A program made the translations under genes and the position numbers. The notes below the pieces were generated by a model that was given only the letters and a program-made list of their open reading frames with translations, did no database searches and was not told the origin of the DNA. This document shows, one piece after another, positions 1 through 64,000 of a DNA stretch of 64,000 bases. Within the stretch, counting starts at the first letter, position 1; every line of letters starts with the position of its first letter. Source of the DNA: Spirochaetaceae bacterium (GTDB taxonomy: Bacteria; Spirochaetota; Spirochaetia; DSM-2461); the NCBI GenBank assembly GCA_051531975.1, contig JAOPTT010000002.1:57938-121937 (forward strand), read 5' to 3'.

Positions 1-108
1 TTTTCAGCAAAGTTGGTTTTAACGAATAATGTTCATTTTTGTCATTCTTAGAGATAATTAAACTTAGTAAAAATATTTAATAAGCCAGTCTTAAAGAGGT
101 TGAATTAT

Positions 109-1107
109 ATGGGTTATATAAAAAAAATTGTGCATACTATTATTAAAATATTGGGTTTAGGATATGTCTTATGGATTTATAGAATGTATAAAAAATTGAA
201 TTTTAAAATTAAAGCATTATATAATGGAGTAAAATTAAATCAAGAATCAAAAGATAATATTTTTAACTTTCGTAGAAATATTCACCGTTTAGAAAAAGGT
301 TTAACTTACAAAATATTAAAAAGTGAATTTGCAGAAAGTTATATATATGAAACAGTTAAGTCACTGGATTATGGAAAAAACCGTTTTGATGAAGATACAA
401 TGAATTGGGGTAAAGCAGTTTTAAAGTTGTACTTTACCAAGGTAACTCATACAGAAGTAATAACAAAAGCATATAATCATTTTAAAAAAATTGACCAAAC
501 TTTTGATAATAACTTTATACCCTATTCTTCTATAAAAAGACCCGAATCAAATATAACTTATGATGACCTATTTCAATTATCTTTAAAAAGAAGAAGTGTT
601 CGGTATTTTAATGAAATCGAAATAGATGAAAAAATCATAAAGAAAGCATATAATATTGCAAAATATTCTCCAAGTGCCTGTAATCGTCAGGCTTTTACCT
701 TCTATTTTTATAATGACAAAAAAGTAGTAAAAGCTTTATCAGCTATTCCTGGGGGTGTACAAGGTTATACACTACCAAGCATCATTGTTATTGTAGGTAA
801 CTATGCAGGATATTTCGATGAAAGAGATATTAATGCACCTATAATTGATGCAAGTCTTACTTCAATGTCATTTATGTATGCACTTGAAACATTAGGATTA
901 TCATCTGTATGTATAAATTGGCCAAATCTACCAAATAGAGAAAAAAAAATTAGAGAAGTGATTAATTTAAAACCATATGAATTTGTCATAATGATGCTTG
1001 GAGTTGGTTACGCTTCTTTAGAAGGTAAAATACCTTATTCAGCAAAAAGAAGTGCAAATGAAGTGGTACTTGTAAATAAAAAAATAAATAATACTAGTGA
1101 ATATTGA
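109..1107 (+). CDS. Nitroreductase-family flavoprotein (polysaccharide-locus-associated type)
   Basis: RRSVRYF and SPSACNRQ FMN-binding motifs, plus an N-terminal RRNIHRLEKGL extension. ATG at 109 follows AAAGAGGT, so it is preferred over the TTG at 100. Confidence 0.85.
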   Translation: MGYIKKIVHTIIKILGLGYVLWIYRMYKKLNFKIKALYNGVKLNQESKDNIFNFRRNIHRLEKGLTYKILKSEFAESYIYETVKSLDYGKNRFDEDTMNWGKAVLKLYFTKVTHTEVITKAYNHFKKIDQTFDNNFIPYSSIKRPESNITYDDLFQLSLKRRSVRYFNEIEIDEKIIKKAYNIAKYSPSACNRQAFTFYFYNDKKVVKALSAIPGGVQGYTLPSIIVIVGNYAGYFDERDINAPIIDASLTSMSFMYALETLGLSSVCINWPNLPNREKKIREVINLKPYEFVIMMLGVGYASLEGKIPYSAKRSANEVVLVNKKINNTSEY

Positions 1108-1357
1108 TATTTCGGGAAAATGCAGTATTGATTTTGATCGAATATTCTAATAGTTATTCAAACAGTCCTTACGGAAATAGGTACTTTCTACTGTATTAAA
1201 ATTCTGAGGTTATGCATGCTTTCTCATCCTTGTTATATAATTATTGTGTAATGCTTTTGATTTAATGGGTGATTTAATTGACGGTTACATATATACTTGG
1301 ATATCATTATTGATAAGGTTACTTTTACGCAATAAAAGATCTATTAGACATAAATTA

Positions 1358-2554
1358 TTACATGTCATTATTAGATTTTTTAGTATATTTTTCTTTTAGA
1401 AGATAAATAGCAATTACAACAAATAAAATATTAGAAGGGAATACTTCAAACATTATGGTGGTTATCATAAATGGAAAGAAAACCATAACATATAGAATAT
1501 TATTTTTCTTAATTTTGACAGGTTTTAAAATAAAATAAAATAAAAATATAAACCCAATAAAACCAACGTTAATAAGTACTGAAATTATTAATGAATCAGC
1601 AATAAATGATTCAGTAACTAAGCCTAAACTATTACTTAATAATACGCCTGTATTTGTTCCAATACCAAAGTTATCAGAAATAATTTTGACACTATTTGAG
1701 AGTCCTTCAAAAAACATATCAACTCTAATAAAAAGTGAATCATAAATAGACTTACGACCTGAGATTATAGGTAAATATATTACAAAAGTAATCATTACTA
1801 ATAATAATTGAGTAAAAATAAGTACTTTTCTCTTACTTTTGAAAAACTTTAATGTTAAAAAACACATAAATAAACTTATAATTCCACTACCAGAAGCAGT
1901 AAAAATAATACTGATTGGACATATAAAAAAAAGAAGAAATTTTTTGAGAAATTTATTCTTTTCAAACATACTTGTAAATAGAAAAAAAGTCATTGTAAAA
2001 AAAGCACCAGTCGATGGGATCATAAAAATTCCAGGATTTCTAAGACTAAATCCCAACAGTCCTATTCCATGAAAACTTTTCATAAAAAAAAATTCATAAA
2101 ACTGAAACATAAAGTGTGTAAAAAATACAATTTTTATAATTTTGAACAATCTTTTTAAATTAGATTCATCAATAATATCATAAATTGAAAAAAACAATAA
2201 TAATGGTAATAGCCATCTAATCCCAGCAGCAATAATTATTATGTTGCTTTTATCAATTATTGTGAACAAACCTGAAAGGATAACCGCAAGCATGAAGAAT
2301 AATAAAGAAAAGTATTTATATATTTTGTTAAAAAAAAAGATTCTATGACTGCCAATTAATATTATAAATATTATTAGAATATCTTTTATACCTTTAATAT
2401 AAACAGGGGTAACATTAGTCGATTGATTTAAGGTCCCGAGATATAAAATAGAGTATAGCTCACCGTAATTAAAAAATGGTGTTAATAAAATTAGTATCAT
2501 AAGTAATTTAAATTTTGTTTCTCTGAGATTAACTATCAAGTAATATACCACCAT
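1358..2554 (-). CDS. wzy: Putative Wzy-type polysaccharide polymerase / O-antigen ligase-like membrane protein
   Basis: About 10-11 hydrophobic segments, RxxGxF..P loop, GIGT motif; last gene of the GT operon. Start uncertain (the ORF extends to 2632, deep into the upstream gene). Confidence 0.6.
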   Translation of the reverse strand: MVVYYLIVNLRETKFKLLMILILLTPFFNYGELYSILYLGTLNQSTNVTPVYIKGIKDILIIFIILIGSHRIFFFNKIYKYFSLLFFMLAVILSGLFTIIDKSNIIIIAAGIRWLLPLLLFFSIYDIIDESNLKRLFKIIKIVFFTHFMFQFYEFFFMKSFHGIGLLGFSLRNPGIFMIPSTGAFFTMTFFLFTSMFEKNKFLKKFLLFFICPISIIFTASGSGIISLFMCFLTLKFFKSKRKVLIFTQLLLVMITFVIYLPIISGRKSIYDSLFIRVDMFFEGLSNSVKIISDNFGIGTNTGVLLSNSLGLVTESFIADSLIISVLINVGFIGFIFLFYFILKPVKIKKNNILYVMVFFPFMITTIMFEVFPSNILFVVIAIYLLKEKYTKKSNNDM

Positions 2555-3713
2555 ATATTTTCTTATATTTCTCCACCATAATTTTACTAGAAAATATATT
2601 TGCTCTATTAATATATTTAGTAGGGTTGTCATTAGTAGTATTTTTTACTTCTAAGATCTTTGATTTTAAATCATTAATATCTTTCTCTTTTGCAAAATAA
2701 CCAAGGTCGGATAGGATTTCTCTCATAATGGGTATATCAAAAGAAATAACTGGGATACCATGGTAGAATGCTTCTATGCTTGTACGACCAAAAGTCTCTG
2801 ATAGACTTGGATTTATATAAACATCAGATCTATTGTATATTTCCCCAAGTTTTATTTGATCTTTAATATATCCATACTGTATAACTTCATATGAACCTAA
2901 ATATTTATTTACAACCTCATTATCAATTTTATTACCAACAATATGTATAGTAGTATTAGATAATTTTAAATCAAGTAGAGCATTTAATAAATATTTGATT
3001 CCTTTTCCTGGATTATTTACATCTGAAGCTATAAATAAAATATTGAAGTCGTTTTCAGTAAATTTCCTGTTGACGATATATTTCTCTTCTGAGAATCCAT
3101 TATATATAACACTGATATCAAAATCTTTTAATAATCCTTTTTTTAAAAGATTTTTAGATGATTCAGAAATTGTTATTAGTGATATATTAATACTATTTAG
3201 TAACGCTAATTTTTTATTATACATTTTAGAAGCTTTATCTATAAACACTTTTGGATATTTATTTAGATCTGGACAATTATTACAACCATTTACATATCCA
3301 TTACAATCTAAAGGGACACAACACCTTCCAGTGGTAAGCCAAGAGTCTCTAAGCGTCCAGACAACCTTTTTCCCTTGCTTTTGAATCTCTTTTAATAACC
3401 ATATCCAATCAATAAAATAACCATGTAAATTATGTAAATGAATTATGTCTGCTTTTGAAATTTCACGTTTTATTCTTTTTCTACTCTGTATTGGGTAAAA
3501 TAAAGAATCCCATCCAGTAATTCTTGTAAACATGGCATTTATATATTTTGTGAAAATATTATATAACGTTCTATCACTTTTCTTTTCAGAAAAACCAACT
3601 AATACAGTTGAATTATAATCTTCATCATTATTTAATAATGAGGATAACTCCATAGTAGATTTAGCAGCACCAGCTTTATCAAGATATGTATTTACATGTA
3701 GTATATTTATCAT
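2529..3713 (-). CDS. GT4 glycosyltransferase (WcaC-like)
   Basis: DIIHLHNLHGY, WTLRDxW..TGRC, Cys cluster C..CP, ETFGRTSIEA (Ex7E). Confidence 0.9.
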   Translation of the reverse strand: MINILHVNTYLDKAGAAKSTMELSSLLNNDEDYNSTVLVGFSEKKSDRTLYNIFTKYINAMFTRITGWDSLFYPIQSRKRIKREISKADIIHLHNLHGYFIDWIWLLKEIQKQGKKVVWTLRDSWLTTGRCCVPLDCNGYVNGCNNCPDLNKYPKVFIDKASKMYNKKLALLNSINISLITISESSKNLLKKGLLKDFDISVIYNGFSEEKYIVNRKFTENDFNILFIASDVNNPGKGIKYLLNALLDLKLSNTTIHIVGNKIDNEVVNKYLGSYEVIQYGYIKDQIKLGEIYNRSDVYINPSLSETFGRTSIEAFYHGIPVISFDIPIMREILSDLGYFAKEKDINDLKSKILEVKNTTNDNPTKYINRANIFSSKIMVEKYKKIYGGILLDS

Positions 3714-4750
3714 AAATCTCTCTTTATATCCTCAATATTACTCAGTATTTTATTATATAAATCAATGTTTTCATCACTATAATATACGACATCAATATCT
3801 ATATCTTTTATTTGGTAAAATTCGGGAATAAATAATTTTTTACCATATTTATATGCGTCGAATTCTGCACCTGATGCCTTAGTCTCTCCATAATACTCCT
3901 CAACTAATCCATATTGTGTAATTTGTCTATTAATTGGAGCTAAAATAAAATCTGATTTTACGATATATTCATAATAATGGTTTTGACTAATGTAATAATC
4001 AAACCAGGTAAATTTTTCTTTATATTCAATTGGAAGTAGATTTAGAATTTCTATTATATTATTAGATACAACTTTACCTAAAAATACAAAAGAAACATTA
4101 TTATGAATATCTATGATTTTTTTTAACATCTCTATTAGATCTACATAATTACGTCTTTTATCGTTTACAGTACCTGGTATTACTATTGATAAGGAACTTC
4201 CACTTTTATTGTTGAAAACATCTTTTAATTTTTCTTTGAATTTTACAACATGTACAGGCTTATCAACACGCTGTAGTAGATTTTCTTTTAATGTAGAATT
4301 TAAGACTATAAACTTATCCACTTTACAATTTATGAATCTCTTTAATTTGTCTTTAAAAAATCCAAGATTTATATCTTGAAAGTTTGAATTCAAATTATGA
4401 ACTGTGAGGGATAGATTTCTTCTTAATACTATAAATAGTGCCTGCAAATACATGTCTTTACTATAAAAAGGGGTATTCCAATATATATGACCTTTAGCAT
4501 GTAGTAATAATTCAAAAAAAATGACAAGGGAGTTTTTAGATTTATAAGTGTAGATTTGATCTAATTTTAATTCAGAATTAATTTTAGATATTTCACTCTT
4601 AATATTTTCATATCCTTGCTGTGTAATATAAATTTTAATGTTTGAATCAGCATTATTCTTTTTTACATAATTAAATAATGATATACAATAATCAAAGTGA
4701 TTAGGTTCTAACTCAATGATACTTATATTATTTCTCATAAGATCTACCAT
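3710..4750 (-). CDS. Probable GT-B glycosyltransferase (divergent)
   Basis: TVHN and IVIPGTV..KRRNY segments, EYYGETKASG; lies between GT genes. Confidence 0.55.
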   Translation of the reverse strand: MVDLMRNNISIIELEPNHFDYCISLFNYVKKNNADSNIKIYITQQGYENIKSEISKINSELKLDQIYTYKSKNSLVIFFELLLHAKGHIYWNTPFYSKDMYLQALFIVLRRNLSLTVHNLNSNFQDINLGFFKDKLKRFINCKVDKFIVLNSTLKENLLQRVDKPVHVVKFKEKLKDVFNNKSGSSLSIVIPGTVNDKRRNYVDLIEMLKKIIDIHNNVSFVFLGKVVSNNIIEILNLLPIEYKEKFTWFDYYISQNHYYEYIVKSDFILAPINRQITQYGLVEEYYGETKASGAEFDAYKYGKKLFIPEFYQIKDIDIDVVYYSDENIDLYNKILSNIEDIKRDL

Positions 4751-5723
4751 AAGATATAAACAACGGTTTCATAACGGTTGTAACATAACTTTTCCTTAAA
4801 ATATTAATTAAAAACATATAACGAAATCTATTTTTAACCATGTAAAATAAATTTATATAAAATTTCATAGAATGTTGTATACCCCTAAGACAAAAGAAAA
4901 CCTTTTTCATCTCTTTACTTTTTAGTGAATTATAGAAAAATCTCTCTTTCATATAAAAAATATATGCAGTTCTTATATATCTTGGAAAACCTAAAAAAGA
5001 AGAATCATCAAAGTAATTATCCCAAATACTAAAAGAGTTTGTAAGTTTGTTTAGTCTATCAGAATAATTTGTAGTCATTCTGTCGTCATCTATACTAATA
5101 TTTGGCATAGAGAATGCTTCCTGAGAAGTTACAACTCTTTTGTTATTGGCTGCTAATTTAAACCATAAATCATGATCAACGCCACTTTTTATATTTTCAT
5201 TATATCCACCTAGATCACTTAGCATTTCTCTATTATAAAACTGAGAACCTACTGGAGGAGTAAAACCTTTTTTAATTATATCTAGTAAAAATCCATCAAA
5301 GAATGGAGGTGTAATTCTCACAAAGCTATCACCTTTTTTGAATATATTTCCACCAAAACTTGAATACTGCTCACTATATTTATCACATAAGATAACCATA
5401 TTGTTAATAAAATCTTCATGCCATACATCGTCATCATCAATAAAAGTAAAATATTTGCCAATTCCATTTTTGATAACATAATTTCTATTATATGCTAACT
5501 TTCTATTGGTTTTATTTTTTGTATATTTAATTCGCTTATCTGAATTTACATATTCTAAAACAACCTCATCTGTGCAATCAGTTGAATTATCATTAATTAT
5601 ATAAATTTCCAAATTTTTATACGTTTGGTTAATTACAGAGTTTATGCATTTTCTAAGAGATTTTTCTCTATTATAAGTTGCTATACATATTGTAACTAAG
5701 TTTCTATTATCAAGCAAAGCCAA
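4728..5723 (-). CDS. GT2 glycosyltransferase
   Basis: VTICIATYNR, INDNSTD, FIDDDD; TTG start. Confidence 0.92.
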   Translation of the reverse strand: MALLDNRNLVTICIATYNREKSLRKCINSVINQTYKNLEIYIINDNSTDCTDEVVLEYVNSDKRIKYTKNKTNRKLAYNRNYVIKNGIGKYFTFIDDDDVWHEDFINNMVILCDKYSEQYSSFGGNIFKKGDSFVRITPPFFDGFLLDIIKKGFTPPVGSQFYNREMLSDLGGYNENIKSGVDHDLWFKLAANNKRVVTSQEAFSMPNISIDDDRMTTNYSDRLNKLTNSFSIWDNYFDDSSFLGFPRYIRTAYIFYMKERFFYNSLKSKEMKKVFFCLRGIQHSMKFYINLFYMVKNRFRYMFLINILRKSYVTTVMKPLFISYGRSYEK

Positions 5724-5740
5724 ATCCCTCTAAAATGTTT

Positions 5741-6670
5741 CTAAAATAATGCGTAATATATAAATTTAATTACTAATTTTAATTTAAATCCACCTAATTT
5801 TAAGGAGGCTTTAATATAGTTAATTGAATTAATTTTATCCTGCTTATCTTTGGATATTCTATTTTTTTTAAAATATAAATGGCCTAGTTTTTCAAGATAA
5901 ATACACTTAGCTTTATCATATATACTATAAAGATCATTAAACTTCTCTAAATTATATTCCATAGCCGATATGTGTCTATTTATTGATAAAACACTATGTT
6001 TGCCAGTCATTCTTTCATTTGCAGTTCCAACGTATATTTTAGCAAAAAATTCAGGTATGATATGAATATTATAACCTTGAAAGACTATTCTTCGAAAGAG
6101 ATCAGAGTCGGTTCCACGTAACTGCTTCTCGTCAAAACCTCCAACTTCAAGCCAACATTTTCTTGGAATCAGGCAAACAGAACCACCAATTACGCCTCCT
6201 CCACTTAGCATTTTCTCAATTAAGTTATTTGGTAATACAGGTTTATCTTCAGTATAATTCTTGCCATCAAAGGATTTCCACCAAGCACCAACAATGCCTA
6301 TATTATCAGATTCTGAACTTGAATTGAAAACTTCTATTTGTTTCTTTAATCTATCTGGATCTGTCCATTCATCATCATCACCAAGTAGGGCTATATATTC
6401 TCCTGTCGAATGTTTAAATCCTGTATTACTAACAACAGCTATACCTTTATTAGTATCATGATGAATACAAATTACCCTCTTATCTTTAATTTCATCCATT
6501 TTAATTTTTGTATTATCTGGCGAAGCATCATTAACAAGAATAATTTCTAGGTTTTCATATGTCTGTTTAAGAACACTATTTATTGATCTCATAAATACTT
6601 TTTCTCTTTTATATGTACCAATAATAATGCTTACTTTTGGTTCTTTATTTAACCCTGTGTCACTTAACAT
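5741..6670 (-). CDS. GT2 glycosyltransferase
   Basis: VSIIIGTYKR, VNDASPD, LGDDD, GGFDE. Confidence 0.92.
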   Translation of the reverse strand: MLSDTGLNKEPKVSIIIGTYKREKVFMRSINSVLKQTYENLEIILVNDASPDNTKIKMDEIKDKRVICIHHDTNKGIAVVSNTGFKHSTGEYIALLGDDDEWTDPDRLKKQIEVFNSSSESDNIGIVGAWWKSFDGKNYTEDKPVLPNNLIEKMLSGGGVIGGSVCLIPRKCWLEVGGFDEKQLRGTDSDLFRRIVFQGYNIHIIPEFFAKIYVGTANERMTGKHSVLSINRHISAMEYNLEKFNDLYSIYDKAKCIYLEKLGHLYFKKNRISKDKQDKINSINYIKASLKLGGFKLKLVIKFIYYALF

Positions 6671-6873
6671 ATGTATTAATTATTCTCCTTAAAAATTAGA
6701 TTAAATGTTAACATTAATTTAATATTATTTAAATAGTGTAATTAAGGAATTACCTCTAAGAAAAATCTTAATATGATCCACTTACACTGTACCTTACAAC
6801 AATTAAAAGTGGCTTATAATGTGTATTTCTTACAATTAAACATATGGATGTCCACAGTTTTTACTTTTTTAAT

Positions 6874-8187
6874 CTAGAGTTTATATATATTCTCTGAAGA
6901 ATTATTAGTCATATTTCTCAAATCCACAATTAACTTTGACTTAGAAACTATATCTTCAACATCAAAACAGCTATGATTAGTTGTAAATACAATACAATCC
7001 ACATTGCTTAATAATTCATCTGTCAATTCAGAACTAATAAAATTATAACCTTTAGGTGTCTTACAAGATTTAACAAAGGGATCATGATATATAACCTCTC
7101 CCCCTTTTTTGATCACTTCATCGATTATTTTTAATGCAGGAGACTCTCTTGCATCATCAATATCTGATTTATATGCTACCCCTAAGAACAATATTTTTGA
7201 ACCATTAATTGGTTTCTTAAACCTATTAAGAGCTGTAGATATTTTTATTTGCATACGATGTGCCATCATGTTATCTATATGACCAGCAGTCTCGATCATT
7301 TTTAAATCAAAATTGAATTTCTTTGCTATAAACTCAAGGTAGAAAGGATCCAATGGAATACAATGACCACCGATACCTGGTCCAGGATAAAATGCTTGAA
7401 AACCGAAAGGTTTAGTCTTTGCTGCGTCAATAACCTCCCATATATCCACGTCCATTTTACCAGATAACAATGCGAGTTCATTTACAAGTGAAATGTTTAT
7501 TAATCGATATGTATTTTCTAGTATTTTAACCATTTCAGCAACTCTTGGAGAAGATACTGAATGTAAGTTTTTAATAGCTTTTCCATATAGAGACAAAGCT
7601 ATTTTCTGACCATCTTCACTTAATGAGCCAACAACTTTTGGTGTATTTTCAGTTTTAAATGTTTTATTACCGGGATCAATTCTTTCAGGTGAATAACATA
7701 ACCAAAAATCTTTGCCTTCTACTAATCCTGAAACCTTTTCAATTATAGGTCTCATTAAGTCTTCTGTTGTTGTTGGGTAAGTAGTACTTTCTAAAGAAAT
7801 AAATGTTCCTTTTGTCATGTATTGACCTATATCGTTACAAGCTGATTCGATAAAACTCATATCTGGTTTTTTAAATTTATCAAGTGGAGTTGGTACACAC
7901 ATTATAGCAGCATCACATTCAGATATTCTGCTAAAATCTGATGTCGCAGATAAATTACAACTGTTAACTGCTAAAGTAAACTCTTCTTCTGTTATATCAC
8001 CTATATAGTTTTTACAATTATTAATATTATCAACCTTAGTTTGATTTTTTTCAAAACCAAGAACACGAACACCTTTATTTGCCATTAAAACAGCTAAAGG
8101 TAAACCTACATATCCTAAACCTAAAATACCAACTTGAACTGTATCATCTTCAATCTTTTTTAATATATCATCTACTAAACTATTCAC
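6874..8187 (-). CDS. wbpA: UDP-N-acetylglucosamine 6-dehydrogenase (nucleotide-sugar dehydrogenase)
   Basis: GLGYVGLP, CVPTP, ESTTYP, SPERIDPGN, GGHCIPLDP, DxRESP; GTG start after AAGGAAG. Confidence 0.88.
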   Translation of the reverse strand: MNSLVDDILKKIEDDTVQVGILGLGYVGLPLAVLMANKGVRVLGFEKNQTKVDNINNCKNYIGDITEEEFTLAVNSCNLSATSDFSRISECDAAIMCVPTPLDKFKKPDMSFIESACNDIGQYMTKGTFISLESTTYPTTTEDLMRPIIEKVSGLVEGKDFWLCYSPERIDPGNKTFKTENTPKVVGSLSEDGQKIALSLYGKAIKNLHSVSSPRVAEMVKILENTYRLINISLVNELALLSGKMDVDIWEVIDAAKTKPFGFQAFYPGPGIGGHCIPLDPFYLEFIAKKFNFDLKMIETAGHIDNMMAHRMQIKISTALNRFKKPINGSKILFLGVAYKSDIDDARESPALKIIDEVIKKGGEVIYHDPFVKSCKTPKGYNFISSELTDELLSNVDCIVFTTNHSCFDVEDIVSKSKLIVDLRNMTNNSSENIYKL

Positions 8188-8285
8188 TAATTCTTCCTTT
8201 TCATGACAGTACTAATTACAAATATTATTATCTATTTAGATATATCAATATATACTTTCTAAATATTAAACCATAATTTTATTTA

Positions 8286-8828
8286 TTATCTACGTTCTCC
8301 AATTTTTTTTGCTGGAACTCCTGCCCAAATCTCATAAGGTCCTGGATTTTTTGTTAATACAGAGTTTGCACCAATAACTACACCATCAGGAATATTTGTA
8401 ACATTCTTAGTTACTGTCGTATAAATACCAAAATACACATCAGATCCTATAGTAATTGAAGACCATAGGACTCCTTTTTTTTCATCTTCAGATAGAATTA
8501 GATTCTTGGTTTTAATCTGATGGTCATGGGTAAATATAGATACATGATCAGAGAATATGGTATAATCACCAATTGAAATATCACCAACCATATCAAGAGT
8601 TATAGATTTTCTAATACTAATATGTTTACCAAATTTTAGTTCACCAACTCGTGTTTGTGGGTGAGCAACCCGTGCTATACTTCTAATTTGATCTACACTA
8701 GTACCTTTGTAACTAACTAATTTAAAATCTTCCTCTGCTGTTTTAGTTATAGAAACTACAATTTTGCTAATTTTCAGAATACCAACAAATTGTAATATTT
8801 TTTTAATAAAAGACTTAATATATTTCAT
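8286..8828 (-). CDS. Left-handed beta-helix (hexapeptide) O-acyltransferase
   Basis: IFTHDH, hexapeptide repeats, WAGVPAKKI. Confidence 0.85.
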   Translation of the reverse strand: MKYIKSFIKKILQFVGILKISKIVVSITKTAEEDFKLVSYKGTSVDQIRSIARVAHPQTRVGELKFGKHISIRKSITLDMVGDISIGDYTIFSDHVSIFTHDHQIKTKNLILSEDEKKGVLWSSITIGSDVYFGIYTTVTKNVTNIPDGVVIGANSVLTKNPGPYEIWAGVPAKKIGERR

Positions 8829-9799
8829 ATAATAACATCCTCATTTACACTGTGTAATTTTTCAACTTGGCTAGTATGATGAGAGAGAATATCTATACCG
8901 TTATAGTCATATCCTGTTAATTTATAGTTTATCCATTTCCCAAAATTTTGCCTATCTTTTGGTATTATACCAGCCAAAGCATCAATACCACTACCTACAT
9001 CAATTATTACACAACCAATAACATCTCTTATCATTGATTGAAAATACAATTTTGAAATTCCAGTACCTAAAATATACAAATCACACGGGTTAGACTTACA
9101 TTGGTCTATAATATCTTTACATAATTCATCAATATTATTGCAAGCACCTGTTTCAGGAATCAGAATGTAGTCATCAAATTTCTTTAATCCTAAATAATCC
9201 TGATATTCTTTGTGTTTCATAAGTTCTTCAATAATACCCAGTTTAGTCTCTGCACCAATTAATCCAACTTTATAATCTTTTGAAATTCTTAATAGATCTC
9301 TTGTTGCTATTAATGAATAAACTACATGAAGAGGATAATATTCACGTTTAATCATTTTTCCTTCTATTGGAATCCATAACTTTCTCAGATACCAATTTAT
9401 ATCAAAAGACTTAATATCATTTTTCCTATAATTATCCAACCATAAGTTTAAATCAATATTATTCACATCACCTTTAGTAAAATGCCTACGAACAACATTA
9501 CCTATAAATTTACCTTGTAAAAAATAAGCCTCACCATCACCACATCTAATAATTGAAAGTGGTTCCTTATTTTTTAATTTATCTTCAATATTTTTTAATA
9601 AGTCGTCATAAATGTTTTGCATGGATCCATAAAATGCAAAAGGATTTTTCATTTCTACAAGATCTCCGTGATTATAAGTTTTACAATCACCGATTTTATA
9701 TTTTGACCAAATCCAATCGCTAGATCTTAAAAGAACATAAAATGTCTTATTTAATAATGCAAACAAACGATGTTGTACTTTGCTTATAAAAATTTTCAT
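8825..9799 (-). CDS. Putative GT-D fold (DUF1792-like) glycosyltransferase
   Basis: SIIRCGDGE and IIDVGSGID resemble the RxGDGE and xIDxG motifs of GT-D/DUF1792. Confidence 0.55.
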   Translation of the reverse strand: MKIFISKVQHRLFALLNKTFYVLLRSSDWIWSKYKIGDCKTYNHGDLVEMKNPFAFYGSMQNIYDDLLKNIEDKLKNKEPLSIIRCGDGEAYFLQGKFIGNVVRRHFTKGDVNNIDLNLWLDNYRKNDIKSFDINWYLRKLWIPIEGKMIKREYYPLHVVYSLIATRDLLRISKDYKVGLIGAETKLGIIEELMKHKEYQDYLGLKKFDDYILIPETGACNNIDELCKDIIDQCKSNPCDLYILGTGISKLYFQSMIRDVIGCVIIDVGSGIDALAGIIPKDRQNFGKWINYKLTGYDYNGIDILSHHTSQVEKLHSVNEDVII

Positions 9800-9823
9800 A
9801 AAAATGAATCCCCTTAAATAGTA

Positions 9824-11095
9824 TTAACTTAATAACCTATTAATTATTGCACCTGTAATAACACTAAAACGATGTAGTTTTTTTAGATTGTTTGTGGAAA
9901 ATTTGCTTAAAGCTGAAACTATACTTTTTTTTCTGCATAATTTAAGAAAAAAGATATCTTTTTTATATATATAATAACTTGAGTTTTTTTTTCTTTTACG
10001 AACTTTTGCTTTTTTATATAATATTATATCATTTGGTAAAAATTGAGAGTCCAAGATGTTTTTCTTTTTGTTAATATATTTCTGACTTTTAAATATCTCG
10101 GAATAATCAATATCATCTATATCAAATCTATTAAGATTTAATTCATTAAAATAATCCAATCCTTTTTTTGTTCTAATAATTATATTAGATTTTCCTTTAA
10201 ATGAAGTTCTATTTTTTATATAACAATCACCAAATGAAATATCACTATATTTATTTAACTTGTCTCCGCAATAATAGCATCTTTCCAACTGCAAGAATTT
10301 TTTAAGATACATTCTGTGTTTACTATCAAACCCTTCGACACCGTCTTTATACTGAAATTCTAGTTTTCCTGGCCACCCACTAGTTAATTTTCCTCTATAA
10401 CTGAACTTAACAAAATCTCTATTACTATTCATCAGCTTAATTTTTAATATATCAATTATAGCATAATTAAGTATTTGATCACAAAAAAGTCCTAAATATA
10501 ATATATTAGAATCATCAATATTCTTAAGATCGCAATATTTTTTTATAGATTGAATATGGCAAGGTATTGAGACAAGAATATATTTTTTATCACTCCCTAA
10601 ATATTCTAAAATATTTTCAGTACTATATACTACATACTTAGATCCAGCAGTATCTAAAACATCTTCTTTTTTCTTATATAATTCTAACCTTTTGTCCTCA
10701 TAATTTAGATCTTCTGAAGGTGCCAGAAAAGCACCTTCGTGGGTTCCACTTGCTAATGACTGAATAATAAATTCACTTATTGCACCACCACTTTGAGCTG
10801 TGAGTAAAATATCGTTATCTTTAACAGATAAGGTAGTACACCTTTTAATATTGGAAGTATTAATATAGTCAATTGGATCGTATCCTTCATCAAGCCCCTC
10901 TTCGTAGACATTAATACCAGAACATACTTTAAGACATATACCACAGTTAGTACATTTCTCTTTATTTACATTAGGTATCTTCATATAGCTTTCAACTTTT
11001 AATTTAATAGCATTATGAGGACAAGTTGAAGGACACACACCACATCCTGTACATAGATTATTATTGACAGTAATTTGTACGGAATTATGCTTCAT
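9824..11095 (-). CDS. FrhB/FdhB-like (F420 hydrogenase beta family) Fe-S flavoprotein
   Basis: Two CxxCxxCxxxC ferredoxin motifs, AQSGG, GSKY, PCHI, GLFC, RCYYC, DISFGD. Confidence 0.88.
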   Translation of the reverse strand: MKHNSVQITVNNNLCTGCGVCPSTCPHNAIKLKVESYMKIPNVNKEKCTNCGICLKVCSGINVYEEGLDEGYDPIDYINTSNIKRCTTLSVKDNDILLTAQSGGAISEFIIQSLASGTHEGAFLAPSEDLNYEDKRLELYKKKEDVLDTAGSKYVVYSTENILEYLGSDKKYILVSIPCHIQSIKKYCDLKNIDDSNILYLGLFCDQILNYAIIDILKIKLMNSNRDFVKFSYRGKLTSGWPGKLEFQYKDGVEGFDSKHRMYLKKFLQLERCYYCGDKLNKYSDISFGDCYIKNRTSFKGKSNIIIRTKKGLDYFNELNLNRFDIDDIDYSEIFKSQKYINKKKNILDSQFLPNDIILYKKAKVRKRKKNSSYYIYKKDIFFLKLCRKKSIVSALSKFSTNNLKKLHRFSVITGAIINRLLS

Positions 11096-12284
11096 TTATA
11101 TTTACCAAATTTTCTAAAACTTCATTTATACATAATTCTGACTCTATTTTAATTTTGTCAATTTTATTTAATATAAGATTTTTTTCTTGAGTATAGTTTA
11201 CATTTATCGTATTTATACTATTTTCAAGAAGTTTTAGATCTATATCTGAATCAAACTTTAATAAATATTGCTCCTGATTGAACATCTTAGCAATTTCAAG
11301 ATATTTCTCAGCCCAACCTAAAATCAGGGATGGTGTTGCCACAGAATAAGCTAATACTAAAGAGTGGAATCTAGATGAGATAATATAATCAAATTGAGAT
11401 ACTATCCTTTCCATCTCAAAACAGTTGTATTCTTCGAAAAGACAATGAACCTTATGCGGTGATAAAAGGCTTATTTTGTCACAAAGCTCTTTATCTTGTT
11501 CACTACAATGATTTAAAAGATATACATTTTTACCTAGTTTATTAAGATAGTCTATAATATGAATATATGCCTCAAGAACTGTTTTCTCACCAATTCTTTT
11601 ACACACCTGTAAATTAGGAACGATACATACACTATTATTCATTATCTCATAATTATAGTGTAGTTTTGTATTAAATATTTGATTTTCTAGTTTAATATCC
11701 AATGAAAACCCGGTATCATAACAAACTCTATGATTTGAAAAACCAATACTTTTAAGATAAATGGAACTTTGTTCATCCCTTACAAATACTTTTTCAGCAT
11801 TGTTTAGTGTCTTCTTTATTCTTTTGATAACATCTGCTTTAAATTCAAATGGACCCATTGATTGAGGCATTAAATAATACTTCTTTTTTAACTTAATGAG
11901 TAAATTCTTATTTTCAATAAAATACTCATTTGCAACCATGCTAAATTTTGATGAATATGAAAATCCAGTAACGTCAATAAATAAGTCACACTTATTTAGC
12001 GCATCAAAATATGATGTTATATTTCCTCTAAATCTACGAACTATATTTCTAATTACAGGAATTTTTAATAAACCTAAATATTTATATACAAAAGACTGTA
12101 TTTTTTGTGAAAAATAGATAACTTCAACATCTATATCAGGATATCTCGTTAAGTTACTTTTATTAGATACGAATACATTTATGGTAGAATTGGGATATTT
12201 TTCTTTGATTCTAGATGAAACATTGAAGACCATAGTCTCCGCACCTTTGTTTGTAAATCCTCCACCTATTATTCCTATTTCCAT
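11085..12284 (-). CDS. Polysaccharide pyruvyltransferase (WcaK-like)
   Basis: NKGAE, PQSMGPF, VRDEQS, DTGF, SRFHS. Confidence 0.88.
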   Translation of the reverse strand: MEIGIIGGGFTNKGAETMVFNVSSRIKEKYPNSTINVFVSNKSNLTRYPDIDVEVIYFSQKIQSFVYKYLGLLKIPVIRNIVRRFRGNITSYFDALNKCDLFIDVTGFSYSSKFSMVANEYFIENKNLLIKLKKKYYLMPQSMGPFEFKADVIKRIKKTLNNAEKVFVRDEQSSIYLKSIGFSNHRVCYDTGFSLDIKLENQIFNTKLHYNYEIMNNSVCIVPNLQVCKRIGEKTVLEAYIHIIDYLNKLGKNVYLLNHCSEQDKELCDKISLLSPHKVHCLFEEYNCFEMERIVSQFDYIISSRFHSLVLAYSVATPSLILGWAEKYLEIAKMFNQEQYLLKFDSDIDLKLLENSINTINVNYTQEKNLILNKIDKIKIESELCINEVLENLVNINEA

Positions 12285-12295
12285 TATTAACCTTC

Positions 12296-13633
12296 CTATT
12301 TGATTTGATTTGATTTGATAGATTGTATCTTTTTATAGATATATCTTGGTATAAAAAATATTGATTTCAACATTAAAAAACATATTTCTTTTGTTTTCTT
12401 ATAAAACATGAACAAAATAAAATGAGTAAATCCATATGCTATTAGCGTAGCTATAGCTGCACCAATTCCACCATAATTTGGAATTAGCACAATATTTAAA
12501 ATAATATTTACGATTGCTCCAGCAATACTTCGTATTAAAATAAATCTAGAATGTTTCTCTAAAATTAACCACTTACTTGAAACAATTCCCCAAAATACAA
12601 ATATTCCTGAAAAAATATGTATTGATAGTATTTTGTCTGCACCAGAAAATTCATCTCCATATAATAGCTGAATTATAAATCCAGCTGAGAACATTATGAT
12701 TATAGCTAAAAGACATGATATGCTGAACATTAAATCAAAACAGAATTGTAAATGTTTCATATATAACTTTTTTGATTCTTTTTTTGATTTTATTAGAAGT
12801 GGATATAATGATGCCATAAGAATACTTGGAATAAAATAAATCTGTTCAGATAGACGCACAGATGAAGAATAAATTCCTAAAGTTTCTAAACCTAAAATAT
12901 TCCCCAACATAATTTGATCAATCTTAATATAAATAATTGATGAAAATGCTGAAAAGATTATCCATTTTGACTCTTTTAAAAGGGTTTTTACTAACTTAAA
13001 ATCAAAATCTTTTCTAGAAAATTTTATACTAGAAACTTTTTTGAATAGAAGACTTGAAACTAAAGCAGATATAAACTTAGATAAGACTTCCAAAATTGCA
13101 AAAAAAACCAAAGAGAACTTTGAAACTACTCCAATCACCTTAAAGAAACTATTTGTGATTATTAATGCACCATTTGAGAATACACTGTATTTAGCTAAGA
13201 TCTGAGAACGAAACCATGAACCGGAAACACCTGTTATAGGTGCAAATAATAGAGTAACAGAAACAATTGGTAGAAGCTTTGAGATTCTTTCATCTTTAAA
13301 ATCGTAGAAGAAAGAAAATAAACATATAACTGTAACACATATAACACCAACTATTAGCTTCATTACAATTACTGTGAATAATATTTTATTATGATTTTCA
13401 GGATTATCAATTAACTCTCTTTGTAATAATCCATTTAATCCCAGATGTACTAATGGCGAACAAAAGGATATTATTGAAAGAACGTAACTTAAAGCACCCA
13501 GCCGCTCAGGACCAAGGTACCTGATAGTAATAATACCAACTGTAAAACCTAATACAACCGACAATATTTTTTCGAGCAACAACCAGCCAGAATTAAGAAT
13601 ATATTTTTTATACTTGTATAATACGGTTTTCAT
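12296..13633 (-). CDS. wzx: Wzx flippase (MOP superfamily)
   Basis: About 12 TM segments, RYLGPE, IDQIML, NIVLIPNYGGIGAAIAT. Confidence 0.92.
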   Translation of the reverse strand: MKTVLYKYKKYILNSGWLLLEKILSVVLGFTVGIITIRYLGPERLGALSYVLSIISFCSPLVHLGLNGLLQRELIDNPENHNKILFTVIVMKLIVGVICVTVICLFSFFYDFKDERISKLLPIVSVTLLFAPITGVSGSWFRSQILAKYSVFSNGALIITNSFFKVIGVVSKFSLVFFAILEVLSKFISALVSSLLFKKVSSIKFSRKDFDFKLVKTLLKESKWIIFSAFSSIIYIKIDQIMLGNILGLETLGIYSSSVRLSEQIYFIPSILMASLYPLLIKSKKESKKLYMKHLQFCFDLMFSISCLLAIIIMFSAGFIIQLLYGDEFSGADKILSIHIFSGIFVFWGIVSSKWLILEKHSRFILIRSIAGAIVNIILNIVLIPNYGGIGAAIATLIAYGFTHFILFMFYKKTKEICFLMLKSIFFIPRYIYKKIQSIKSNQIK

Positions 13634-13710
13634 TTATTAGCCTAATTTTCCCTTTTTTCATTATACCACTTATTAATTCTATAATTATATTATGAGTAGT
13701 TTATTTGAAG

Positions 13711-14847
13711 TTATTTAATATTATAGTTTTGACATACATTCTTTAGCACACCAATAACATGGTCTTGCTGTTCTAAACTCATCTCAGGCCAAAGAGGTAA
13801 ACTTAAACAGTTTTTTGAATTAAGTTCTGAATTGGGGAAATCTCCAATTTTGTAATTTTTATACTCATAAGCAGGTTGTAAATGGAGAGGTACAGGATAA
13901 TGTATACCAGAAGATATTCCTTTATCTCTTAATTTTTCTTTAATTAAATCTCTAAACTCAGAATGTATAACATATAAGTGAAAAACGTGACTCTTCTGAT
14001 CACCTTCCTTTGGGAGTGTTATTTTATTTAAAACAGATAACTGTTCACTATATCTTAAAGCTAACTGAACTTTTTTATCAGTAGATTCTCTTAAAAACCT
14101 AAGCTTTATCCTTAAAATTGCCGCTTGAATTGTATCAATTCTGAGGTTTGCACCTTCAAATGCATGCTCATATTTTTGTCCAGGAAATCTACCATGATTA
14201 ACATAAGCATGAGCAATTTTGTAAATTTCTTCATTATTTGTAACTAAAGCACCTGCATCTCCAAATGCTCCAAGATTTTTCCCTGGATAAAATGAAAAAG
14301 TCGCAATATCACCCCAACAACCAGGTCCTTTACTCTCTAATATGGCACCATGAGCCTGAGCTGAATCCTCAATAACTCTAATATCATGTTTATTTGCAAT
14401 CTTCATGATATCTGTCATATTAGCCATTTTCCCATATAAATGAACTGGAATTATCGCTTTCACATTTGTGTCTTTATTTTTATTTAGATATTCTTCTAAC
14501 TTAATTGGATCCATGGTCCACGTATCATCATCCACATCAATAAAATCCACAGTAGCACCAACAAATGTAACAGCTTCAGAAGTTGCTATAAATGTATTTG
14601 CAGGTACTAAAACAGTATCGCCATGACCAATATTGAGCACTTTTAATGCTAATACAATTGCATCAGTACCATTTGAACAACCAACAGCGTGATTAACATC
14701 ACAATAGTCTGCAAACTCATCCTCGAATAAAGAAACTTCCTCTCCACCAATAAAACTTGTGTTCTTAATTAGATTCTCTATTTTTGCCATTACTTCATCA
14801 TAAATGGGTGATATACTTTCTTTTAAGTTCATAAAAGGAACATTCAT
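13711..14847 (-). CDS. wbpE: DegT/DnrJ PLP aminotransferase (WbpE-like)
   Basis: NGTDA, EDSAQAHGA, SFYPGKNLGAFGDAG; adjacent to wbpB/wbpD-like genes. Confidence 0.75.
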   Translation of the reverse strand: MNVPFMNLKESISPIYDEVMAKIENLIKNTSFIGGEEVSLFEDEFADYCDVNHAVGCSNGTDAIVLALKVLNIGHGDTVLVPANTFIATSEAVTFVGATVDFIDVDDDTWTMDPIKLEEYLNKNKDTNVKAIIPVHLYGKMANMTDIMKIANKHDIRVIEDSAQAHGAILESKGPGCWGDIATFSFYPGKNLGAFGDAGALVTNNEEIYKIAHAYVNHGRFPGQKYEHAFEGANLRIDTIQAAILRIKLRFLRESTDKKVQLALRYSEQLSVLNKITLPKEGDQKSHVFHLYVIHSEFRDLIKEKLRDKGISSGIHYPVPLHLQPAYEYKNYKIGDFPNSELNSKNCLSLPLWPEMSLEQQDHVIGVLKNVCQNYNIK

Positions 14848-15461
14848 TATTTGTACTCCTCAATATTTTCTACCATTGATATTTTTTTTCCTGGATTACC
14901 AATAATAACTGTATTTTCTTCTACATCTTTAGTTACAACACTTCCTGATCCAATCAAAGCATTAGCACCAATAATTTTCCCTGGTAAGACAGTTACATTT
15001 GCTCCGATTTTAGCATCTTTACAAACTTTTACTCCATCTAATAACTTCTTTACATTATTACCCTTTGGATAACGTGCATTAGTGAGTACAACATTGGGTC
15101 CAATCCAAGAATTTTGTTCCAGCTTTGTAAATTCTGGGATGAATACTTGAGAGTGGATTCTAACACCATCAGCAATTGATATTTGATGTTCAATACAACT
15201 ACCAGTCCCAATACTAACCTTATTTCCTATAATATTATTTTCCCTAATTACAACATGATGTCCTGTATTAAATGAATTTCCGATTTTATTTCCACTATAA
15301 ATAATAGTATGACTTCTAATAATAGAATCATGTCCAATTACAGTTTCTAGTTCTCCCAATTTAGACCCCATAGGGGGTTCACCAATTATGCAAAATGGAC
15401 CGATTTCAACATTATTTCCAATTACTACATTTGGATAAATTATCGCCGACGGATGAATCAT
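14847..15461 (-). CDS. wbpD: Hexapeptide N-acetyltransferase (WbpD-like)
   Basis: IGPNVVLTNARYP, IGANVTVLPG, GSVVTKDV. Confidence 0.75.
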   Translation of the reverse strand: MIHPSAIIYPNVVIGNNVEIGPFCIIGEPPMGSKLGELETVIGHDSIIRSHTIIYSGNKIGNSFNTGHHVVIRENNIIGNKVSIGTGSCIEHQISIADGVRIHSQVFIPEFTKLEQNSWIGPNVVLTNARYPKGNNVKKLLDGVKVCKDAKIGANVTVLPGKIIGANALIGSGSVVTKDVEENTVIIGNPGKKISMVENIEEYK

Positions 15462-16519
15462 TGTTTTTGACCTAATCGACTTTGCCGTGGTTGAAAATGT
15501 AAGAAAACTTCTTTCCCGGTCTCAGCAGATTCATATATTGCATTAATTAATTCAATAGATTTACGACCCTCGAGACCATCAACAAGAGCTTGTTTATTAT
15601 TTTTAATACAATCAATTACATGTTCTATATATCTTTGATGTCCAAAACCATATACATTTGGAGGCATTTCAGCAAACTCATTTAAGACGGATTCGTTTTC
15701 ACCTTCTTTAGAGTCTATAAAATTCCATGTCTTCATCTGATTAACGGCAAATCCACCAATAACTACACTTCCAGCCTCACCAAGAATGGATAATGAGCCT
15801 TCTAAATCTTTTGGTCTAGTCGCAGTTGTTGCTTCAACTACACCAAAAGCACCATTTTTAAATTGAATGATTGCAACTCCAGTATCCTCAACTTCTATAT
15901 CTGCAAGAAATGTATTTGTTTTAGCCATTACTGAGACAGGCTCACCCATCATCCATTCAAGTAAATCGATATGATGGGAGGCTTGATTTGTTAAAGCACC
16001 ACCATCTAATTCCCAGGTTCCTCTCCAATCATCTTGGTCATAATATGCCTGAGGTCTACACCATCTTACACGAACAGTCCCCATAACCATTTTACCAAAT
16101 CGATCTTCTTCAATAGCTTCTCTTAACTTCATTACAGGTAGATTGTACCGGTTTTGCTTAACAACAAATAATCTAACACCATTTTCGTCACAAGCCCTAA
16201 TCATAGCATCCGTATCTTCAAGTTTAAGTGCCATTGGTTTTTCTACAATAATATTCTTCTTATATTTTTTTGCGATATCAATCGTATGTTGAGCATGTAA
16301 ACCACTTGGAGTTAATATATTAACAACATCTACATCTTCATTTTTAAGCATCTCATCATAAGATGTATAGTATTTTACCCCACTAGCATATTCTGATTGT
16401 TTTTTTGCTTTATCTTCATCTAAATCACACATTGCAACTAATTCTGCACCTTTTATAGATTTTATTGCATCAATATGTTTTTTCGAAATTCTTCCACAGC
16501 CAACTATTGCAAAGTTCAT
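15458..16519 (-). CDS. wbpB: Gfo/Idh/MocA oxidoreductase, UDP-GlcNAcA 3-dehydrogenase (WbpB/WlbA-like)
   Basis: GCGRI, TPSGLH, EKPMA, VVKQNRYN, WRGTW..DGG..NQASH, NVYGFGH. Confidence 0.85.
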   Translation of the reverse strand: MNFAIVGCGRISKKHIDAIKSIKGAELVAMCDLDEDKAKKQSEYASGVKYYTSYDEMLKNEDVDVVNILTPSGLHAQHTIDIAKKYKKNIIVEKPMALKLEDTDAMIRACDENGVRLFVVKQNRYNLPVMKLREAIEEDRFGKMVMGTVRVRWCRPQAYYDQDDWRGTWELDGGALTNQASHHIDLLEWMMGEPVSVMAKTNTFLADIEVEDTGVAIIQFKNGAFGVVEATTATRPKDLEGSLSILGEAGSVVIGGFAVNQMKTWNFIDSKEGENESVLNEFAEMPPNVYGFGHQRYIEHVIDCIKNNKQALVDGLEGRKSIELINAIYESAETGKEVFLHFQPRQSRLGQKQ

Positions 16520-16549
16520 ATATTAATCTCCTAATTATTTAATTATTAC

Positions 16550-18121
16550 TTATTTCTTATTTCTTACCCAAATTTCAGTTTGAAATCCATCCGGATTTTT
16601 TGGAGCAAGCCCTTTGTTATGTCTATAAAATTTGTTATAAACAGAACCTGCTAATATAAATTCATCTTTAAGAATAATATCCCAATATCTATACCACTCT
16701 TTACCTATCCCAAACTCATCTTCACCTTTCATTCTTAATCGACTTCTTTCGCCAACTAAAACATAATTTACATTATTATCTTTTAATAAACAAGAAAACT
16801 CTTCATCGGATTTTATATCTATAAAAGAAATAGTTTCCATATAGAATTTGTCATTACCTTCTAATGCCCATGAAAAATCAAAAGATGTAAAAACTTTTCC
16901 TTCTTTTTCTGAAAAATATCCCTTAATGTCTTTTGAATATTGATTATACACCACCCATTGACCTTTATTATTATTTATATATATAGAAGTATTAGCTGTT
17001 ATAATTAAACAATACAGCACAACATATATTGATGGTAACAAGACATACCATTTTTTATTATAATCTTCTCTCAATTCACCTAAAATAAAAAGTAAAATAA
17101 AGTATAATAAAGGAATTAAAAAGTATAAAAATCTAATTCCTCCACCTCTAAATATAATGACTAGAATATAAACTATAACCCATAATCCCACATACAATAA
17201 ATTAGAAATAAATTGCTGTTTTTTTGATTTACAAATAAGCACAAGAAATAAAAAGAATACTAAAATAGAAACACTTCCAATCATAAGATTATATTTTGAA
17301 AATTTAAATATTTCAGAAAGAAGATTTATAAATGATGCTAAATATAGTTTAATAGTATTTCCAGAAGCTAAACTACTAGTCTGAAGACCATCATTTTGAA
17401 ACAATGAAATCGTTTCGTCCTTGTAAAATAACAATGGTAAAATAAAGAAAATAAAAACAGAAAGAAATGATATAAACAAAACTTTGATATAATCTATTCT
17501 TAATATTTTTTTATTAATTAAAAGTAACGTAATTATAACATAAAATGCAGCGACTGCTGCTAATCCATTCCAATATATACCTACAGAAAAACCCCCAAGA
17601 ATAGATATAATATATAAATATTTAATCTTATGTTTTTCTAAATAATCAAATAATAGTAGAATAGATATAACTATTGTAGTTTCAAAAATCCAATCAGGGC
17701 GGAGAATATGAGATTGCTTTGTGACCACAGTGTCAAATAGAATTAAAATTAAATAAATAAATAGCCAAAAAATAGAAATATTTCTTTTAAAAAGAAAAGA
17801 ACCTACACAAACAATTAATAATAAACCAAAAACAAGATTTAAAAAACGTAAACTAAAAATATTTTTACCAAGAATATTGATGTTTGCTCTTTGCATCACT
17901 CTAAATACAACAGGAAATGCACTTTGATGGAGATCATACTCAGTTATATGCCTTATATCATTTGTTTCTGTATCATTAAACTTTACAGAATAATCGGTAT
18001 ACCACATTTCGTCTCTACTAATCACAAATGAATCATTTTGAATAATCCAGATAGTTGTAAAAAATATAATCAGACAGGTTATGGTTATTATTTTTTTTAA
18101 TTGACTTTTTTGTATGTTCAT
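16550..18121 (-). CDS. GT-C polyprenyl-phosphate-sugar transferase (ArnT/PMT-like)
   Basis: RDE..Y after TM1, ILG...SLRF, RPD motif, about 11 TM segments and a soluble C-terminal domain. Confidence 0.7.
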   Translation of the reverse strand: MNIQKSQLKKIITITCLIIFFTTIWIIQNDSFVISRDEMWYTDYSVKFNDTETNDIRHITEYDLHQSAFPVVFRVMQRANINILGKNIFSLRFLNLVFGLLLIVCVGSFLFKRNISIFWLFIYLILILFDTVVTKQSHILRPDWIFETTIVISILLLFDYLEKHKIKYLYIISILGGFSVGIYWNGLAAVAAFYVIITLLLINKKILRIDYIKVLFISFLSVFIFFILPLLFYKDETISLFQNDGLQTSSLASGNTIKLYLASFINLLSEIFKFSKYNLMIGSVSILVFFLFLVLICKSKKQQFISNLLYVGLWVIVYILVIIFRGGGIRFLYFLIPLLYFILLFILGELREDYNKKWYVLLPSIYVVLYCLIITANTSIYINNNKGQWVVYNQYSKDIKGYFSEKEGKVFTSFDFSWALEGNDKFYMETISFIDIKSDEEFSCLLKDNNVNYVLVGERSRLRMKGEDEFGIGKEWYRYWDIILKDEFILAGSVYNKFYRHNKGLAPKNPDGFQTEIWVRNKK

Positions 18122-18177
18122 ATTGGATATATTTCCCCTTTTTACTCTTTAATATATCTATTATTCTTTTGATATAT

Positions 18178-18537
18178 TCAACTTCCAAAACTGTACAAAA
18201 GAATTCCGGCAACTGTTATACTCATACCAACAACACGATTTATGGAAATTTGCTCTTTAAAAAATATTTTACCTGATATGAAAACTAAAACATAAGTACT
18301 CGAAACAATAATATTCGCAATACTAAGTGGTAATATTGAAAAAACTTGTACATTTAATATCGTCACAGATCCATACAAGATGTATGCACTAATAACAAAA
18401 GGATTCAAATATTGATGAAAAATATTTCTATCACTATTATGTAAAGCACCAATCTTTAGTAATAATTGGCTAATTGTGAGAAAAAGTGGTAGTAATATTA
18501 TTATTACAATAAAATCAATTCTCATTTTTACTTCCAA
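18178..18537 (-). CDS. Small DMT/EamA (ArnE/ArnF-like) membrane protein
   Basis: 4 TM, SQLLLK, PLSIA, FFKEQI...G. Confidence 0.8.
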   Translation of the reverse strand: MEVKMRIDFIVIIILLPLFLTISQLLLKIGALHNSDRNIFHQYLNPFVISAYILYGSVTILNVQVFSILPLSIANIIVSSTYVLVFISGKIFFKEQISINRVVGMSITVAGILLYSFGS

Positions 18538-18916
18538 TATTCATAACAATAGTACCTACTAATATTAAAAAAGTTCCTACAACCTGTAGAAAAGTTACAT
18601 TTTCTTTAAAAACTAAAAATGATAATAGTAATATCACAACAAATACAAGACTCATCATAGGATAAGCAATTGATAGTGGAATTCTTTTTAAAGCCTGTTG
18701 CCATACAATAGCTTGTATCCCTAGTGTAACTATAGATCCAACAAAAAATACATTAATATAACGATATATTCCATGTCCATATAAAGCAGCTGATTTACCC
18801 AAAAATAGACTTGCAGATTGTGAAAGCACAGCAATTAAAACAAAAACATAGTCTAATTTCCTTATCATTATTTTGTCATCAACATTCTTTTTAACTCTAG
18901 ATATTTTGTTAAACAT
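18515..18916 (-). CDS. Small DMT/EamA (ArnE/ArnF-like) membrane protein
   Basis: WQQALKRIPLSIAYPMMSL, FKENV (ArnE-like signature). The true start may be slightly downstream. Confidence 0.8.
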   Translation of the reverse strand: MFNKISRVKKNVDDKIMIRKLDYVFVLIAVLSQSASLFLGKSAALYGHGIYRYINVFFVGSIVTLGIQAIVWQQALKRIPLSIAYPMMSLVFVVILLLSFLVFKENVTFLQVVGTFLILVGTIVMNIGSKNEN

Positions 18917-18963
18917 TACAAATCCTTTTTAAGATAACTGTATAAATTTTAATTATTATAGTT

Positions 18964-19506
18964 TTATCTAATTGAAATATTTCTTGACTTTATTATTTTA
19001 GCAGGAATACCAGCTACTATACTGTAAGGAGGGAAATCTTTAGTTACAACACTATTTGCAGAAATGACACAACCTTCTCCAATAGTAATTCCTTGCAGAA
19101 TTATTGAATTAGCACAAATCCAAACATCTTTTTCGATTATGATATTACCTGCGGTATCAGGTATATCTAAATATTTGTAGTCATGTCCAGCACCATAGAA
19201 TTTTACATTAGGAGAAATTACTACATTATCCTTTATTATAATATTACAATTAATATTTAAAGAGGTATAAAGTTCAGTACCTCTATTAATTGATACATTA
19301 TCTCCAATACTAATTTTTTTCATGTAACGAAAATATGTTTTGTAGTCAATTTGTGTGTTTTTTCCTACATGTGAAAAGCAGCTTTTAAAAAATAGAAGTC
19401 GAATAAAATGAGGTAGTAAATCCAGTAATCCAAAAAAAATATTATGGAAATATGAAAATAAAAGAAAAATATCTTTGGGGAATTTTCTTATTAAAAATTT
19501 TAACAT
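18964..19506 (-). CDS. Hexapeptide acyltransferase
   Basis: IGDNVSINRG, AGHDY, VVTKD.PPYSIVAGIPAK. Confidence 0.88.
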   Translation of the reverse strand: MLKFLIRKFPKDIFLLFSYFHNIFFGLLDLLPHFIRLLFFKSCFSHVGKNTQIDYKTYFRYMKKISIGDNVSINRGTELYTSLNINCNIIIKDNVVISPNVKFYGAGHDYKYLDIPDTAGNIIIEKDVWICANSIILQGITIGEGCVISANSVVTKDFPPYSIVAGIPAKIIKSRNISIR

Positions 19507-19508
19507 GC

Positions 19509-20438
19509 TTAATTCCTTTTACTCGTATCTTCACTTATGATAAATATAGGTCTATTTTTCGTCTGCTCAAATATTTTTGATATATAAAGTCCAACAACTC
19601 CAAGTATTAAAATAGTAAGACCACCTAAAAACCACATTGATATAACCATTGTAGCCCATCCTTGAACTAAAAACAGGCCTTTTAATGCTCCAATAAAATA
19701 AAACAGTCCAATAATTACAGCCACTACAGACAAAAAAAGACCAATGTTTACAGTTATTTTTAATGGCTTATTTGAAAAAGAAATCATACTATTTAATGCC
19801 AAAGATACTGACTTTCTGAAGGTGTAAGTTGTTTCACCTATTTCACGCATTGAATGTTCTACATCTACTTTTGCAGTCTTGAATCCAACCCAGTTTACAA
19901 ATAATTGAAATGATCGAGACATATCTCCCATTGAAAGTACTGCTTCAATGACTTTTTTGTTATAACATCCAAAATTTGCAATAGTTGAATCGTATTTCTG
20001 CCCGGTTAATTTACTCATCGTATAATAAAATAATCTTGAAGACATTTTCTTTATTATATTATCTTTTCTATCAACACGTCTTGCTAAAACAACATCAAAA
20101 CCTTCGTTTGATTTTGCTATCAATTTAGGAATTTCCTCAGGTCTATCCTGTAAGTCTCCATCCATTACGACAACTTTATCACCTTTAATAACAGACAAAC
20201 CAGCTGTAATTGCGGCATGTTGACCAAAATTTCTAGAAAGATTCAAACCTCTAACATTTACAAAATCATTAGTTAGCTTTTGTATGATTTCCCAAGAGTT
20301 TTCTGGGCAACAGTCGTTAACAAGAATCAACTCCCAAGAGATATTTTTATCAGTTAAAGATTCATCTAATCTCTCCCGTAAAATTTCTATGGTTCCAGCA
20401 CATTTATAAACGGGAACAACTATTGATAGATCATACAT
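19509..20438 (-). CDS. Polyprenyl-phosphate glycosyltransferase (ArnC/GtrB-like GT2)
   Basis: LSRNFGQHAA, MDGDLQD.PE, two C-terminal TM helices, KNRPIF. Confidence 0.9.
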   Translation of the reverse strand: MYDLSIVVPVYKCAGTIEILRERLDESLTDKNISWELILVNDCCPENSWEIIQKLTNDFVNVRGLNLSRNFGQHAAITAGLSVIKGDKVVVMDGDLQDRPEEIPKLIAKSNEGFDVVLARRVDRKDNIIKKMSSRLFYYTMSKLTGQKYDSTIANFGCYNKKVIEAVLSMGDMSRSFQLFVNWVGFKTAKVDVEHSMREIGETTYTFRKSVSLALNSMISFSNKPLKITVNIGLFLSVVAVIIGLFYFIGALKGLFLVQGWATMVISMWFLGGLTILILGVVGLYISKIFEQTKNRPIFIISEDTSKRN

Positions 20439-20485
20439 ACCGATTTCCTTCTTTAATTAATGTTATTTTAGTGTTAAATATGTAA

Positions 20486-21619
20486 TTAAAATGAGCTTAA
20501 AACATCTTTTATTTCTTCAATTAAACCTTCAAGTCCATTTTCAAAAAGTTCATAGTAAAGAGGTAGCCTAACCAATGTGTCAGTATATCTATCTGATTCT
20601 ATCAACTTCCTTCCATCATGTTTTGAATTATAATATTCACTGCTATGTAGAGAAATATAATGAAACACTGTTGATATATTTCTTTCTTTTAATCTTGAAA
20701 TAAATTCTGTTCTCTGGTTATTACTATTAAATGTTAAATAAAACATATGTGCATTATTAGTACTAAAATCCGGTATAATTGGTAATTCAATAACACCTTT
20801 ACCATCAAAGACCTTTAAAGATTCATAATACTTATTCCAAATATTTATACGTGTTTGTTGTATATTTTCTATTTCTTCTAGTTGAGCAAATAGAAAAGCT
20901 GCTACTATTTCAGATGGTAAAAATGATGAACCAGTATCAACCCAACCATATTTATTTATTTCTCCACGGAAAAACTCTGCACGATTGGTTCCTTTCTCCC
21001 AAAGAATTTCAGCTCGTTTAATAAAACGATCATCATTAATGATAAGAAGACCACCCTCACCACACTGAATATTTTTAGTTTCATGAAACGAAAATGTTCC
21101 TAAATGTCCGATACCACCAAGAGATTTATTTTTATATTTACCATCTATAGCTTGAGCTGCATCCTCAATAACAAAAATTTCATTTCTGTTAGCAATTTCC
21201 ATTATTTTGTCCATATCACAAGCTATACCAGCATAATGAACTATTACTATAGCTTTAGTTTTCTCTGTAATAAGTTCCTCAATAGTTTCTTCATCAATAC
21301 CTGGTCTATCTTTTCTACTATCAGCAAATTTAATAATAGCTCCTTCTCTTACAAAAGCTAAAGCTGTAGAAACAAATGTATATGAGGGAATAATCACTTC
21401 ATCCCCCGGTTTTATATCTAAAAGCAATGCACACATTTCGAGAGCGTCAGTACACGATGTTGTTAACAATGTTTTGTTAAAACTATATCTATCTTTAAAG
21501 AATTCTTGACACTTATTTGTATACTTTCCATTTCCAGAAATATGACCAGTAAGAACACTTTGTTCTATATTATATAATTCTTTTCCTGCCAAGTAAGGCT
21601 TATTAAATGGTATAAACAT
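20486..21619 (-). CDS. wecE: dTDP-4-amino-4,6-dideoxygalactose transaminase
   Basis: IPFNKP, SCTDALE, SFHETKN, EKGTNR..F.RG...KY.W, FHYISLH. Confidence 0.9.
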   Translation of the reverse strand: MFIPFNKPYLAGKELYNIEQSVLTGHISGNGKYTNKCQEFFKDRYSFNKTLLTTSCTDALEMCALLLDIKPGDEVIIPSYTFVSTALAFVREGAIIKFADSRKDRPGIDEETIEELITEKTKAIVIVHYAGIACDMDKIMEIANRNEIFVIEDAAQAIDGKYKNKSLGGIGHLGTFSFHETKNIQCGEGGLLIINDDRFIKRAEILWEKGTNRAEFFRGEINKYGWVDTGSSFLPSEIVAAFLFAQLEEIENIQQTRINIWNKYYESLKVFDGKGVIELPIIPDFSTNNAHMFYLTFNSNNQRTEFISRLKERNISTVFHYISLHSSEYYNSKHDGRKLIESDRYTDTLVRLPLYYELFENGLEGLIEEIKDVLSSF

Positions 21620-22315
21620 TTATTTCTCCTTTTCAACCCACAAATGATGAATATATTCTTTTTTCACTTCTAAAAAACCATTTTTTTCATAAAAGTTGCA
21701 TGCGGCTTTATTATTTCCTTGAGTTACCACTTCAACATGAACAATACCTTTACTTATAAAATATTCAAAAGATTTGTTTAATAAATCTCTAGCAATGCCA
21801 TAACCTCTCCATTGTTCATCAATTGCTAATAACCCAATTACTCCTTCTTTATCTTTTGCTTTAAGAGTAATAAAACCAACAATAATTGATTTTATTTTTA
21901 CAACATATACAATATCTGCCAATACTTTATTTATAGATTTTAAAAACCATTGCTTGTACATCTCATAATATTTTTCATTAGATATGTTAGAATCTAAATA
22001 GAAACGAGAATAAACACCACTTTGATAAACTAAAGGCAATATACTCTCATTATAGTTGCTGATACCATATTCTTCAACATTTGAGTTTAGGGTTGATTTT
22101 GTGGGTAATAAAAGTCTTTTATAAGTTATCTTTATATCATTTGTTATTACATCTGCCCCGAATGGAAAGTTAGAATATAAATAAAGAAGCTGAACTCTAT
22201 TAATAATTGCATTTGATAAAATTAATGAATAGCTTTTTTGGTCAGTTAATTCTTCTTGTGCAACTTTCATACCAAAAAAATCACTATCCCATTCCAGAAT
22301 ATTCATTATAATCAC
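21620..22315 (-). CDS. wecD: dTDP-fucosamine N-acetyltransferase (GNAT)
   Basis: LEWDSDFFG, YSRF..D, RGYGIA, VVTQ..N..A..FYEKNGF; adjacent to wecE. Confidence 0.82.
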   Translation of the reverse strand: MIIMNILEWDSDFFGMKVAQEELTDQKSYSLILSNAIINRVQLLYLYSNFPFGADVITNDIKITYKRLLLPTKSTLNSNVEEYGISNYNESILPLVYQSGVYSRFYLDSNISNEKYYEMYKQWFLKSINKVLADIVYVVKIKSIIVGFITLKAKDKEGVIGLLAIDEQWRGYGIARDLLNKSFEYFISKGIVHVEVVTQGNNKAACNFYEKNGFLEVKKEYIHHLWVEKEK

Positions 22316-22404
22316 CTCTTTAATTTTATATTATTTTTCTCATATATATTTTCATAGTATCTCTAATAACCAGTAGAAGCTATTCCATAAAATACACTTT
22401 CTTT

Positions 22405-23331
22405 TTATATATTATCCAAATACCAATTATAGACTCTTTTTATACCATCTTTAAGATTAATTTCATGCTTCCAGTTTGTTCCGTGTAGCAATGAGACATC
22501 TAATAATTTTCTTGGGGTTCCATCGGGTTTACTTGTATCATTAATGATCTTCCCTTGATAACCAACAACTTTTTTGATTATTTCGGCTAATTCTCTAATT
22601 TCTACATCTTCACCAGTTCCGACATTAACATGAATCTCAGCTGAGTATGTTTTAATTAAATGAATGCAAGCGTCTGAAAGGTCATCAACATAAAGAAACT
22701 CTCTTTTAGGTTTACCAGTTCCCCACATTACGACTACAGGTGTTTTATTAATTTTTGCTTCATGAAACTTTCTAATCAGGGCAGGTAAAACATGAGATGT
22801 TTCAAGATCAAAATTATCATTTATACCATAAAGATTAGTAGGCATTGCAGATATAAAATCACATCCATACTGCTTTCTATAGAACTTACATAATTCTATA
22901 CCCGTAATTTTTGCAACAGCATATGCCTCGTTTGTTTTCTCTAGTAGCCCAGTTAACAAAGACTCTTCCTTTATAGGCTGTTCAGCAAATTTAGGGTAAA
23001 TACACGAACTTCCTAAAAAGAGTAACTTTGTAACTTTATTTAAGTAGGAAGCATGAATAACATTAGCTTCTATCATTAGGTTATCATATAAAAACTCAGC
23101 AGGATATGTATCATTAGCATATATACCACCGACTTTAGCTGCGGCTAAAATAACATAATCGGGTTTTTCTTCCTCAAAAAAAATATTTACAGCTGCTTGA
23201 TTCCTTAAATCCAACTCTTTTGAACTTCTAAAAACAAGATTATCGTACCCTTGTGCCTTAAGTCCACGAACTAATGCAGAACCAACCATACCATTGTGCC
23301 CTGCTATATATATTTTACTATTAAAATCCAT
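22405..23331 (-). CDS. fcl: GDP-L-fucose synthase
   Basis: [44 protein letters not shown]. Confidence 0.96.
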
Positions 23332-23346
23332 TTTTTTTCCTAATTC

Positions 23347-24426
23347 TTAATCGAAGTTCTTTTTTATAGTCTCTTCTTTCTTCGCGAGTTTTAAATCAGA
23401 AGTAACCATTATCTTAACTAATTCATCAAAAGATGTAGCTGTTGGGTTCCAACCAAGTACATCTCTTGCTTTTGATGGGTCACCTAGTAGTTGCTCAACT
23501 TCAGTTGGTCTAAAGTATTTAGGATCTACTTCCACTAAAATCTTACCAGTTTTGATATCAATTCCCTTTTCATCAACACCTTTTCCTTCCCATTTTAATT
23601 CTATACCAGCTTCTTTAAAGGCTGAAGTTACAAATTTTCTAACAGTATGCATTTCTCCAGTCGCTATTACAAAATCTTCAGGTTTATCATGTTGCAACAT
23701 TAACCACATACATTCTACATAATCTTTTGCATAACCCCAATCTCTTTGGGCATCCATATTTCCTAAATAAAGTTTATCTTGCTTACCTAATGAGATTCTT
23801 GCAACTGCTAAAGTAATCTTACGTGTTACAAAAGTTTCACCACGTCTTTCTGACTCATGATTAAAAAGAATACCATTTACAGCAAACATATTGTATGCTT
23901 CTCGGTAATTTTTAGTTATCCAAAAACCATACATTTTTGCCACAGCATATGGACTTCGCGGATAAAAAGGAGTTGTTTCGGATTGAGGGACCTCTTGAAC
24001 TTTACCATAAAGCTCTGATGTAGATGCTTGGTAAATTCTGGTTTTCTTTTCAAAACCTAAAAACCTCACAGCTTCTAGCAATCTCAAAGTACCAATACCA
24101 TCGGTATCAGCCGTATATTCAGGAACCTCAAAGGATACTTGAACATGTGATTGGGCAGCCAAATTATATATCTCATCTGGTTCTATTTCTCTAATAAGTC
24201 TAATTAAGTTAGTAGAATCAGTCATATCACCATAATGCAATTGAACTTTTCTTTTACCATGCATATCTTTAATAAGTTCATCTATATATAAGTGTTCAAT
24301 TCTACCAGTATTAAAACTTGAACTTCTTCTAATAATTCCATGAACCTCATACCCCTTCTCCAACAGAAATTCTGCTAGATATGAACCATCCTGACCTGTG
24401 ATACCTGTAATTAACACTACCTTCAT
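23347..24426 (-). CDS. gmd: GDP-mannose 4,6-dehydratase
   Basis: [41 protein letters not shown]. Confidence 0.97.
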
Positions 24427-24438
24427 TTACTATCCTCT

Positions 24439-24939
24439 CTAAAATGTGGCTGTTACTAAATACGAGTCTAAAACTTCTATATTTAATTCATCAGCATATA
24501 TATTTTTAGTTTCTTTATTATTAATTTCTTTTCTATCTGTTGTTAGCACGATGTTATTAATCCCACAACTATATTCTAATAAAAACAAGAGATCACTATC
24601 CCCAATAAGATTTATAGATGTATAATTTTCTTCTTTTAGGTTTTTTACAATTATATTTATTGATTCGTTAAAAACAATTACGTTTTTAATAGTACTTTTT
24701 AAGAAATCACTTCCCCTTTTTTTTATAGCGGATAATCCTTTTATGGTCAAAAGATACCTAATATGTTTAGGAGATATTTGCTTTGTTTTTAAAAGCCCTT
24801 TATCTATCATTTTTTTAATTATAGTGTTTGTCATACCTAGAGATACACCAGCTATTTTTGCAATATCTCGTTGTCTAATAGTATCTTGACCATCTTTAAT
24901 AGATTTTAATATTAGGTATTCTCTCTCTTCTTTTGTCAT
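24439..24939 (-). CDS. Winged-helix (MarR-like, EPS-locus-associated) transcriptional regulator
   Basis: QRDIA...GVSLGMTN, YLLT.KG. Confidence 0.85.
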   Translation of the reverse strand: MTKEEREYLILKSIKDGQDTIRQRDIAKIAGVSLGMTNTIIKKMIDKGLLKTKQISPKHIRYLLTIKGLSAIKKRGSDFLKSTIKNVIVFNESINIIVKNLKEENYTSINLIGDSDLLFLLEYSCGINNIVLTTDRKEINNKETKNIYADELNIEVLDSYLVTATF

Positions 24940-25043
24940 TATATCTTCTCATTCGGACGTTTCTATTCCATTAACACTTAAATTGTGAATTGTATAATTA
25001 TTATGGAATATCGCCCTGTAGCCGTAACATACTAGAGTAATTA

Positions 25044-25059
25044 TGTTCAATATTGAACA
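25044..25059. promoter_or_regulatory. Perfect 16-bp palindrome TGTTCAATATTGAACA, candidate operator of the adjacent wHTH regulator
   Basis: The palindrome is read directly; it lies immediately after the loaP stop and upstream of the regulator/gmd operon. The operator role is inferred. Confidence 0.6.
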
Positions 25060-25581
25060 CTATACATTGGATTCTAAATCTTGAAAAGAGAAATCTATTG
25101 TATGAGACTTATTATAAATTGATAATTGCACTTTTGCTCTTTTTTTACGTTTATCTACTTTTATAATTTTTCCTTCGAATTCCTTTAAGGGACCGTCTTT
25201 TACAACTATTTTATCATTTTTATTAAAAAAAACTGTTGAAACTGTAGCTTTATACCCTCCAGTTAAAAAATTTCCCAATAGCTCTACATCCTGCTCTCTT
25301 AATGGAATAATATCCTTATTTGAATTAAGGAATTTATAGAAACCTTTGATAGTTTTTATTTTGTATAACAATTCTGGTGTTATATATTTTACTTCAAGAA
25401 ATAAATATCCGTTAAACATTGGGCATGTTTTTAATTTGGTGTGACCATTTTTCTTTATATAAAGTTCTCTTGTTGGTAAAAGTACAGTTATTTGATTATC
25501 AAGTAAACATTCTATTTCATTCCTTATATTAACTTCTTTTCCACTCTCTACAAGCAGTACATAGTAGTTCTGTTTATTCAT
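25060..25581 (-). CDS. loaP: NusG-paralogue transcription antiterminator (LoaP-type)
   Basis: NGN domain (YYVL.V.SGKE, PMFNGYLF) and KOW (GPLKEFEGKIIKVDKRKKRAKV) with a basic RKKR patch. Confidence 0.8.
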   Translation of the reverse strand: MNKQNYYVLLVESGKEVNIRNEIECLLDNQITVLLPTRELYIKKNGHTKLKTCPMFNGYLFLEVKYITPELLYKIKTIKGFYKFLNSNKDIIPLREQDVELLGNFLTGGYKATVSTVFFNKNDKIVVKDGPLKEFEGKIIKVDKRKKRAKVQLSIYNKSHTIDFSFQDLESNV

Positions 25582-25588
25582 ATTATAT

Positions 25589-25638
25589 ATTTTATACTAC
25601 TTTTAAATATTTACAAAAGGATAGATTTAAACTATTTT
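25589..25638. promoter_or_regulatory. Back-to-back sigma70-type promoters for loaP (-) and the wzz-like gene (+)
   Basis: +: TTTACA(25610-15)-17-TATTTT(25633-38); -: TTGTAA(25616-11)-16-TAAAAT(25594-89). Confidence 0.5.
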
Positions 25639-25644
25639 ATTTGT

Positions 25645-26862
25645 ATGTCTGAAAATGAAGCGATAAAAGAACAAGAAATTGACTTACTGAAATTAGTAAG
25701 TATATTACTCAAGAATATAAAATACGTTGTAATAATAACATCATTATTTATGATAGGAATTGTAATAATATCAGTAATGAGCATAAAACTTCCACCAGAA
25801 AAAAGTTTTTCACCAAATTTTTTCTCACCAACTACAACTGTAATGTTAAATAATAGTAGTAGCAGTGGTGGACTTGATTCTTTGCTTAGTAACTCAGGAA
25901 TGGGTGCCCTTGCAGGTTTAGCTGGATTATCCGGAGGGGGAAGTGAAGTCACTGACGCATCCTTAGCAAAAAAGTTGATTACAACTAATCGATTTATAAA
26001 TAAAATATCGGATGAGTTTAATTTAGCAGTAATATATAAGATTACTGATGTAGAATATCCCAAGACGACTTTAAAAAATATAATATTAGCAAAATTAAAA
26101 ATAAGTGAAGAAAGTGATACAGGTATGTTGTCTATATCATATACTGATATAGATAAATACTTAGCTACAAAAATTGTGAATGGTGTAACTGAATTATTAG
26201 AAGAACAATTTGCAGAAATTGATACGATTAGAAACGAAGATCAGTTTTCAGTTATTACTGAGAAAATTAGCAATGTTAAAGCTGAACTTTATAGATTACA
26301 AAATGAGATAATTAAATTTCAAACTAAAAATAATATTATGGATGTTGGGTTAGTATCTGCTGCTTTATTAGGGCAAATGTCTGATTTTCAATCCCAATTA
26401 TTACAAAAAGAGGTAGCTATTGAGAGTTATGGGGCTACATCTGCAGTTAAAGATCCAGGATACATTAGGTTAATTAATGAAAGAGACGCAATTTTAAATG
26501 CTTTACAAAAGCTTGAAAATGGTGAAGTAGGAAATTATCCTCCTGTTAAGGATTTACCTAAACTTGCACTTGAACTAAAGAAGTTAGAATTGGAAGCAGG
26601 AGTTCAGTTGGCTGGTTATACTGCTTTGGTTCAACAGTCAGAAACATTAAAAATTACAGCAGAAGGAACAGGTTCAACTTTTCAGGTACTTGAGTTAGCA
26701 GAAGTTCCAGAGATGAAGAGTGGCCCCGGTCGTGCTAAATCATGCATTATAGTTACTTTTGTTGGGTTCTTTTGTAGTATATTTTTTGTATTCTTAAAAG
26801 AAGTTTGGCTAAATATTAAAAATGATCCAGAGAAGATGAAGAAATTAAGAGGTGAAGTATAA
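25645..26862 (+). CDS. Polysaccharide co-polymerase (Wzz/GumC-like chain-length determinant, no kinase domain)
   Basis: EIDLL N-terminus, two TM helices flanking a coiled coil, QVLELAEVPE.KSGP.R. Confidence 0.85.
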   Translation: MSENEAIKEQEIDLLKLVSILLKNIKYVVIITSLFMIGIVIISVMSIKLPPEKSFSPNFFSPTTTVMLNNSSSSGGLDSLLSNSGMGALAGLAGLSGGGSEVTDASLAKKLITTNRFINKISDEFNLAVIYKITDVEYPKTTLKNIILAKLKISEESDTGMLSISYTDIDKYLATKIVNGVTELLEEQFAEIDTIRNEDQFSVITEKISNVKAELYRLQNEIIKFQTKNNIMDVGLVSAALLGQMSDFQSQLLQKEVAIESYGATSAVKDPGYIRLINERDAILNALQKLENGEVGNYPPVKDLPKLALELKKLELEAGVQLAGYTALVQQSETLKITAEGTGSTFQVLELAEVPEMKSGPGRAKSCIIVTFVGFFCSIFFVFLKEVWLNIKNDPEKMKKLRGEV

Positions 26863-28313
26863 TGAAAAAGTTTATTGGAATTGTACTGTTTGTTTTTATG
26901 TTTGTTTCTTTATCATTAGTTTATAGTGTTGATGTTGAACAGGTTATTGTTAACCAGTACCCTGATTACCCTGCAACACCTGGAGATGTTTATGAGATAG
27001 CATTTTCTAGAGCTGGTAGTGTTGCGATGACTATGATGAACGGGTTTGTTGATAACGATTATATTATTGATTTATCCTTTTTAGGAACTGTTAATGTCCG
27101 AGGATTAACCTATGTAGAGATACAGGATGTACTACGGACTAAATTTACTAAAGCTTATCCAGGGTCCTTGGTTAATGTATCAATTAAAGTACCTGGAAAG
27201 TTTAAAGTTACCCTAATTGGAGAGGTTAAATCATCTGAAATTATAGAGGTGAACAGCCTAACAACTCTTGCTTTGGTTTCTGTAGGTAAGACTACGGCTT
27301 ATGCTGATTATAGAGCGGTAGAAGTAAGTTCTGAGGATGGAACTGTTAAAAGTTACGACCTGTTTAAATATAGTAGATTTGCTGATTTAAGGAATAACCC
27401 TTTCTTGAGACCAAACGATGTAATTACATATAGACCATATAATAAGATGGTTACAATATCTGGTCAGGTTAAGAGACCTGGAGTTTACCAGTTATTGGAT
27501 ACAGATACTTTAGATACTGTTATTAACCTATATTCAGACGGTTTTACTAAGCTTGCAGAGACCTCTAATATCTCTATAAAAAGAACATTAGAAGCTGATG
27601 GTTCTTACCAGGATACTACACTTTATATTGATGCTGTTAAGCAGAATCTGTCTATTATTAAACTAAGTGATTACGATGTTATTAATATTGAAAACAGAGT
27701 GCAATATAACCCTAAAGTTGTAGTACAAGGTGCTATAACAACTACAGAAGGTGGTGCAACTGTTGGTAGTACTGTTTCTAATAAACTACCTGTTGTTATT
27801 ACATCTGGTAGTAAAGTTTCTACTGTAATAAGCCAGATGGATGGAAGTTTTAATTTAACTTCAGACTTAGAAAATGCTTTTATTTTAAGGGGAACAGAGA
27901 GAATATTAGTCGATATTTCTGATGTTTTAAATAACCCTGCTAGTGAATATAATGTTGAAGTAAAAGATAAGGACATGATTGTTATACCATTTAGACAGTT
28001 ACACGTTTACGTTGCTGGGTCTGTAAATAGTGCTAAGGCTGTCCCTTTTATTGAGGATAGAACTGCAAATTATTACATTGGAATTGCTGGTGGTGTAAAT
28101 AAAACAGAGAACCTATTTGGTAGTTATTCTGTTAAAGATATGTATGGAAATAAGTTAAAAGATGATGTTATTATTAGCCCAGAGGATCTAATTTGGGTAT
28201 CTAGAAACCATCCAATGTCGTATATAACAGAATATGGTGGTTGGTTAATTACTGTGGCCGCAATTTTAACTGCTGCACAGAGTGTTGATACAATAATTGA
28301 AGCACTTCAATAG
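26862..28313 (+). CDS. Polysaccharide export protein with SLBB repeats (Wza/KpsD-like)
   Basis: Signal peptide, Y..TPGD, V.I.GEV, GQVKRPGVY, VYVAGSV...YYI..AGG. Confidence 0.85.
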   Translation: MKKFIGIVLFVFMFVSLSLVYSVDVEQVIVNQYPDYPATPGDVYEIAFSRAGSVAMTMMNGFVDNDYIIDLSFLGTVNVRGLTYVEIQDVLRTKFTKAYPGSLVNVSIKVPGKFKVTLIGEVKSSEIIEVNSLTTLALVSVGKTTAYADYRAVEVSSEDGTVKSYDLFKYSRFADLRNNPFLRPNDVITYRPYNKMVTISGQVKRPGVYQLLDTDTLDTVINLYSDGFTKLAETSNISIKRTLEADGSYQDTTLYIDAVKQNLSIIKLSDYDVINIENRVQYNPKVVVQGAITTTEGGATVGSTVSNKLPVVITSGSKVSTVISQMDGSFNLTSDLENAFILRGTERILVDISDVLNNPASEYNVEVKDKDMIVIPFRQLHVYVAGSVNSAKAVPFIEDRTANYYIGIAGGVNKTENLFGSYSVKDMYGNKLKDDVIISPEDLIWVSRNHPMSYITEYGGWLITVAAILTAAQSVDTIIEALQ

Positions 28314-28316
28314 ATA

Positions 28317-28345
28317 GTTGGTGCTAGTTATCTGCTAGCACCTAC
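28317..28345. terminator. Hairpin between the convergent export gene and rpn gene
   Basis: GGTGCTAG-7nt-CTAGCACC; no clean U-tract. Confidence 0.5.
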
Positions 28346-28349
28346 AAAA

Positions 28350-29201
28350 TTATTTATTTTTCGAAACCTTAATAGATTTAACTTCCTGTACAGTTAATTT
28401 GGTAGTTTTTGCAATAAGTTCTACAGGTAAATTTTCTTTTAACAATTCTAAGGCTATAAGTTCTTTTTCTTGTTCTCGACCTTGTTTTAATCCTTTTTCG
28501 ATACCTTGTTCCACTGATGACTTCTGGATATAATTATACTCTTTTCTTTTATGCTGGATTTCTAGTTCATCCTCGGTTAAACCAGCCTCATTAACACTAT
28601 CTAAAGCCTGAATTACAGTTGGATCAAAATTAGTGGGAACATATTCTAAACTACCAGCATTTTTTAAAAAATATATCCATTGATCTTTAATATCTTCTAA
28701 ATCATCTAATTGATTTGTAAATTTAGGTAGTTCAATAAAAATAAGTTCTATATCGTCAGAGTAACTAATAAAGGACTCTTTTTCTAATAGTTTAAATCTA
28801 TTAATAACCTCTATTGATTCTGGAAACATTTCAAAATCAACAATTGTTAAAGCGATAACAGGGTTTAATAGAGTATACTCATCCTTTCTTTTTAGTTGAA
28901 TAGAGTAATTTTTTGCAGCATTATAAAGTATTCGTTTCTCAAAGCCCTGATGGTTTAGAACCTGCATCTCGATAATAACTTTAGAATTATCATCTAGTAC
29001 TGCTTTTACATCTACGAAAGAATCTTTCATACCTTGTAACATAGGAATATTATATGGGTCTACAATTTCTAAATCTTTTATTTGTCTATTATTAGGAAAA
29101 TCAACTATTGAATTTAAAAAACTAATTAATATTCTTTTATTCTCTACACTTCCAAAAACTTTTTTAAAAGCAAAATCTGTTTTAACATCTAAAAAATACA
29201 T
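28350..29201 (-). CDS. Rpn-family recombination-promoting nuclease / PD-(D/E)XK putative transposase
   Basis: DFAFKKVFG, VDV....D...IIEMQ, IELPKF, QWIYFL, EQGIEKGLKQGRE repeats, C-terminal HTH-like tail. Confidence 0.92.
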   Translation of the reverse strand: MYFLDVKTDFAFKKVFGSVENKRILISFLNSIVDFPNNRQIKDLEIVDPYNIPMLQGMKDSFVDVKAVLDDNSKVIIEMQVLNHQGFEKRILYNAAKNYSIQLKRKDEYTLLNPVIALTIVDFEMFPESIEVINRFKLLEKESFISYSDDIELIFIELPKFTNQLDDLEDIKDQWIYFLKNAGSLEYVPTNFDPTVIQALDSVNEAGLTEDELEIQHKRKEYNYIQKSSVEQGIEKGLKQGREQEKELIALELLKENLPVELIAKTTKLTVQEVKSIKVSKNK

Positions 29202-29265
29202 AAAGCCTCCTATATTGATATATGAATAAACTAAATATAAATTCAGATTATATGCTAATAATTTA

Positions 29266-31215
29266 TTATAGCAGTGATATCGGGTCGACGTCTATCTCAA
29301 TGTAGATGTAGGCCGGTTTCTTAGTCTGCTCCAGGTGGGCATATGTTAGGCCGTGGGTTTTGTTTAAGTTATTGGTTCTTATTAGGATCTGGTGACGGTA
29401 GTTTCCTGCAATTATACTTAATGGGCACTCGGAAGGACCTAGAAGTTCTGCAGTGTTATTTAATTTAGGTTCTAAATCTTTAGCAAACTGGTTTATAAAT
29501 GTTAGGAGTTCTCCAAGTCTTTTAGACCTAAAAACTAATCTTATCATTCTAGTATATGGGGGGAACTCTAACAGTTCCCGTGTTTGTAACTCTTCAGTAT
29601 AAAAGGTTTGTAAGTCGTTTTTAGCAGCTAATGTTATGGCTCTGTTCTCTGGCATGTAAGTTTGTATAACTACTTCACCATCTGGGGCGTATCGCCCTGC
29701 TCTTCCTGCTACCTGGACTATTAGACCAAAGGAACGCTCCCCTGCCCTAAAGTCCGGCATTTTAAGGCCTGTATCCGCCATTATAATCCCAACAAGCTTA
29801 ACACCTGGGAAGTTTAGACCCCGGGCTACCATCTGAGTACCTAATAACAGATCAATTTTACCCTTCTGGAAACTGTTTAAAGTCTTTTTTAATATGCCCT
29901 TTTTAGTAATAGTATCACTATCTAACCGGGCTATTGTAAATGTAGGGAAGAGTTTTTCTACCTCCTCCTCTATATGCTCAGTTCCAAAACCACTGGAACC
30001 AATATCTAAACTTTTACAATCTGGGCATACTTTTATAGGGTAAGTCTGGAATCCACAGTAGTGGCAAACCATTCTGTTTTTATTTTTATGATAGGTTAGT
30101 GATACTGAACAGTTCCTGCATACCATCTCGTACCCACAACTATTACAGTGGAAGAAGTAGGAGAAGCCACGTCTATTTAAAAACAGGATTGTCTGCCTTC
30201 CCTCATCATGTGTCTGGTTTATTTTATCAACTAATGTCTTGCTTAAAACATGTTTCTCCCGTTTCATATCTACAATTGTAGCTTTTGGCATGGCACCACC
30301 AGATAACCTTTTAGATAGAGTGAGTTTTTTGATTATTCCATCTTCCATCAGTTTCCATGACTCAACCGATGGCGTTGCACTACCTAAAACAAGTTTAGCA
30401 TTTTGCATTTTAGCTCTTTTCATAGCAACCTGCCGTGCAGAATACCTTGGAGTATTAGAGGATTTATAAGAGTTCTCGTGCTCTTCGTCTATAATAATTA
30501 GACCAAGGTTACTACAGGGAGCAAATATTGCACTTCTAGCACCAATTATTAGTGGAGCTTCCCCACTTTGTATCCGACGCCACTCTGTTAACCTTTGGGA
30601 TGGTGTTAAATGAGAGTGAAGAATTGCTACACCCTGGGTGAACCTGGATTTTAATGTATCTACAACCTGATGGGTTAGAGATATCTCAGGTACCAGATAT
30701 ATTACCGATTGTCCTAACTCTAAAACCTGCTTTGCTGCCTGTAAAAAGACCTCAGTCTTCCCACTTCCTGTTATTCCATAGAGATAAAATATAGATTCTT
30801 TGTCATTAATTATGGCATCTATTGCTGTTTTTTGTTCATCGGATAATATTATATTTTTAGGGTCAGGAATGTCCTCTATTGCTAGATCAGGCAGACCTTT
30901 CTCTCTCTTTCCCCCAGGTAACATGGTACTTAGGGCCTCCCCTACACTGCACATTGTAAAATCTGCAACCCAGCTAGCTAACTTTAGGGTAATATCGTCG
31001 TATAAAGGTTCTTTATCAATAACTCTAATTATAGGGTTTGCCTTAAATTCTGTAGGTTCATTATCTGTCTTACCTATTACAAAACCAATTAGTTTTCGTC
31101 TACCTAACATAACTTCTACTCTAAAACCTAGATCTGTCTTATTATCCTCTAGGTCTTTATAGGTATAGGTCGCTTTTACTGGAATATTAAAAACAACCAG
31201 TAGGTAATTATCCAT
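29266..31215 (-). CDS. priA: Primosomal protein N' (replication restart helicase)
   Basis: GITGSGKTE, DEEH, NRRG, four CxxC pairs, QVAGRAGR. Confidence 0.97.
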   Translation of the reverse strand: MDNYLLVVFNIPVKATYTYKDLEDNKTDLGFRVEVMLGRRKLIGFVIGKTDNEPTEFKANPIIRVIDKEPLYDDITLKLASWVADFTMCSVGEALSTMLPGGKREKGLPDLAIEDIPDPKNIILSDEQKTAIDAIINDKESIFYLYGITGSGKTEVFLQAAKQVLELGQSVIYLVPEISLTHQVVDTLKSRFTQGVAILHSHLTPSQRLTEWRRIQSGEAPLIIGARSAIFAPCSNLGLIIIDEEHENSYKSSNTPRYSARQVAMKRAKMQNAKLVLGSATPSVESWKLMEDGIIKKLTLSKRLSGGAMPKATIVDMKREKHVLSKTLVDKINQTHDEGRQTILFLNRRGFSYFFHCNSCGYEMVCRNCSVSLTYHKNKNRMVCHYCGFQTYPIKVCPDCKSLDIGSSGFGTEHIEEEVEKLFPTFTIARLDSDTITKKGILKKTLNSFQKGKIDLLLGTQMVARGLNFPGVKLVGIIMADTGLKMPDFRAGERSFGLIVQVAGRAGRYAPDGEVVIQTYMPENRAITLAAKNDLQTFYTEELQTRELLEFPPYTRMIRLVFRSKRLGELLTFINQFAKDLEPKLNNTAELLGPSECPLSIIAGNYRHQILIRTNNLNKTHGLTYAHLEQTKKPAYIYIEIDVDPISLL

Positions 31216-31855
31216 TTAGGCTACTAATTACTAGTTTTAGATCGTCCCAAACTGGGGCTCTAAGTGCTTCGTAGTTCTCTAATGCAACTTCTGGGTGGTA
31301 TGTATTTACTACAGGAATGCCTTTAAATAAGTGTACATGACCTCTTAAATGTTCTAAACCCTGGGTTGAATCGGTTAAAACCTGGGCAGGCCTCTCTCCT
31401 AGGGTTAAAATAACCTTTGGTTTAAGACGTTTTATCTCCTCTTCTAGGTGATTAAAACATGTGGAGATCTCCTCTTCTAGGTTATGAGCACCGTTAAAGC
31501 CCCGTTTATTCCAACCTGTTTTACACTTTAAAAGATTAGTTATGTAACAGTCTGCAAAGGCTGAGAGTTTTAAAGCACCAATCCACTTATTTAAAAACTC
31601 TCCACACTCACCAGCTAAGGGTGAATTCTCCTCTTCATCCTGGTTTATAGGCCATGTTCCAACTATTAAAAGTTGTGGATTATCAGAACCTTTACCATAA
31701 ACAATGCTATTTCTAATCAGATATAGGGGACAATCCCTACACTCTGTATCTTTTTTATCAGTTGCTAGATTAAATTCTGGTACTGGATGTTCTTCTTTGT
31801 AACCATAGTTAATTTTATCTTCTACTAAGTTTAATAAATCCCAAAATTCTTTCAT
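31208..31855 (-). CDS. Uracil-DNA glycosylase family 4-like protein (degenerate motif A)
   Basis: CxxCxL, TNLLKC, C..HL, TYHP; GEAPG is replaced by GTWPI. Confidence 0.82.
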   Translation of the reverse strand: MKEFWDLLNLVEDKINYGYKEEHPVPEFNLATDKKDTECRDCPLYLIRNSIVYGKGSDNPQLLIVGTWPINQDEEENSPLAGECGEFLNKWIGALKLSAFADCYITNLLKCKTGWNKRGFNGAHNLEEEISTCFNHLEEEIKRLKPKVILTLGERPAQVLTDSTQGLEHLRGHVHLFKGIPVVNTYHPEVALENYEALRAPVWDDLKLVISSLNG

Positions 31856-32595
31856 GCTGGGTATTCTACCTTATTAAGGAAAAGACCTCTAGCAGGAGCT
31901 GTAGTTCCAACTAAACTTCTGTCTTTAGATTCTAAAATCTTTTTTAACTGCTGTGGAGTTTGGTTTTTCCATGCCATATCTAACAATGTTCCTGTAACCG
32001 AACGTACCATACGTTGTAAAAAGGCGTTTCCACATATTTTAAAAACTATAAACTCACCTTCTGGGTAGAATATAGCACTATAAATTGTTCTTATTTTTGT
32101 TGGAGCTTGATCCCCTGCTGCTGCAAAAGTAGTAAAATCGTGTTCACCTATTAGCTCTCTTGCTAATTCGTTTAACAGTTTAAGATCTAGTGGTTTCCGA
32201 ACTAAATAACAAAAATCCCTATAACGTGGGTGACCTACACTGCCTAATTTTAGATAATATTTATATGTTCTTCTATATGCAAGGAACCTGGAGTGAAATG
32301 TTAAATCCACCTCCTTACTACTTGTAATTCTAATGTCTAAGGGTAGTAGAGAGTTTATAGCCTTTCTATAATTTTCTGCTGGAATAGAGTCTATATCAGA
32401 TAAAAAGTTAACTACCTGCATATCGGCATGTACTCCACTATCTGTTCTACCGGAACCTATAATATCCACATGTTTTTTATGCATTTTGCTAAGGGCGTCT
32501 TCGATTACCCCCTGTACAGTTGTTTCATTTGGCTGAATTTGCCACCCACAATAGTTTTTACCATCGTAGGCTATATCCAGTCTAATATTACGCAT
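31852..32595 (-). CDS. truA: tRNA pseudouridine(38-40) synthase
   Basis: YDG..Y.GWQ.Q, GSGRTDSGVHA, FHSRF, AFLQRMVR. Confidence 0.97.
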   Translation of the reverse strand: MRNIRLDIAYDGKNYCGWQIQPNETTVQGVIEDALSKMHKKHVDIIGSGRTDSGVHADMQVVNFLSDIDSIPAENYRKAINSLLPLDIRITSSKEVDLTFHSRFLAYRRTYKYYLKLGSVGHPRYRDFCYLVRKPLDLKLLNELARELIGEHDFTTFAAAGDQAPTKIRTIYSAIFYPEGEFIVFKICGNAFLQRMVRSVTGTLLDMAWKNQTPQQLKKILESKDRSLVGTTAPARGLFLNKVEYPA

Positions 32596-33460
32596 TAAGT
32601 TCTTCCTCTAATGTTTTTAATTCATTTTTAATTTGGCTATGCAGATCTCTTGCATTTTCTACAAAGTCAGATGGTTTTGATTTTGAAGATTTACCCATAC
32701 CTACAATTCTAGATATTGTTATTTTAGCACTACCTAAGGATTTTAATCTGGCTTTTTTATTATCTTTAGGGCCATATTTATACTCTAAAAGTCCTGCTAA
32801 AAACAGAGCTCCATCGTAACCGTGGTTATGGTCTATATCTGGGCCAAAGTTTGGTATATCTTCGTAGAATTCCCTCTCATCAGCTTCAGCTAATACAACT
32901 TCGGTGTAAAAAAACTGGGCTTTTCTGTAAAAGATACCACTTAGGTAATCAAAGTTTTCACCTGGATCATTTAGGTGGTAGTCGTGACATAACCAGGCGG
33001 CTCTTAGGGCACTTAAGCCCTGTCTAAAAAGAGGCTGATGGCTATGTTCCATTTTATCGTAGCACATTATTGCTAATATATAACTTAGGATACCTTCTTG
33101 TATTGTTCTATTTTGGTTAAATTTATACCTTGGAAAGAGGTTTTTTGCTTCACCTTTCCTCTCTGCTTTAGAGTCTGCTAGCTTATGTACTGCCTCTGTG
33201 GATATATTCTCAAAGTCTGATAAATAAGCTGAATATAGGCACTCGGGACAAACTGCTACAGTATATATTAAAGGGTGAACATCTCCATATTTTATGGTTG
33301 GGATATAGAGTCTGTGTAACTCCTCTGTTAAATTCCCGGCATTCATCCGTCCACCACCACTTAGTAGTTCCTCTTTAGCAAAAGAGTGACTACAAACAGG
33401 GCACACTGTATTGTTTTTTGCATAAAAACTGATTTTACCTTTTTTTACTTCATCTGACAC
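32588..33460 (-). CDS. DUF2225 family protein (two CxxC)
   Basis: CPVC...CPEC, LRAAW; conserved spirochaete position between acpS and truA; GTG start. Confidence 0.8.
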   Translation of the reverse strand: MSDEVKKGKISFYAKNNTVCPVCSHSFAKEELLSGGGRMNAGNLTEELHRLYIPTIKYGDVHPLIYTVAVCPECLYSAYLSDFENISTEAVHKLADSKAERKGEAKNLFPRYKFNQNRTIQEGILSYILAIMCYDKMEHSHQPLFRQGLSALRAAWLCHDYHLNDPGENFDYLSGIFYRKAQFFYTEVVLAEADEREFYEDIPNFGPDIDHNHGYDGALFLAGLLEYKYGPKDNKKARLKSLGSAKITISRIVGMGKSSKSKPSDFVENARDLHSQIKNELKTLEEELNA

Positions 33461-33835
33461 TTAGGCCTCCAATATAACTTGGGCTATGGCATACTCTTTT
33501 TCGTGGCTTATAGAAAGGTGTATGCTCCATTTCTCTGCCATTAAGTCTAGTTTATCTTTAACCTTCTGATTAGGTTCTATATGAGGTTTTCCATTAGAAT
33601 CGTTAATAACTGTGATATCTTTAGAGTTAAATCCGTTAAAACCTGTTCCTAGGGCTTTATAAAAGGCCTCTCTTGCAGCAAATCGACCTGCTAAACTCTG
33701 GGCAGCACCAACTCCCCTGCTTTTTACATACTCTATTTCGGAAGTATTAAAAAACTTATCTAAAAAACTTTGGTTATTTATTAACTTTTTAAATCTGGAT
33801 ATTTTTGTTAAATCTATACCTGTACCTAATATCAA
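33461..33835 (-). CDS. acpS: Holo-[acyl-carrier-protein] synthase
   Basis: GTGID, AGRFAAREAFYKALGTG, GKP, SISHE. Confidence 0.96.
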   Translation of the reverse strand: MILGTGIDLTKISRFKKLINNQSFLDKFFNTSEIEYVKSRGVGAAQSLAGRFAAREAFYKALGTGFNGFNSKDITVINDSNGKPHIEPNQKVKDKLDLMAEKWSIHLSISHEKEYAIAQVILEA

Positions 33836-34776
33836 TTAGAGGCTCCTGTTTTCCTTTTAACCACTATAGTTACAATATCTACAGATTTATCGTATACATG
33901 GGCGTATTTAGGAGTCCAATATGTTAATGGAACATCGTAAATCCCTGGGGCTGTTATATCTGATAGGTATAGGGTTAGGGATATATTACTTTTTGTAAAG
34001 TTTTGCAGACTCAGTAATTTACCCTCAACGTTTACACTAACCTGGGGAAGTTCGCTGGTTACTTCTAAACTTGCTGATAACTCTTTAATAGCGATATTTA
34101 CATTTTCTAGAATCTTAATTGAACTTGTCTCTGTTATTATACCCTGAAAATCTACAAATTCACCTTCGGGAAATGATAACCTGGAATCAGACCGGCTTAA
34201 TTTAACTCTAGTGGTAAAATCTGTATCCTTACCTGTAACATCCACGGGCTCTGTCTGTATGGTTTCTAAATCCTGTAAGTGGCTTTTAGGCCCGGTTACA
34301 CTAATAACTTTAGGATGAACAAAACGACTACTAATTTCATAACCATGGGCAGGGATTCCAGTAATAATACTCTCGACCCTTAGATATTTAGTCATTTTTT
34401 GCTCTATTACTGCGGTAATAAATATAGGACTAACTGTAATTTCTACATTTTGTGTCTGACCAAATACTTTTTCTTGTCTTATTAATATAGGTAACTGATA
34501 GGTTCCATCTTCAACAATATCGCTTGCATCTATATACGCTATAATATCGCTTATTGGTACTTTCTGAATCTCAGACTCTTCACCTTTTAATATAAGTGTA
34601 ACCCGCTCTGGTAGTGGATTTGTAAAGGTATAATTATTATTTGTAATAGCTTCTAAAAAGACTACAACAGGTTCCTCTTTTAGAGCATTAGCCCTAGTAA
34701 AAAACACTAATAACATAGCTATTATTAGACAGAGAACCTTAACATGCCAATTATGAAGTATTCTAGTTATTCTCAT
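33832..34776 (-). CDS. cdaR: CdaR/YbbR-domain regulator of diadenylate cyclase
   Basis: HNW..K N-terminal TM, repeated YbbR-like beta domains, directly downstream of cdaA. Confidence 0.85.
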   Translation of the reverse strand: MRITRILHNWHVKVLCLIIAMLLVFFTRANALKEEPVVVFLEAITNNNYTFTNPLPERVTLILKGEESEIQKVPISDIIAYIDASDIVEDGTYQLPILIRQEKVFGQTQNVEITVSPIFITAVIEQKMTKYLRVESIITGIPAHGYEISSRFVHPKVISVTGPKSHLQDLETIQTEPVDVTGKDTDFTTRVKLSRSDSRLSFPEGEFVDFQGIITETSSIKILENVNIAIKELSASLEVTSELPQVSVNVEGKLLSLQNFTKSNISLTLYLSDITAPGIYDVPLTYWTPKYAHVYDKSVDIVTIVVKRKTGASN

Positions 34777-35573
34777 ACTAGTCCTCCATCAACATCGATA
34801 GACCCGGAACTTTGTATCTTATTAATAATAGAGGTAACTTCGTCTACTGGAAGGTTGTAATAGATATTTGAATCGTATGCAATAGATAGTGCTCCAGTCT
34901 CCTCGGAGGCTATTAAAACAATAGAGTCTGATTCTTCTGATAGACCTAAAGCAGCTCTGTGCCTTGTTCCAAAACTCTGTTTTATATCATCCTGTTTAGA
35001 TAGAGGTAAAAAACAACCTGCTGCAATTATTTTATTCCCACCTATAACAATTGCTCCGTCATGTAGTGGGGTATCGTATTCAAATAGGGATATTATTAGG
35101 GACGCTGTAACATCTGCATTAATTGTTGTTCCTGTCTCTATTATGCCTTTTAAATTCATGGATCTTGAAAATACTATTAAAGCACCTCGCCTTCTATCGG
35201 CTAAGATATGGGCTGCAGATACTGCACTTTCTACATTATTAGACGATACCCTAGCTCTTAAATTAAAAAGACCACTAATACCTATTTTATTAAAAATCTT
35301 TCTTAGTTCTGGTTGAAAAACTACAACAATTGCCATCATGATTACCTGGGTTAGGTTTCTCATAACCCATAAAACTGTATCTATTTGAAACATTAATGCA
35401 AATAGAAATAGTAAAAACATAGATAACATACCTTTTACAAGGTGGACTGTTTTTGTCTGTACGAGGATTTTATATACTTGGTATAAAATAAATGTAATTA
35501 TTGCTATGTCTATTAGAGGTCTTAAAACATCTTTGATAAACCAATAGTCAATAATCCAGTTTAAATAATTCAT
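34773..35573 (-). CDS. cdaA: Diadenylate cyclase (membrane-bound CdaA/DacA)
   Basis: 3 TM, FQPELR, LHDGA, GTRHRAA, SEETG. Confidence 0.96.
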   Translation of the reverse strand: MNYLNWIIDYWFIKDVLRPLIDIAIITFILYQVYKILVQTKTVHLVKGMLSMFLLFLFALMFQIDTVLWVMRNLTQVIMMAIVVVFQPELRKIFNKIGISGLFNLRARVSSNNVESAVSAAHILADRRRGALIVFSRSMNLKGIIETGTTINADVTASLIISLFEYDTPLHDGAIVIGGNKIIAAGCFLPLSKQDDIKQSFGTRHRAALGLSEESDSIVLIASEETGALSIAYDSNIYYNLPVDEVTSIINKIQSSGSIDVDGGLV

Positions 35574-36871
35574 TATTCCTCTGTAAGTTCCCCTTTCACT
35601 TTAAAATCATTAGCCCTAACCAGCTTCTTTGCCAGTAATTTAGATAATAATATTGCGTAATGTGGGTACTTTTTAATTGCATTAATATATGAGTTTCTAG
35701 ATATCTTTAGAAGTTTACCTGGGCAGTTTGCATATACAGTTGCACTTCGGTGATTTTGCAGTAAAAATGCCATTTCACCCATAAATACATCCGAGGGTGT
35801 AATTCTTCCAACTAGAACCTCTTCTACATAAACGTCGTAGGTTCCAGCAATAATATAGTATAAAAAGTCACCTATTTCATCTTCCTGGAATACTAGGTCA
35901 CCTTTATTTAGGTTTAGAACCTCTTCGTTACCAAAACCTTCTGGAGTATCTTTATGTATACTAACTTCGTTATCAAAAACTAGTTTTAGTCTATTACCTT
36001 TTTTATTGTACCGGATCTCTTTAGCAATTTTTACAGCCATTTTAATTCCACGGCCATGTAGTGCCATTGAACCTTCAGCTTCTATTCGGGCTTTTAATTT
36101 ATCAACATCAAATCCCTCACCTTCGTCACGGATTACAAAAATGGTCTCGTCATTATTTACAGACCACTCAAAATATACACGTTTTCTTGCTACAGCTGGA
36201 TCTTTACACTTATGGGCAATTAGATCCACAATATTTAGACCTTTTTCTAAGAACTCAGACTTTTCATCGTATGATATTCCACAGTTACCATGTTCTATAC
36301 CGTTTACTATCATCTCTGATAAAACTAGTTGTAGGAACATTTTTCTTTCAGAAGATATTACACCTCTCTGACTTAGTGCTGTAGTTATAATACTTGAATA
36401 TATTGATGCTATAAATACATCGGACTCTATTAAAAATGTACCAGAAGCATTTTCCATTAAGTTATCGATTAGAACTTTTTGGAATATTATATGTCTCTCA
36501 CGGCTAATAATATCAATACTTTTAATTAGATGAGATCTTAATCTTCTCTGGTTCATCATAACCATTATATTAACGTCTGAGTATTTTTTTAATAGTTCCT
36601 CTTCGTTATCTTTGTCATTATAAATTCCGATAATACCAAAACTATGTAACCAGGAGTCCTCCTGAATTTTATGTACAACCGTCTTGATAAGTGCTTCGCT
36701 TGTATCTGAGAAGTTTATAATTATAATCTCAGAGAGTTCATAATCTAGGAAGTCTGAAACACCATCCTTGTTATCTAAGTGTAAAACTTCAAAATTATCG
36801 CTTGTATTAAATAGTTCAGATACGCTTTCTTGTAACTCTATATCACTATTTATAAAACCAACTGCACCCAT
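35573..36871 (-). CDS. Signalling protein: HATPase_c (anti-sigma kinase-like) plus C-terminal cNMP-binding domain
   Basis: EMIVNGIEHGN, IRDEGEGFD, HGRGI; FMGEMAFL...RSATV.A. Confidence 0.82.
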   Translation of the reverse strand: MGAVGFINSDIELQESVSELFNTSDNFEVLHLDNKDGVSDFLDYELSEIIIINFSDTSEALIKTVVHKIQEDSWLHSFGIIGIYNDKDNEEELLKKYSDVNIMVMMNQRRLRSHLIKSIDIISRERHIIFQKVLIDNLMENASGTFLIESDVFIASIYSSIITTALSQRGVISSERKMFLQLVLSEMIVNGIEHGNCGISYDEKSEFLEKGLNIVDLIAHKCKDPAVARKRVYFEWSVNNDETIFVIRDEGEGFDVDKLKARIEAEGSMALHGRGIKMAVKIAKEIRYNKKGNRLKLVFDNEVSIHKDTPEGFGNEEVLNLNKGDLVFQEDEIGDFLYYIIAGTYDVYVEEVLVGRITPSDVFMGEMAFLLQNHRSATVYANCPGKLLKISRNSYINAIKKYPHYAILLSKLLAKKLVRANDFKVKGELTEE

Positions 36872-38790
36872 TATGACCTCTTTGTTTTAATAAATTTTGC
36901 CGATGTAAACTCTTTTGGACTAAGTCTTACCCCACGAGCTTTAACACCTTTAATTAGATAGTTATTAACATCGTAATTATCATCTGCTACCCGTATTAAT
37001 CTTTTTTGTTTAAAATCTACTGTTACAGATATATCCTGTTTAGTAGACATCTTAATAAGTTTACCACCCTCTGGTATTAAGTGGTCGTAATCTTTATCTA
37101 ATATAAACTTCTCTATTTTACACCGTTTTAGATAAACACAGTTCTCAGGACTTTTATATAAAATATTAAAAACTATACTTTCCATGATTTTGGTATCAGC
37201 TAAACCTATATAATGTATTCCTTTGCCTAAAAATAGCTTGTCCTGAACATTAGTCACGTAGTAGTTAGTATCTTTTTTAATAATAACTACTCTATCGTAT
37301 TCAGAAACATCGCAGATAATATCCCCAGTTGTTACACCGGTTCCTAGATATCCACTCTCTTTGTCGTATCTTAGTTTAAGATTTCGAACAGCAGCTTCCC
37401 TTACATCTGTTTTATTAAAAGATATAATTTCTGACTGTCTTTCAAAGTGCTTAGACCGTTTTTCCAGAATACCATCAATAAATCCTATAGCATAGGATAT
37501 AATGTTTTTTAAGTGGAAATTTATCTCTTTTATACGGTCTTTAATCTCTTTCATCTCTTTTTGTACTTTGTTTATATCGTACAAAGATATTCTTCTAATA
37601 GGTATCTTTAATAGTCTCTCTATATCTTCTTCTGTAATCTCTCTTTTTATCTTATCCATAAAGGGAATAAAACCGTTTTGAACAGCTGTAACAACACCGG
37701 CTCTGGTTTTTTGTTCCTCTATAAACTTGTAGATTCTCTCTTCTATAAATATCTGCTCTAGAGTTCTAGCATGTAACCTGTCTTGTAGGTTTCTTTTTTC
37801 ATTTTCAAGTTCTTGTTTTAAGATAGAGACTAACTGTTTAGCGTGGTGCTCAATAACCTGTGTCAGTGTCATAATTACAGGCATACCCTTGTTAATTAAC
37901 AGAAGGTTTACACTAATAGATGATTCACAGTCTGTAAAAGCATATAAAGCGTCTTCTACATCCTTTGAATGAACACCTCTAGGTAGTTTAATCTCGATTT
38001 CTACATTCTCAGTTGTAAAGTCGTTAATAGCTCCAATTTTTATCTTATTCTTTTTAGAAGCGGCCTCAATAGAGTCCATGATACCCTCGGTTGTACAACC
38101 AAAAGGTAACTCTGTTATTATAATTTTTTTAGGGTCAGATACATCTAACTTAGCTCTAACTAAAACCTTACCAAGTCCGTCTTCGTAGTTTGTTACATCT
38201 ACAAAACCACCTGTAGGGAAGTCTGGGAAAAGCTGAAATGGTTCCCCTTCTAGACATTTTTTCTCCGCTTCTAATACCTCTATTAAGTTATGAGGAAGTA
38301 TTTTTGTAGACATTCCTACGGCAATACCCTCAACACCCTGAATAATAGCTAGTGGAATTTTACATGGGAAGGTTACTGGTTCTCTTTTTCTACCGTCGTA
38401 ACTATCTTCGTATGTTGTTAACTCCGGGTTGTAAAAGATCTCTTTTGCAAAAGGCTGAAGTCTACACTCAATATATCTTGCTGCAGATGCTGGGTCTCCA
38501 GTAAATATATTACCAAAGTTTCCCTGTTTATCTATAAGTAGCTCTTTATTTGCTAGGTATACTAAAGCTCCACCAATAGATGCGTCTCCATGTGGGTGAT
38601 ACTGCATAGTGTGACCAATAATATTGGCTACTTTATGGAACTTTCCATCATCTTTTTCTATTAAAGAGTGGATAATTCTCCGTTGTACCGGTTTTAAACC
38701 ATCTTCTAAGTGGGGTATGGCTCTATCTTTTACAACATAGGATGCATACTCTATATAATTCTTTTCGAATACTTTTTGTACATATGCCAT
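36871..38790 (-). CDS. parC: DNA topoisomerase IV subunit A (short spirochaete type)
   Basis: DGLKPVQRR, HPHGD, AARY catalytic Tyr, GIAVGM. Confidence 0.92.
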   Translation of the reverse strand: MAYVQKVFEKNYIEYASYVVKDRAIPHLEDGLKPVQRRIIHSLIEKDDGKFHKVANIIGHTMQYHPHGDASIGGALVYLANKELLIDKQGNFGNIFTGDPASAARYIECRLQPFAKEIFYNPELTTYEDSYDGRKREPVTFPCKIPLAIIQGVEGIAVGMSTKILPHNLIEVLEAEKKCLEGEPFQLFPDFPTGGFVDVTNYEDGLGKVLVRAKLDVSDPKKIIITELPFGCTTEGIMDSIEAASKKNKIKIGAINDFTTENVEIEIKLPRGVHSKDVEDALYAFTDCESSISVNLLLINKGMPVIMTLTQVIEHHAKQLVSILKQELENEKRNLQDRLHARTLEQIFIEERIYKFIEEQKTRAGVVTAVQNGFIPFMDKIKREITEEDIERLLKIPIRRISLYDINKVQKEMKEIKDRIKEINFHLKNIISYAIGFIDGILEKRSKHFERQSEIISFNKTDVREAAVRNLKLRYDKESGYLGTGVTTGDIICDVSEYDRVVIIKKDTNYYVTNVQDKLFLGKGIHYIGLADTKIMESIVFNILYKSPENCVYLKRCKIEKFILDKDYDHLIPEGGKLIKMSTKQDISVTVDFKQKRLIRVADDNYDVNNYLIKGVKARGVRLSPKEFTSAKFIKTKRS

Positions 38791-40595
38791 TAGATTAGGT
38801 TCTCCATAATATAGTCTCTACGTTGTGGTGTATTTTTACCCATATAAAACTCTAGGGTTTCTGGTATAGATTTTAAGGATTTAACCAATACTGGTACTAA
38901 TTTTATATCATCTCCAATAAATTGACCAAACTCTTTAGGGGATATCTCTCCAAGTCCCTTAAAACGGGTAACTTCTGGGCTTGATATCTTTTTAAGTGCG
39001 ACATCCCGTTCTTTCTCGGAATAACAGTAGCTAGTAACTTTTTTATTTCGAACCCTAAATAGTGGGGTTTCTAATATAAAGATCTTCTCAGCTACTACTA
39101 GTTCCTCAAAATAGGATAAAAAGAAGGTTAATAGTAGGTTTCTAATGTGGAAACCATCGTAGTCCGCATCGGTTGCTATAATTATTTTACTATAACGTAG
39201 ATTATCAATATCGTTCTCTATTCCTAGAGCCATCATCATATTAAATAGCTCTTCGTTTTTATATATTGCTGCTCGGCCCTTACCAAATAGGTTTTGGGGT
39301 TTACCTTTCAGACTAAAAATTGCCTGTTTATATACGTCTCTACAAGAAACCATAGAACCAGATGCTGACTGACCCTCTGTAATAAAGATCATGGTGCCTT
39401 CACCCTTCTCTCCATCTTGCAGATGATTTTTACAATCCTTTAACTTTGGTATTTTAATAGATATCTTTTTAGCTGCGGCCTTTGCCTCTTTTTTAACAGC
39501 GTTTAACTCTTTTCTTAGTTTCTCGTTATTTAATATTTTTTCTAATAAAGCATCAGCCGCTGGTGTATTTTTATGTAAAAAGTCAACAATTCCTGACTTT
39601 ACTTCACCAACAATCCAGGCTCTAATATCTGAGTTTCCTAGTTTATTTTTTGTTTGACTCTCAAATACTGGGTCTTTTACTTTAACTGCTACAGCCCCTG
39701 CAATACCGTCTCGAATATCTACACCGGAGAATGCTTTTTTATAAAAGTCATTAACACCTTTTAAAAGTCCTTCTCTAAAAGCACTTAAGTGGCTTCCTCC
39801 GTCTGAGGTAAATTGACCATTTACAAAACTAAAATATGTCTCTCCATAGTTATGTGTATGGGTAAAAGCAAACTCTATTTTATTCCCAGTACAATAACCA
39901 ATTTCGTATAGAGTATCGTCTCCAACTTCTGAGTGCAGAAGATCTTCTAGACCATGTTTTGATTCAAATTTTTGTTTATTAAAATATAACCGCAGTCCTT
40001 TATTTAGGCAGGCGTAGTTCCAGGCTCTCTGTTCTATATATTCAAAGGTATATTCCCAATCTCCAAATATTTCTGTATCTGGTAAGAATTCGAAGTATGT
40101 TCCATTTTTCTCGTCTGGGGCACTTCCCTTCTTCTCTGAGATTAAAACTCCACGGCTAAATATTGCTTCTGCGTATTTCCCTTCTCGGTAAGATCTAACT
40201 AAAAAGTGCTGAGATAGAGCATTTACAGCTTTTGTACCAACACCGTTTAATCCAACTGAGTATTGGAATACATCACTGTCGTATTTTGCACCTGTATTAA
40301 TAATAGAAACACAGTCAATTATTTTACCTAAAGGTATTCCACGACCGTAGTCACGGCATATTACAAACCCTTTTTCATCTATATCAAAATTAATTCTGGA
40401 ACCGTGTCCCATTATAAATTCATCTATTGAGTTATCTATAATTTCTTTTAGTAGTATGTAAATACCATCGTTTTGGTTAGATCCGTCTCCTAACCTACCA
40501 ATATACATACCAGAACGTAGTCTAATATGCTCTAAAGGACTAAGAGTTTGAATTTTACTCTCGTCGTAAACGTGTTTGTTTGAGTTTTCTGCCAT
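38790..40595 (-). CDS. parE: DNA topoisomerase IV subunit B
   Basis: EIIDNSIDE, DYGRGIP, GLNGVG, TEGQSA, TDADYDG.HI, RFKGLGE. Confidence 0.93.
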   Translation of the reverse strand: MAENSNKHVYDESKIQTLSPLEHIRLRSGMYIGRLGDGSNQNDGIYILLKEIIDNSIDEFIMGHGSRINFDIDEKGFVICRDYGRGIPLGKIIDCVSIINTGAKYDSDVFQYSVGLNGVGTKAVNALSQHFLVRSYREGKYAEAIFSRGVLISEKKGSAPDEKNGTYFEFLPDTEIFGDWEYTFEYIEQRAWNYACLNKGLRLYFNKQKFESKHGLEDLLHSEVGDDTLYEIGYCTGNKIEFAFTHTHNYGETYFSFVNGQFTSDGGSHLSAFREGLLKGVNDFYKKAFSGVDIRDGIAGAVAVKVKDPVFESQTKNKLGNSDIRAWIVGEVKSGIVDFLHKNTPAADALLEKILNNEKLRKELNAVKKEAKAAAKKISIKIPKLKDCKNHLQDGEKGEGTMIFITEGQSASGSMVSCRDVYKQAIFSLKGKPQNLFGKGRAAIYKNEELFNMMMALGIENDIDNLRYSKIIIATDADYDGFHIRNLLLTFFLSYFEELVVAEKIFILETPLFRVRNKKVTSYCYSEKERDVALKKISSPEVTRFKGLGEISPKEFGQFIGDDIKLVPVLVKSLKSIPETLEFYMGKNTPQRRDYIMENLI

Positions 40596-40602
40596 ATTAA
40601 AA

Positions 40603-40631
40603 ATAATACAGATAGAAACCTATTTTGTACA
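40603..40631 (-). promoter_or_regulatory. Putative parE promoter (leaderless arrangement)
   Basis: TGTACA(40631-26)-17-TATTAT(40608-03)-7nt-ATG; no SD. Confidence 0.45.
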
Positions 40632-40634
40632 GTA

Positions 40635-41825
40635 CTAATTCGAGAGTAAAGTTGTTGTTATTAGCTCTATGTCCTCTGGTTTAAGTAGTGTATGCAGTGG
40701 TAATGTCACCTGATTCTGGTATTGGTTATATGCATTAGGGTAATTTTTGATGTCAAAACCCATTTTTTTATAACATGTTAACATTGGCAGAGGTTTATAA
40801 TGAACATTAAGTGGTATTCCCTTAGACGCCATTAAAGTTATTAAGTTATTTCTTTTTTCCTCTGTAAAACTTTCAATTCTTAACTGAAATAGATGACAGG
40901 AACTTTTTGTTTCTTTGTCTTGATATATAGGTAAAATAAATCTTGTATCCTGTTTTAACCTATCTATATAGTCCTGAAACATAACTTCCCGTTGGTTTTT
41001 AAGTTCAGCTCTATATCTTTTTAACTGTACTAAACCTAAGGATGCTGTAATGTCTGTCATATTACATTTATACCCAGGAAATAGGATGTCATACTCCCAC
41101 CCACCTAGTTTTGTTTTTTCAAGGGCATCTCTACTTTGACCATGCAGACTTAAAGTTCTTAACTCTTTATATATAGTTTGGCTTCCTAACCCTAGTTCTT
41201 TAAAAGTTACGGCTCCACCTTCTGCTGTTGTTACATTTTTTACAGCGTGAAAACTAAAAGATGTAAAATCAGCTACATTCCCAATTGGTATACCTTTATA
41301 ATAGGCTCCAATAGAGTGAGCAGAATCACTTAAAACTAAGATTCGTCCAAGTTTCTCCTGGTAAGTTCCTGGTTTAGGGATAAATTTATTTGTATTTGAA
41401 ACAATTTTAAATATCTGGTCATAATTACAGGGATAACCTGCAACATCAACTGGTATTATAGCCTTTGTTTTATCTGTTATTTTTAATTTTATCTGTTCTG
41501 GGTCTATTAAAAATGAGCCTGGTATAACATCGGCGAAGATTATTGTTGCCCCGGTATGCACTATTACAGCAGCTGTGGCACTATATGTATAGGGTGTTGT
41601 AATTACCTCATCCCCAGGTCCAATTTCAAAAAGTCGTAATACCATTTCCATACCTGCAGTTGCACTATTTAGACATACAGCCCCGGCGGACTCAGTATAA
41701 TTTTTAACTTCTTCTTCTAAAGCTTTAGTTTTTGGCCCTGTTGTTATCCAGCCTGATTTTAAGGTATCAACTACCTCGTTTATCTCTTCCTGGGTTATAT
41801 CTGGTGGTGAAAAACTTATTGACAA
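40635..41825 (-). CDS. DegT/DnrJ sugar aminotransferase (PglE/SpsC-like)
   Basis: FSPPDI, SGWITTGP, DSAHS.GA, SFHAVKN.TTAEGG, GYKCNMTD. Confidence 0.9.
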   Translation of the reverse strand: MSISFSPPDITQEEINEVVDTLKSGWITTGPKTKALEEEVKNYTESAGAVCLNSATAGMEMVLRLFEIGPGDEVITTPYTYSATAAVIVHTGATIIFADVIPGSFLIDPEQIKLKITDKTKAIIPVDVAGYPCNYDQIFKIVSNTNKFIPKPGTYQEKLGRILVLSDSAHSIGAYYKGIPIGNVADFTSFSFHAVKNVTTAEGGAVTFKELGLGSQTIYKELRTLSLHGQSRDALEKTKLGGWEYDILFPGYKCNMTDITASLGLVQLKRYRAELKNQREVMFQDYIDRLKQDTRFILPIYQDKETKSSCHLFQLRIESFTEEKRNNLITLMASKGIPLNVHYKPLPMLTCYKKMGFDIKNYPNAYNQYQNQVTLPLHTLLKPEDIELITTTLLSN

Positions 41826-43243
41826 ATTGACTCCTGGTATTCCTTAACCCATTTTTTTAGTTCTAATTTTATTTTATCGTTATTATATGTCTGGGTAATT
41901 TCACCTAGATCAAGCAGTAGTTTTTTGATCTGTTCAGGGGTTAAATTATCCTGTTTCTGATGAGAAACTAATAGTCTATCGTAACCTGTTTCTACTATCT
42001 CTTCACTTTTAGTTAATAACTCTTCGTATAGTTTCTCCCCGGCTCTTAAACCTGTGAATTCTATACCAATATCTTTTAGGGTATAACCTGATAAACTGAT
42101 CATCTGTTCTGCTAAATCTGTTATTTTAATAGGATCACCCATCTCTAAAATAAATAGATCTCCAATTTCTAGTACCCCTGCTTTTAAAACCAACCTTGCA
42201 GCTTCTGGTATAGACATAAAGTATCTGGTTATATCTGGATGGGTTACAGTTAGTGGTCCACCTTTTGTTATCTGTTTTTTAAATAGTGGAACTACACTTC
42301 CTTTAGAACCTAAAACATTTCCAAATCTTGTAAATGATAGTTTACAGCTATCCTGATGGTTATTTAATGAGTGGATTAATATTTCCCCAATCCTTTTTGT
42401 TGTTCCCATAACCGATGTTGGATTAACGGCTTTATCTGTAGATACTAAATTAAACCTTTTAACTCCACTCTCTATAGAGGCTTTTGCACAGTTATATGTT
42501 CCAAAGATGTTGTTTTTTACAGCTTCATCTGGGTAGTTCTCCATTAATGGCACGTGTTTATGTGCTGCTGCATGGAAAACCCTATCAGGTCTATGTTTTT
42601 TAAACTCGTGTAATAACTTGGTATAGTCTTTTACATCCCCAATTATGTAGTCAAATCTGCTATCGCTGCCAAACTTACCTATTAATTCATAAACTGAGTT
42701 CTCACCATGGCCTAGAGCTATAACTTTTTTTATAGGAAGAAGAAGTAACTGATTGATAATTTCTGATCCAATTGAACCACCACCACCTGTTACTAATATG
42801 GTCTGATCAAGATACTCTTTTATTAACTCCTGTTCGTTAAAACCTATCTCTTCCCGGCCTAACAGGTCTGTTATTTCAATGTCTCTTATCTGATTTATAT
42901 TAAAATGCCCATTTATTATATCGTATACACCTGGGACTATTTTTATGATTACATTTGAACTGTCTAGAGAACGTAATATTTTTTCTATTACACCTCTTTT
43001 TGCAGATGGAATTGCAATAATTACTTCTTGAATATTGTAACTTTTAATTACTGTACTTACATTTTCAATATCGGATAAGATAGGGATATCTAATATATAA
43101 GGATTACTATTATTATCGGTGTTAGAACTGTCATCGATAAATCCAGTTACATGATATCGCCTATTTAGGGTTTCGTTATCTTTTATCTCTTTTAATACGG
43201 TTTGTCCCGCATTTCCAGCACCAATTATTAGTATATTTATCAT
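41816..43243 (-). CDS. UDP-GlcNAc 4,6-dehydratase (PglF/CapD/WbpM-like) lacking the N-terminal TM domain
   Basis: GAGNAG, DLLGR, TGGGGSIGSE, HAAAHKHVP, STDKAVNP.SVMG.TK, RFGNVLGS.GSV. Confidence 0.9.
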   Translation of the reverse strand: MINILIIGAGNAGQTVLKEIKDNETLNRRYHVTGFIDDSSNTDNNSNPYILDIPILSDIENVSTVIKSYNIQEVIIAIPSAKRGVIEKILRSLDSSNVIIKIVPGVYDIINGHFNINQIRDIEITDLLGREEIGFNEQELIKEYLDQTILVTGGGGSIGSEIINQLLLLPIKKVIALGHGENSVYELIGKFGSDSRFDYIIGDVKDYTKLLHEFKKHRPDRVFHAAAHKHVPLMENYPDEAVKNNIFGTYNCAKASIESGVKRFNLVSTDKAVNPTSVMGTTKRIGEILIHSLNNHQDSCKLSFTRFGNVLGSKGSVVPLFKKQITKGGPLTVTHPDITRYFMSIPEAARLVLKAGVLEIGDLFILEMGDPIKITDLAEQMISLSGYTLKDIGIEFTGLRAGEKLYEELLTKSEEIVETGYDRLLVSHQKQDNLTPEQIKKLLLDLGEITQTYNNDKIKLELKKWVKEYQESICQ

Positions 43244-43269
43244 ATGTTACATATAATACTCTTATAAAT

Positions 43270-43309
43270 AAAAAAGACCAAGTAAAACAGTATTACTTGG
43301 TCTTTTTTT
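43270..43309. terminator. Rho-independent terminator downstream of ackA (bidirectional form)
   Basis: AAAAAAGACCAAGTAA-loop-TTACTTGGTCTTTTTT. Confidence 0.88.
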
Positions 43310-43322
43310 AGAGTGTTATATA

Positions 43323-44660
43323 TTACTTTGCAGTAACAATTACTTCTTTTAACTCTGGCTTCTTAATTAGCTGTTTTTTAAGTGCTTCAGCTCTAGATTT
43401 ATTTACATAATCCGCTTTCTGGAAAGAGTACTCAAAGTTAGTATGAACATCATAAGTTCCATTTAACAATGCAACAGTATCCTCTGTCATAACCAGCTCT
43501 TCATCTGTAGGTATTACAAATACTTTAGTTGGTGAGTCATCTGTAGAAATTATAGTTTCAGCTCTTTGAGTTTTAGATATTGCATTTCTCTTCTCATCAA
43601 GTTTAATACCCATAAAGTCTAAACCTTGTAGTGCAATCTTTCTAACTGAAGGTCCCATTTCACCAACACCAGCAGTAAATACAATAGCATCTGCTCCACC
43701 AATTGCTGCACAGAATGAACCAATATATTTTTTGATTCTATAACTTTCTAAGTTTTGACCTAAAATACAGTCTGCATCACCTTCAGCAACACCTTTTTCA
43801 ACATCTCGTCTATCAATATACTTTTCTGTTATACCTAAAAGACCAGATTTTTTATTTAATACATTATCGATCTCGTTAACTGTCATTCCAGTACGGTCTA
43901 TCATGTATTTAATAAGTGCAGGGTCTAAAGTACCACTTCTAGTTCCCATTACTAAACCATCTAATGGAGTTAAACCCATTGTAGTATCAAAACAAACACC
44001 GTTTTTAACAGCACACATACTTGCACCATTACCAATATGAGCAATAACTAAGTTAACATCTTTAGGATCTTTACCTAAAAGCGCTGCTGCTCTTTTTGTT
44101 GTATATAAAAAGCTAGTTCCGTGGAAACCATACTTTCTTACTTTATGTTCAGTATACCAAGATTTTGGAACAGCATATCTAAATGCTTCTTCTGGCATAG
44201 ATTGGTGCCAAGCTGTATCCATTACTGCAACATTTGTTACGCCTGGTAAAACACCCATAACAGCTTTAATACCCATTAAGTGACCTGGATTATGTAGTGG
44301 TGCTAAAGGAATATTTGATTCAATATCTTTTAATACATCATCTGTAACTATTACAGATTTTGTGAAAGTTTCTCCACCATGTACAATTCTATGACCAATT
44401 GCTTTAATATCCGTACGGTTCTCGATACAACCAAACTCTTTATCTGTAATAATTTTTAAAATAAATTCTACAGCTTCTTTATGAGTTGGAAAGTATTCTT
44501 TAGCATCGTAAACTTCTTTACCTTTCGATTCATTCTCGATATGTGAAATCTCTTCACCGATTCTCTCAACTATACCTACACATATAGCTTCCTTCTGATC
44601 CCAGTCATATACCTGGTACTTTGCAGAAGAGCTTCCGCAGTTTAGTGTTAATATAATCAT
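43323..44660 (-). CDS. ackA: Acetate kinase
   Basis: NCGSSSAK, GHRIVHGG, APLHNP, YGFHGTS, HIGNGAS, PTDEE. Confidence 0.97.
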   Translation of the reverse strand: MIILTLNCGSSSAKYQVYDWDQKEAICVGIVERIGEEISHIENESKGKEVYDAKEYFPTHKEAVEFILKIITDKEFGCIENRTDIKAIGHRIVHGGETFTKSVIVTDDVLKDIESNIPLAPLHNPGHLMGIKAVMGVLPGVTNVAVMDTAWHQSMPEEAFRYAVPKSWYTEHKVRKYGFHGTSFLYTTKRAAALLGKDPKDVNLVIAHIGNGASMCAVKNGVCFDTTMGLTPLDGLVMGTRSGTLDPALIKYMIDRTGMTVNEIDNVLNKKSGLLGITEKYIDRRDVEKGVAEGDADCILGQNLESYRIKKYIGSFCAAIGGADAIVFTAGVGEMGPSVRKIALQGLDFMGIKLDEKRNAISKTQRAETIISTDDSPTKVFVIPTDEELVMTEDTVALLNGTYDVHTNFEYSFQKADYVNKSRAEALKKQLIKKPELKEVIVTAK

Positions 44661-44778
44661 TAATTCGACCCCCCAGTCTCATTTAATATACAGTGTTAAA
44701 GGTTACATTTTAACAGGTTCAAATATTTGTGCAATATTAATCTATAAAGTTTTTCGATAAATGCAGTATAATATGCAT

Positions 44779-45711
44779 ATGAATATAGATTATAAATTTT
44801 TTAAAGTAGATGACGGCCTATCTTTGGCGTATAAAGTTTGGGATAAAGTAGAGACTCCTGTTGGAGTTGTTATACTAATTCATGGTATGGCTGAGCACAT
44901 AGAACGATATGATAGTTTTGCAGTCTTCTTAAATAGTAAAGGTTTTATTGTTTATGGAGCAGACCAACGAGGTCATGGTAAAACTTCTGGGAAAAAGGGG
45001 ATGTTCAGCTCTAGGGATGGAGATAAAAAAGTAATTACTGACCAGTTTCAGTTTTATAATTTTGTAAAGACTAATCATCCAGATTTAAAAATATCTTATA
45101 TGGCTCATAGTATGGGTTCTTATATTGCACGAAACTTAATAACTACTTTTAAGATTGATGTAGATAAAATTATACTTTCAGGAACAGGTTATGAACCACC
45201 TGCTAAAGCTACAGTAGCATGTCTCCTAGCAAATTCGATTTCCAGGTCTAAACCTGCAGAAGATGCTATATTTTTAGATAAAATGGTAAATGGTCCATTT
45301 GCTGAATCTATAACAAACCCAATAACTAAGTTTGACTGGCTTTCTAGAGATAACGATCAGGTAGCAAAATATGTTAACGATAGTAACTGTGGTTATATAT
45401 GTACTAATAAATTTTATAGTGACTTTTTTAAGATAATTAAAACAGTATGTAGCACTAGAAATATTAAAAAGATAGATAAAGACCTACCCATACTACTCTA
45501 CTCAGGGGAAAAAGACCCTGTAGGTGGTAAAAATGCATGTAATGTAATTAAACTATATGATATTTACACTAGCCTAGGTCTAAACGTATCGATGTCTATT
45601 AACAAAGATGGTAGACACGAAAGTTTAAACGAAACTAATAAAGAAGAAGTTTATGACTATTTTGTCAATTTCCTTTTAGGTGTGAACCCAAGTTTGAAGT
45701 CAGAGAAATAA
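44779..45711 (+). CDS. Alpha/beta hydrolase (lysophospholipase/monoacylglycerol lipase-like)
   Basis: HGMAEH, DQRGHG, AHSMGS nucleophile elbow, GEKDPV, RHE..NE. It reads on the + strand (the track says -). The ORF opens at 44761; ATG 44779 is preferred. Confidence 0.92.
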   Translation: MNIDYKFFKVDDGLSLAYKVWDKVETPVGVVILIHGMAEHIERYDSFAVFLNSKGFIVYGADQRGHGKTSGKKGMFSSRDGDKKVITDQFQFYNFVKTNHPDLKISYMAHSMGSYIARNLITTFKIDVDKIILSGTGYEPPAKATVACLLANSISRSKPAEDAIFLDKMVNGPFAESITNPITKFDWLSRDNDQVAKYVNDSNCGYICTNKFYSDFFKIIKTVCSTRNIKKIDKDLPILLYSGEKDPVGGKNACNVIKLYDIYTSLGLNVSMSINKDGRHESLNETNKEEVYDYFVNFLLGVNPSLKSEK

Positions 45712-45729
45712 TTTTTATATAAAAGAGGC

Positions 45730-46761
45730 ATGAAGATTGTATACTTATTAATCTTTGTGCTTCTAGTTTTTAAACTGTTTCCTGATACCAATTTAGATCA
45801 TCAAGGTGGGGTAATAATACCTAATGGTTATAGAAAGTTTATATACATGGGAGTATTAGACGATTCTATTTTAACTATCCCATCTCCAAGTGTTAATAAT
45901 GATATACCCAATATATTAGATGTTTCTCTATTCCTTTCAGTTAATAACTTATCTTATATGATTCAGAAAAAAGATGATATTTTTTTAGGTTCTACTGAAT
46001 TCATACACTCATTATCTGAATCTACAAAAGTTATTAGCTTAAATATTATCTCTTCTGAATATATTCATCATGCTATTTTTTATGAACATTCTGGACCTAT
46101 CACTTTTGATTTTATATATGTTGCAGGATTTTCACCGATTGATAAAATGGGATTTAAGTTTTTGACATCAGCTAAAACAGATCTATTATTTCTTCAATAT
46201 TTAGCTCTGTTTGAAGTTTCCGATAACTATACAACACCTTTTTTACTGGATTTTGATGATGGATGGAGATTAAAGAACTTTATTACTATCCCTACTACTA
46301 GTTTCTTAAATATAGATATTGGTGCCAGTTTTAAAAGTAGAGACCTGTATATTTCAAGGGAGTACTTTTTAAAACCTATATTTACGGTTCCTTATAATGA
46401 AATATCACTGAAAGCTAGCTATGAAGATAGGGAGGAATATGATATTTACAAAACCCAGTTTAGTGGAGATTTTCAGCTAAAGACAGATGTATGGATATTT
46501 AAAAATTGCTTTGATTTTAATGTTAGTTATATTACTGATGCATTTTATGATGGATCAGATAATTTAGACATAATTATATTTCCTAATACAACTCTATCTT
46601 TAGGGTATAAATGGGAATATATTACCGCTTTTGAACCCAATTTTAGCTCTGGTTTAAAGATTATGGGTAATAGCTTCATATTAAATATTAAATATAAGGT
46701 TCCTCTCTATTTTTCTGATGATAAGTGGGAAATAGAGGCTGTATTAACTTCTAGGCACTAG
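45730..46761 (+). CDS. Hypothetical exported protein
   Basis: 343-aa ORF with AAGAGG SD and an N-terminal signal-like segment; beta-rich C-terminal half. Confidence 0.7.
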   Translation: MKIVYLLIFVLLVFKLFPDTNLDHQGGVIIPNGYRKFIYMGVLDDSILTIPSPSVNNDIPNILDVSLFLSVNNLSYMIQKKDDIFLGSTEFIHSLSESTKVISLNIISSEYIHHAIFYEHSGPITFDFIYVAGFSPIDKMGFKFLTSAKTDLLFLQYLALFEVSDNYTTPFLLDFDDGWRLKNFITIPTTSFLNIDIGASFKSRDLYISREYFLKPIFTVPYNEISLKASYEDREEYDIYKTQFSGDFQLKTDVWIFKNCFDFNVSYITDAFYDGSDNLDIIIFPNTTLSLGYKWEYITAFEPNFSSGLKIMGNSFILNIKYKVPLYFSDDKWEIEAVLTSRH

Positions 46762-46787
46762 ACAAAAAAATATCAATTTGCTATATT
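46759..46787 (+). promoter_or_regulatory. tRNA-Cys promoter
   Basis: TAGACA-17-TATATT with an extended -10 TG. Confidence 0.7.
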
Positions 46788-46803
46788 TGTTGAGCAATCA
46801 AAT

Positions 46804-46875
46804 GGCGCTGTACCCAAGTGGTAAGGGAGTAGTCTGCAAAACTATCATTCACCGGTTCGAATCCGGTCGGCGCCT
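46804..46875 (+). tRNA. tRNA-Cys(GCA), CCA not encoded
   Basis: Acceptor GGCGCTG/CGGCGCC, anticodon arm GTAGT-CTGCAAA-ACTAT, T arm ACCGG-TTCGAAT-CCGGT, U73. Confidence 0.97.
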
Positions 46876-46878
46876 AAT

Positions 46879-46915
46879 AAAGAGATGTAGATCTAATCTA
46901 TATCTCTTTTTTTTT
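46879..46915 (+). terminator. Rho-independent terminator after tRNA-Cys
   Basis: AAAGAGATGTAGAT-CTA-ATCTATATCTCTTT followed by a T run. Confidence 0.88.
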
Positions 46916-46938
46916 ATTTAATTTTAAATGGAGATGAT

Positions 46939-47187
46939 ATGAAACGGTACGGATTTATTGGTATAACAATTAACAAAGATGTTACTAGTGGAGTTGAAGT
47001 TCAAACGGTATTAAGTGAAGAACCAGACATTATTATGGGCAGAATGGGTATTCCCAATTTAGAAGACGGTTCTATCTCTGTTATTACCTTAATTGTTAAT
47101 GCTACAACTGATCAGGTAGGCGCTTTAACTGGAAAGTTAGGTAAACTTGAAGGTGTTAACGTAAAATCTGGACTTTGCAAGATATAA
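46939..47187 (+). CDS. TM1266-family ACT-like protein ([FeFe]-hydrogenase system putative regulator)
   Basis: I.GRMGIP, ISVITLIV, GALTGKLGKL.GV.VKS; GGAG SD. Confidence 0.85.
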   Translation: MKRYGFIGITINKDVTSGVEVQTVLSEEPDIIMGRMGIPNLEDGSISVITLIVNATTDQVGALTGKLGKLEGVNVKSGLCKI

Positions 47188-47250
47188 ACTATTGCTTTTG
47201 GTTATCTTAATCAATATTATAGAAACACATTATATTAAGGGAAGGGAACT

Positions 47251-47967
47251 TTGAACCAGGAAAATTTTGAAGGTAACGAGAGACAACTTAAACTATTACT
47301 AAAGTCAATTAGAGAAAATGACATTCCAACATGGAATAACTTTGTTAAAACAAGTGGGAAATACTTTGTCGCAAACCTTAATGGTATAAATCTAAGTTTC
47401 TTAGACCTTAAAGAGATAAACCTAAGTGGATCTAAACTTATAGGTGCAAATCTAGAAGGTTGTGACCTAACTAGAGCTAATTTATCTAGAACAAAAATGA
47501 TGGAAGCTAACCTTACTGGAACAAACCTAACAAAAGCAATTATTACTAACTCATATTTAAAAGACTCAAACCTTGAAGGTTGTATTGCAACTGGAGCAAG
47601 TTTTAAAGATACTGACTTAACTAGTGTTAACCTGGACGGTGCTAATTTAGAAGATGCAAACATTGTTGGTACTGTTTTTAAACTAACGTCTCTTAAAAAG
47701 ACAAACATGAAAGGTGTAATAAAATCCAAAACAACTAAGATTGTACCTAAACCTAAATCTAGAGAGTTAACATCTGAGGATAAAAAGAAACTATCACCTT
47801 GGAAAATTGCTAAGCAAGAAGAGACAATGCGTCGTGTAACTAGGGTAAAATCTGAACACAACAATAAAAGTGATATATTAAAAGAAAATCTTAGAGCTAA
47901 AGATAGGTTAAATAGAAATGTTTTTACTAACGAGAAAGAAATTACTGAAGTAGAGTCTGAGAAATAA
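47251..47967 (+). CDS. Pentapeptide-repeat protein with a basic C-terminal tail
   Basis: About 20 A(N/D)Lxx-type pentapeptides preceded by 'WNNF'; TTG start after AAGGGAAGGG; upstream TTGCTT-17-TATTAT. Confidence 0.9.
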   Translation: MNQENFEGNERQLKLLLKSIRENDIPTWNNFVKTSGKYFVANLNGINLSFLDLKEINLSGSKLIGANLEGCDLTRANLSRTKMMEANLTGTNLTKAIITNSYLKDSNLEGCIATGASFKDTDLTSVNLDGANLEDANIVGTVFKLTSLKKTNMKGVIKSKTTKIVPKPKSRELTSEDKKKLSPWKIAKQEETMRRVTRVKSEHNNKSDILKENLRAKDRLNRNVFTNEKEITEVESEK

Positions 47968-48059
47968 TTAAGTTTTAATTATGTACTGATACATATTTTT
48001 AAATAAAATTATGTATTAATGAGAAAGAAATTACTGAAGTAGAGTCTGAGAAATAATTA
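47932..48059 (+). repeat. Two exact 39-bp direct repeats (47932-47970, 48021-48059)
   Basis: GAGAAAGAAATTACTGAAGTAGAGTCTGAGAAATAATTA occurs twice, 50 bp apart; the first copy is the gene's 3' end. Confidence 0.95.
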
Positions 48060-48130
48060 GGTATTAGTAGATTATTTTGTAATACTATTGATTTTAATTA
48101 TTAACTGAAAAATAATTTGAATATATAAAT

Positions 48131-48162
48131 AAAAAAATCCGGTTTTGAACCGGATATTTTTT
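48131..48162. terminator. Rho-independent terminator of the histone gene (probably bidirectional)
   Basis: A-run + ATCCGGTT-TTG-AACCGGAT + T-run, directly after the minus-strand stop. Confidence 0.85.
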
Positions 48163-48346
48163 AAATGTCTCTTTCTTGAACAGTTTTTCGTTTGTCACTT
48201 TTAGCATCTTCGATAGCTTTATCCAAAATGTCTCTTATTTTATCTGATAACGCGTCGATAACCTTTGCAGAACATTTAAGGTCACCTTTTTCTTTAATGT
48301 AATTTTTTACTTTTGATGCAACAACCAATGCCTCATTTTCAGCCAT
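48161..48346 (-). CDS. Bacterial histone-fold protein (Bd0055/HBb-like singlet)
   Basis: LVVASKVK.YIK (alpha1), S..VIDALS..I..IL..AIE.AK (alpha2), RKTV..RD (L2/alpha3 R-D clamp); AAGGAG SD 6 nt upstream. Confidence 0.9.
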   Translation of the reverse strand: MAENEALVVASKVKNYIKEKGDLKCSAKVIDALSDKIRDILDKAIEDAKSDKRKTVQERDI

Positions 48347-48371
48347 TTAATTCTCCTTGCTTAATATAAAA

Positions 48372-48401
48372 ACAATACCACAACTATTGCTAAGTTGTAC
48401 A
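48372..48401 (-). promoter_or_regulatory. Putative histone-gene promoter
   Basis: TGTACA(48401-396)-18-TATTGT(48377-72) with an extended -10 TG. Confidence 0.5.
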
Positions 48402-48467
48402 GAAAAAAAATATTTTTTTGTAATTTAATCTCCTGTACACTACTTTGTAATTATATATAATAATTAT

Positions 48468-49670
48468 ATGAAACGAAACTTTTTATTGATATTTATTATT
48501 TTAATTTCCACTTTAACTTTCTCTAAAGAAAAAAAAGTTAATCCAGATAATGCAATAATATATTTGGCTACAATCGGCCCTGGAGACGAACTATTTTTAA
48601 GATGGGGACATTTTGCAATTATAGTTGATTATGAAAACAGAAAAGACATACTTTTTGATTATGGAAACTTCTCCTTTGCTAAAGATGACTTTTTAACCCA
48701 ATTTATTCGAGGTATAATGATATATTCTAAGAATAGAAAGGATGCTGATAATGAAATAGGTTGGTATGTTCATGATAACAGATCAGTAACATTACAAGAG
48801 TTAAACTTAACCCCGGAACAGGTAGATATCAGTATAAGAAAACTATATATTGATGTCAGAGAAGAAAACAAATATTATCAGTATGATCATTATTATAATA
48901 ATTGTGTTAGCCAAATGAGCGACTTTTTAGATTACCTTACAGATGGTGCGTTTTACAAAGATACCGAGGTTTTAACAGATAGAAGTTTTAGAGATCTTTC
49001 TAGAGATTATGTAAATAGTAACTACCTAAATAATATTTTTATTACGTTTCTACTTGGTTCTAAAGTAGAACACAATATTACAGAAAAAGAGGGCATGTTT
49101 TTACCTGATTATACTAAAAATCGCGCAAATAATGTCTTAATACCTGATGGAAATGGTGGTCTAAAACCTCTGATTAAAGAGGAAATATTAATATATAAAA
49201 GTGAAGATAGAGACCCTGTGATAGTTAACTCAAAACCAAGAATAATTGAATCAATAATAATAGGACTGTTATTAACTGGGATTACATTTGTACTTAGCCG
49301 ATATAAACTTGTTTACTCAATTTCAAACACTGTTGTAGGTCTATTTGGTGGAATAACCGGATCTATACTGTTTTTTATGGCATTTTTTACTGGCCACTAT
49401 TACATACATAATAACTGGAATCTAATCCTAGTAAACCCGCTAACTTTTATGTTATTTATAGGTGGAATTTTAAGATTAACTAAAAAATTAAAATCAACTG
49501 GAGACAAAATAATAAAGTTATATATTAATGGTAGTTTGTTTCTTATTATTGGAATGTTAATATTTAAAGCTTTAGGGTTAATCAAACAGGATAACGGTGA
49601 GATTATTGCCCTAATAGCTCCAATATTTTTAGTTAGTTATTTAATTAGGAAGAGAAGTAAGGTTATCTAA
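48468..49670 (+). CDS. lnb: DUF4105/Lnb-like lipoprotein N-acyltransferase
   Basis: T.GPG.E....GH.AI, FDYG.F.F, Y.YD....NC, FLP, five C-terminal TM helices with N.N....NP. Confidence 0.75.
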   Translation: MKRNFLLIFIILISTLTFSKEKKVNPDNAIIYLATIGPGDELFLRWGHFAIIVDYENRKDILFDYGNFSFAKDDFLTQFIRGIMIYSKNRKDADNEIGWYVHDNRSVTLQELNLTPEQVDISIRKLYIDVREENKYYQYDHYYNNCVSQMSDFLDYLTDGAFYKDTEVLTDRSFRDLSRDYVNSNYLNNIFITFLLGSKVEHNITEKEGMFLPDYTKNRANNVLIPDGNGGLKPLIKEEILIYKSEDRDPVIVNSKPRIIESIIIGLLLTGITFVLSRYKLVYSISNTVVGLFGGITGSILFFMAFFTGHYYIHNNWNLILVNPLTFMLFIGGILRLTKKLKSTGDKIIKLYINGSLFLIIGMLIFKALGLIKQDNGEIIALIAPIFLVSYLIRKRSKVI

Positions 49671-52589
49671 TAGACCTTCTAATTTTTCTCCAGCCTTTTT
49701 AAGTTCATCTTCAGATGAGAGTATAACTGTTGAGACTTCATCAAAATGGTGAAGAACTACAGCTGCAAAGTCCATTAACTTCTGGGGCGTTACTGCCATT
49801 AAATATGCTCTTTTATCTTTTCTAACTCTGTCTGTTATACCTAAAAGTATACGCCTAACTCCAATTATAGATTTCTCTACAGGGGTTAAAGGTTTTAGCT
49901 CTTTACCTATTACACTAATCAGTGCTAAATCAATCTGATTCTGGGTTATATGCCCTGCAGCAATCCACTCTAAACTCTGTTTAAAATGCTCTATTGTTTC
50001 TACGATATTAGGGTCTCGGTATGATCCAAAAGTGATAGAACCATCTAGGCCAGATGGAGATGCAAATACACCATACGCTCCACCTTTCATTCTAACGTTT
50101 TCCCAAAGATATCCTGTTTTTAAGATGTAACATAATATAGCACTTGAGCAATATTCTTCGCTTCCTAAATAAGCAGCTTTAACCGTAACTCCAGTATAAG
50201 AAACTTTACTATTTCCAACTAAACCTTCGATATCAGTATCTAAATCATAATGTTCTACAGGGTGTATAAAACCATGCCCATCAGGAAGAGAATCTATTAC
50301 TTCTTTAAAAGAATTCTCTAATACATCTCTATATTTATCATCTGTAGAACTATGGAAAAATAGACCTTGTTTAGTTAACAGTTCTTTTTTAATAGAGTCT
50401 AATATAACTGCAACTTCTTTTAGCTTTTCTTCATCTTCAAAACTATTAACTAAATCATCTAGAAAAATAGCTGCAGTTACACCGTACCAACTCTCTTCAC
50501 GGCATGAAGACAGTGAGTATTTTCTTGCGGATCGTAGACCAGCATAGGATGAGCCATTAGCTACAAGGGAAGTTTTTAAATCGTTTCGTAGTTCTGTAAT
50601 CACACTTTTTAGACGTTTATAGTCGTGGAAATCAACCTTCGATAAAAAGTCTACGATTATTTTAAAAGCATCAGGAATAAGGTGTTCTAAAACCTTACCT
50701 CTTATATAAAGAAACTCGTTATAACTGTCTGGGTTACCATCTTTTAATGTATTAGAGGTCTCCATTGAGGCCCCTAAACCACCAAGATTTAGAGAAACTA
50801 ATTTTGATACCTCATCGTATGATGCATCAGTAAAACCAGCCCCAGTAAACATTCTAGTAAAAATTAACATATAGTCAAAAAAGTATTTATCTAGATACTC
50901 CATATTAAAACCTAAACCAAAATAGACTACGCCATTAGTATATAAGTCAGTTTTATAATAGTCGAAACCATGTAAATCGACCTTTTTTGTATCTATTTCA
51001 GTAATCTCAGATGGAATATCATCACGGGTTAACCTAGGAAGAGAGTTTAATGCCTCTTTTGAGTCTGGTTTGCTCTGGTATACTTCTAATGAACTATTTT
51101 GATTTTTAATCTGGTTTATTTTATCTGAATTAAAGCTATCCTTTAGATTTTTTAATTCTAAATCTAGTTCTGCCTTTTCCCGTGTAGTCTCTTCTGAACT
51201 TGGTTCAATAACAATATCTGCACGGTGTTGGTTATCTAACAAATACTTCTGAATTAAATTTTCAAAATAGTTAGGCTCCCCAGATTTTTTACGTATTAAA
51301 GTCATCCATTTCTCAAACTCAAGAGTTTTTAATACATGCTGCCCACGTAACCAACCTCGAATAACCTTACGCATTAATCTAAGACCTAATGAACTTTGTA
51401 TTTCTCGGTTTCTAAATTCAATGCCTCTAAGAGCACCTTCTATTAGATCTTTATTAAGACCATCTTTTACGACCTTAGTTAACGTATCAAATACTACAGA
51501 TCTAAACTTATCTATATCCTTAGCTGATGCTCCTCGAACTCCAACTGTATATATAAAATTTTCAAGTTCATTTTCTAATCCGGAAGCGTTTGATAAGTCA
51601 TCCCAGGATTTGTTATCAACTAAAGCTTTATGTAATGGAGCGGCACTGCTTCCAATAAGTATTCTATTTAATATCTCAAGGGCTAAAGCCTCTTCTGGAG
51701 AACTTGTATCAAATAGTTTCCAACTAATAAGTAGATCAGAACCTCTATTATCCTCTTCTAAGGCTGGTGTAAATCGGTGAAAGCTTTGGGGTTTAACCCA
51801 AACTTCTTCCTCTTTAGGAATTGTAATAGCTGTAGCTTCAGGAAATTCTGTTAAAAACTTATTATCTAAAAACTCTAATGTCTTATCCGTAGGAATATCA
51901 CCATAGAGATAAACGTAACAGTTTGAAGGTGTATACCATTTTTTATGAAAGTCTAAAAACTCATCATATGTTAGTGTTGGTATTGTCTTAGGATCACCTC
52001 CTGAATCATGGGTATAAGTTCCATGAGTATAAAGTGATTTGACAGACATCTCTTGAACAATCGAGTCGTGGGAGCTATAGACTCCCTTCATTTCATTATA
52101 TACAACACCGGAGTAATAGAGATTCCCTTCCTCGTTTATACATGTTCTAAAACCCTCTTGTAAAAAAGTCTCTTTTGTTAACTTTGGGAAAAAAACAGCA
52201 TCTGCATATACTGACATAAGATTAAAAAAATCTTTTTCTAATACTGATGATGCAGGATATGCTGTTTTATCAGGAAATGTAAAAGCATTTAAAAATGTAT
52301 TAACACTACCAGTCATCATAGCCTGAAAAGGATCTTTTAAGTCATAAAGCCTAGACCCACTTAAAACTGAGTGCTCTATTATATGTGGAATTCCATTACT
52401 GCTAGTTATAGGAGTATTAAAAGAAAATGAGAAAGTATTTTCTGGATCATTATTATGTATATGAAAAAGTCTTAATCCTGTTTTTAGATGAAGATACTCA
52501 TAACCATTACTCTGATATTCATTTAAATCTGAAATTTCTATTAATTTAAAACCATTATTAATGGTACCGATTTTTTTGTTATTTTTCAA
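49641..52589 (-). CDS. M16C (insulinase/PreP-like) zinc metallopeptidase
   Basis: HIIEHSVL.GS, FLNAFTFPDKT.YP, GVVYNEMKG, R.KGGAYG, SYRDP; TTG start. Confidence 0.95.
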   Translation of the reverse strand: MKNNKKIGTINNGFKLIEISDLNEYQSNGYEYLHLKTGLRLFHIHNNDPENTFSFSFNTPITSSNGIPHIIEHSVLSGSRLYDLKDPFQAMMTGSVNTFLNAFTFPDKTAYPASSVLEKDFFNLMSVYADAVFFPKLTKETFLQEGFRTCINEEGNLYYSGVVYNEMKGVYSSHDSIVQEMSVKSLYTHGTYTHDSGGDPKTIPTLTYDEFLDFHKKWYTPSNCYVYLYGDIPTDKTLEFLDNKFLTEFPEATAITIPKEEEVWVKPQSFHRFTPALEEDNRGSDLLISWKLFDTSSPEEALALEILNRILIGSSAAPLHKALVDNKSWDDLSNASGLENELENFIYTVGVRGASAKDIDKFRSVVFDTLTKVVKDGLNKDLIEGALRGIEFRNREIQSSLGLRLMRKVIRGWLRGQHVLKTLEFEKWMTLIRKKSGEPNYFENLIQKYLLDNQHRADIVIEPSSEETTREKAELDLELKNLKDSFNSDKINQIKNQNSSLEVYQSKPDSKEALNSLPRLTRDDIPSEITEIDTKKVDLHGFDYYKTDLYTNGVVYFGLGFNMEYLDKYFFDYMLIFTRMFTGAGFTDASYDEVSKLVSLNLGGLGASMETSNTLKDGNPDSYNEFLYIRGKVLEHLIPDAFKIIVDFLSKVDFHDYKRLKSVITELRNDLKTSLVANGSSYAGLRSARKYSLSSCREESWYGVTAAIFLDDLVNSFEDEEKLKEVAVILDSIKKELLTKQGLFFHSSTDDKYRDVLENSFKEVIDSLPDGHGFIHPVEHYDLDTDIEGLVGNSKVSYTGVTVKAAYLGSEEYCSSAILCYILKTGYLWENVRMKGGAYGVFASPSGLDGSITFGSYRDPNIVETIEHFKQSLEWIAAGHITQNQIDLALISVIGKELKPLTPVEKSIIGVRRILLGITDRVRKDKRAYLMAVTPQKLMDFAAVVLHHFDEVSTVILSSEDELKKAGEKLEGLLDNLTSLPN

Positions 52590-52608
52590 TTTTTTAATCT
52601 CCGTTGAT

Positions 52609-52995
52609 TTAAGACTCTAAGCTATTAACCCACTTAGAATAGGCACCAAAAGCAATAACATTAAAATAACCAAGTTCACTTAAAACTTCGGCGGCTTTAA
52701 TACTAGAACGTTTTGTATACCCATATACAATCATTATAGTGAATAGATTCTCGGAAGGCAAATTTCCTTCTATAGAATAATAGGGAACATTTAAAGATGA
52801 CTCGATATGTCCTTTATCAAAATCTTGGGAATCCCTTGAATCCACAAGGCAGTACTCGATCTCCTTGGACTCTATGAGGTTTCTTAAAATAGTAGGATCA
52901 GTATATCTTTCATCACTAAATCCAGTTTCGGTATATTCAACTTTATAAAAAAATGAAGATAACCTTCTGGAAATTTTCTGAATAACAGTAGTCAT
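52609..52995 (-). CDS. Rhodanese-like domain protein (no catalytic Cys)
   Basis: LVDSR...F..GHI.SSLNVP; IVYG in place of IVYC; LGY.NV...G....W. Confidence 0.85.
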   Translation of the reverse strand: MTTVIQKISRRLSSFFYKVEYTETGFSDERYTDPTILRNLIESKEIEYCLVDSRDSQDFDKGHIESSLNVPYYSIEGNLPSENLFTIMIVYGYTKRSSIKAAEVLSELGYFNVIAFGAYSKWVNSLES

Positions 52996-53021
52996 ATAGG
53001 GATTTTACCACACTATTTTAC

Positions 53022-53062
53022 AAAAAAAAAGACTGTATCAGAAAAACTGAACAGTCATTTTT
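53022..53062 (-). terminator. Rho-independent terminator after rpsU
   Basis: GACTGT-A-TCAG-AAAAA-CTGA-ACAGTC with A9 on the left (the U-tract on the minus strand). Confidence 0.85.
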
Positions 53063-53272
53063 TTAGTAATTCTTGGTACCTTGTATCTTTCGAAGCTTTT
53101 TAGCTTGCTTTCTTACAAGAGCTTTTCTTTTACGATGGTTAATCGTAGAAGGCTTTTCAAAGTATTCTCGACGTTTATATTCTCGAACAATACCTTCCTT
53201 TTCAACAAGTCTTTTAAAACGCTTTAACGCTTTTTCTAATAACTCGTCGTCATGAACCCTAATGTTGGCGAT
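53063..53272 (-). CDS. rpsU: 30S ribosomal protein S21
   Basis: [27 protein letters not shown]. The start is either ATC 53272 (preferred, see findings) or GTG 53281. Confidence 0.97.
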
Positions 53273-53277
53273 AGAAA

Positions 53278-54237
53278 TCACCCCCCTCTTTTGTTATTTG
53301 TAGTGTTAATCATATTCAAAATAAGTTTTTTGTCAATAAGTTCTTTCTCAATAAATAGCATTACATTCACTGGTACAGTGGAAAATCTAATCTCCCAATG
53401 TAGGTGTGGTCCAGTAGAGAATCCTGTGGTCCCAACTTCACCTATTTTATCACCTCTTAATACCATTTGCCCCTTTTCTACATTCAAAGAATCCATGTGG
53501 TAATATACTGACTTTACCCCAGGAAGATGCTCTATAACTACAGTATTTCCAGTGATAATTCTCTCTTCTGCTAACAGTACTAAACCTATACCATCGCTTA
53601 CTACAGGAGTACCTGTTTTTATTGCTAGATCTTCACCTTTATGAACAGATGTTGAATTTTTACCATTTGGATATATTGTCTCTCTAAGAAATCCATAGGC
53701 AGATGAGTGCCTTCCACCATTAACAGGTTTTGTAAGTTTTCCATCTTCGTATAAATTATACTTAGTAAAACTACTAAATGCTTCCCAAAGACTTTTAGAT
53801 TGAATATCTCTTTTAGGATCTTTAGGACCATTAATAATAGTGTTCATTTTTTTATTAGCTTTTAAAACAGTCTTAGGGTAATCAATAGCTTTAACTATAA
53901 ATTCATCTTCTATTTCAAAATCATGTAGTTGACTGCTTCCTTTTGCAATTACAGTATATTTACCAATTGGTAAGTTAGAAGGTATTCCACCTAATCCAAG
54001 TAATATAAGACTGTTTTTCTCCATTAAATAATAATCGAAGCCATATATATCTAATATTTTTTTACCTTTATCATTATAAATTGTAAAGGTGCAATCAACA
54101 TGGTTCTTAATAGGAGTAATTATAAATGTTATTGGTTCTCCTTGAAACACCTCTTTCTGAGTAATAAATTCAATACTATATATCTGGGCTGTTAAAAGCA
54201 GTATTAGAGAGATAAAAACTTTTTTCATGGAACTCAC
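53278..54237 (-). CDS. M23 family metallopeptidase
   Basis: HKGED (HxxxD), [24 protein letters not shown]; signal peptide. Confidence 0.93.
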
Positions 54238-56357
54238 TTCATAATATCTAAAATATTTAATTGTAGAGTCTGATTTCCACCATAAAAGTTTCTTTCCACT
54301 CTATAAGCGATATTAACAATATCCTGTTTTGTAAAATCAACACCTACCCTATCTGCACTATTCCAAAATATAGCTGGCCACTTTAATTCACCAATTTCTA
54401 TTAGTAATTTAAGGTGTTTTTTCTCACCTTTACCCATGAAATTAATATCAACTAACTTTACAGCTTTTGTAACAAAGTTAAGTGGTTTATTACCCTCACC
54501 ATATGGTTCAAAACTATCACATACATCAATTATGTTTAGATCCAGATAATTACTAGGAATAGTTGCATCAATTTTTAATATATTCTCTTTTTTAGGTCTC
54601 TTTTCAATTATTGAACCATTTTTTATTAGTTTTAATAGTGATCTTCTAAAGGTTTCTAAATCTTTGTACTTTAAAGAAAACCCTGCAGCACACTTATGGC
54701 CACCCCACTCAATAAGAACAGAACTATTTTCTTGGAATAGTTTATCAATATTAAGTTCACCTGAGGACCTTATGGAACCTGTAATATAGTCCCCCTCTTT
54801 AGCAACAATAATTGCTGGGACATTAAAAATATTCTGTGTCCTAGATGCTATTATACCAGTTACACCCTTAACCATATTAGGATCATATAAAAATATAACT
54901 TTTTCGTGAAACTCCTGGAGAGAGTTATGTAATTCAGGATATACACTGTTCCATAATGTATCTGATATATTCCGGCGTTCTTTATTAAGGGCTAAAATAT
55001 CAAGGGTAAGTTTATGTTTAAGATCACTTACTTCCCCTAATAGTAAGTCAACAGCAATATTTGCCTTTTTCATTCTACCAGCAGAATTGATAATTGGTGC
55101 AATACTCCAGGAAATATCCTTACTTGTAATATCTTTACCTAGTATATTTTGCTTTAAAAGTAGAGCTTGTAGGCCTTCTCTTTTAGTTTTAGTTAGTTTC
55201 TCTAAACCTTTTTTTACTAATATTCTATTTTCATCTTTTAACGGCATAAGATCCGCAACAGTTCCAAGAGCTACAAGATCTAATGTATTTTCAAATAATA
55301 TAAATTCATCAGTGTATCTTTTCTCTATATATGTAGTAAAAAGACTAACGATCAGATCGATCTGTCTGAATTCCTCAGTTGTATAGAGTTTCATTTTACT
55401 ATGGGTTATTAGGTTATTTAATGGTTGCCCTATAATACTTGGCAAAATTCTTTCTACTTCAGGTTTTATATCAATAACATTTATATCTGTACTACTTCCT
55501 AAAACCTGGGCAATTAGTTTTTTTTGCTCATCTTCCCCATAAACTAAAATTTGCTCCCCTCGTAAAAAGTCTATTAATTTAGTTACAGCAGTTTGTCCAT
55601 CATCATTAAACTCAAGATCTAAACTGTTGGTTTTAACAAGGTTATGAAGCTTTACACATGATATAACTAAAACATCATTAATAGTTTCTGCATGTAAAAA
55701 ACATAATGAAGATTTATATAAAGTATCGATTAGAGAGAATGCTAAAGCCCATACTACTTTTGAAACAACACCACAGGCGGCAAGCCCATTAAAAACATAC
55801 CCGGAACCTTCTACTTTTGGATTTATTATAAAGTTAGCATCAGGAAGTTTACCATCCCTTGGAATATGATGATCAATTATTATTACATCGATACCAAGTT
55901 CTCTCGCTTTAGCTATAGATTCAAATGCTGAAATTCCACAATCTACTGTTAAAATCAGGGATATATCACTGTCATAAGCCTCTTGTACCACATCGGTAGA
56001 CAGGCCATAACTATCATCCCCCATAGGGACTTTCCAGCTTAAATCTAACTCTAAGACCTTAAGGCTTTCGTATAACAAAACAGTACTTGTTACACCGTCT
56101 ACATCTTTATCCCCAAAAACAAGGACCTTCTCACCTTCGTCTTTTGCCATATGTAATCGGTCTATAACATCTTCCATATCTTTGAACTGGAATGGATTAT
56201 GTAAAAACCTTATATCGTCTTCTAAATAATATTTTATTTCAGCTGGAGTTGTTATTCCACGTCTATATAGTATTGATGCAGGTAGAGAGTCAATTCTGTA
56301 TTTTTGACTAAGTTCTCTAATTGCCTGTTTATCTACTTCTGTTTTTTCCCAAATCAT
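54234..56357 (-). CDS. recJ: Single-stranded-DNA exonuclease RecJ (with internal insertion)
   Basis: GDKDVDG, TVDCG, DHH, GTVADLMPL..ENR, GGH..AAG, EPYGEGN. Confidence 0.95.
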   Translation of the reverse strand: MIWEKTEVDKQAIRELSQKYRIDSLPASILYRRGITTPAEIKYYLEDDIRFLHNPFQFKDMEDVIDRLHMAKDEGEKVLVFGDKDVDGVTSTVLLYESLKVLELDLSWKVPMGDDSYGLSTDVVQEAYDSDISLILTVDCGISAFESIAKARELGIDVIIIDHHIPRDGKLPDANFIINPKVEGSGYVFNGLAACGVVSKVVWALAFSLIDTLYKSSLCFLHAETINDVLVISCVKLHNLVKTNSLDLEFNDDGQTAVTKLIDFLRGEQILVYGEDEQKKLIAQVLGSSTDINVIDIKPEVERILPSIIGQPLNNLITHSKMKLYTTEEFRQIDLIVSLFTTYIEKRYTDEFILFENTLDLVALGTVADLMPLKDENRILVKKGLEKLTKTKREGLQALLLKQNILGKDITSKDISWSIAPIINSAGRMKKANIAVDLLLGEVSDLKHKLTLDILALNKERRNISDTLWNSVYPELHNSLQEFHEKVIFLYDPNMVKGVTGIIASRTQNIFNVPAIIVAKEGDYITGSIRSSGELNIDKLFQENSSVLIEWGGHKCAAGFSLKYKDLETFRRSLLKLIKNGSIIEKRPKKENILKIDATIPSNYLDLNIIDVCDSFEPYGEGNKPLNFVTKAVKLVDINFMGKGEKKHLKLLIEIGELKWPAIFWNSADRVGVDFTKQDIVNIAYRVERNFYGGNQTLQLNILDIMK

Positions 56358-56361
56358 AGTG

Positions 56362-57096
56362 CTATATTAAACCATCTGAGGAATTTAAAGTCAAAAGCTT
56401 TCCACCACAATAAACTTTTATTAATTGTAAAAAATAACTCTTTAGCTCTTTAATAGAGTTTTCTTCTAAACCTATTTTTATTGCTTTATCCATTGGCATA
56501 GAGACTGTTTTTTGGCAATAGACAGCCATACCTGGGTTAATTTCATATATTTTAGGACCAGTTACACATCGAAAACATAATAACTCATCTTGACCATTAT
56601 AATAGAGAGATTCTTTGATAATATCCTTTTCGCATTTTGCACAATGTGTAAATGAAGGTAATAGTCCTCCAGTTTCAAAAAGTCTTAATATAAATTGAAT
56701 AATTACAGTTCTGTGATTTTTTGCATATTGTAGGCAATATAGGGCTTGTTTTAGAAGTAAAAAGACTCCCTCACTGCCCTGGGTTTTTAGTATAATTTCA
56801 TTAAAAAGTGAGGCTGTATAAAAATTTTCTATAGATAGTTGAATGTCCTGGTTAAACTGGGTAACATCAACCTCTTTTGCTCTATAAAATTCTTTTACAG
56901 GATCGTAATAGAGGTCCCATTTTGATACAGCAAAAGGCATTGTTCCACTAAAAAGCTTATTTTTAGGTTTAACAGCTCCAAATGCCATAATAAACAGAAC
57001 TTCATCGGATTCTGTTAATATAGTAACACCTACATTATTATCACCTATTTTAAGTTTTTTTAGAGTTATTGCCTCGATTTTAATATTTCTTTCCAT
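56362..57096 (-). CDS. recO: DNA repair protein RecO
   Basis: OB-fold N-terminus (A.GA.KPK), CAKC...CFRC zinc site; upstream of recJ. Confidence 0.88.
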   Translation of the reverse strand: MERNIKIEAITLKKLKIGDNNVGVTILTESDEVLFIMAFGAVKPKNKLFSGTMPFAVSKWDLYYDPVKEFYRAKEVDVTQFNQDIQLSIENFYTASLFNEIILKTQGSEGVFLLLKQALYCLQYAKNHRTVIIQFILRLFETGGLLPSFTHCAKCEKDIIKESLYYNGQDELLCFRCVTGPKIYEINPGMAVYCQKTVSMPMDKAIKIGLEENSIKELKSYFLQLIKVYCGGKLLTLNSSDGLI

Positions 57097-57168
57097 ATTT
57101 TCCTTGCTGTTGTGACCTTTTCTTACTACCTTATAATAAGATACATAGTATATATAAGGAATAATATA

Positions 57169-59508
57169 ATGGATAAAAACGATATAATACAGGATGAAAC
57201 TAAATTACCTGAACAGTTACCTATAATACCTCTACAAGGGAAACCAATATTTCCAGGGATATTCTCCCCTATTTTAATAGTCTCACAAGAAGATATTACT
57301 GTTGTAGAAAATGCTATGAACGCAGATAAATTAATTGGACTTCTACTATTAATTGATGATAACGAAGATGATATATCTCCTGATAATCTTTTTAATGTTG
57401 GAACAGTTGCTAAAATAGTTAAAAAAGTAAACTTACCAGATGGTGGCATTAATATTTTTATCTCAACAATTAAAAGATTTGAAGTTACGAGCTTCTTTAT
57501 AGATGAAGACCCACTAATAGCTAGTGTTAAATATGTGGAAGAAATTGTTGAGCAGAGTATGGAGGTTAAAGCGTTAACAAGATCTTTAATTTCAGATATG
57601 AAACAGATAACCGATGATAACCACATTCTCTCGGAAGAAGTTAGACTAAACATGGTTAATATAGATGAGCCTGGAAAAATTGCAGATTTTATCGCCTCTA
57701 TTTTAAATATTGATAGGTTACAACAACAACAGATTCTAGGAACTTTTGATATACGAGATAGGTTAGAGCAGGTTCTTATTTATATTAAAAAAGAGCAGGA
57801 TCTATTACGAATTCAAAAAAAGATTTCTAAGCAGATAAATGAAAAAATTGAGAAAAACCAAAAAGAGTACTTTTTAAGAGAAGAGATAAAAGCCATTAAA
57901 AAGGAACTTGGTGAACCAGCAGATGGTAAAACCAGCGATGTAATAAAGTTTAAAGAAGCAATTTCTAAGTTAAATCTTGTAGATGAAGCAAAAGAACAGG
58001 TTGATTCAGAGTTAGAAAAATTCTCTTTAATGGATCCTAGTTCCTCGGAGTTTTTTGTAACTAGAAATTATTTAGAAACAGTTATTGGCATGCCTTGGAA
58101 TGATCCTAAAATGGATAATATCGATCTATTAAAAGGACAAAAAATATTAGATAAAGACCACTATGGTTTAGACGATGTAAAAGAGAGAATTATAGAGTAT
58201 TTAGCAGTTAGAAAGCTTAAAAATGATACAAAAGGTTCTATTATATGCCTAGTTGGGCCTCCTGGTGTTGGTAAAACATCTATTGGTAAGTCTATAGCCA
58301 GGTCTATGGGCAGAAACTTCTTCCGTTTTAGTGTTGGTGGAATGAGGGATGAGTCGGAGATTAAAGGACATAGAAGAACTTATATTGGTTCTATGCCTGG
58401 TAAGATTATCCAGGGTCTTAAAATTGTAAAAACTAAAGCACCTGTATTTATGATAGATGAAATTGATAAACTTAGTACTAGTGCAATGGGTGATCCATCC
58501 TCTGCTCTTTTAGAGGTATTAGATCCAGAGCAAAATATAGCTTTTAGGGATCACTATCTAGATCTACCTTTTGATCTATCCCATGTGCTTTTTATTGCGA
58601 CAGCAAATAGTTTAGATACTATTCCTAAACCACTTTTAGATAGAATGGAAATAATAAGATTATCAGGATATATATTAGATGAAAAAACAGAGATTGCTAA
58701 AAAATACATTATACCAAAATCTCTAAAAAAACATGGGTTAGAAAAGTCTCAGGTTAAATTTCCAGCTAGTACATTAAAAGCAATTGGAGAGGGATATGCC
58801 AGGGATGCAGGAATGCGTACTTTTGAGCAAGCATTAGATAAAATTAATAGAAAAATTGCTAAAAAAATTGTAATGGGGGAAGCAAATTTACCAATAACAA
58901 TAACAACTGATAACCTTGAGGAGTTTCTTAAAAAACCTTTTTTTAGAGATGAAGAGATTAAAAAGGTGACTGCTCCTGGTATGGCTATTGGTTTAGCATG
59001 GACCAATTATGGTGGAGATACTCTAATTATTGAAACTGTTAAAACAACTGGGAAAGCAGCACTGCAATTAACCGGTCAACTTGGCGATGTAATGAAAGAA
59101 TCGGCAACCCTAGCTTTTACATACGTAAAAAGTATTGCTTCAGAATATGGTATTGATGATAAGTTCTTTGAAACTAATACTGTTAACTTACATATTCCTG
59201 AAGGAGCTACTCCGAAAGATGGTCCTTCTGCTGGTATTACAATGGCAACAACATTTTTATCATTGGCTAAAAATAAGCAGATTAAAAAAGGTTTTGCTAT
59301 GACTGGTGAGTTATCTCTAACTGGGAAAGTGCTACCTATTGGTGGATTAAAAGAGAAGGTAATTGCTGCTAGACGTAATAAAATTAAACATATAATAATT
59401 CCTATACAAAATGAGAGAGATATAGACGAGATACCAGATAAGGTAAAAAAAGGTATAACATTTTACCCTGTAACTTTTATGACTGAAGTTATTGATATAC
59501 TTCTTTAA
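57169..59508 (+). CDS. lon: ATP-dependent Lon protease
   Basis: GPPGVGKTS, DEIDK, PKDGPSAG, GGLKEK; ATG 57169 follows an AAGGA SD. Confidence 0.98.
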   Translation: MDKNDIIQDETKLPEQLPIIPLQGKPIFPGIFSPILIVSQEDITVVENAMNADKLIGLLLLIDDNEDDISPDNLFNVGTVAKIVKKVNLPDGGINIFISTIKRFEVTSFFIDEDPLIASVKYVEEIVEQSMEVKALTRSLISDMKQITDDNHILSEEVRLNMVNIDEPGKIADFIASILNIDRLQQQQILGTFDIRDRLEQVLIYIKKEQDLLRIQKKISKQINEKIEKNQKEYFLREEIKAIKKELGEPADGKTSDVIKFKEAISKLNLVDEAKEQVDSELEKFSLMDPSSSEFFVTRNYLETVIGMPWNDPKMDNIDLLKGQKILDKDHYGLDDVKERIIEYLAVRKLKNDTKGSIICLVGPPGVGKTSIGKSIARSMGRNFFRFSVGGMRDESEIKGHRRTYIGSMPGKIIQGLKIVKTKAPVFMIDEIDKLSTSAMGDPSSALLEVLDPEQNIAFRDHYLDLPFDLSHVLFIATANSLDTIPKPLLDRMEIIRLSGYILDEKTEIAKKYIIPKSLKKHGLEKSQVKFPASTLKAIGEGYARDAGMRTFEQALDKINRKIAKKIVMGEANLPITITTDNLEEFLKKPFFRDEEIKKVTAPGMAIGLAWTNYGGDTLIIETVKTTGKAALQLTGQLGDVMKESATLAFTYVKSIASEYGIDDKFFETNTVNLHIPEGATPKDGPSAGITMATTFLSLAKNKQIKKGFAMTGELSLTGKVLPIGGLKEKVIAARRNKIKHIIIPIQNERDIDEIPDKVKKGITFYPVTFMTEVIDILL

Positions 59509-59544
59509 AGAACCTATATAATTTTTATATATTCTTTTATAAAC

Positions 59545-59585
59545 AAAAAGGCCTCTGTAAATTGAGTTACAGAGGCCTTTTTTTT
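59545..59585. terminator. Bidirectional terminator between lon and the acyl-CoA synthetase gene
   Basis: AAAAAGGCCTCTGTAA-ATTGAG-TTACAGAGGCCTTTTTTTT. Confidence 0.93.
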
Positions 59586-59602
59586 AACTTTTTACTACAA
59601 AA

Positions 59603-61486
59603 TTATTTATAAAAAGCAGCTATCTCTTTAGAATAGATCTCTTCTATTGCGTGTCTTTTTAAATCTTGTTTACCACTTAACTCTTTACCAACTTCAAATG
59701 CTTTAGTTAAAAGTTTAAACTTATAGATTCTCTCAAAAGATTTAAATCCATTTTCAGGAGATATTAAGTTACTAATAACAGTATTTAACTCGTCCCTTAT
59801 TTCTGGAGATTCACATAGACTCTCTTCATCTGCGTAACCAATACTATTTGCATCTGCAAATGCTTTAACTACATCTATATCTATAACAATTAGAGCTGAA
59901 ATATACTTCTGGTCTTGTCCAACAACAACAGGTGTCTGAATATAACTAGATTCACTTAGTTTTTGTTCAATAGGACTTGGTTCAAGGTTTTCACCACCAA
60001 GAAGAACTACTGTATCCTTTTCTCGTCCTACTATTTTAAACTCACCATCAAAACTTTCTATTGCTAAGTCTCCAGTATTTAACCAACCATCAGGATCTAT
60101 AGCTTCTTTAGTTAATTCAGGCTTTTTAAGGTAACCTAACATAACTTGTGGACCTTTTACATAAAGAACACCTTTGTGTCCAGGAGTTAAAGTTTTGCCA
60201 TTTTCATCACAAATTTTAAGTTCTGCACCATAAGCTGTACCAATAGAACCTCGAACTGGCTTCTGCTGATGTTTTAATGCAACAACTGGAGCACTCTCTG
60301 TTAAACCATAACCTTCTAATAACAGTATGCCTGCAGCACTAAAAAACTCTTCAACATGGGATGGTAGAGCTCCACCTCCACTAATACCAGCTTTAAAGTT
60401 AGTACCAAATTTAGCTTTTATCTTATTTAATACGAGGGCTTTTCCTAATGCACTTAATGGAAGGGAGATTAACCAAGGTAATAAAACTACTAATTTTTCT
60501 AATAATCTAGATGATTTTTTATAATAACGTGGTCTAAGTCCTATTAAAACATCATATTTTTTACGGTTGTAAATACATACTTTTGTAAAAAAATGAAATA
60601 GAGATTTAGAAACTTTACTTCCAGAGTTAACTTTTTTATAAATACCAGTTTTTAATGCATCCCAAATTCTAGGTACTGATGCAAACCATGCTGGATTTAG
60701 TGCTTCGATATCTTTTAACATTATTGCACCAATTGGTTTTGAATACGCAATTGCAGAACCACTTCCTAATGCAATATACTGCATAATTCTTTCGTATGAG
60801 TGCCAAACTGGTAATACACTTAACCAGATATCTTTACCAATATCTATAGTTAATTTAGTATCGATCTCTTCAACCTGATGTACAAAGTTATACTGGGATA
60901 ACATTACACCTTTTGGATCACCTGTTGTACCTGATGTAAATATAATTGTAGCAAGGTCGTCTTTCTCCCCGGTTTTAATTATATCTTCGACAAATTTAGA
61001 ATCTTTACCATCTGATAATTTAGATACTTCCTGGAAGGTATAAGTATTAACACCTGGGATATCCTGTTTTTCACCTTCGATAATAACTATGTTTTTAACA
61101 TGAGGTAATTTATCGATAATTTCAGATATCTTTTTAAGTTGTGTAGAATTCTCTACAAAAACTGTTTCGCACTCTGCAAACTCAATAATATAAGTAAGTT
61201 CACCCTTTGTTACATCTACACCTCTTGGAACATCTGCTGCTCGCAAAGAAGCTAGAGCTTGATCGATTAATAACCACTCTCCTCTGTTTTCGGAAACAAT
61301 ACCAACATTTGAACCTTGCTTAACGCCTAGTTCAGAAAGGGCAACTGCAAAGGATAATACTTTATCGTAAAATTCCTTATAAGTAACTTTTTCAAAATTT
61401 CCATCTGCATCTTTAATATACTGGAGAGGAAAGTTTTGGTATTTAACTGAGTAGTCTTGTAAAATTTGTATAATTGTTTTATTCAT
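59603..61486 (-). CDS. Long-chain fatty acyl-CoA synthetase (AMP-binding)
   Basis: IFTSGTTGDPKGVML, EGYGLTE, GWLNTGD, GREKD. Confidence 0.93.
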   Translation of the reverse strand: MNKTIIQILQDYSVKYQNFPLQYIKDADGNFEKVTYKEFYDKVLSFAVALSELGVKQGSNVGIVSENRGEWLLIDQALASLRAADVPRGVDVTKGELTYIIEFAECETVFVENSTQLKKISEIIDKLPHVKNIVIIEGEKQDIPGVNTYTFQEVSKLSDGKDSKFVEDIIKTGEKDDLATIIFTSGTTGDPKGVMLSQYNFVHQVEEIDTKLTIDIGKDIWLSVLPVWHSYERIMQYIALGSGSAIAYSKPIGAIMLKDIEALNPAWFASVPRIWDALKTGIYKKVNSGSKVSKSLFHFFTKVCIYNRKKYDVLIGLRPRYYKKSSRLLEKLVVLLPWLISLPLSALGKALVLNKIKAKFGTNFKAGISGGGALPSHVEEFFSAAGILLLEGYGLTESAPVVALKHQQKPVRGSIGTAYGAELKICDENGKTLTPGHKGVLYVKGPQVMLGYLKKPELTKEAIDPDGWLNTGDLAIESFDGEFKIVGREKDTVVLLGGENLEPSPIEQKLSESSYIQTPVVVGQDQKYISALIVIDIDVVKAFADANSIGYADEESLCESPEIRDELNTVISNLISPENGFKSFERIYKFKLLTKAFEVGKELSGKQDLKRHAIEEIYSKEIAAFYK

Positions 61487-61621
61487 GTTTTTACTCTAAT
61501 ACTGAAACAGCATATTAACAAGTTTTATTTTTACAAAAAGACATTTAATACAAAAAAAATCTAATATTAATATAATATTAAAAGTGACAAATTTTATTCA
61601 ATTATATATAAATTTATCATA

Positions 61622-62257
61622 ATGTTATTTTGTATGCAGATTCTAGATGAAGTGATTAAGGACTCTAAAAGATTAACGTTCTCTTTTTATAAGTATCAGG
61701 AGCAGGAGAGGATATTTATAGAAGAAACTGTATCTAAGTACCTAGAAAACCTTGGCCACGGCAATATTACAAATCAGGTCTGTTATTGTATCCACGAACA
61801 AGCTAGTAATGCCTGTAAAGCTAATTCTAAAAGAGTACATTTTATAGAAGAAGATCTAGATATAAATAATCCAGAACATTACGAAATTGGCATTAAAAAT
61901 TTTAAAAATAGTACTATAAGTAAACTTGATCACTATTTTAATATGCGTAAACAAAATAATTTATATATAAAGTTTCAAATAAAAAAAGATACTGAATATC
62001 TCTATTTATCAATAGTTAATAATGTGGAACTAAGTAATGAAGAGCAGATAAGGATAAAAAGCAAAATTAGTAAGGCTGCTAAATATAGTACTATAGTAGA
62101 TGCATTTGATGATCTACATGACCCTACCGAAGGTGCCGGTTTAGGGATTTGTACCATGTTAATTATACTTAAAGAAATTGGGCTAAAAAATAATAGTTTA
62201 AATATTTTTAGTAGAGATGGAGAGACCCATTCAACTATGACCATCAAATACTCTTAA
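61622..62257 (+). CDS. Stand-alone HATPase-like protein, paralogue 1
   Basis: HEQASNACKAN.KR (N-box-like), EGAGLG (G2-like); start may be 61634. Confidence 0.65.
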   Translation: MLFCMQILDEVIKDSKRLTFSFYKYQEQERIFIEETVSKYLENLGHGNITNQVCYCIHEQASNACKANSKRVHFIEEDLDINNPEHYEIGIKNFKNSTISKLDHYFNMRKQNNLYIKFQIKKDTEYLYLSIVNNVELSNEEQIRIKSKISKAAKYSTIVDAFDDLHDPTEGAGLGICTMLIILKEIGLKNNSLNIFSRDGETHSTMTIKYS

Positions 62258-62329
62258 TTTAAGATTAATTTCTTCCTTTTTCCCAATTCCATGCTATTAT
62301 ACTCGTATATTTAGTTATGGGAGAAGGTT

Positions 62330-62980
62330 TTGATACGTACTGATAGTAAACATATTACTTATGCTATTGATAATTCAAAAAGATTAACACTTACAATTTA
62401 TAAATACTTAGCTGAAGAGAGAAAGTATATAGATGAAATTGTATTTTTATTCCTTAAACAGACAAATTTAGAATCCCTATCCCACCAACTTACATACTGC
62501 ATTCACGAATTAGCTGGTAATGCATGTCGAGCAAATACAAAAAGAAGCTATTTCGAACATAAAAACTTAGATATTCATAATACTGACCATTATACCAAGG
62601 GTATGGAATCATTTAGAGAAGAAGCATTTAATAGTATTGATCAGTTCCATGCAACTAAAAAAGAAGATGGACTATATATAAAGTTTCAGATTAAAAAAAA
62701 TGGTGACTTTATAGATCTGAGTGTACTTAATAATGTGCCTCTAACTTTAGAAGAAGAGAGACGAATACACCAAAAGTTTATTGATATAAAGTCCTATGAT
62801 AATGTCGCTGAAGCTTTTGCAATATTAGCGGACTCTACAGAAGGTGCTGGTTTAGGTATTGCCATGATGGTTATGATGTTAAAAGATATGGGATTAGACC
62901 CAGATACATTAAAAATATTTAGGGCCTCTAATGAGACCCATGCAGAATTAAGATTACCTCTGACCGTACATTCAGCTTAG
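62330..62980 (+). CDS. Stand-alone HATPase-like protein, paralogue 2
   Basis: HELAGNACRANTKR, EGAGLG; TTG start after GGGAGAAGG. Confidence 0.65.
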   Translation: MIRTDSKHITYAIDNSKRLTLTIYKYLAEERKYIDEIVFLFLKQTNLESLSHQLTYCIHELAGNACRANTKRSYFEHKNLDIHNTDHYTKGMESFREEAFNSIDQFHATKKEDGLYIKFQIKKNGDFIDLSVLNNVPLTLEEERRIHQKFIDIKSYDNVAEAFAILADSTEGAGLGIAMMVMMLKDMGLDPDTLKIFRASNETHAELRLPLTVHSA

Positions 62981-63886
62981 AAATAATTTAACATATCCTC
63001 TATCTTCTTCCCCTGGTTTTAATATCTTTAATCCAGTATCTGGATAATTAAAGGTATCCGATGGAGCAGAAATTGGTTCAATTGCTATTGATTTTCTATC
63101 ATCTGGTACAAATAACTGTAAATTTGGAAACAGACTACTGCTAAACTCTGCATTAATGTTATCTTTTCCATCCTTTAGTAAAAACTTACCTTTGTCTTTT
63201 AAACTTATAGCTATATCTAGTTCACTACTGTTTATATTTTTTCCTTTAGAATAATCTAATTCTGTTCCATCTATTGGATAGTGGTTTCCCTCGTAATATA
63301 AATTAGCATCTACATCGAAGTACTCTTTTCCCTCGAATGTTAAATTACTTGTTCCAATGTCTTTTCCAAATGTAAAATATGGATGCCAACCTAAAGCATA
63401 TGGGGCTTCTTTATCACCACTATTATTTATTAAAAAGTCGATATTTATAGACTCTTCTGTCAGTGTAAATGTTATTGATATAGCAATATCAAATGGGTAC
63501 CCAGTAAAGTCATTTTTGCTAATTTTAGTCTGTAATTGTAGTATATCTTTAGAGTCTAAACTTTTGTTTTCCACTACATCCATATCCCTATTATATATAA
63601 GGCCATGAATACTATCTTTACCGTCACAATTCAGTGGGAATTGGTAGTTTTTATTGTTAAAACTATATGTTCCATTAGGAATCCTATCGTTAAAAGGAAA
63701 TAGTATTCTTCCTCTAAATAGCTCATTTTTAGTTAGCTCTGTAATAGGATCAGGAAATAAAATATCTCTGTTATTAAGTTTTAACTTATATACTGTTGCA
63801 CCTAAACTTTTAATAATAGTAATACTATTATTTCCAACTGTTAATGTAATTGCTTCTTGTCCATCTATTAATTCTTTAGTTATCAT
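62972..63886 (-). CDS. Aldose 1-epimerase (galactose mutarotase-like) family protein
   Basis: LFPF.DRI..G.Y, IHGL, GYPF, GWHPYF, AIEP. Confidence 0.92.
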   Translation of the reverse strand: MITKELIDGQEAITLTVGNNSITIIKSLGATVYKLKLNNRDILFPDPITELTKNELFRGRILFPFNDRIPNGTYSFNNKNYQFPLNCDGKDSIHGLIYNRDMDVVENKSLDSKDILQLQTKISKNDFTGYPFDIAISITFTLTEESINIDFLINNSGDKEAPYALGWHPYFTFGKDIGTSNLTFEGKEYFDVDANLYYEGNHYPIDGTELDYSKGKNINSSELDIAISLKDKGKFLLKDGKDNINAEFSSSLFPNLQLFVPDDRKSIAIEPISAPSDTFNYPDTGLKILKPGEEDRGYVKLFLS

Positions 63887-63893
63887 AGCAATA

Positions 63894-63936
63894 ATAATAG
63901 ACAGCTATTGACTATAATTCAAGGCTTCTGTATATT
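63894..63936. promoter_or_regulatory. Overlapping divergent promoters for tRNA-fMet (+) and the aldose epimerase gene (-)
   Basis: +: TTGACT(63908-13)-17-TATATT(63931-36); -: TTGAAT(63922-17)-17-TATTAT(63899-94). Confidence 0.65.
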
Positions 63937-63950
63937 ACATAACGAAACGA

Positions 63951-64000
63951 CGCAGGGTGGAGCAGTTGGCAGCTCGTTGGGCTCATAACCCAAAGGCCGT
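63951..64000 (+). tRNA. Initiator tRNA-fMet(CAT), truncated by the window end
   Basis: Starts CGCAGGG-TG-GAGC; anticodon arm TTGGG-CTCATAA-CCCAA with three G-C pairs; C1. Confidence 0.92.

Follow-up and report, generated by a model that had tools for sequence, protein, structure and literature searches.

A stand-alone gene for a predicted HBb-type histone in a free-living spirochaete family

The stretch of DNA analysed here (64,000 nucleotides, hereafter the window) belongs to a Spirochaetaceae genome of 5.46 Mb and ~31% G+C. Its minus strand carries a small gene, given in the ORF list as 61 codons plus TAA, whose product we assign to the histone fold (Table 1). The reading frame stands exactly as it was written in a preliminary description of this DNA. 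Directly 5' of the ATG is an in-frame TAA, so that the open frame amounts to 61 residues and no N-terminal tail is possible on the protein. The AAGGAG Shine-Dalgarno (SD) sequence was also found at the claimed distance from the start codon. Each of the 11 related loci listed has AAGGAG or TAGGAG ahead of this ATG, and the SD, the ATG and a hairpin with a T-run after the stop codon are conserved together in these 11. The terminator that had been ascribed to the gene is indeed present: its stem contains four G-C pairs, starts five bases past the histone stop and has a folding energy (MFE) of −12.7 kcal/mol, and a terminator scan of the region returned two sites against 0.2 expected.

Table 1. 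Features at and around the histone gene, in positions of the window
Feature	Position	Strand	Basis or remark
Histone CDS	48161..48346	−	ORF list, PF00808, phmmer, AF2 helices, Foldseek
Cys25 codon	48272-48274		within loop L1
Shine-Dalgarno AAGGAG	48358-48353	−	sequence; 6-nt spacer to histone ATG
Candidate TGn-extended −10, TGGTATTGT	48380-48372	−	sequence; inferred
Candidate −35-like TGTACA	48401-48396	−	18 nt upstream of the −10 hexamer; A/T tract precedes
Intrinsic terminator	48130..48155	−	8-bp stem, 3-nt loop, T-run; terminator-like on both strands
Terminator stem	48155-48137		
Lnb-like membrane-protein gene	48468-49670	+	PF13387 and PF25221
PreP-type M16C peptidase gene	49641-52589	−	
Pentapeptide-repeat gene	47251..47967		
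62-nt direct repeat	47916-47977 / 48005-48066		87% identical, perfect 39-nt core
TM1266-like gene	46939-47187	+	PF21699
tRNA gene	46804-46875	+	Rfam 64.5 bits

Upstream of the gene, a candidate extended −10 promoter had been pointed out. The element itself is there, and a TGn-extended −10-like element is clear in 8 of the 11 related loci listed (the exceptions being L006, L007 and L013); however, a sigma-70 consensus scan called no minus-strand promoter upstream of the histone gene. Read by eye, TGnTATTGT is kept in three loci of the same genus and TGnTAGAAT in five loci of another genus; L008-L012 are among the clear cases. The TGTACA that accompanies it is weak by itself because only four of its six positions match TTGACA, and it is conserved across the three same-genus loci. 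We regard the combination of the TGn −10 and TGTACA as a reasonable but unproven call for the promoter of this gene.

The histone gene lies between a convergent pentapeptide-repeat gene and a divergent gene for an Lnb-like membrane protein, and is therefore monocistronic, in agreement with what had been proposed. Next after the Lnb-like gene comes a gene for a PreP-type M16C peptidase. Of 91 related loci, 40 retain the Lnb-like gene, 25 a PreP-like gene and 19 the pentapeptide gene, and a functional link between the histone and its Lnb-like or PreP neighbours is not evident. The spacer before the histone terminator holds the second copy of a direct repeat, which repeats the end of the pentapeptide-repeat gene, namely its final codons and stop. 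Past the latter gene is a tRNA gene; a gene for a TM1266-like, ACT-type 'iron-only hydrogenase system regulator' is also found in this region, and its synteny is limited to the closest relatives (5 of 91 loci). At the scale of the window, positions 1-28000 form a long run of minus-strand genes with a G+C content of 0.25-0.31, and the content is 0.34-0.35 over positions 28001-44000.

Three types of comparison place the protein in the histone family. First, it matches the Pfam family PF00808 (CBFD_NFYB_HMF) with 23.7 bits (cut-off 21.4), and the scan of the genome gave 23.6 bits. The PF09123 family (DUF1931, pseudodimeric histones) was considered and rejected, as the score of 17.4 bits is under the cut-off of 21.8 and the chain consists of one 61-residue fold. 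Second, a phmmer search of all PDB sequences aligned residues 5-61 with the 8fvx/8cmp chains of HBb, also known as Bd0055, at an E-value of 2.2e-12. This Bdellovibrio bacteriovorus protein (PDB 8FVX, 8CMP, 9EZZ, 9F0E) is the prototype of the α3-truncated 'bacterial dimer' histones. The same search returned HLp (9qt0, E 2.2e-9) of Leptospira perolatii (PDB 9QT0-9QT2), which together with the L. interrogans histone represents the bacterial face-to-face (FtF) histones, and HTkC (9f2c, E 4.6e-5), an archaeal FtF histone from Thermococcus kodakarensis (PDB 9F2C). Third, an AF2 model built from 59 diverse homologues (pLDDT 83.4) was compared with the PDB by Foldseek. The best five matches were all HBb (TM 0.85-0.90, rmsd 0.8-1.2 Å), with HLp next at 0.83-0.84 and HTkC at 0.80-0.82, and these three proteins make up the top nine. 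The remaining matches listed, namely eukaryotic and archaeal histones, NF-Y/CCAAT-binding proteins and MHF complexes, are all of the histone fold. The comparison with solved histone structures that had been suggested as a check thus came out in favour of the histone assignment. An earlier AF2 model from 26 close homologues (pLDDT 66) served for secondary structure only and not for the fold search.

In the AF2 models, helix α1 covers about residues 2-21 (with a length of ~12-19 residues across models), loop L1 about 21-26, including K24-C25-S26, and α2 about 27-51, which corresponds to 24-25 residues. Loop L2 carries R53-K-T-V and is followed by an α3 of one turn at most (helix at 56-59 in the first model), before the chain ends with D60-I61. 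The architecture is α3-truncated, the chain stopping one residue past D60; this bears out the previous observation that the protein terminates after RDI and is missing the α3 extension. The RD clamp, or RKTxxxD motif, is present as R53-K-T-V-Q-E-R-D60, and all 26 homologues have R53, K54, T55 and D60. The claim of a histone fold with an R-D clamp is therefore upheld by Pfam, phmmer and Foldseek as well as by the R53-D60 pair. Also present are the S-K motif and the lysines of α1, with K12 and K14 found in 26, and S11 and K18 in 24, of the 26 homologues. In all, 17 columns are invariant in the alignment of these close homologues. The protein is weakly basic (pI 7.8; 14 K+R vs 13 D+E; net charge +1).

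The window histone and HBb share 54-56% identity (49.9 bits by phmmer), compared with 42% (40.5 bits) for HLp. Parallels with both HBb and the Leptospira histones had been noted; the former holds, at 56% identity, while the latter is clearly less close. Judged by sequence and by model, the gene encodes a real histone, and a close relative of HBb.

The nearest named relatives, as had been anticipated, are spirochaetes outside Leptospira. The closest is the Thiospirochaeta perfilievii copy (90% identity), annotated "hypothetical protein"; homologues follow in Oceanispirochaeta sp. (77%, "histone-like protein"; 75-77% in Oceanispirochaeta MAGs) and Entomospira nematocerorum (71%, "NFYB/HAP3 family transcription factor subunit"), and further close ones in several Spirochaetaceae MAGs. 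These relatives place the host in Thiospirochaeta or close to it, and not in Leptospira. The name 'histone H3/H4' is also in public use for such homologues. The remark that an ORF of this size is easily missed or left as hypothetical is thus only partly correct: the gene is usually called in public records, but some copies do go under 'hypothetical protein'.

The distribution across spirochaetes, another of the checks proposed, was surveyed with the window histone as query. Every one of the 24 genomes sampled from the same family has a match, as do 2 of 16 genomes taken from 16 other families of the same class. In a phylum-wide sample, 93 of 401 genomes match, the window's own genome counted. 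The Leptospira-like family (f34) accounts for 72 of these matches, out of its 75 genomes, with 43-50% identity to the window histone, and another 20 are spread over eight small families, with no match in big families of the sample (0/50, 0/38 and 0/17 genomes). Twenty of the matches were read: all six from f34 display the HLp-like signature ...R-T-x-x-N-K-R-x-T-V, and all 14 from ten other families display the dimer-type signature. A scan of named genomes gave 460 loci that encode a histone relative. Among the best 80 of these, 72 bear spirochaete names, five are from Myxococcota and one is labelled "Deltaproteobacteria"; the spirochaete names include Oceanispirochaeta, Sediminispirochaeta, Breznakiellaceae, "Treponema sp." MAGs and an Olavius algarvensis endosymbiont.

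In a quick tree of 110 rows and 56 columns, in which most forks are unresolved and from which loci L086 and L087 were left out, the window histone groups with its genus within a spirochaete clade of 86 rows (support 89). The seven rows from Myxococcota and other non-spirochaetes make up a clade of their own (support 98), and f34 sits on a long separate branch (support 99). Taken together, the tree, the distribution and the kept neighbours indicate long vertical inheritance of the histone gene in this spirochaete group, not recent transfer.

Two side observations were made on these relatives. The Leptospira-type (FtF) clade is sister to a dimer-type sequence of another family (f56, row L109) with support 88, and this pairing stands among Spirochaetota rows of the dimer type, in a group with weak support. 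It is a hint that the FtF and dimer types may be related within the phylum, in an alignment with too few columns for a conclusion. In addition, 37 of the best 150 representatives from a library of 1.84 billion proteins match the window histone with two stretches; the HBb-type fold occurs as a tandem doublet in, for example, P0073 (133 aa) and P0074 (126 aa), and P0079 bears an additional Cys/His-rich N-terminus. Bacterial histone doublets are mentioned in general by Hocher et al. 2023, and in the main text of Schwab et al. 2024 the words 'doublet' and 'tandem' appear in the reference list only. The 86-aa relative P0083 is 75% identical up to residue 55 and has unrelated sequence after it, which is probably due to a frameshift or an assembly error in the record.

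The DNA contacts of HBb are reported to be N22, R57, S9, T53, T8, S24, K10, K12, K52 and K16, with R51-D58 as the clamp (Hu et al. 2024, PMC11317129). In the phmmer alignment, eight of the ten are identical in the window histone (S11, K12, K14, K18, S26, K54, T55 and R59) and two are changed (T8 to A10, N22 to K24). The residues that are invariant in the 26 close homologues include K12, K14 and S26, besides R53, K54, T55 and D60 of the clamp motif. Since N22, the top DNA-contact residue of HBb, is a lysine here and the adjacent threonine is a cysteine, details of the contact made by L1 may be different.

By homology with HBb, two chains would pair as a head-to-tail 'handshake' dimer, and the dimer would contact the DNA backbone without sequence preference through its paired L1-L2 loops (K24, S26, K54, T55 and R59). 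The N-terminal end of α1 would add the contacts of S11, K12, K14 and K18, and the R53-D60 clamp would keep L2 in place. The DNA would be bent, as with HBb, and not wrapped. Such HBb-like bending would in turn imply the role of a nucleoid-associated protein working next to HU and YbaB. We consider it probable that the window histone is of this kind, i.e. a tail-less, α3-truncated 'bacterial dimer' histone that forms handshake dimers and bends DNA alongside HU and YbaB.

It should be noted that the binding mode of HBb is itself disputed. Bending by a dimer has been reported on the basis of TPM, ligase circularisation, crystal structures and MD (Hu et al. 2024, PMC11317129), whereas in vitro Bd0055 has been reported to bind end-on and to coat straight DNA as a filament (Hocher et al. 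2023). The window histone might likewise belong to the same family and yet act in the second way, its dimers binding end-on and coating straight DNA as a nucleohistone filament. The mode was described for the closest solved homologue, and the residues common to the window histone and HBb suit either one. Nevertheless, bending is what Hu et al. 2024 report for the very same protein, and we give the end-on filament a minor, though appreciable, chance.

A further alternative is that the protein, although of the histone fold, does not act on the nucleoid as a whole, but is a regulator of low abundance or the partner of some other protein. Histone-fold proteins need not all organise genomes (Schwab et al. 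2024), the charge of the window histone is near neutral, and HU and YbaB are encoded too. The codon usage is also unremarkable. Thus, with ten ribosomal proteins plus EF-Tu as the reference set, the histone gene has a CAI of 0.623, i.e. the 67th percentile of 3991 ORFs (genome median 0.599), a value that 42% of random 61-codon fragments reach and that falls in the noise range at this length. The HU gene has a CAI (0.61) like that of the histone gene, and CAI therefore has little power in this genome. As for the 6-mer SD, it precedes ~11% of the long ORFs. These data lend no support to the earlier phrase that the unit is 'built for high expression'. On the other hand, the residues with which HBb contacts DNA do not vary in the family, the gene is conserved as a unit of its own and has no conserved operon partner, and HBb coexists with HU and yet is the most abundant nucleoid protein of its host (Hocher et al. 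2023). We regard this alternative as unlikely.

The genome encodes one histone, one HU and one YbaB/EbfC; a second weak histone match (C6, E 0.26) has an internal stop and was rejected. As both HU and YbaB/EbfC are encoded, the main nucleoid protein may be one other than the histone. This organism may have histone-based chromatin, as the preliminary description proposed.

Given that the host shares its phylum with Leptospira, and that HLp is matched at 42% identity and at the TM-scores given above, one could also envisage an FtF tetramer like HLp that wraps about 60 bp of DNA. The HLp tetramer is held by R49, S52, N53 and R55, of which R49, N53 and R55 are conserved across bacterial FtF histones predicted to be tetrameric (Hu et al. 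2025, PMC12701072). Bacterial dimer histones, as described by Schwab et al. 2024, are without the FtF R/N pair (R48/N52 of the FtF logo), have an α3 cut to 3-4 residues and an α2 shorter than that of nucleosomal histones. In the HMMER alignment, R49 and N53 of HLp fall on D47 and D51 of the window histone. Neither R47 nor N51 occurs in any of the 26 close homologues, all of which have D51, with N, S, K or D at position 47. The R/N pair is found in 0 of the 104 non-f34 rows of the 110-row set, whereas the six f34 sequences sampled, read directly, all keep R...N and constitute the separate clade mentioned above. Moreover, HBb is nearer than HLp by every score. The sequence determinants, that is, HBb-like contacts without the R/N pair, therefore put the window histone in the HBb 'bacterial dimer' category, which was originally defined via sequence clustering and in which placement here means the best PDB match by sequence and fold. 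Although the choice between dimer and tetramer had been held to be undecidable by eye, the sequence is clearly closer to the HBb type than to the Leptospira tetramer type, and an FtF tetramer appears very improbable.

Finally, the notion of a chance ORF, in favour of which there is just the small size (61 codons at ~31% G+C), is ruled out for all practical purposes by the 72 homologous clusters at E<=1e-12, the 460 genomic loci, the conserved start codon, SD and terminator, and the confident fold model.

One difference between the window histone and HBb concerns loop L1, which reads K24-C25-S26 in the former and N22-T23-S24 in the latter. In the 110-row set, the triplet is K-C-S in 76 rows, N-C-S in eight and L-C-S in two, and the Cys-bearing rows are exactly those of the 86-row spirochaete clade. 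Threonine occupies this position in HBb, in the six Leptospira-type rows and in the Myxococcota relatives; in other Spirochaetota families it is found in 10 of 11 rows, the eleventh having serine. Cys25 is thus a clade marker between two DNA-contact positions. Because the residues on both sides of it correspond to DNA contacts of HBb, Cys25 could tie DNA binding to thiol chemistry. These spirochaetes live in sulfidic habitats. A redox-tuned histone, whose DNA binding would respond via Cys25 to thiol oxidation, sulfide or persulfide chemistry, is a speculation from sequence that we consider quite improbable, and Cys25 may be a neutral or structural substitution.

Comparison with known systems helps to define what kind of histone this is. 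In common with HBb, it has the length class, the tail-less chain, the S-K motif, the α1 lysines, RKTV, the RD clamp, the one-turn α3 and an HU in the same organism. The hosts differ, since Bdellovibrio is a predator and the host of the window histone is a free-living spirochaete. With the HLp type the window histone has in common the phylum, the α3-truncated fold, the RD clamp and a single-copy gene, but it is without the N-terminal tail and the tetramer residues and belongs to a separate clade. The SMC/MAP neighbourhood of the Leptospira gene is absent at this locus. Leptospira has been reported to be without HU and Dps (Hu et al. 2025, PMC12701072), unlike the window genome, where HU is present. 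HTkC has the same α3-truncated fold but differs in being archaeal, tetrameric and only 32% identical. Archaeal nucleosomal histones (HMfB type; HPhA 1KU5 and Asgard HHoB 9QV5 among others) share with the window histone the histone fold and the R-T...D loop motif, with TM 0.59-0.68 to the window model. They are distinguished by a longer α2, a full α3 and hypernucleosome stacking (Schwab et al. 2024).

Bacterial dimer histones had already been placed in the class Spirochaetia of the Spirochaetota (Schwab et al. 2024), and the DNA-binding residues of HBb had been reported as conserved in Spirochaetota relatives (Hu et al. 2024, PMC11317129). Thus, both this kind of protein and its presence in the class are already in print. 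In the searchable supplementary files of Schwab et al. 2024, none of five genus, species and class names looked for occurs. A 2025 preprint on spirochaete genomics states that Leptospira are the sole spirochaetes with histones (PMC12236494); this statement is contradicted by the genome counts given above, by the present locus and by the survey of Schwab et al. 2024. In the literature searched, we found no experiments on a dimer histone from a spirochaete.

Against this background, three points are mildly new. First, the histone is universal in one family, as judged from its 24 sampled genomes. Second, the two types are split cleanly by family, with tetramer-type histones in the Leptospira-like family and dimer-type ones in 11 or more other families. 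Third, the L1 loop has a fixed cysteine throughout the 86-row clade. The locus also adds a well-supported case in which an HBb-type histone is a fixed, vertically kept gene in a free-living spirochaete family. Thiospirochaeta perfilievii P and Oceanispirochaeta crateria K2 are taken to be cultured isolates. Closed genomes are available for both (PMC7380536). If the isolates are indeed in culture, work on a dimer-type histone would be possible in a free-living bacterium where HU is present as well.
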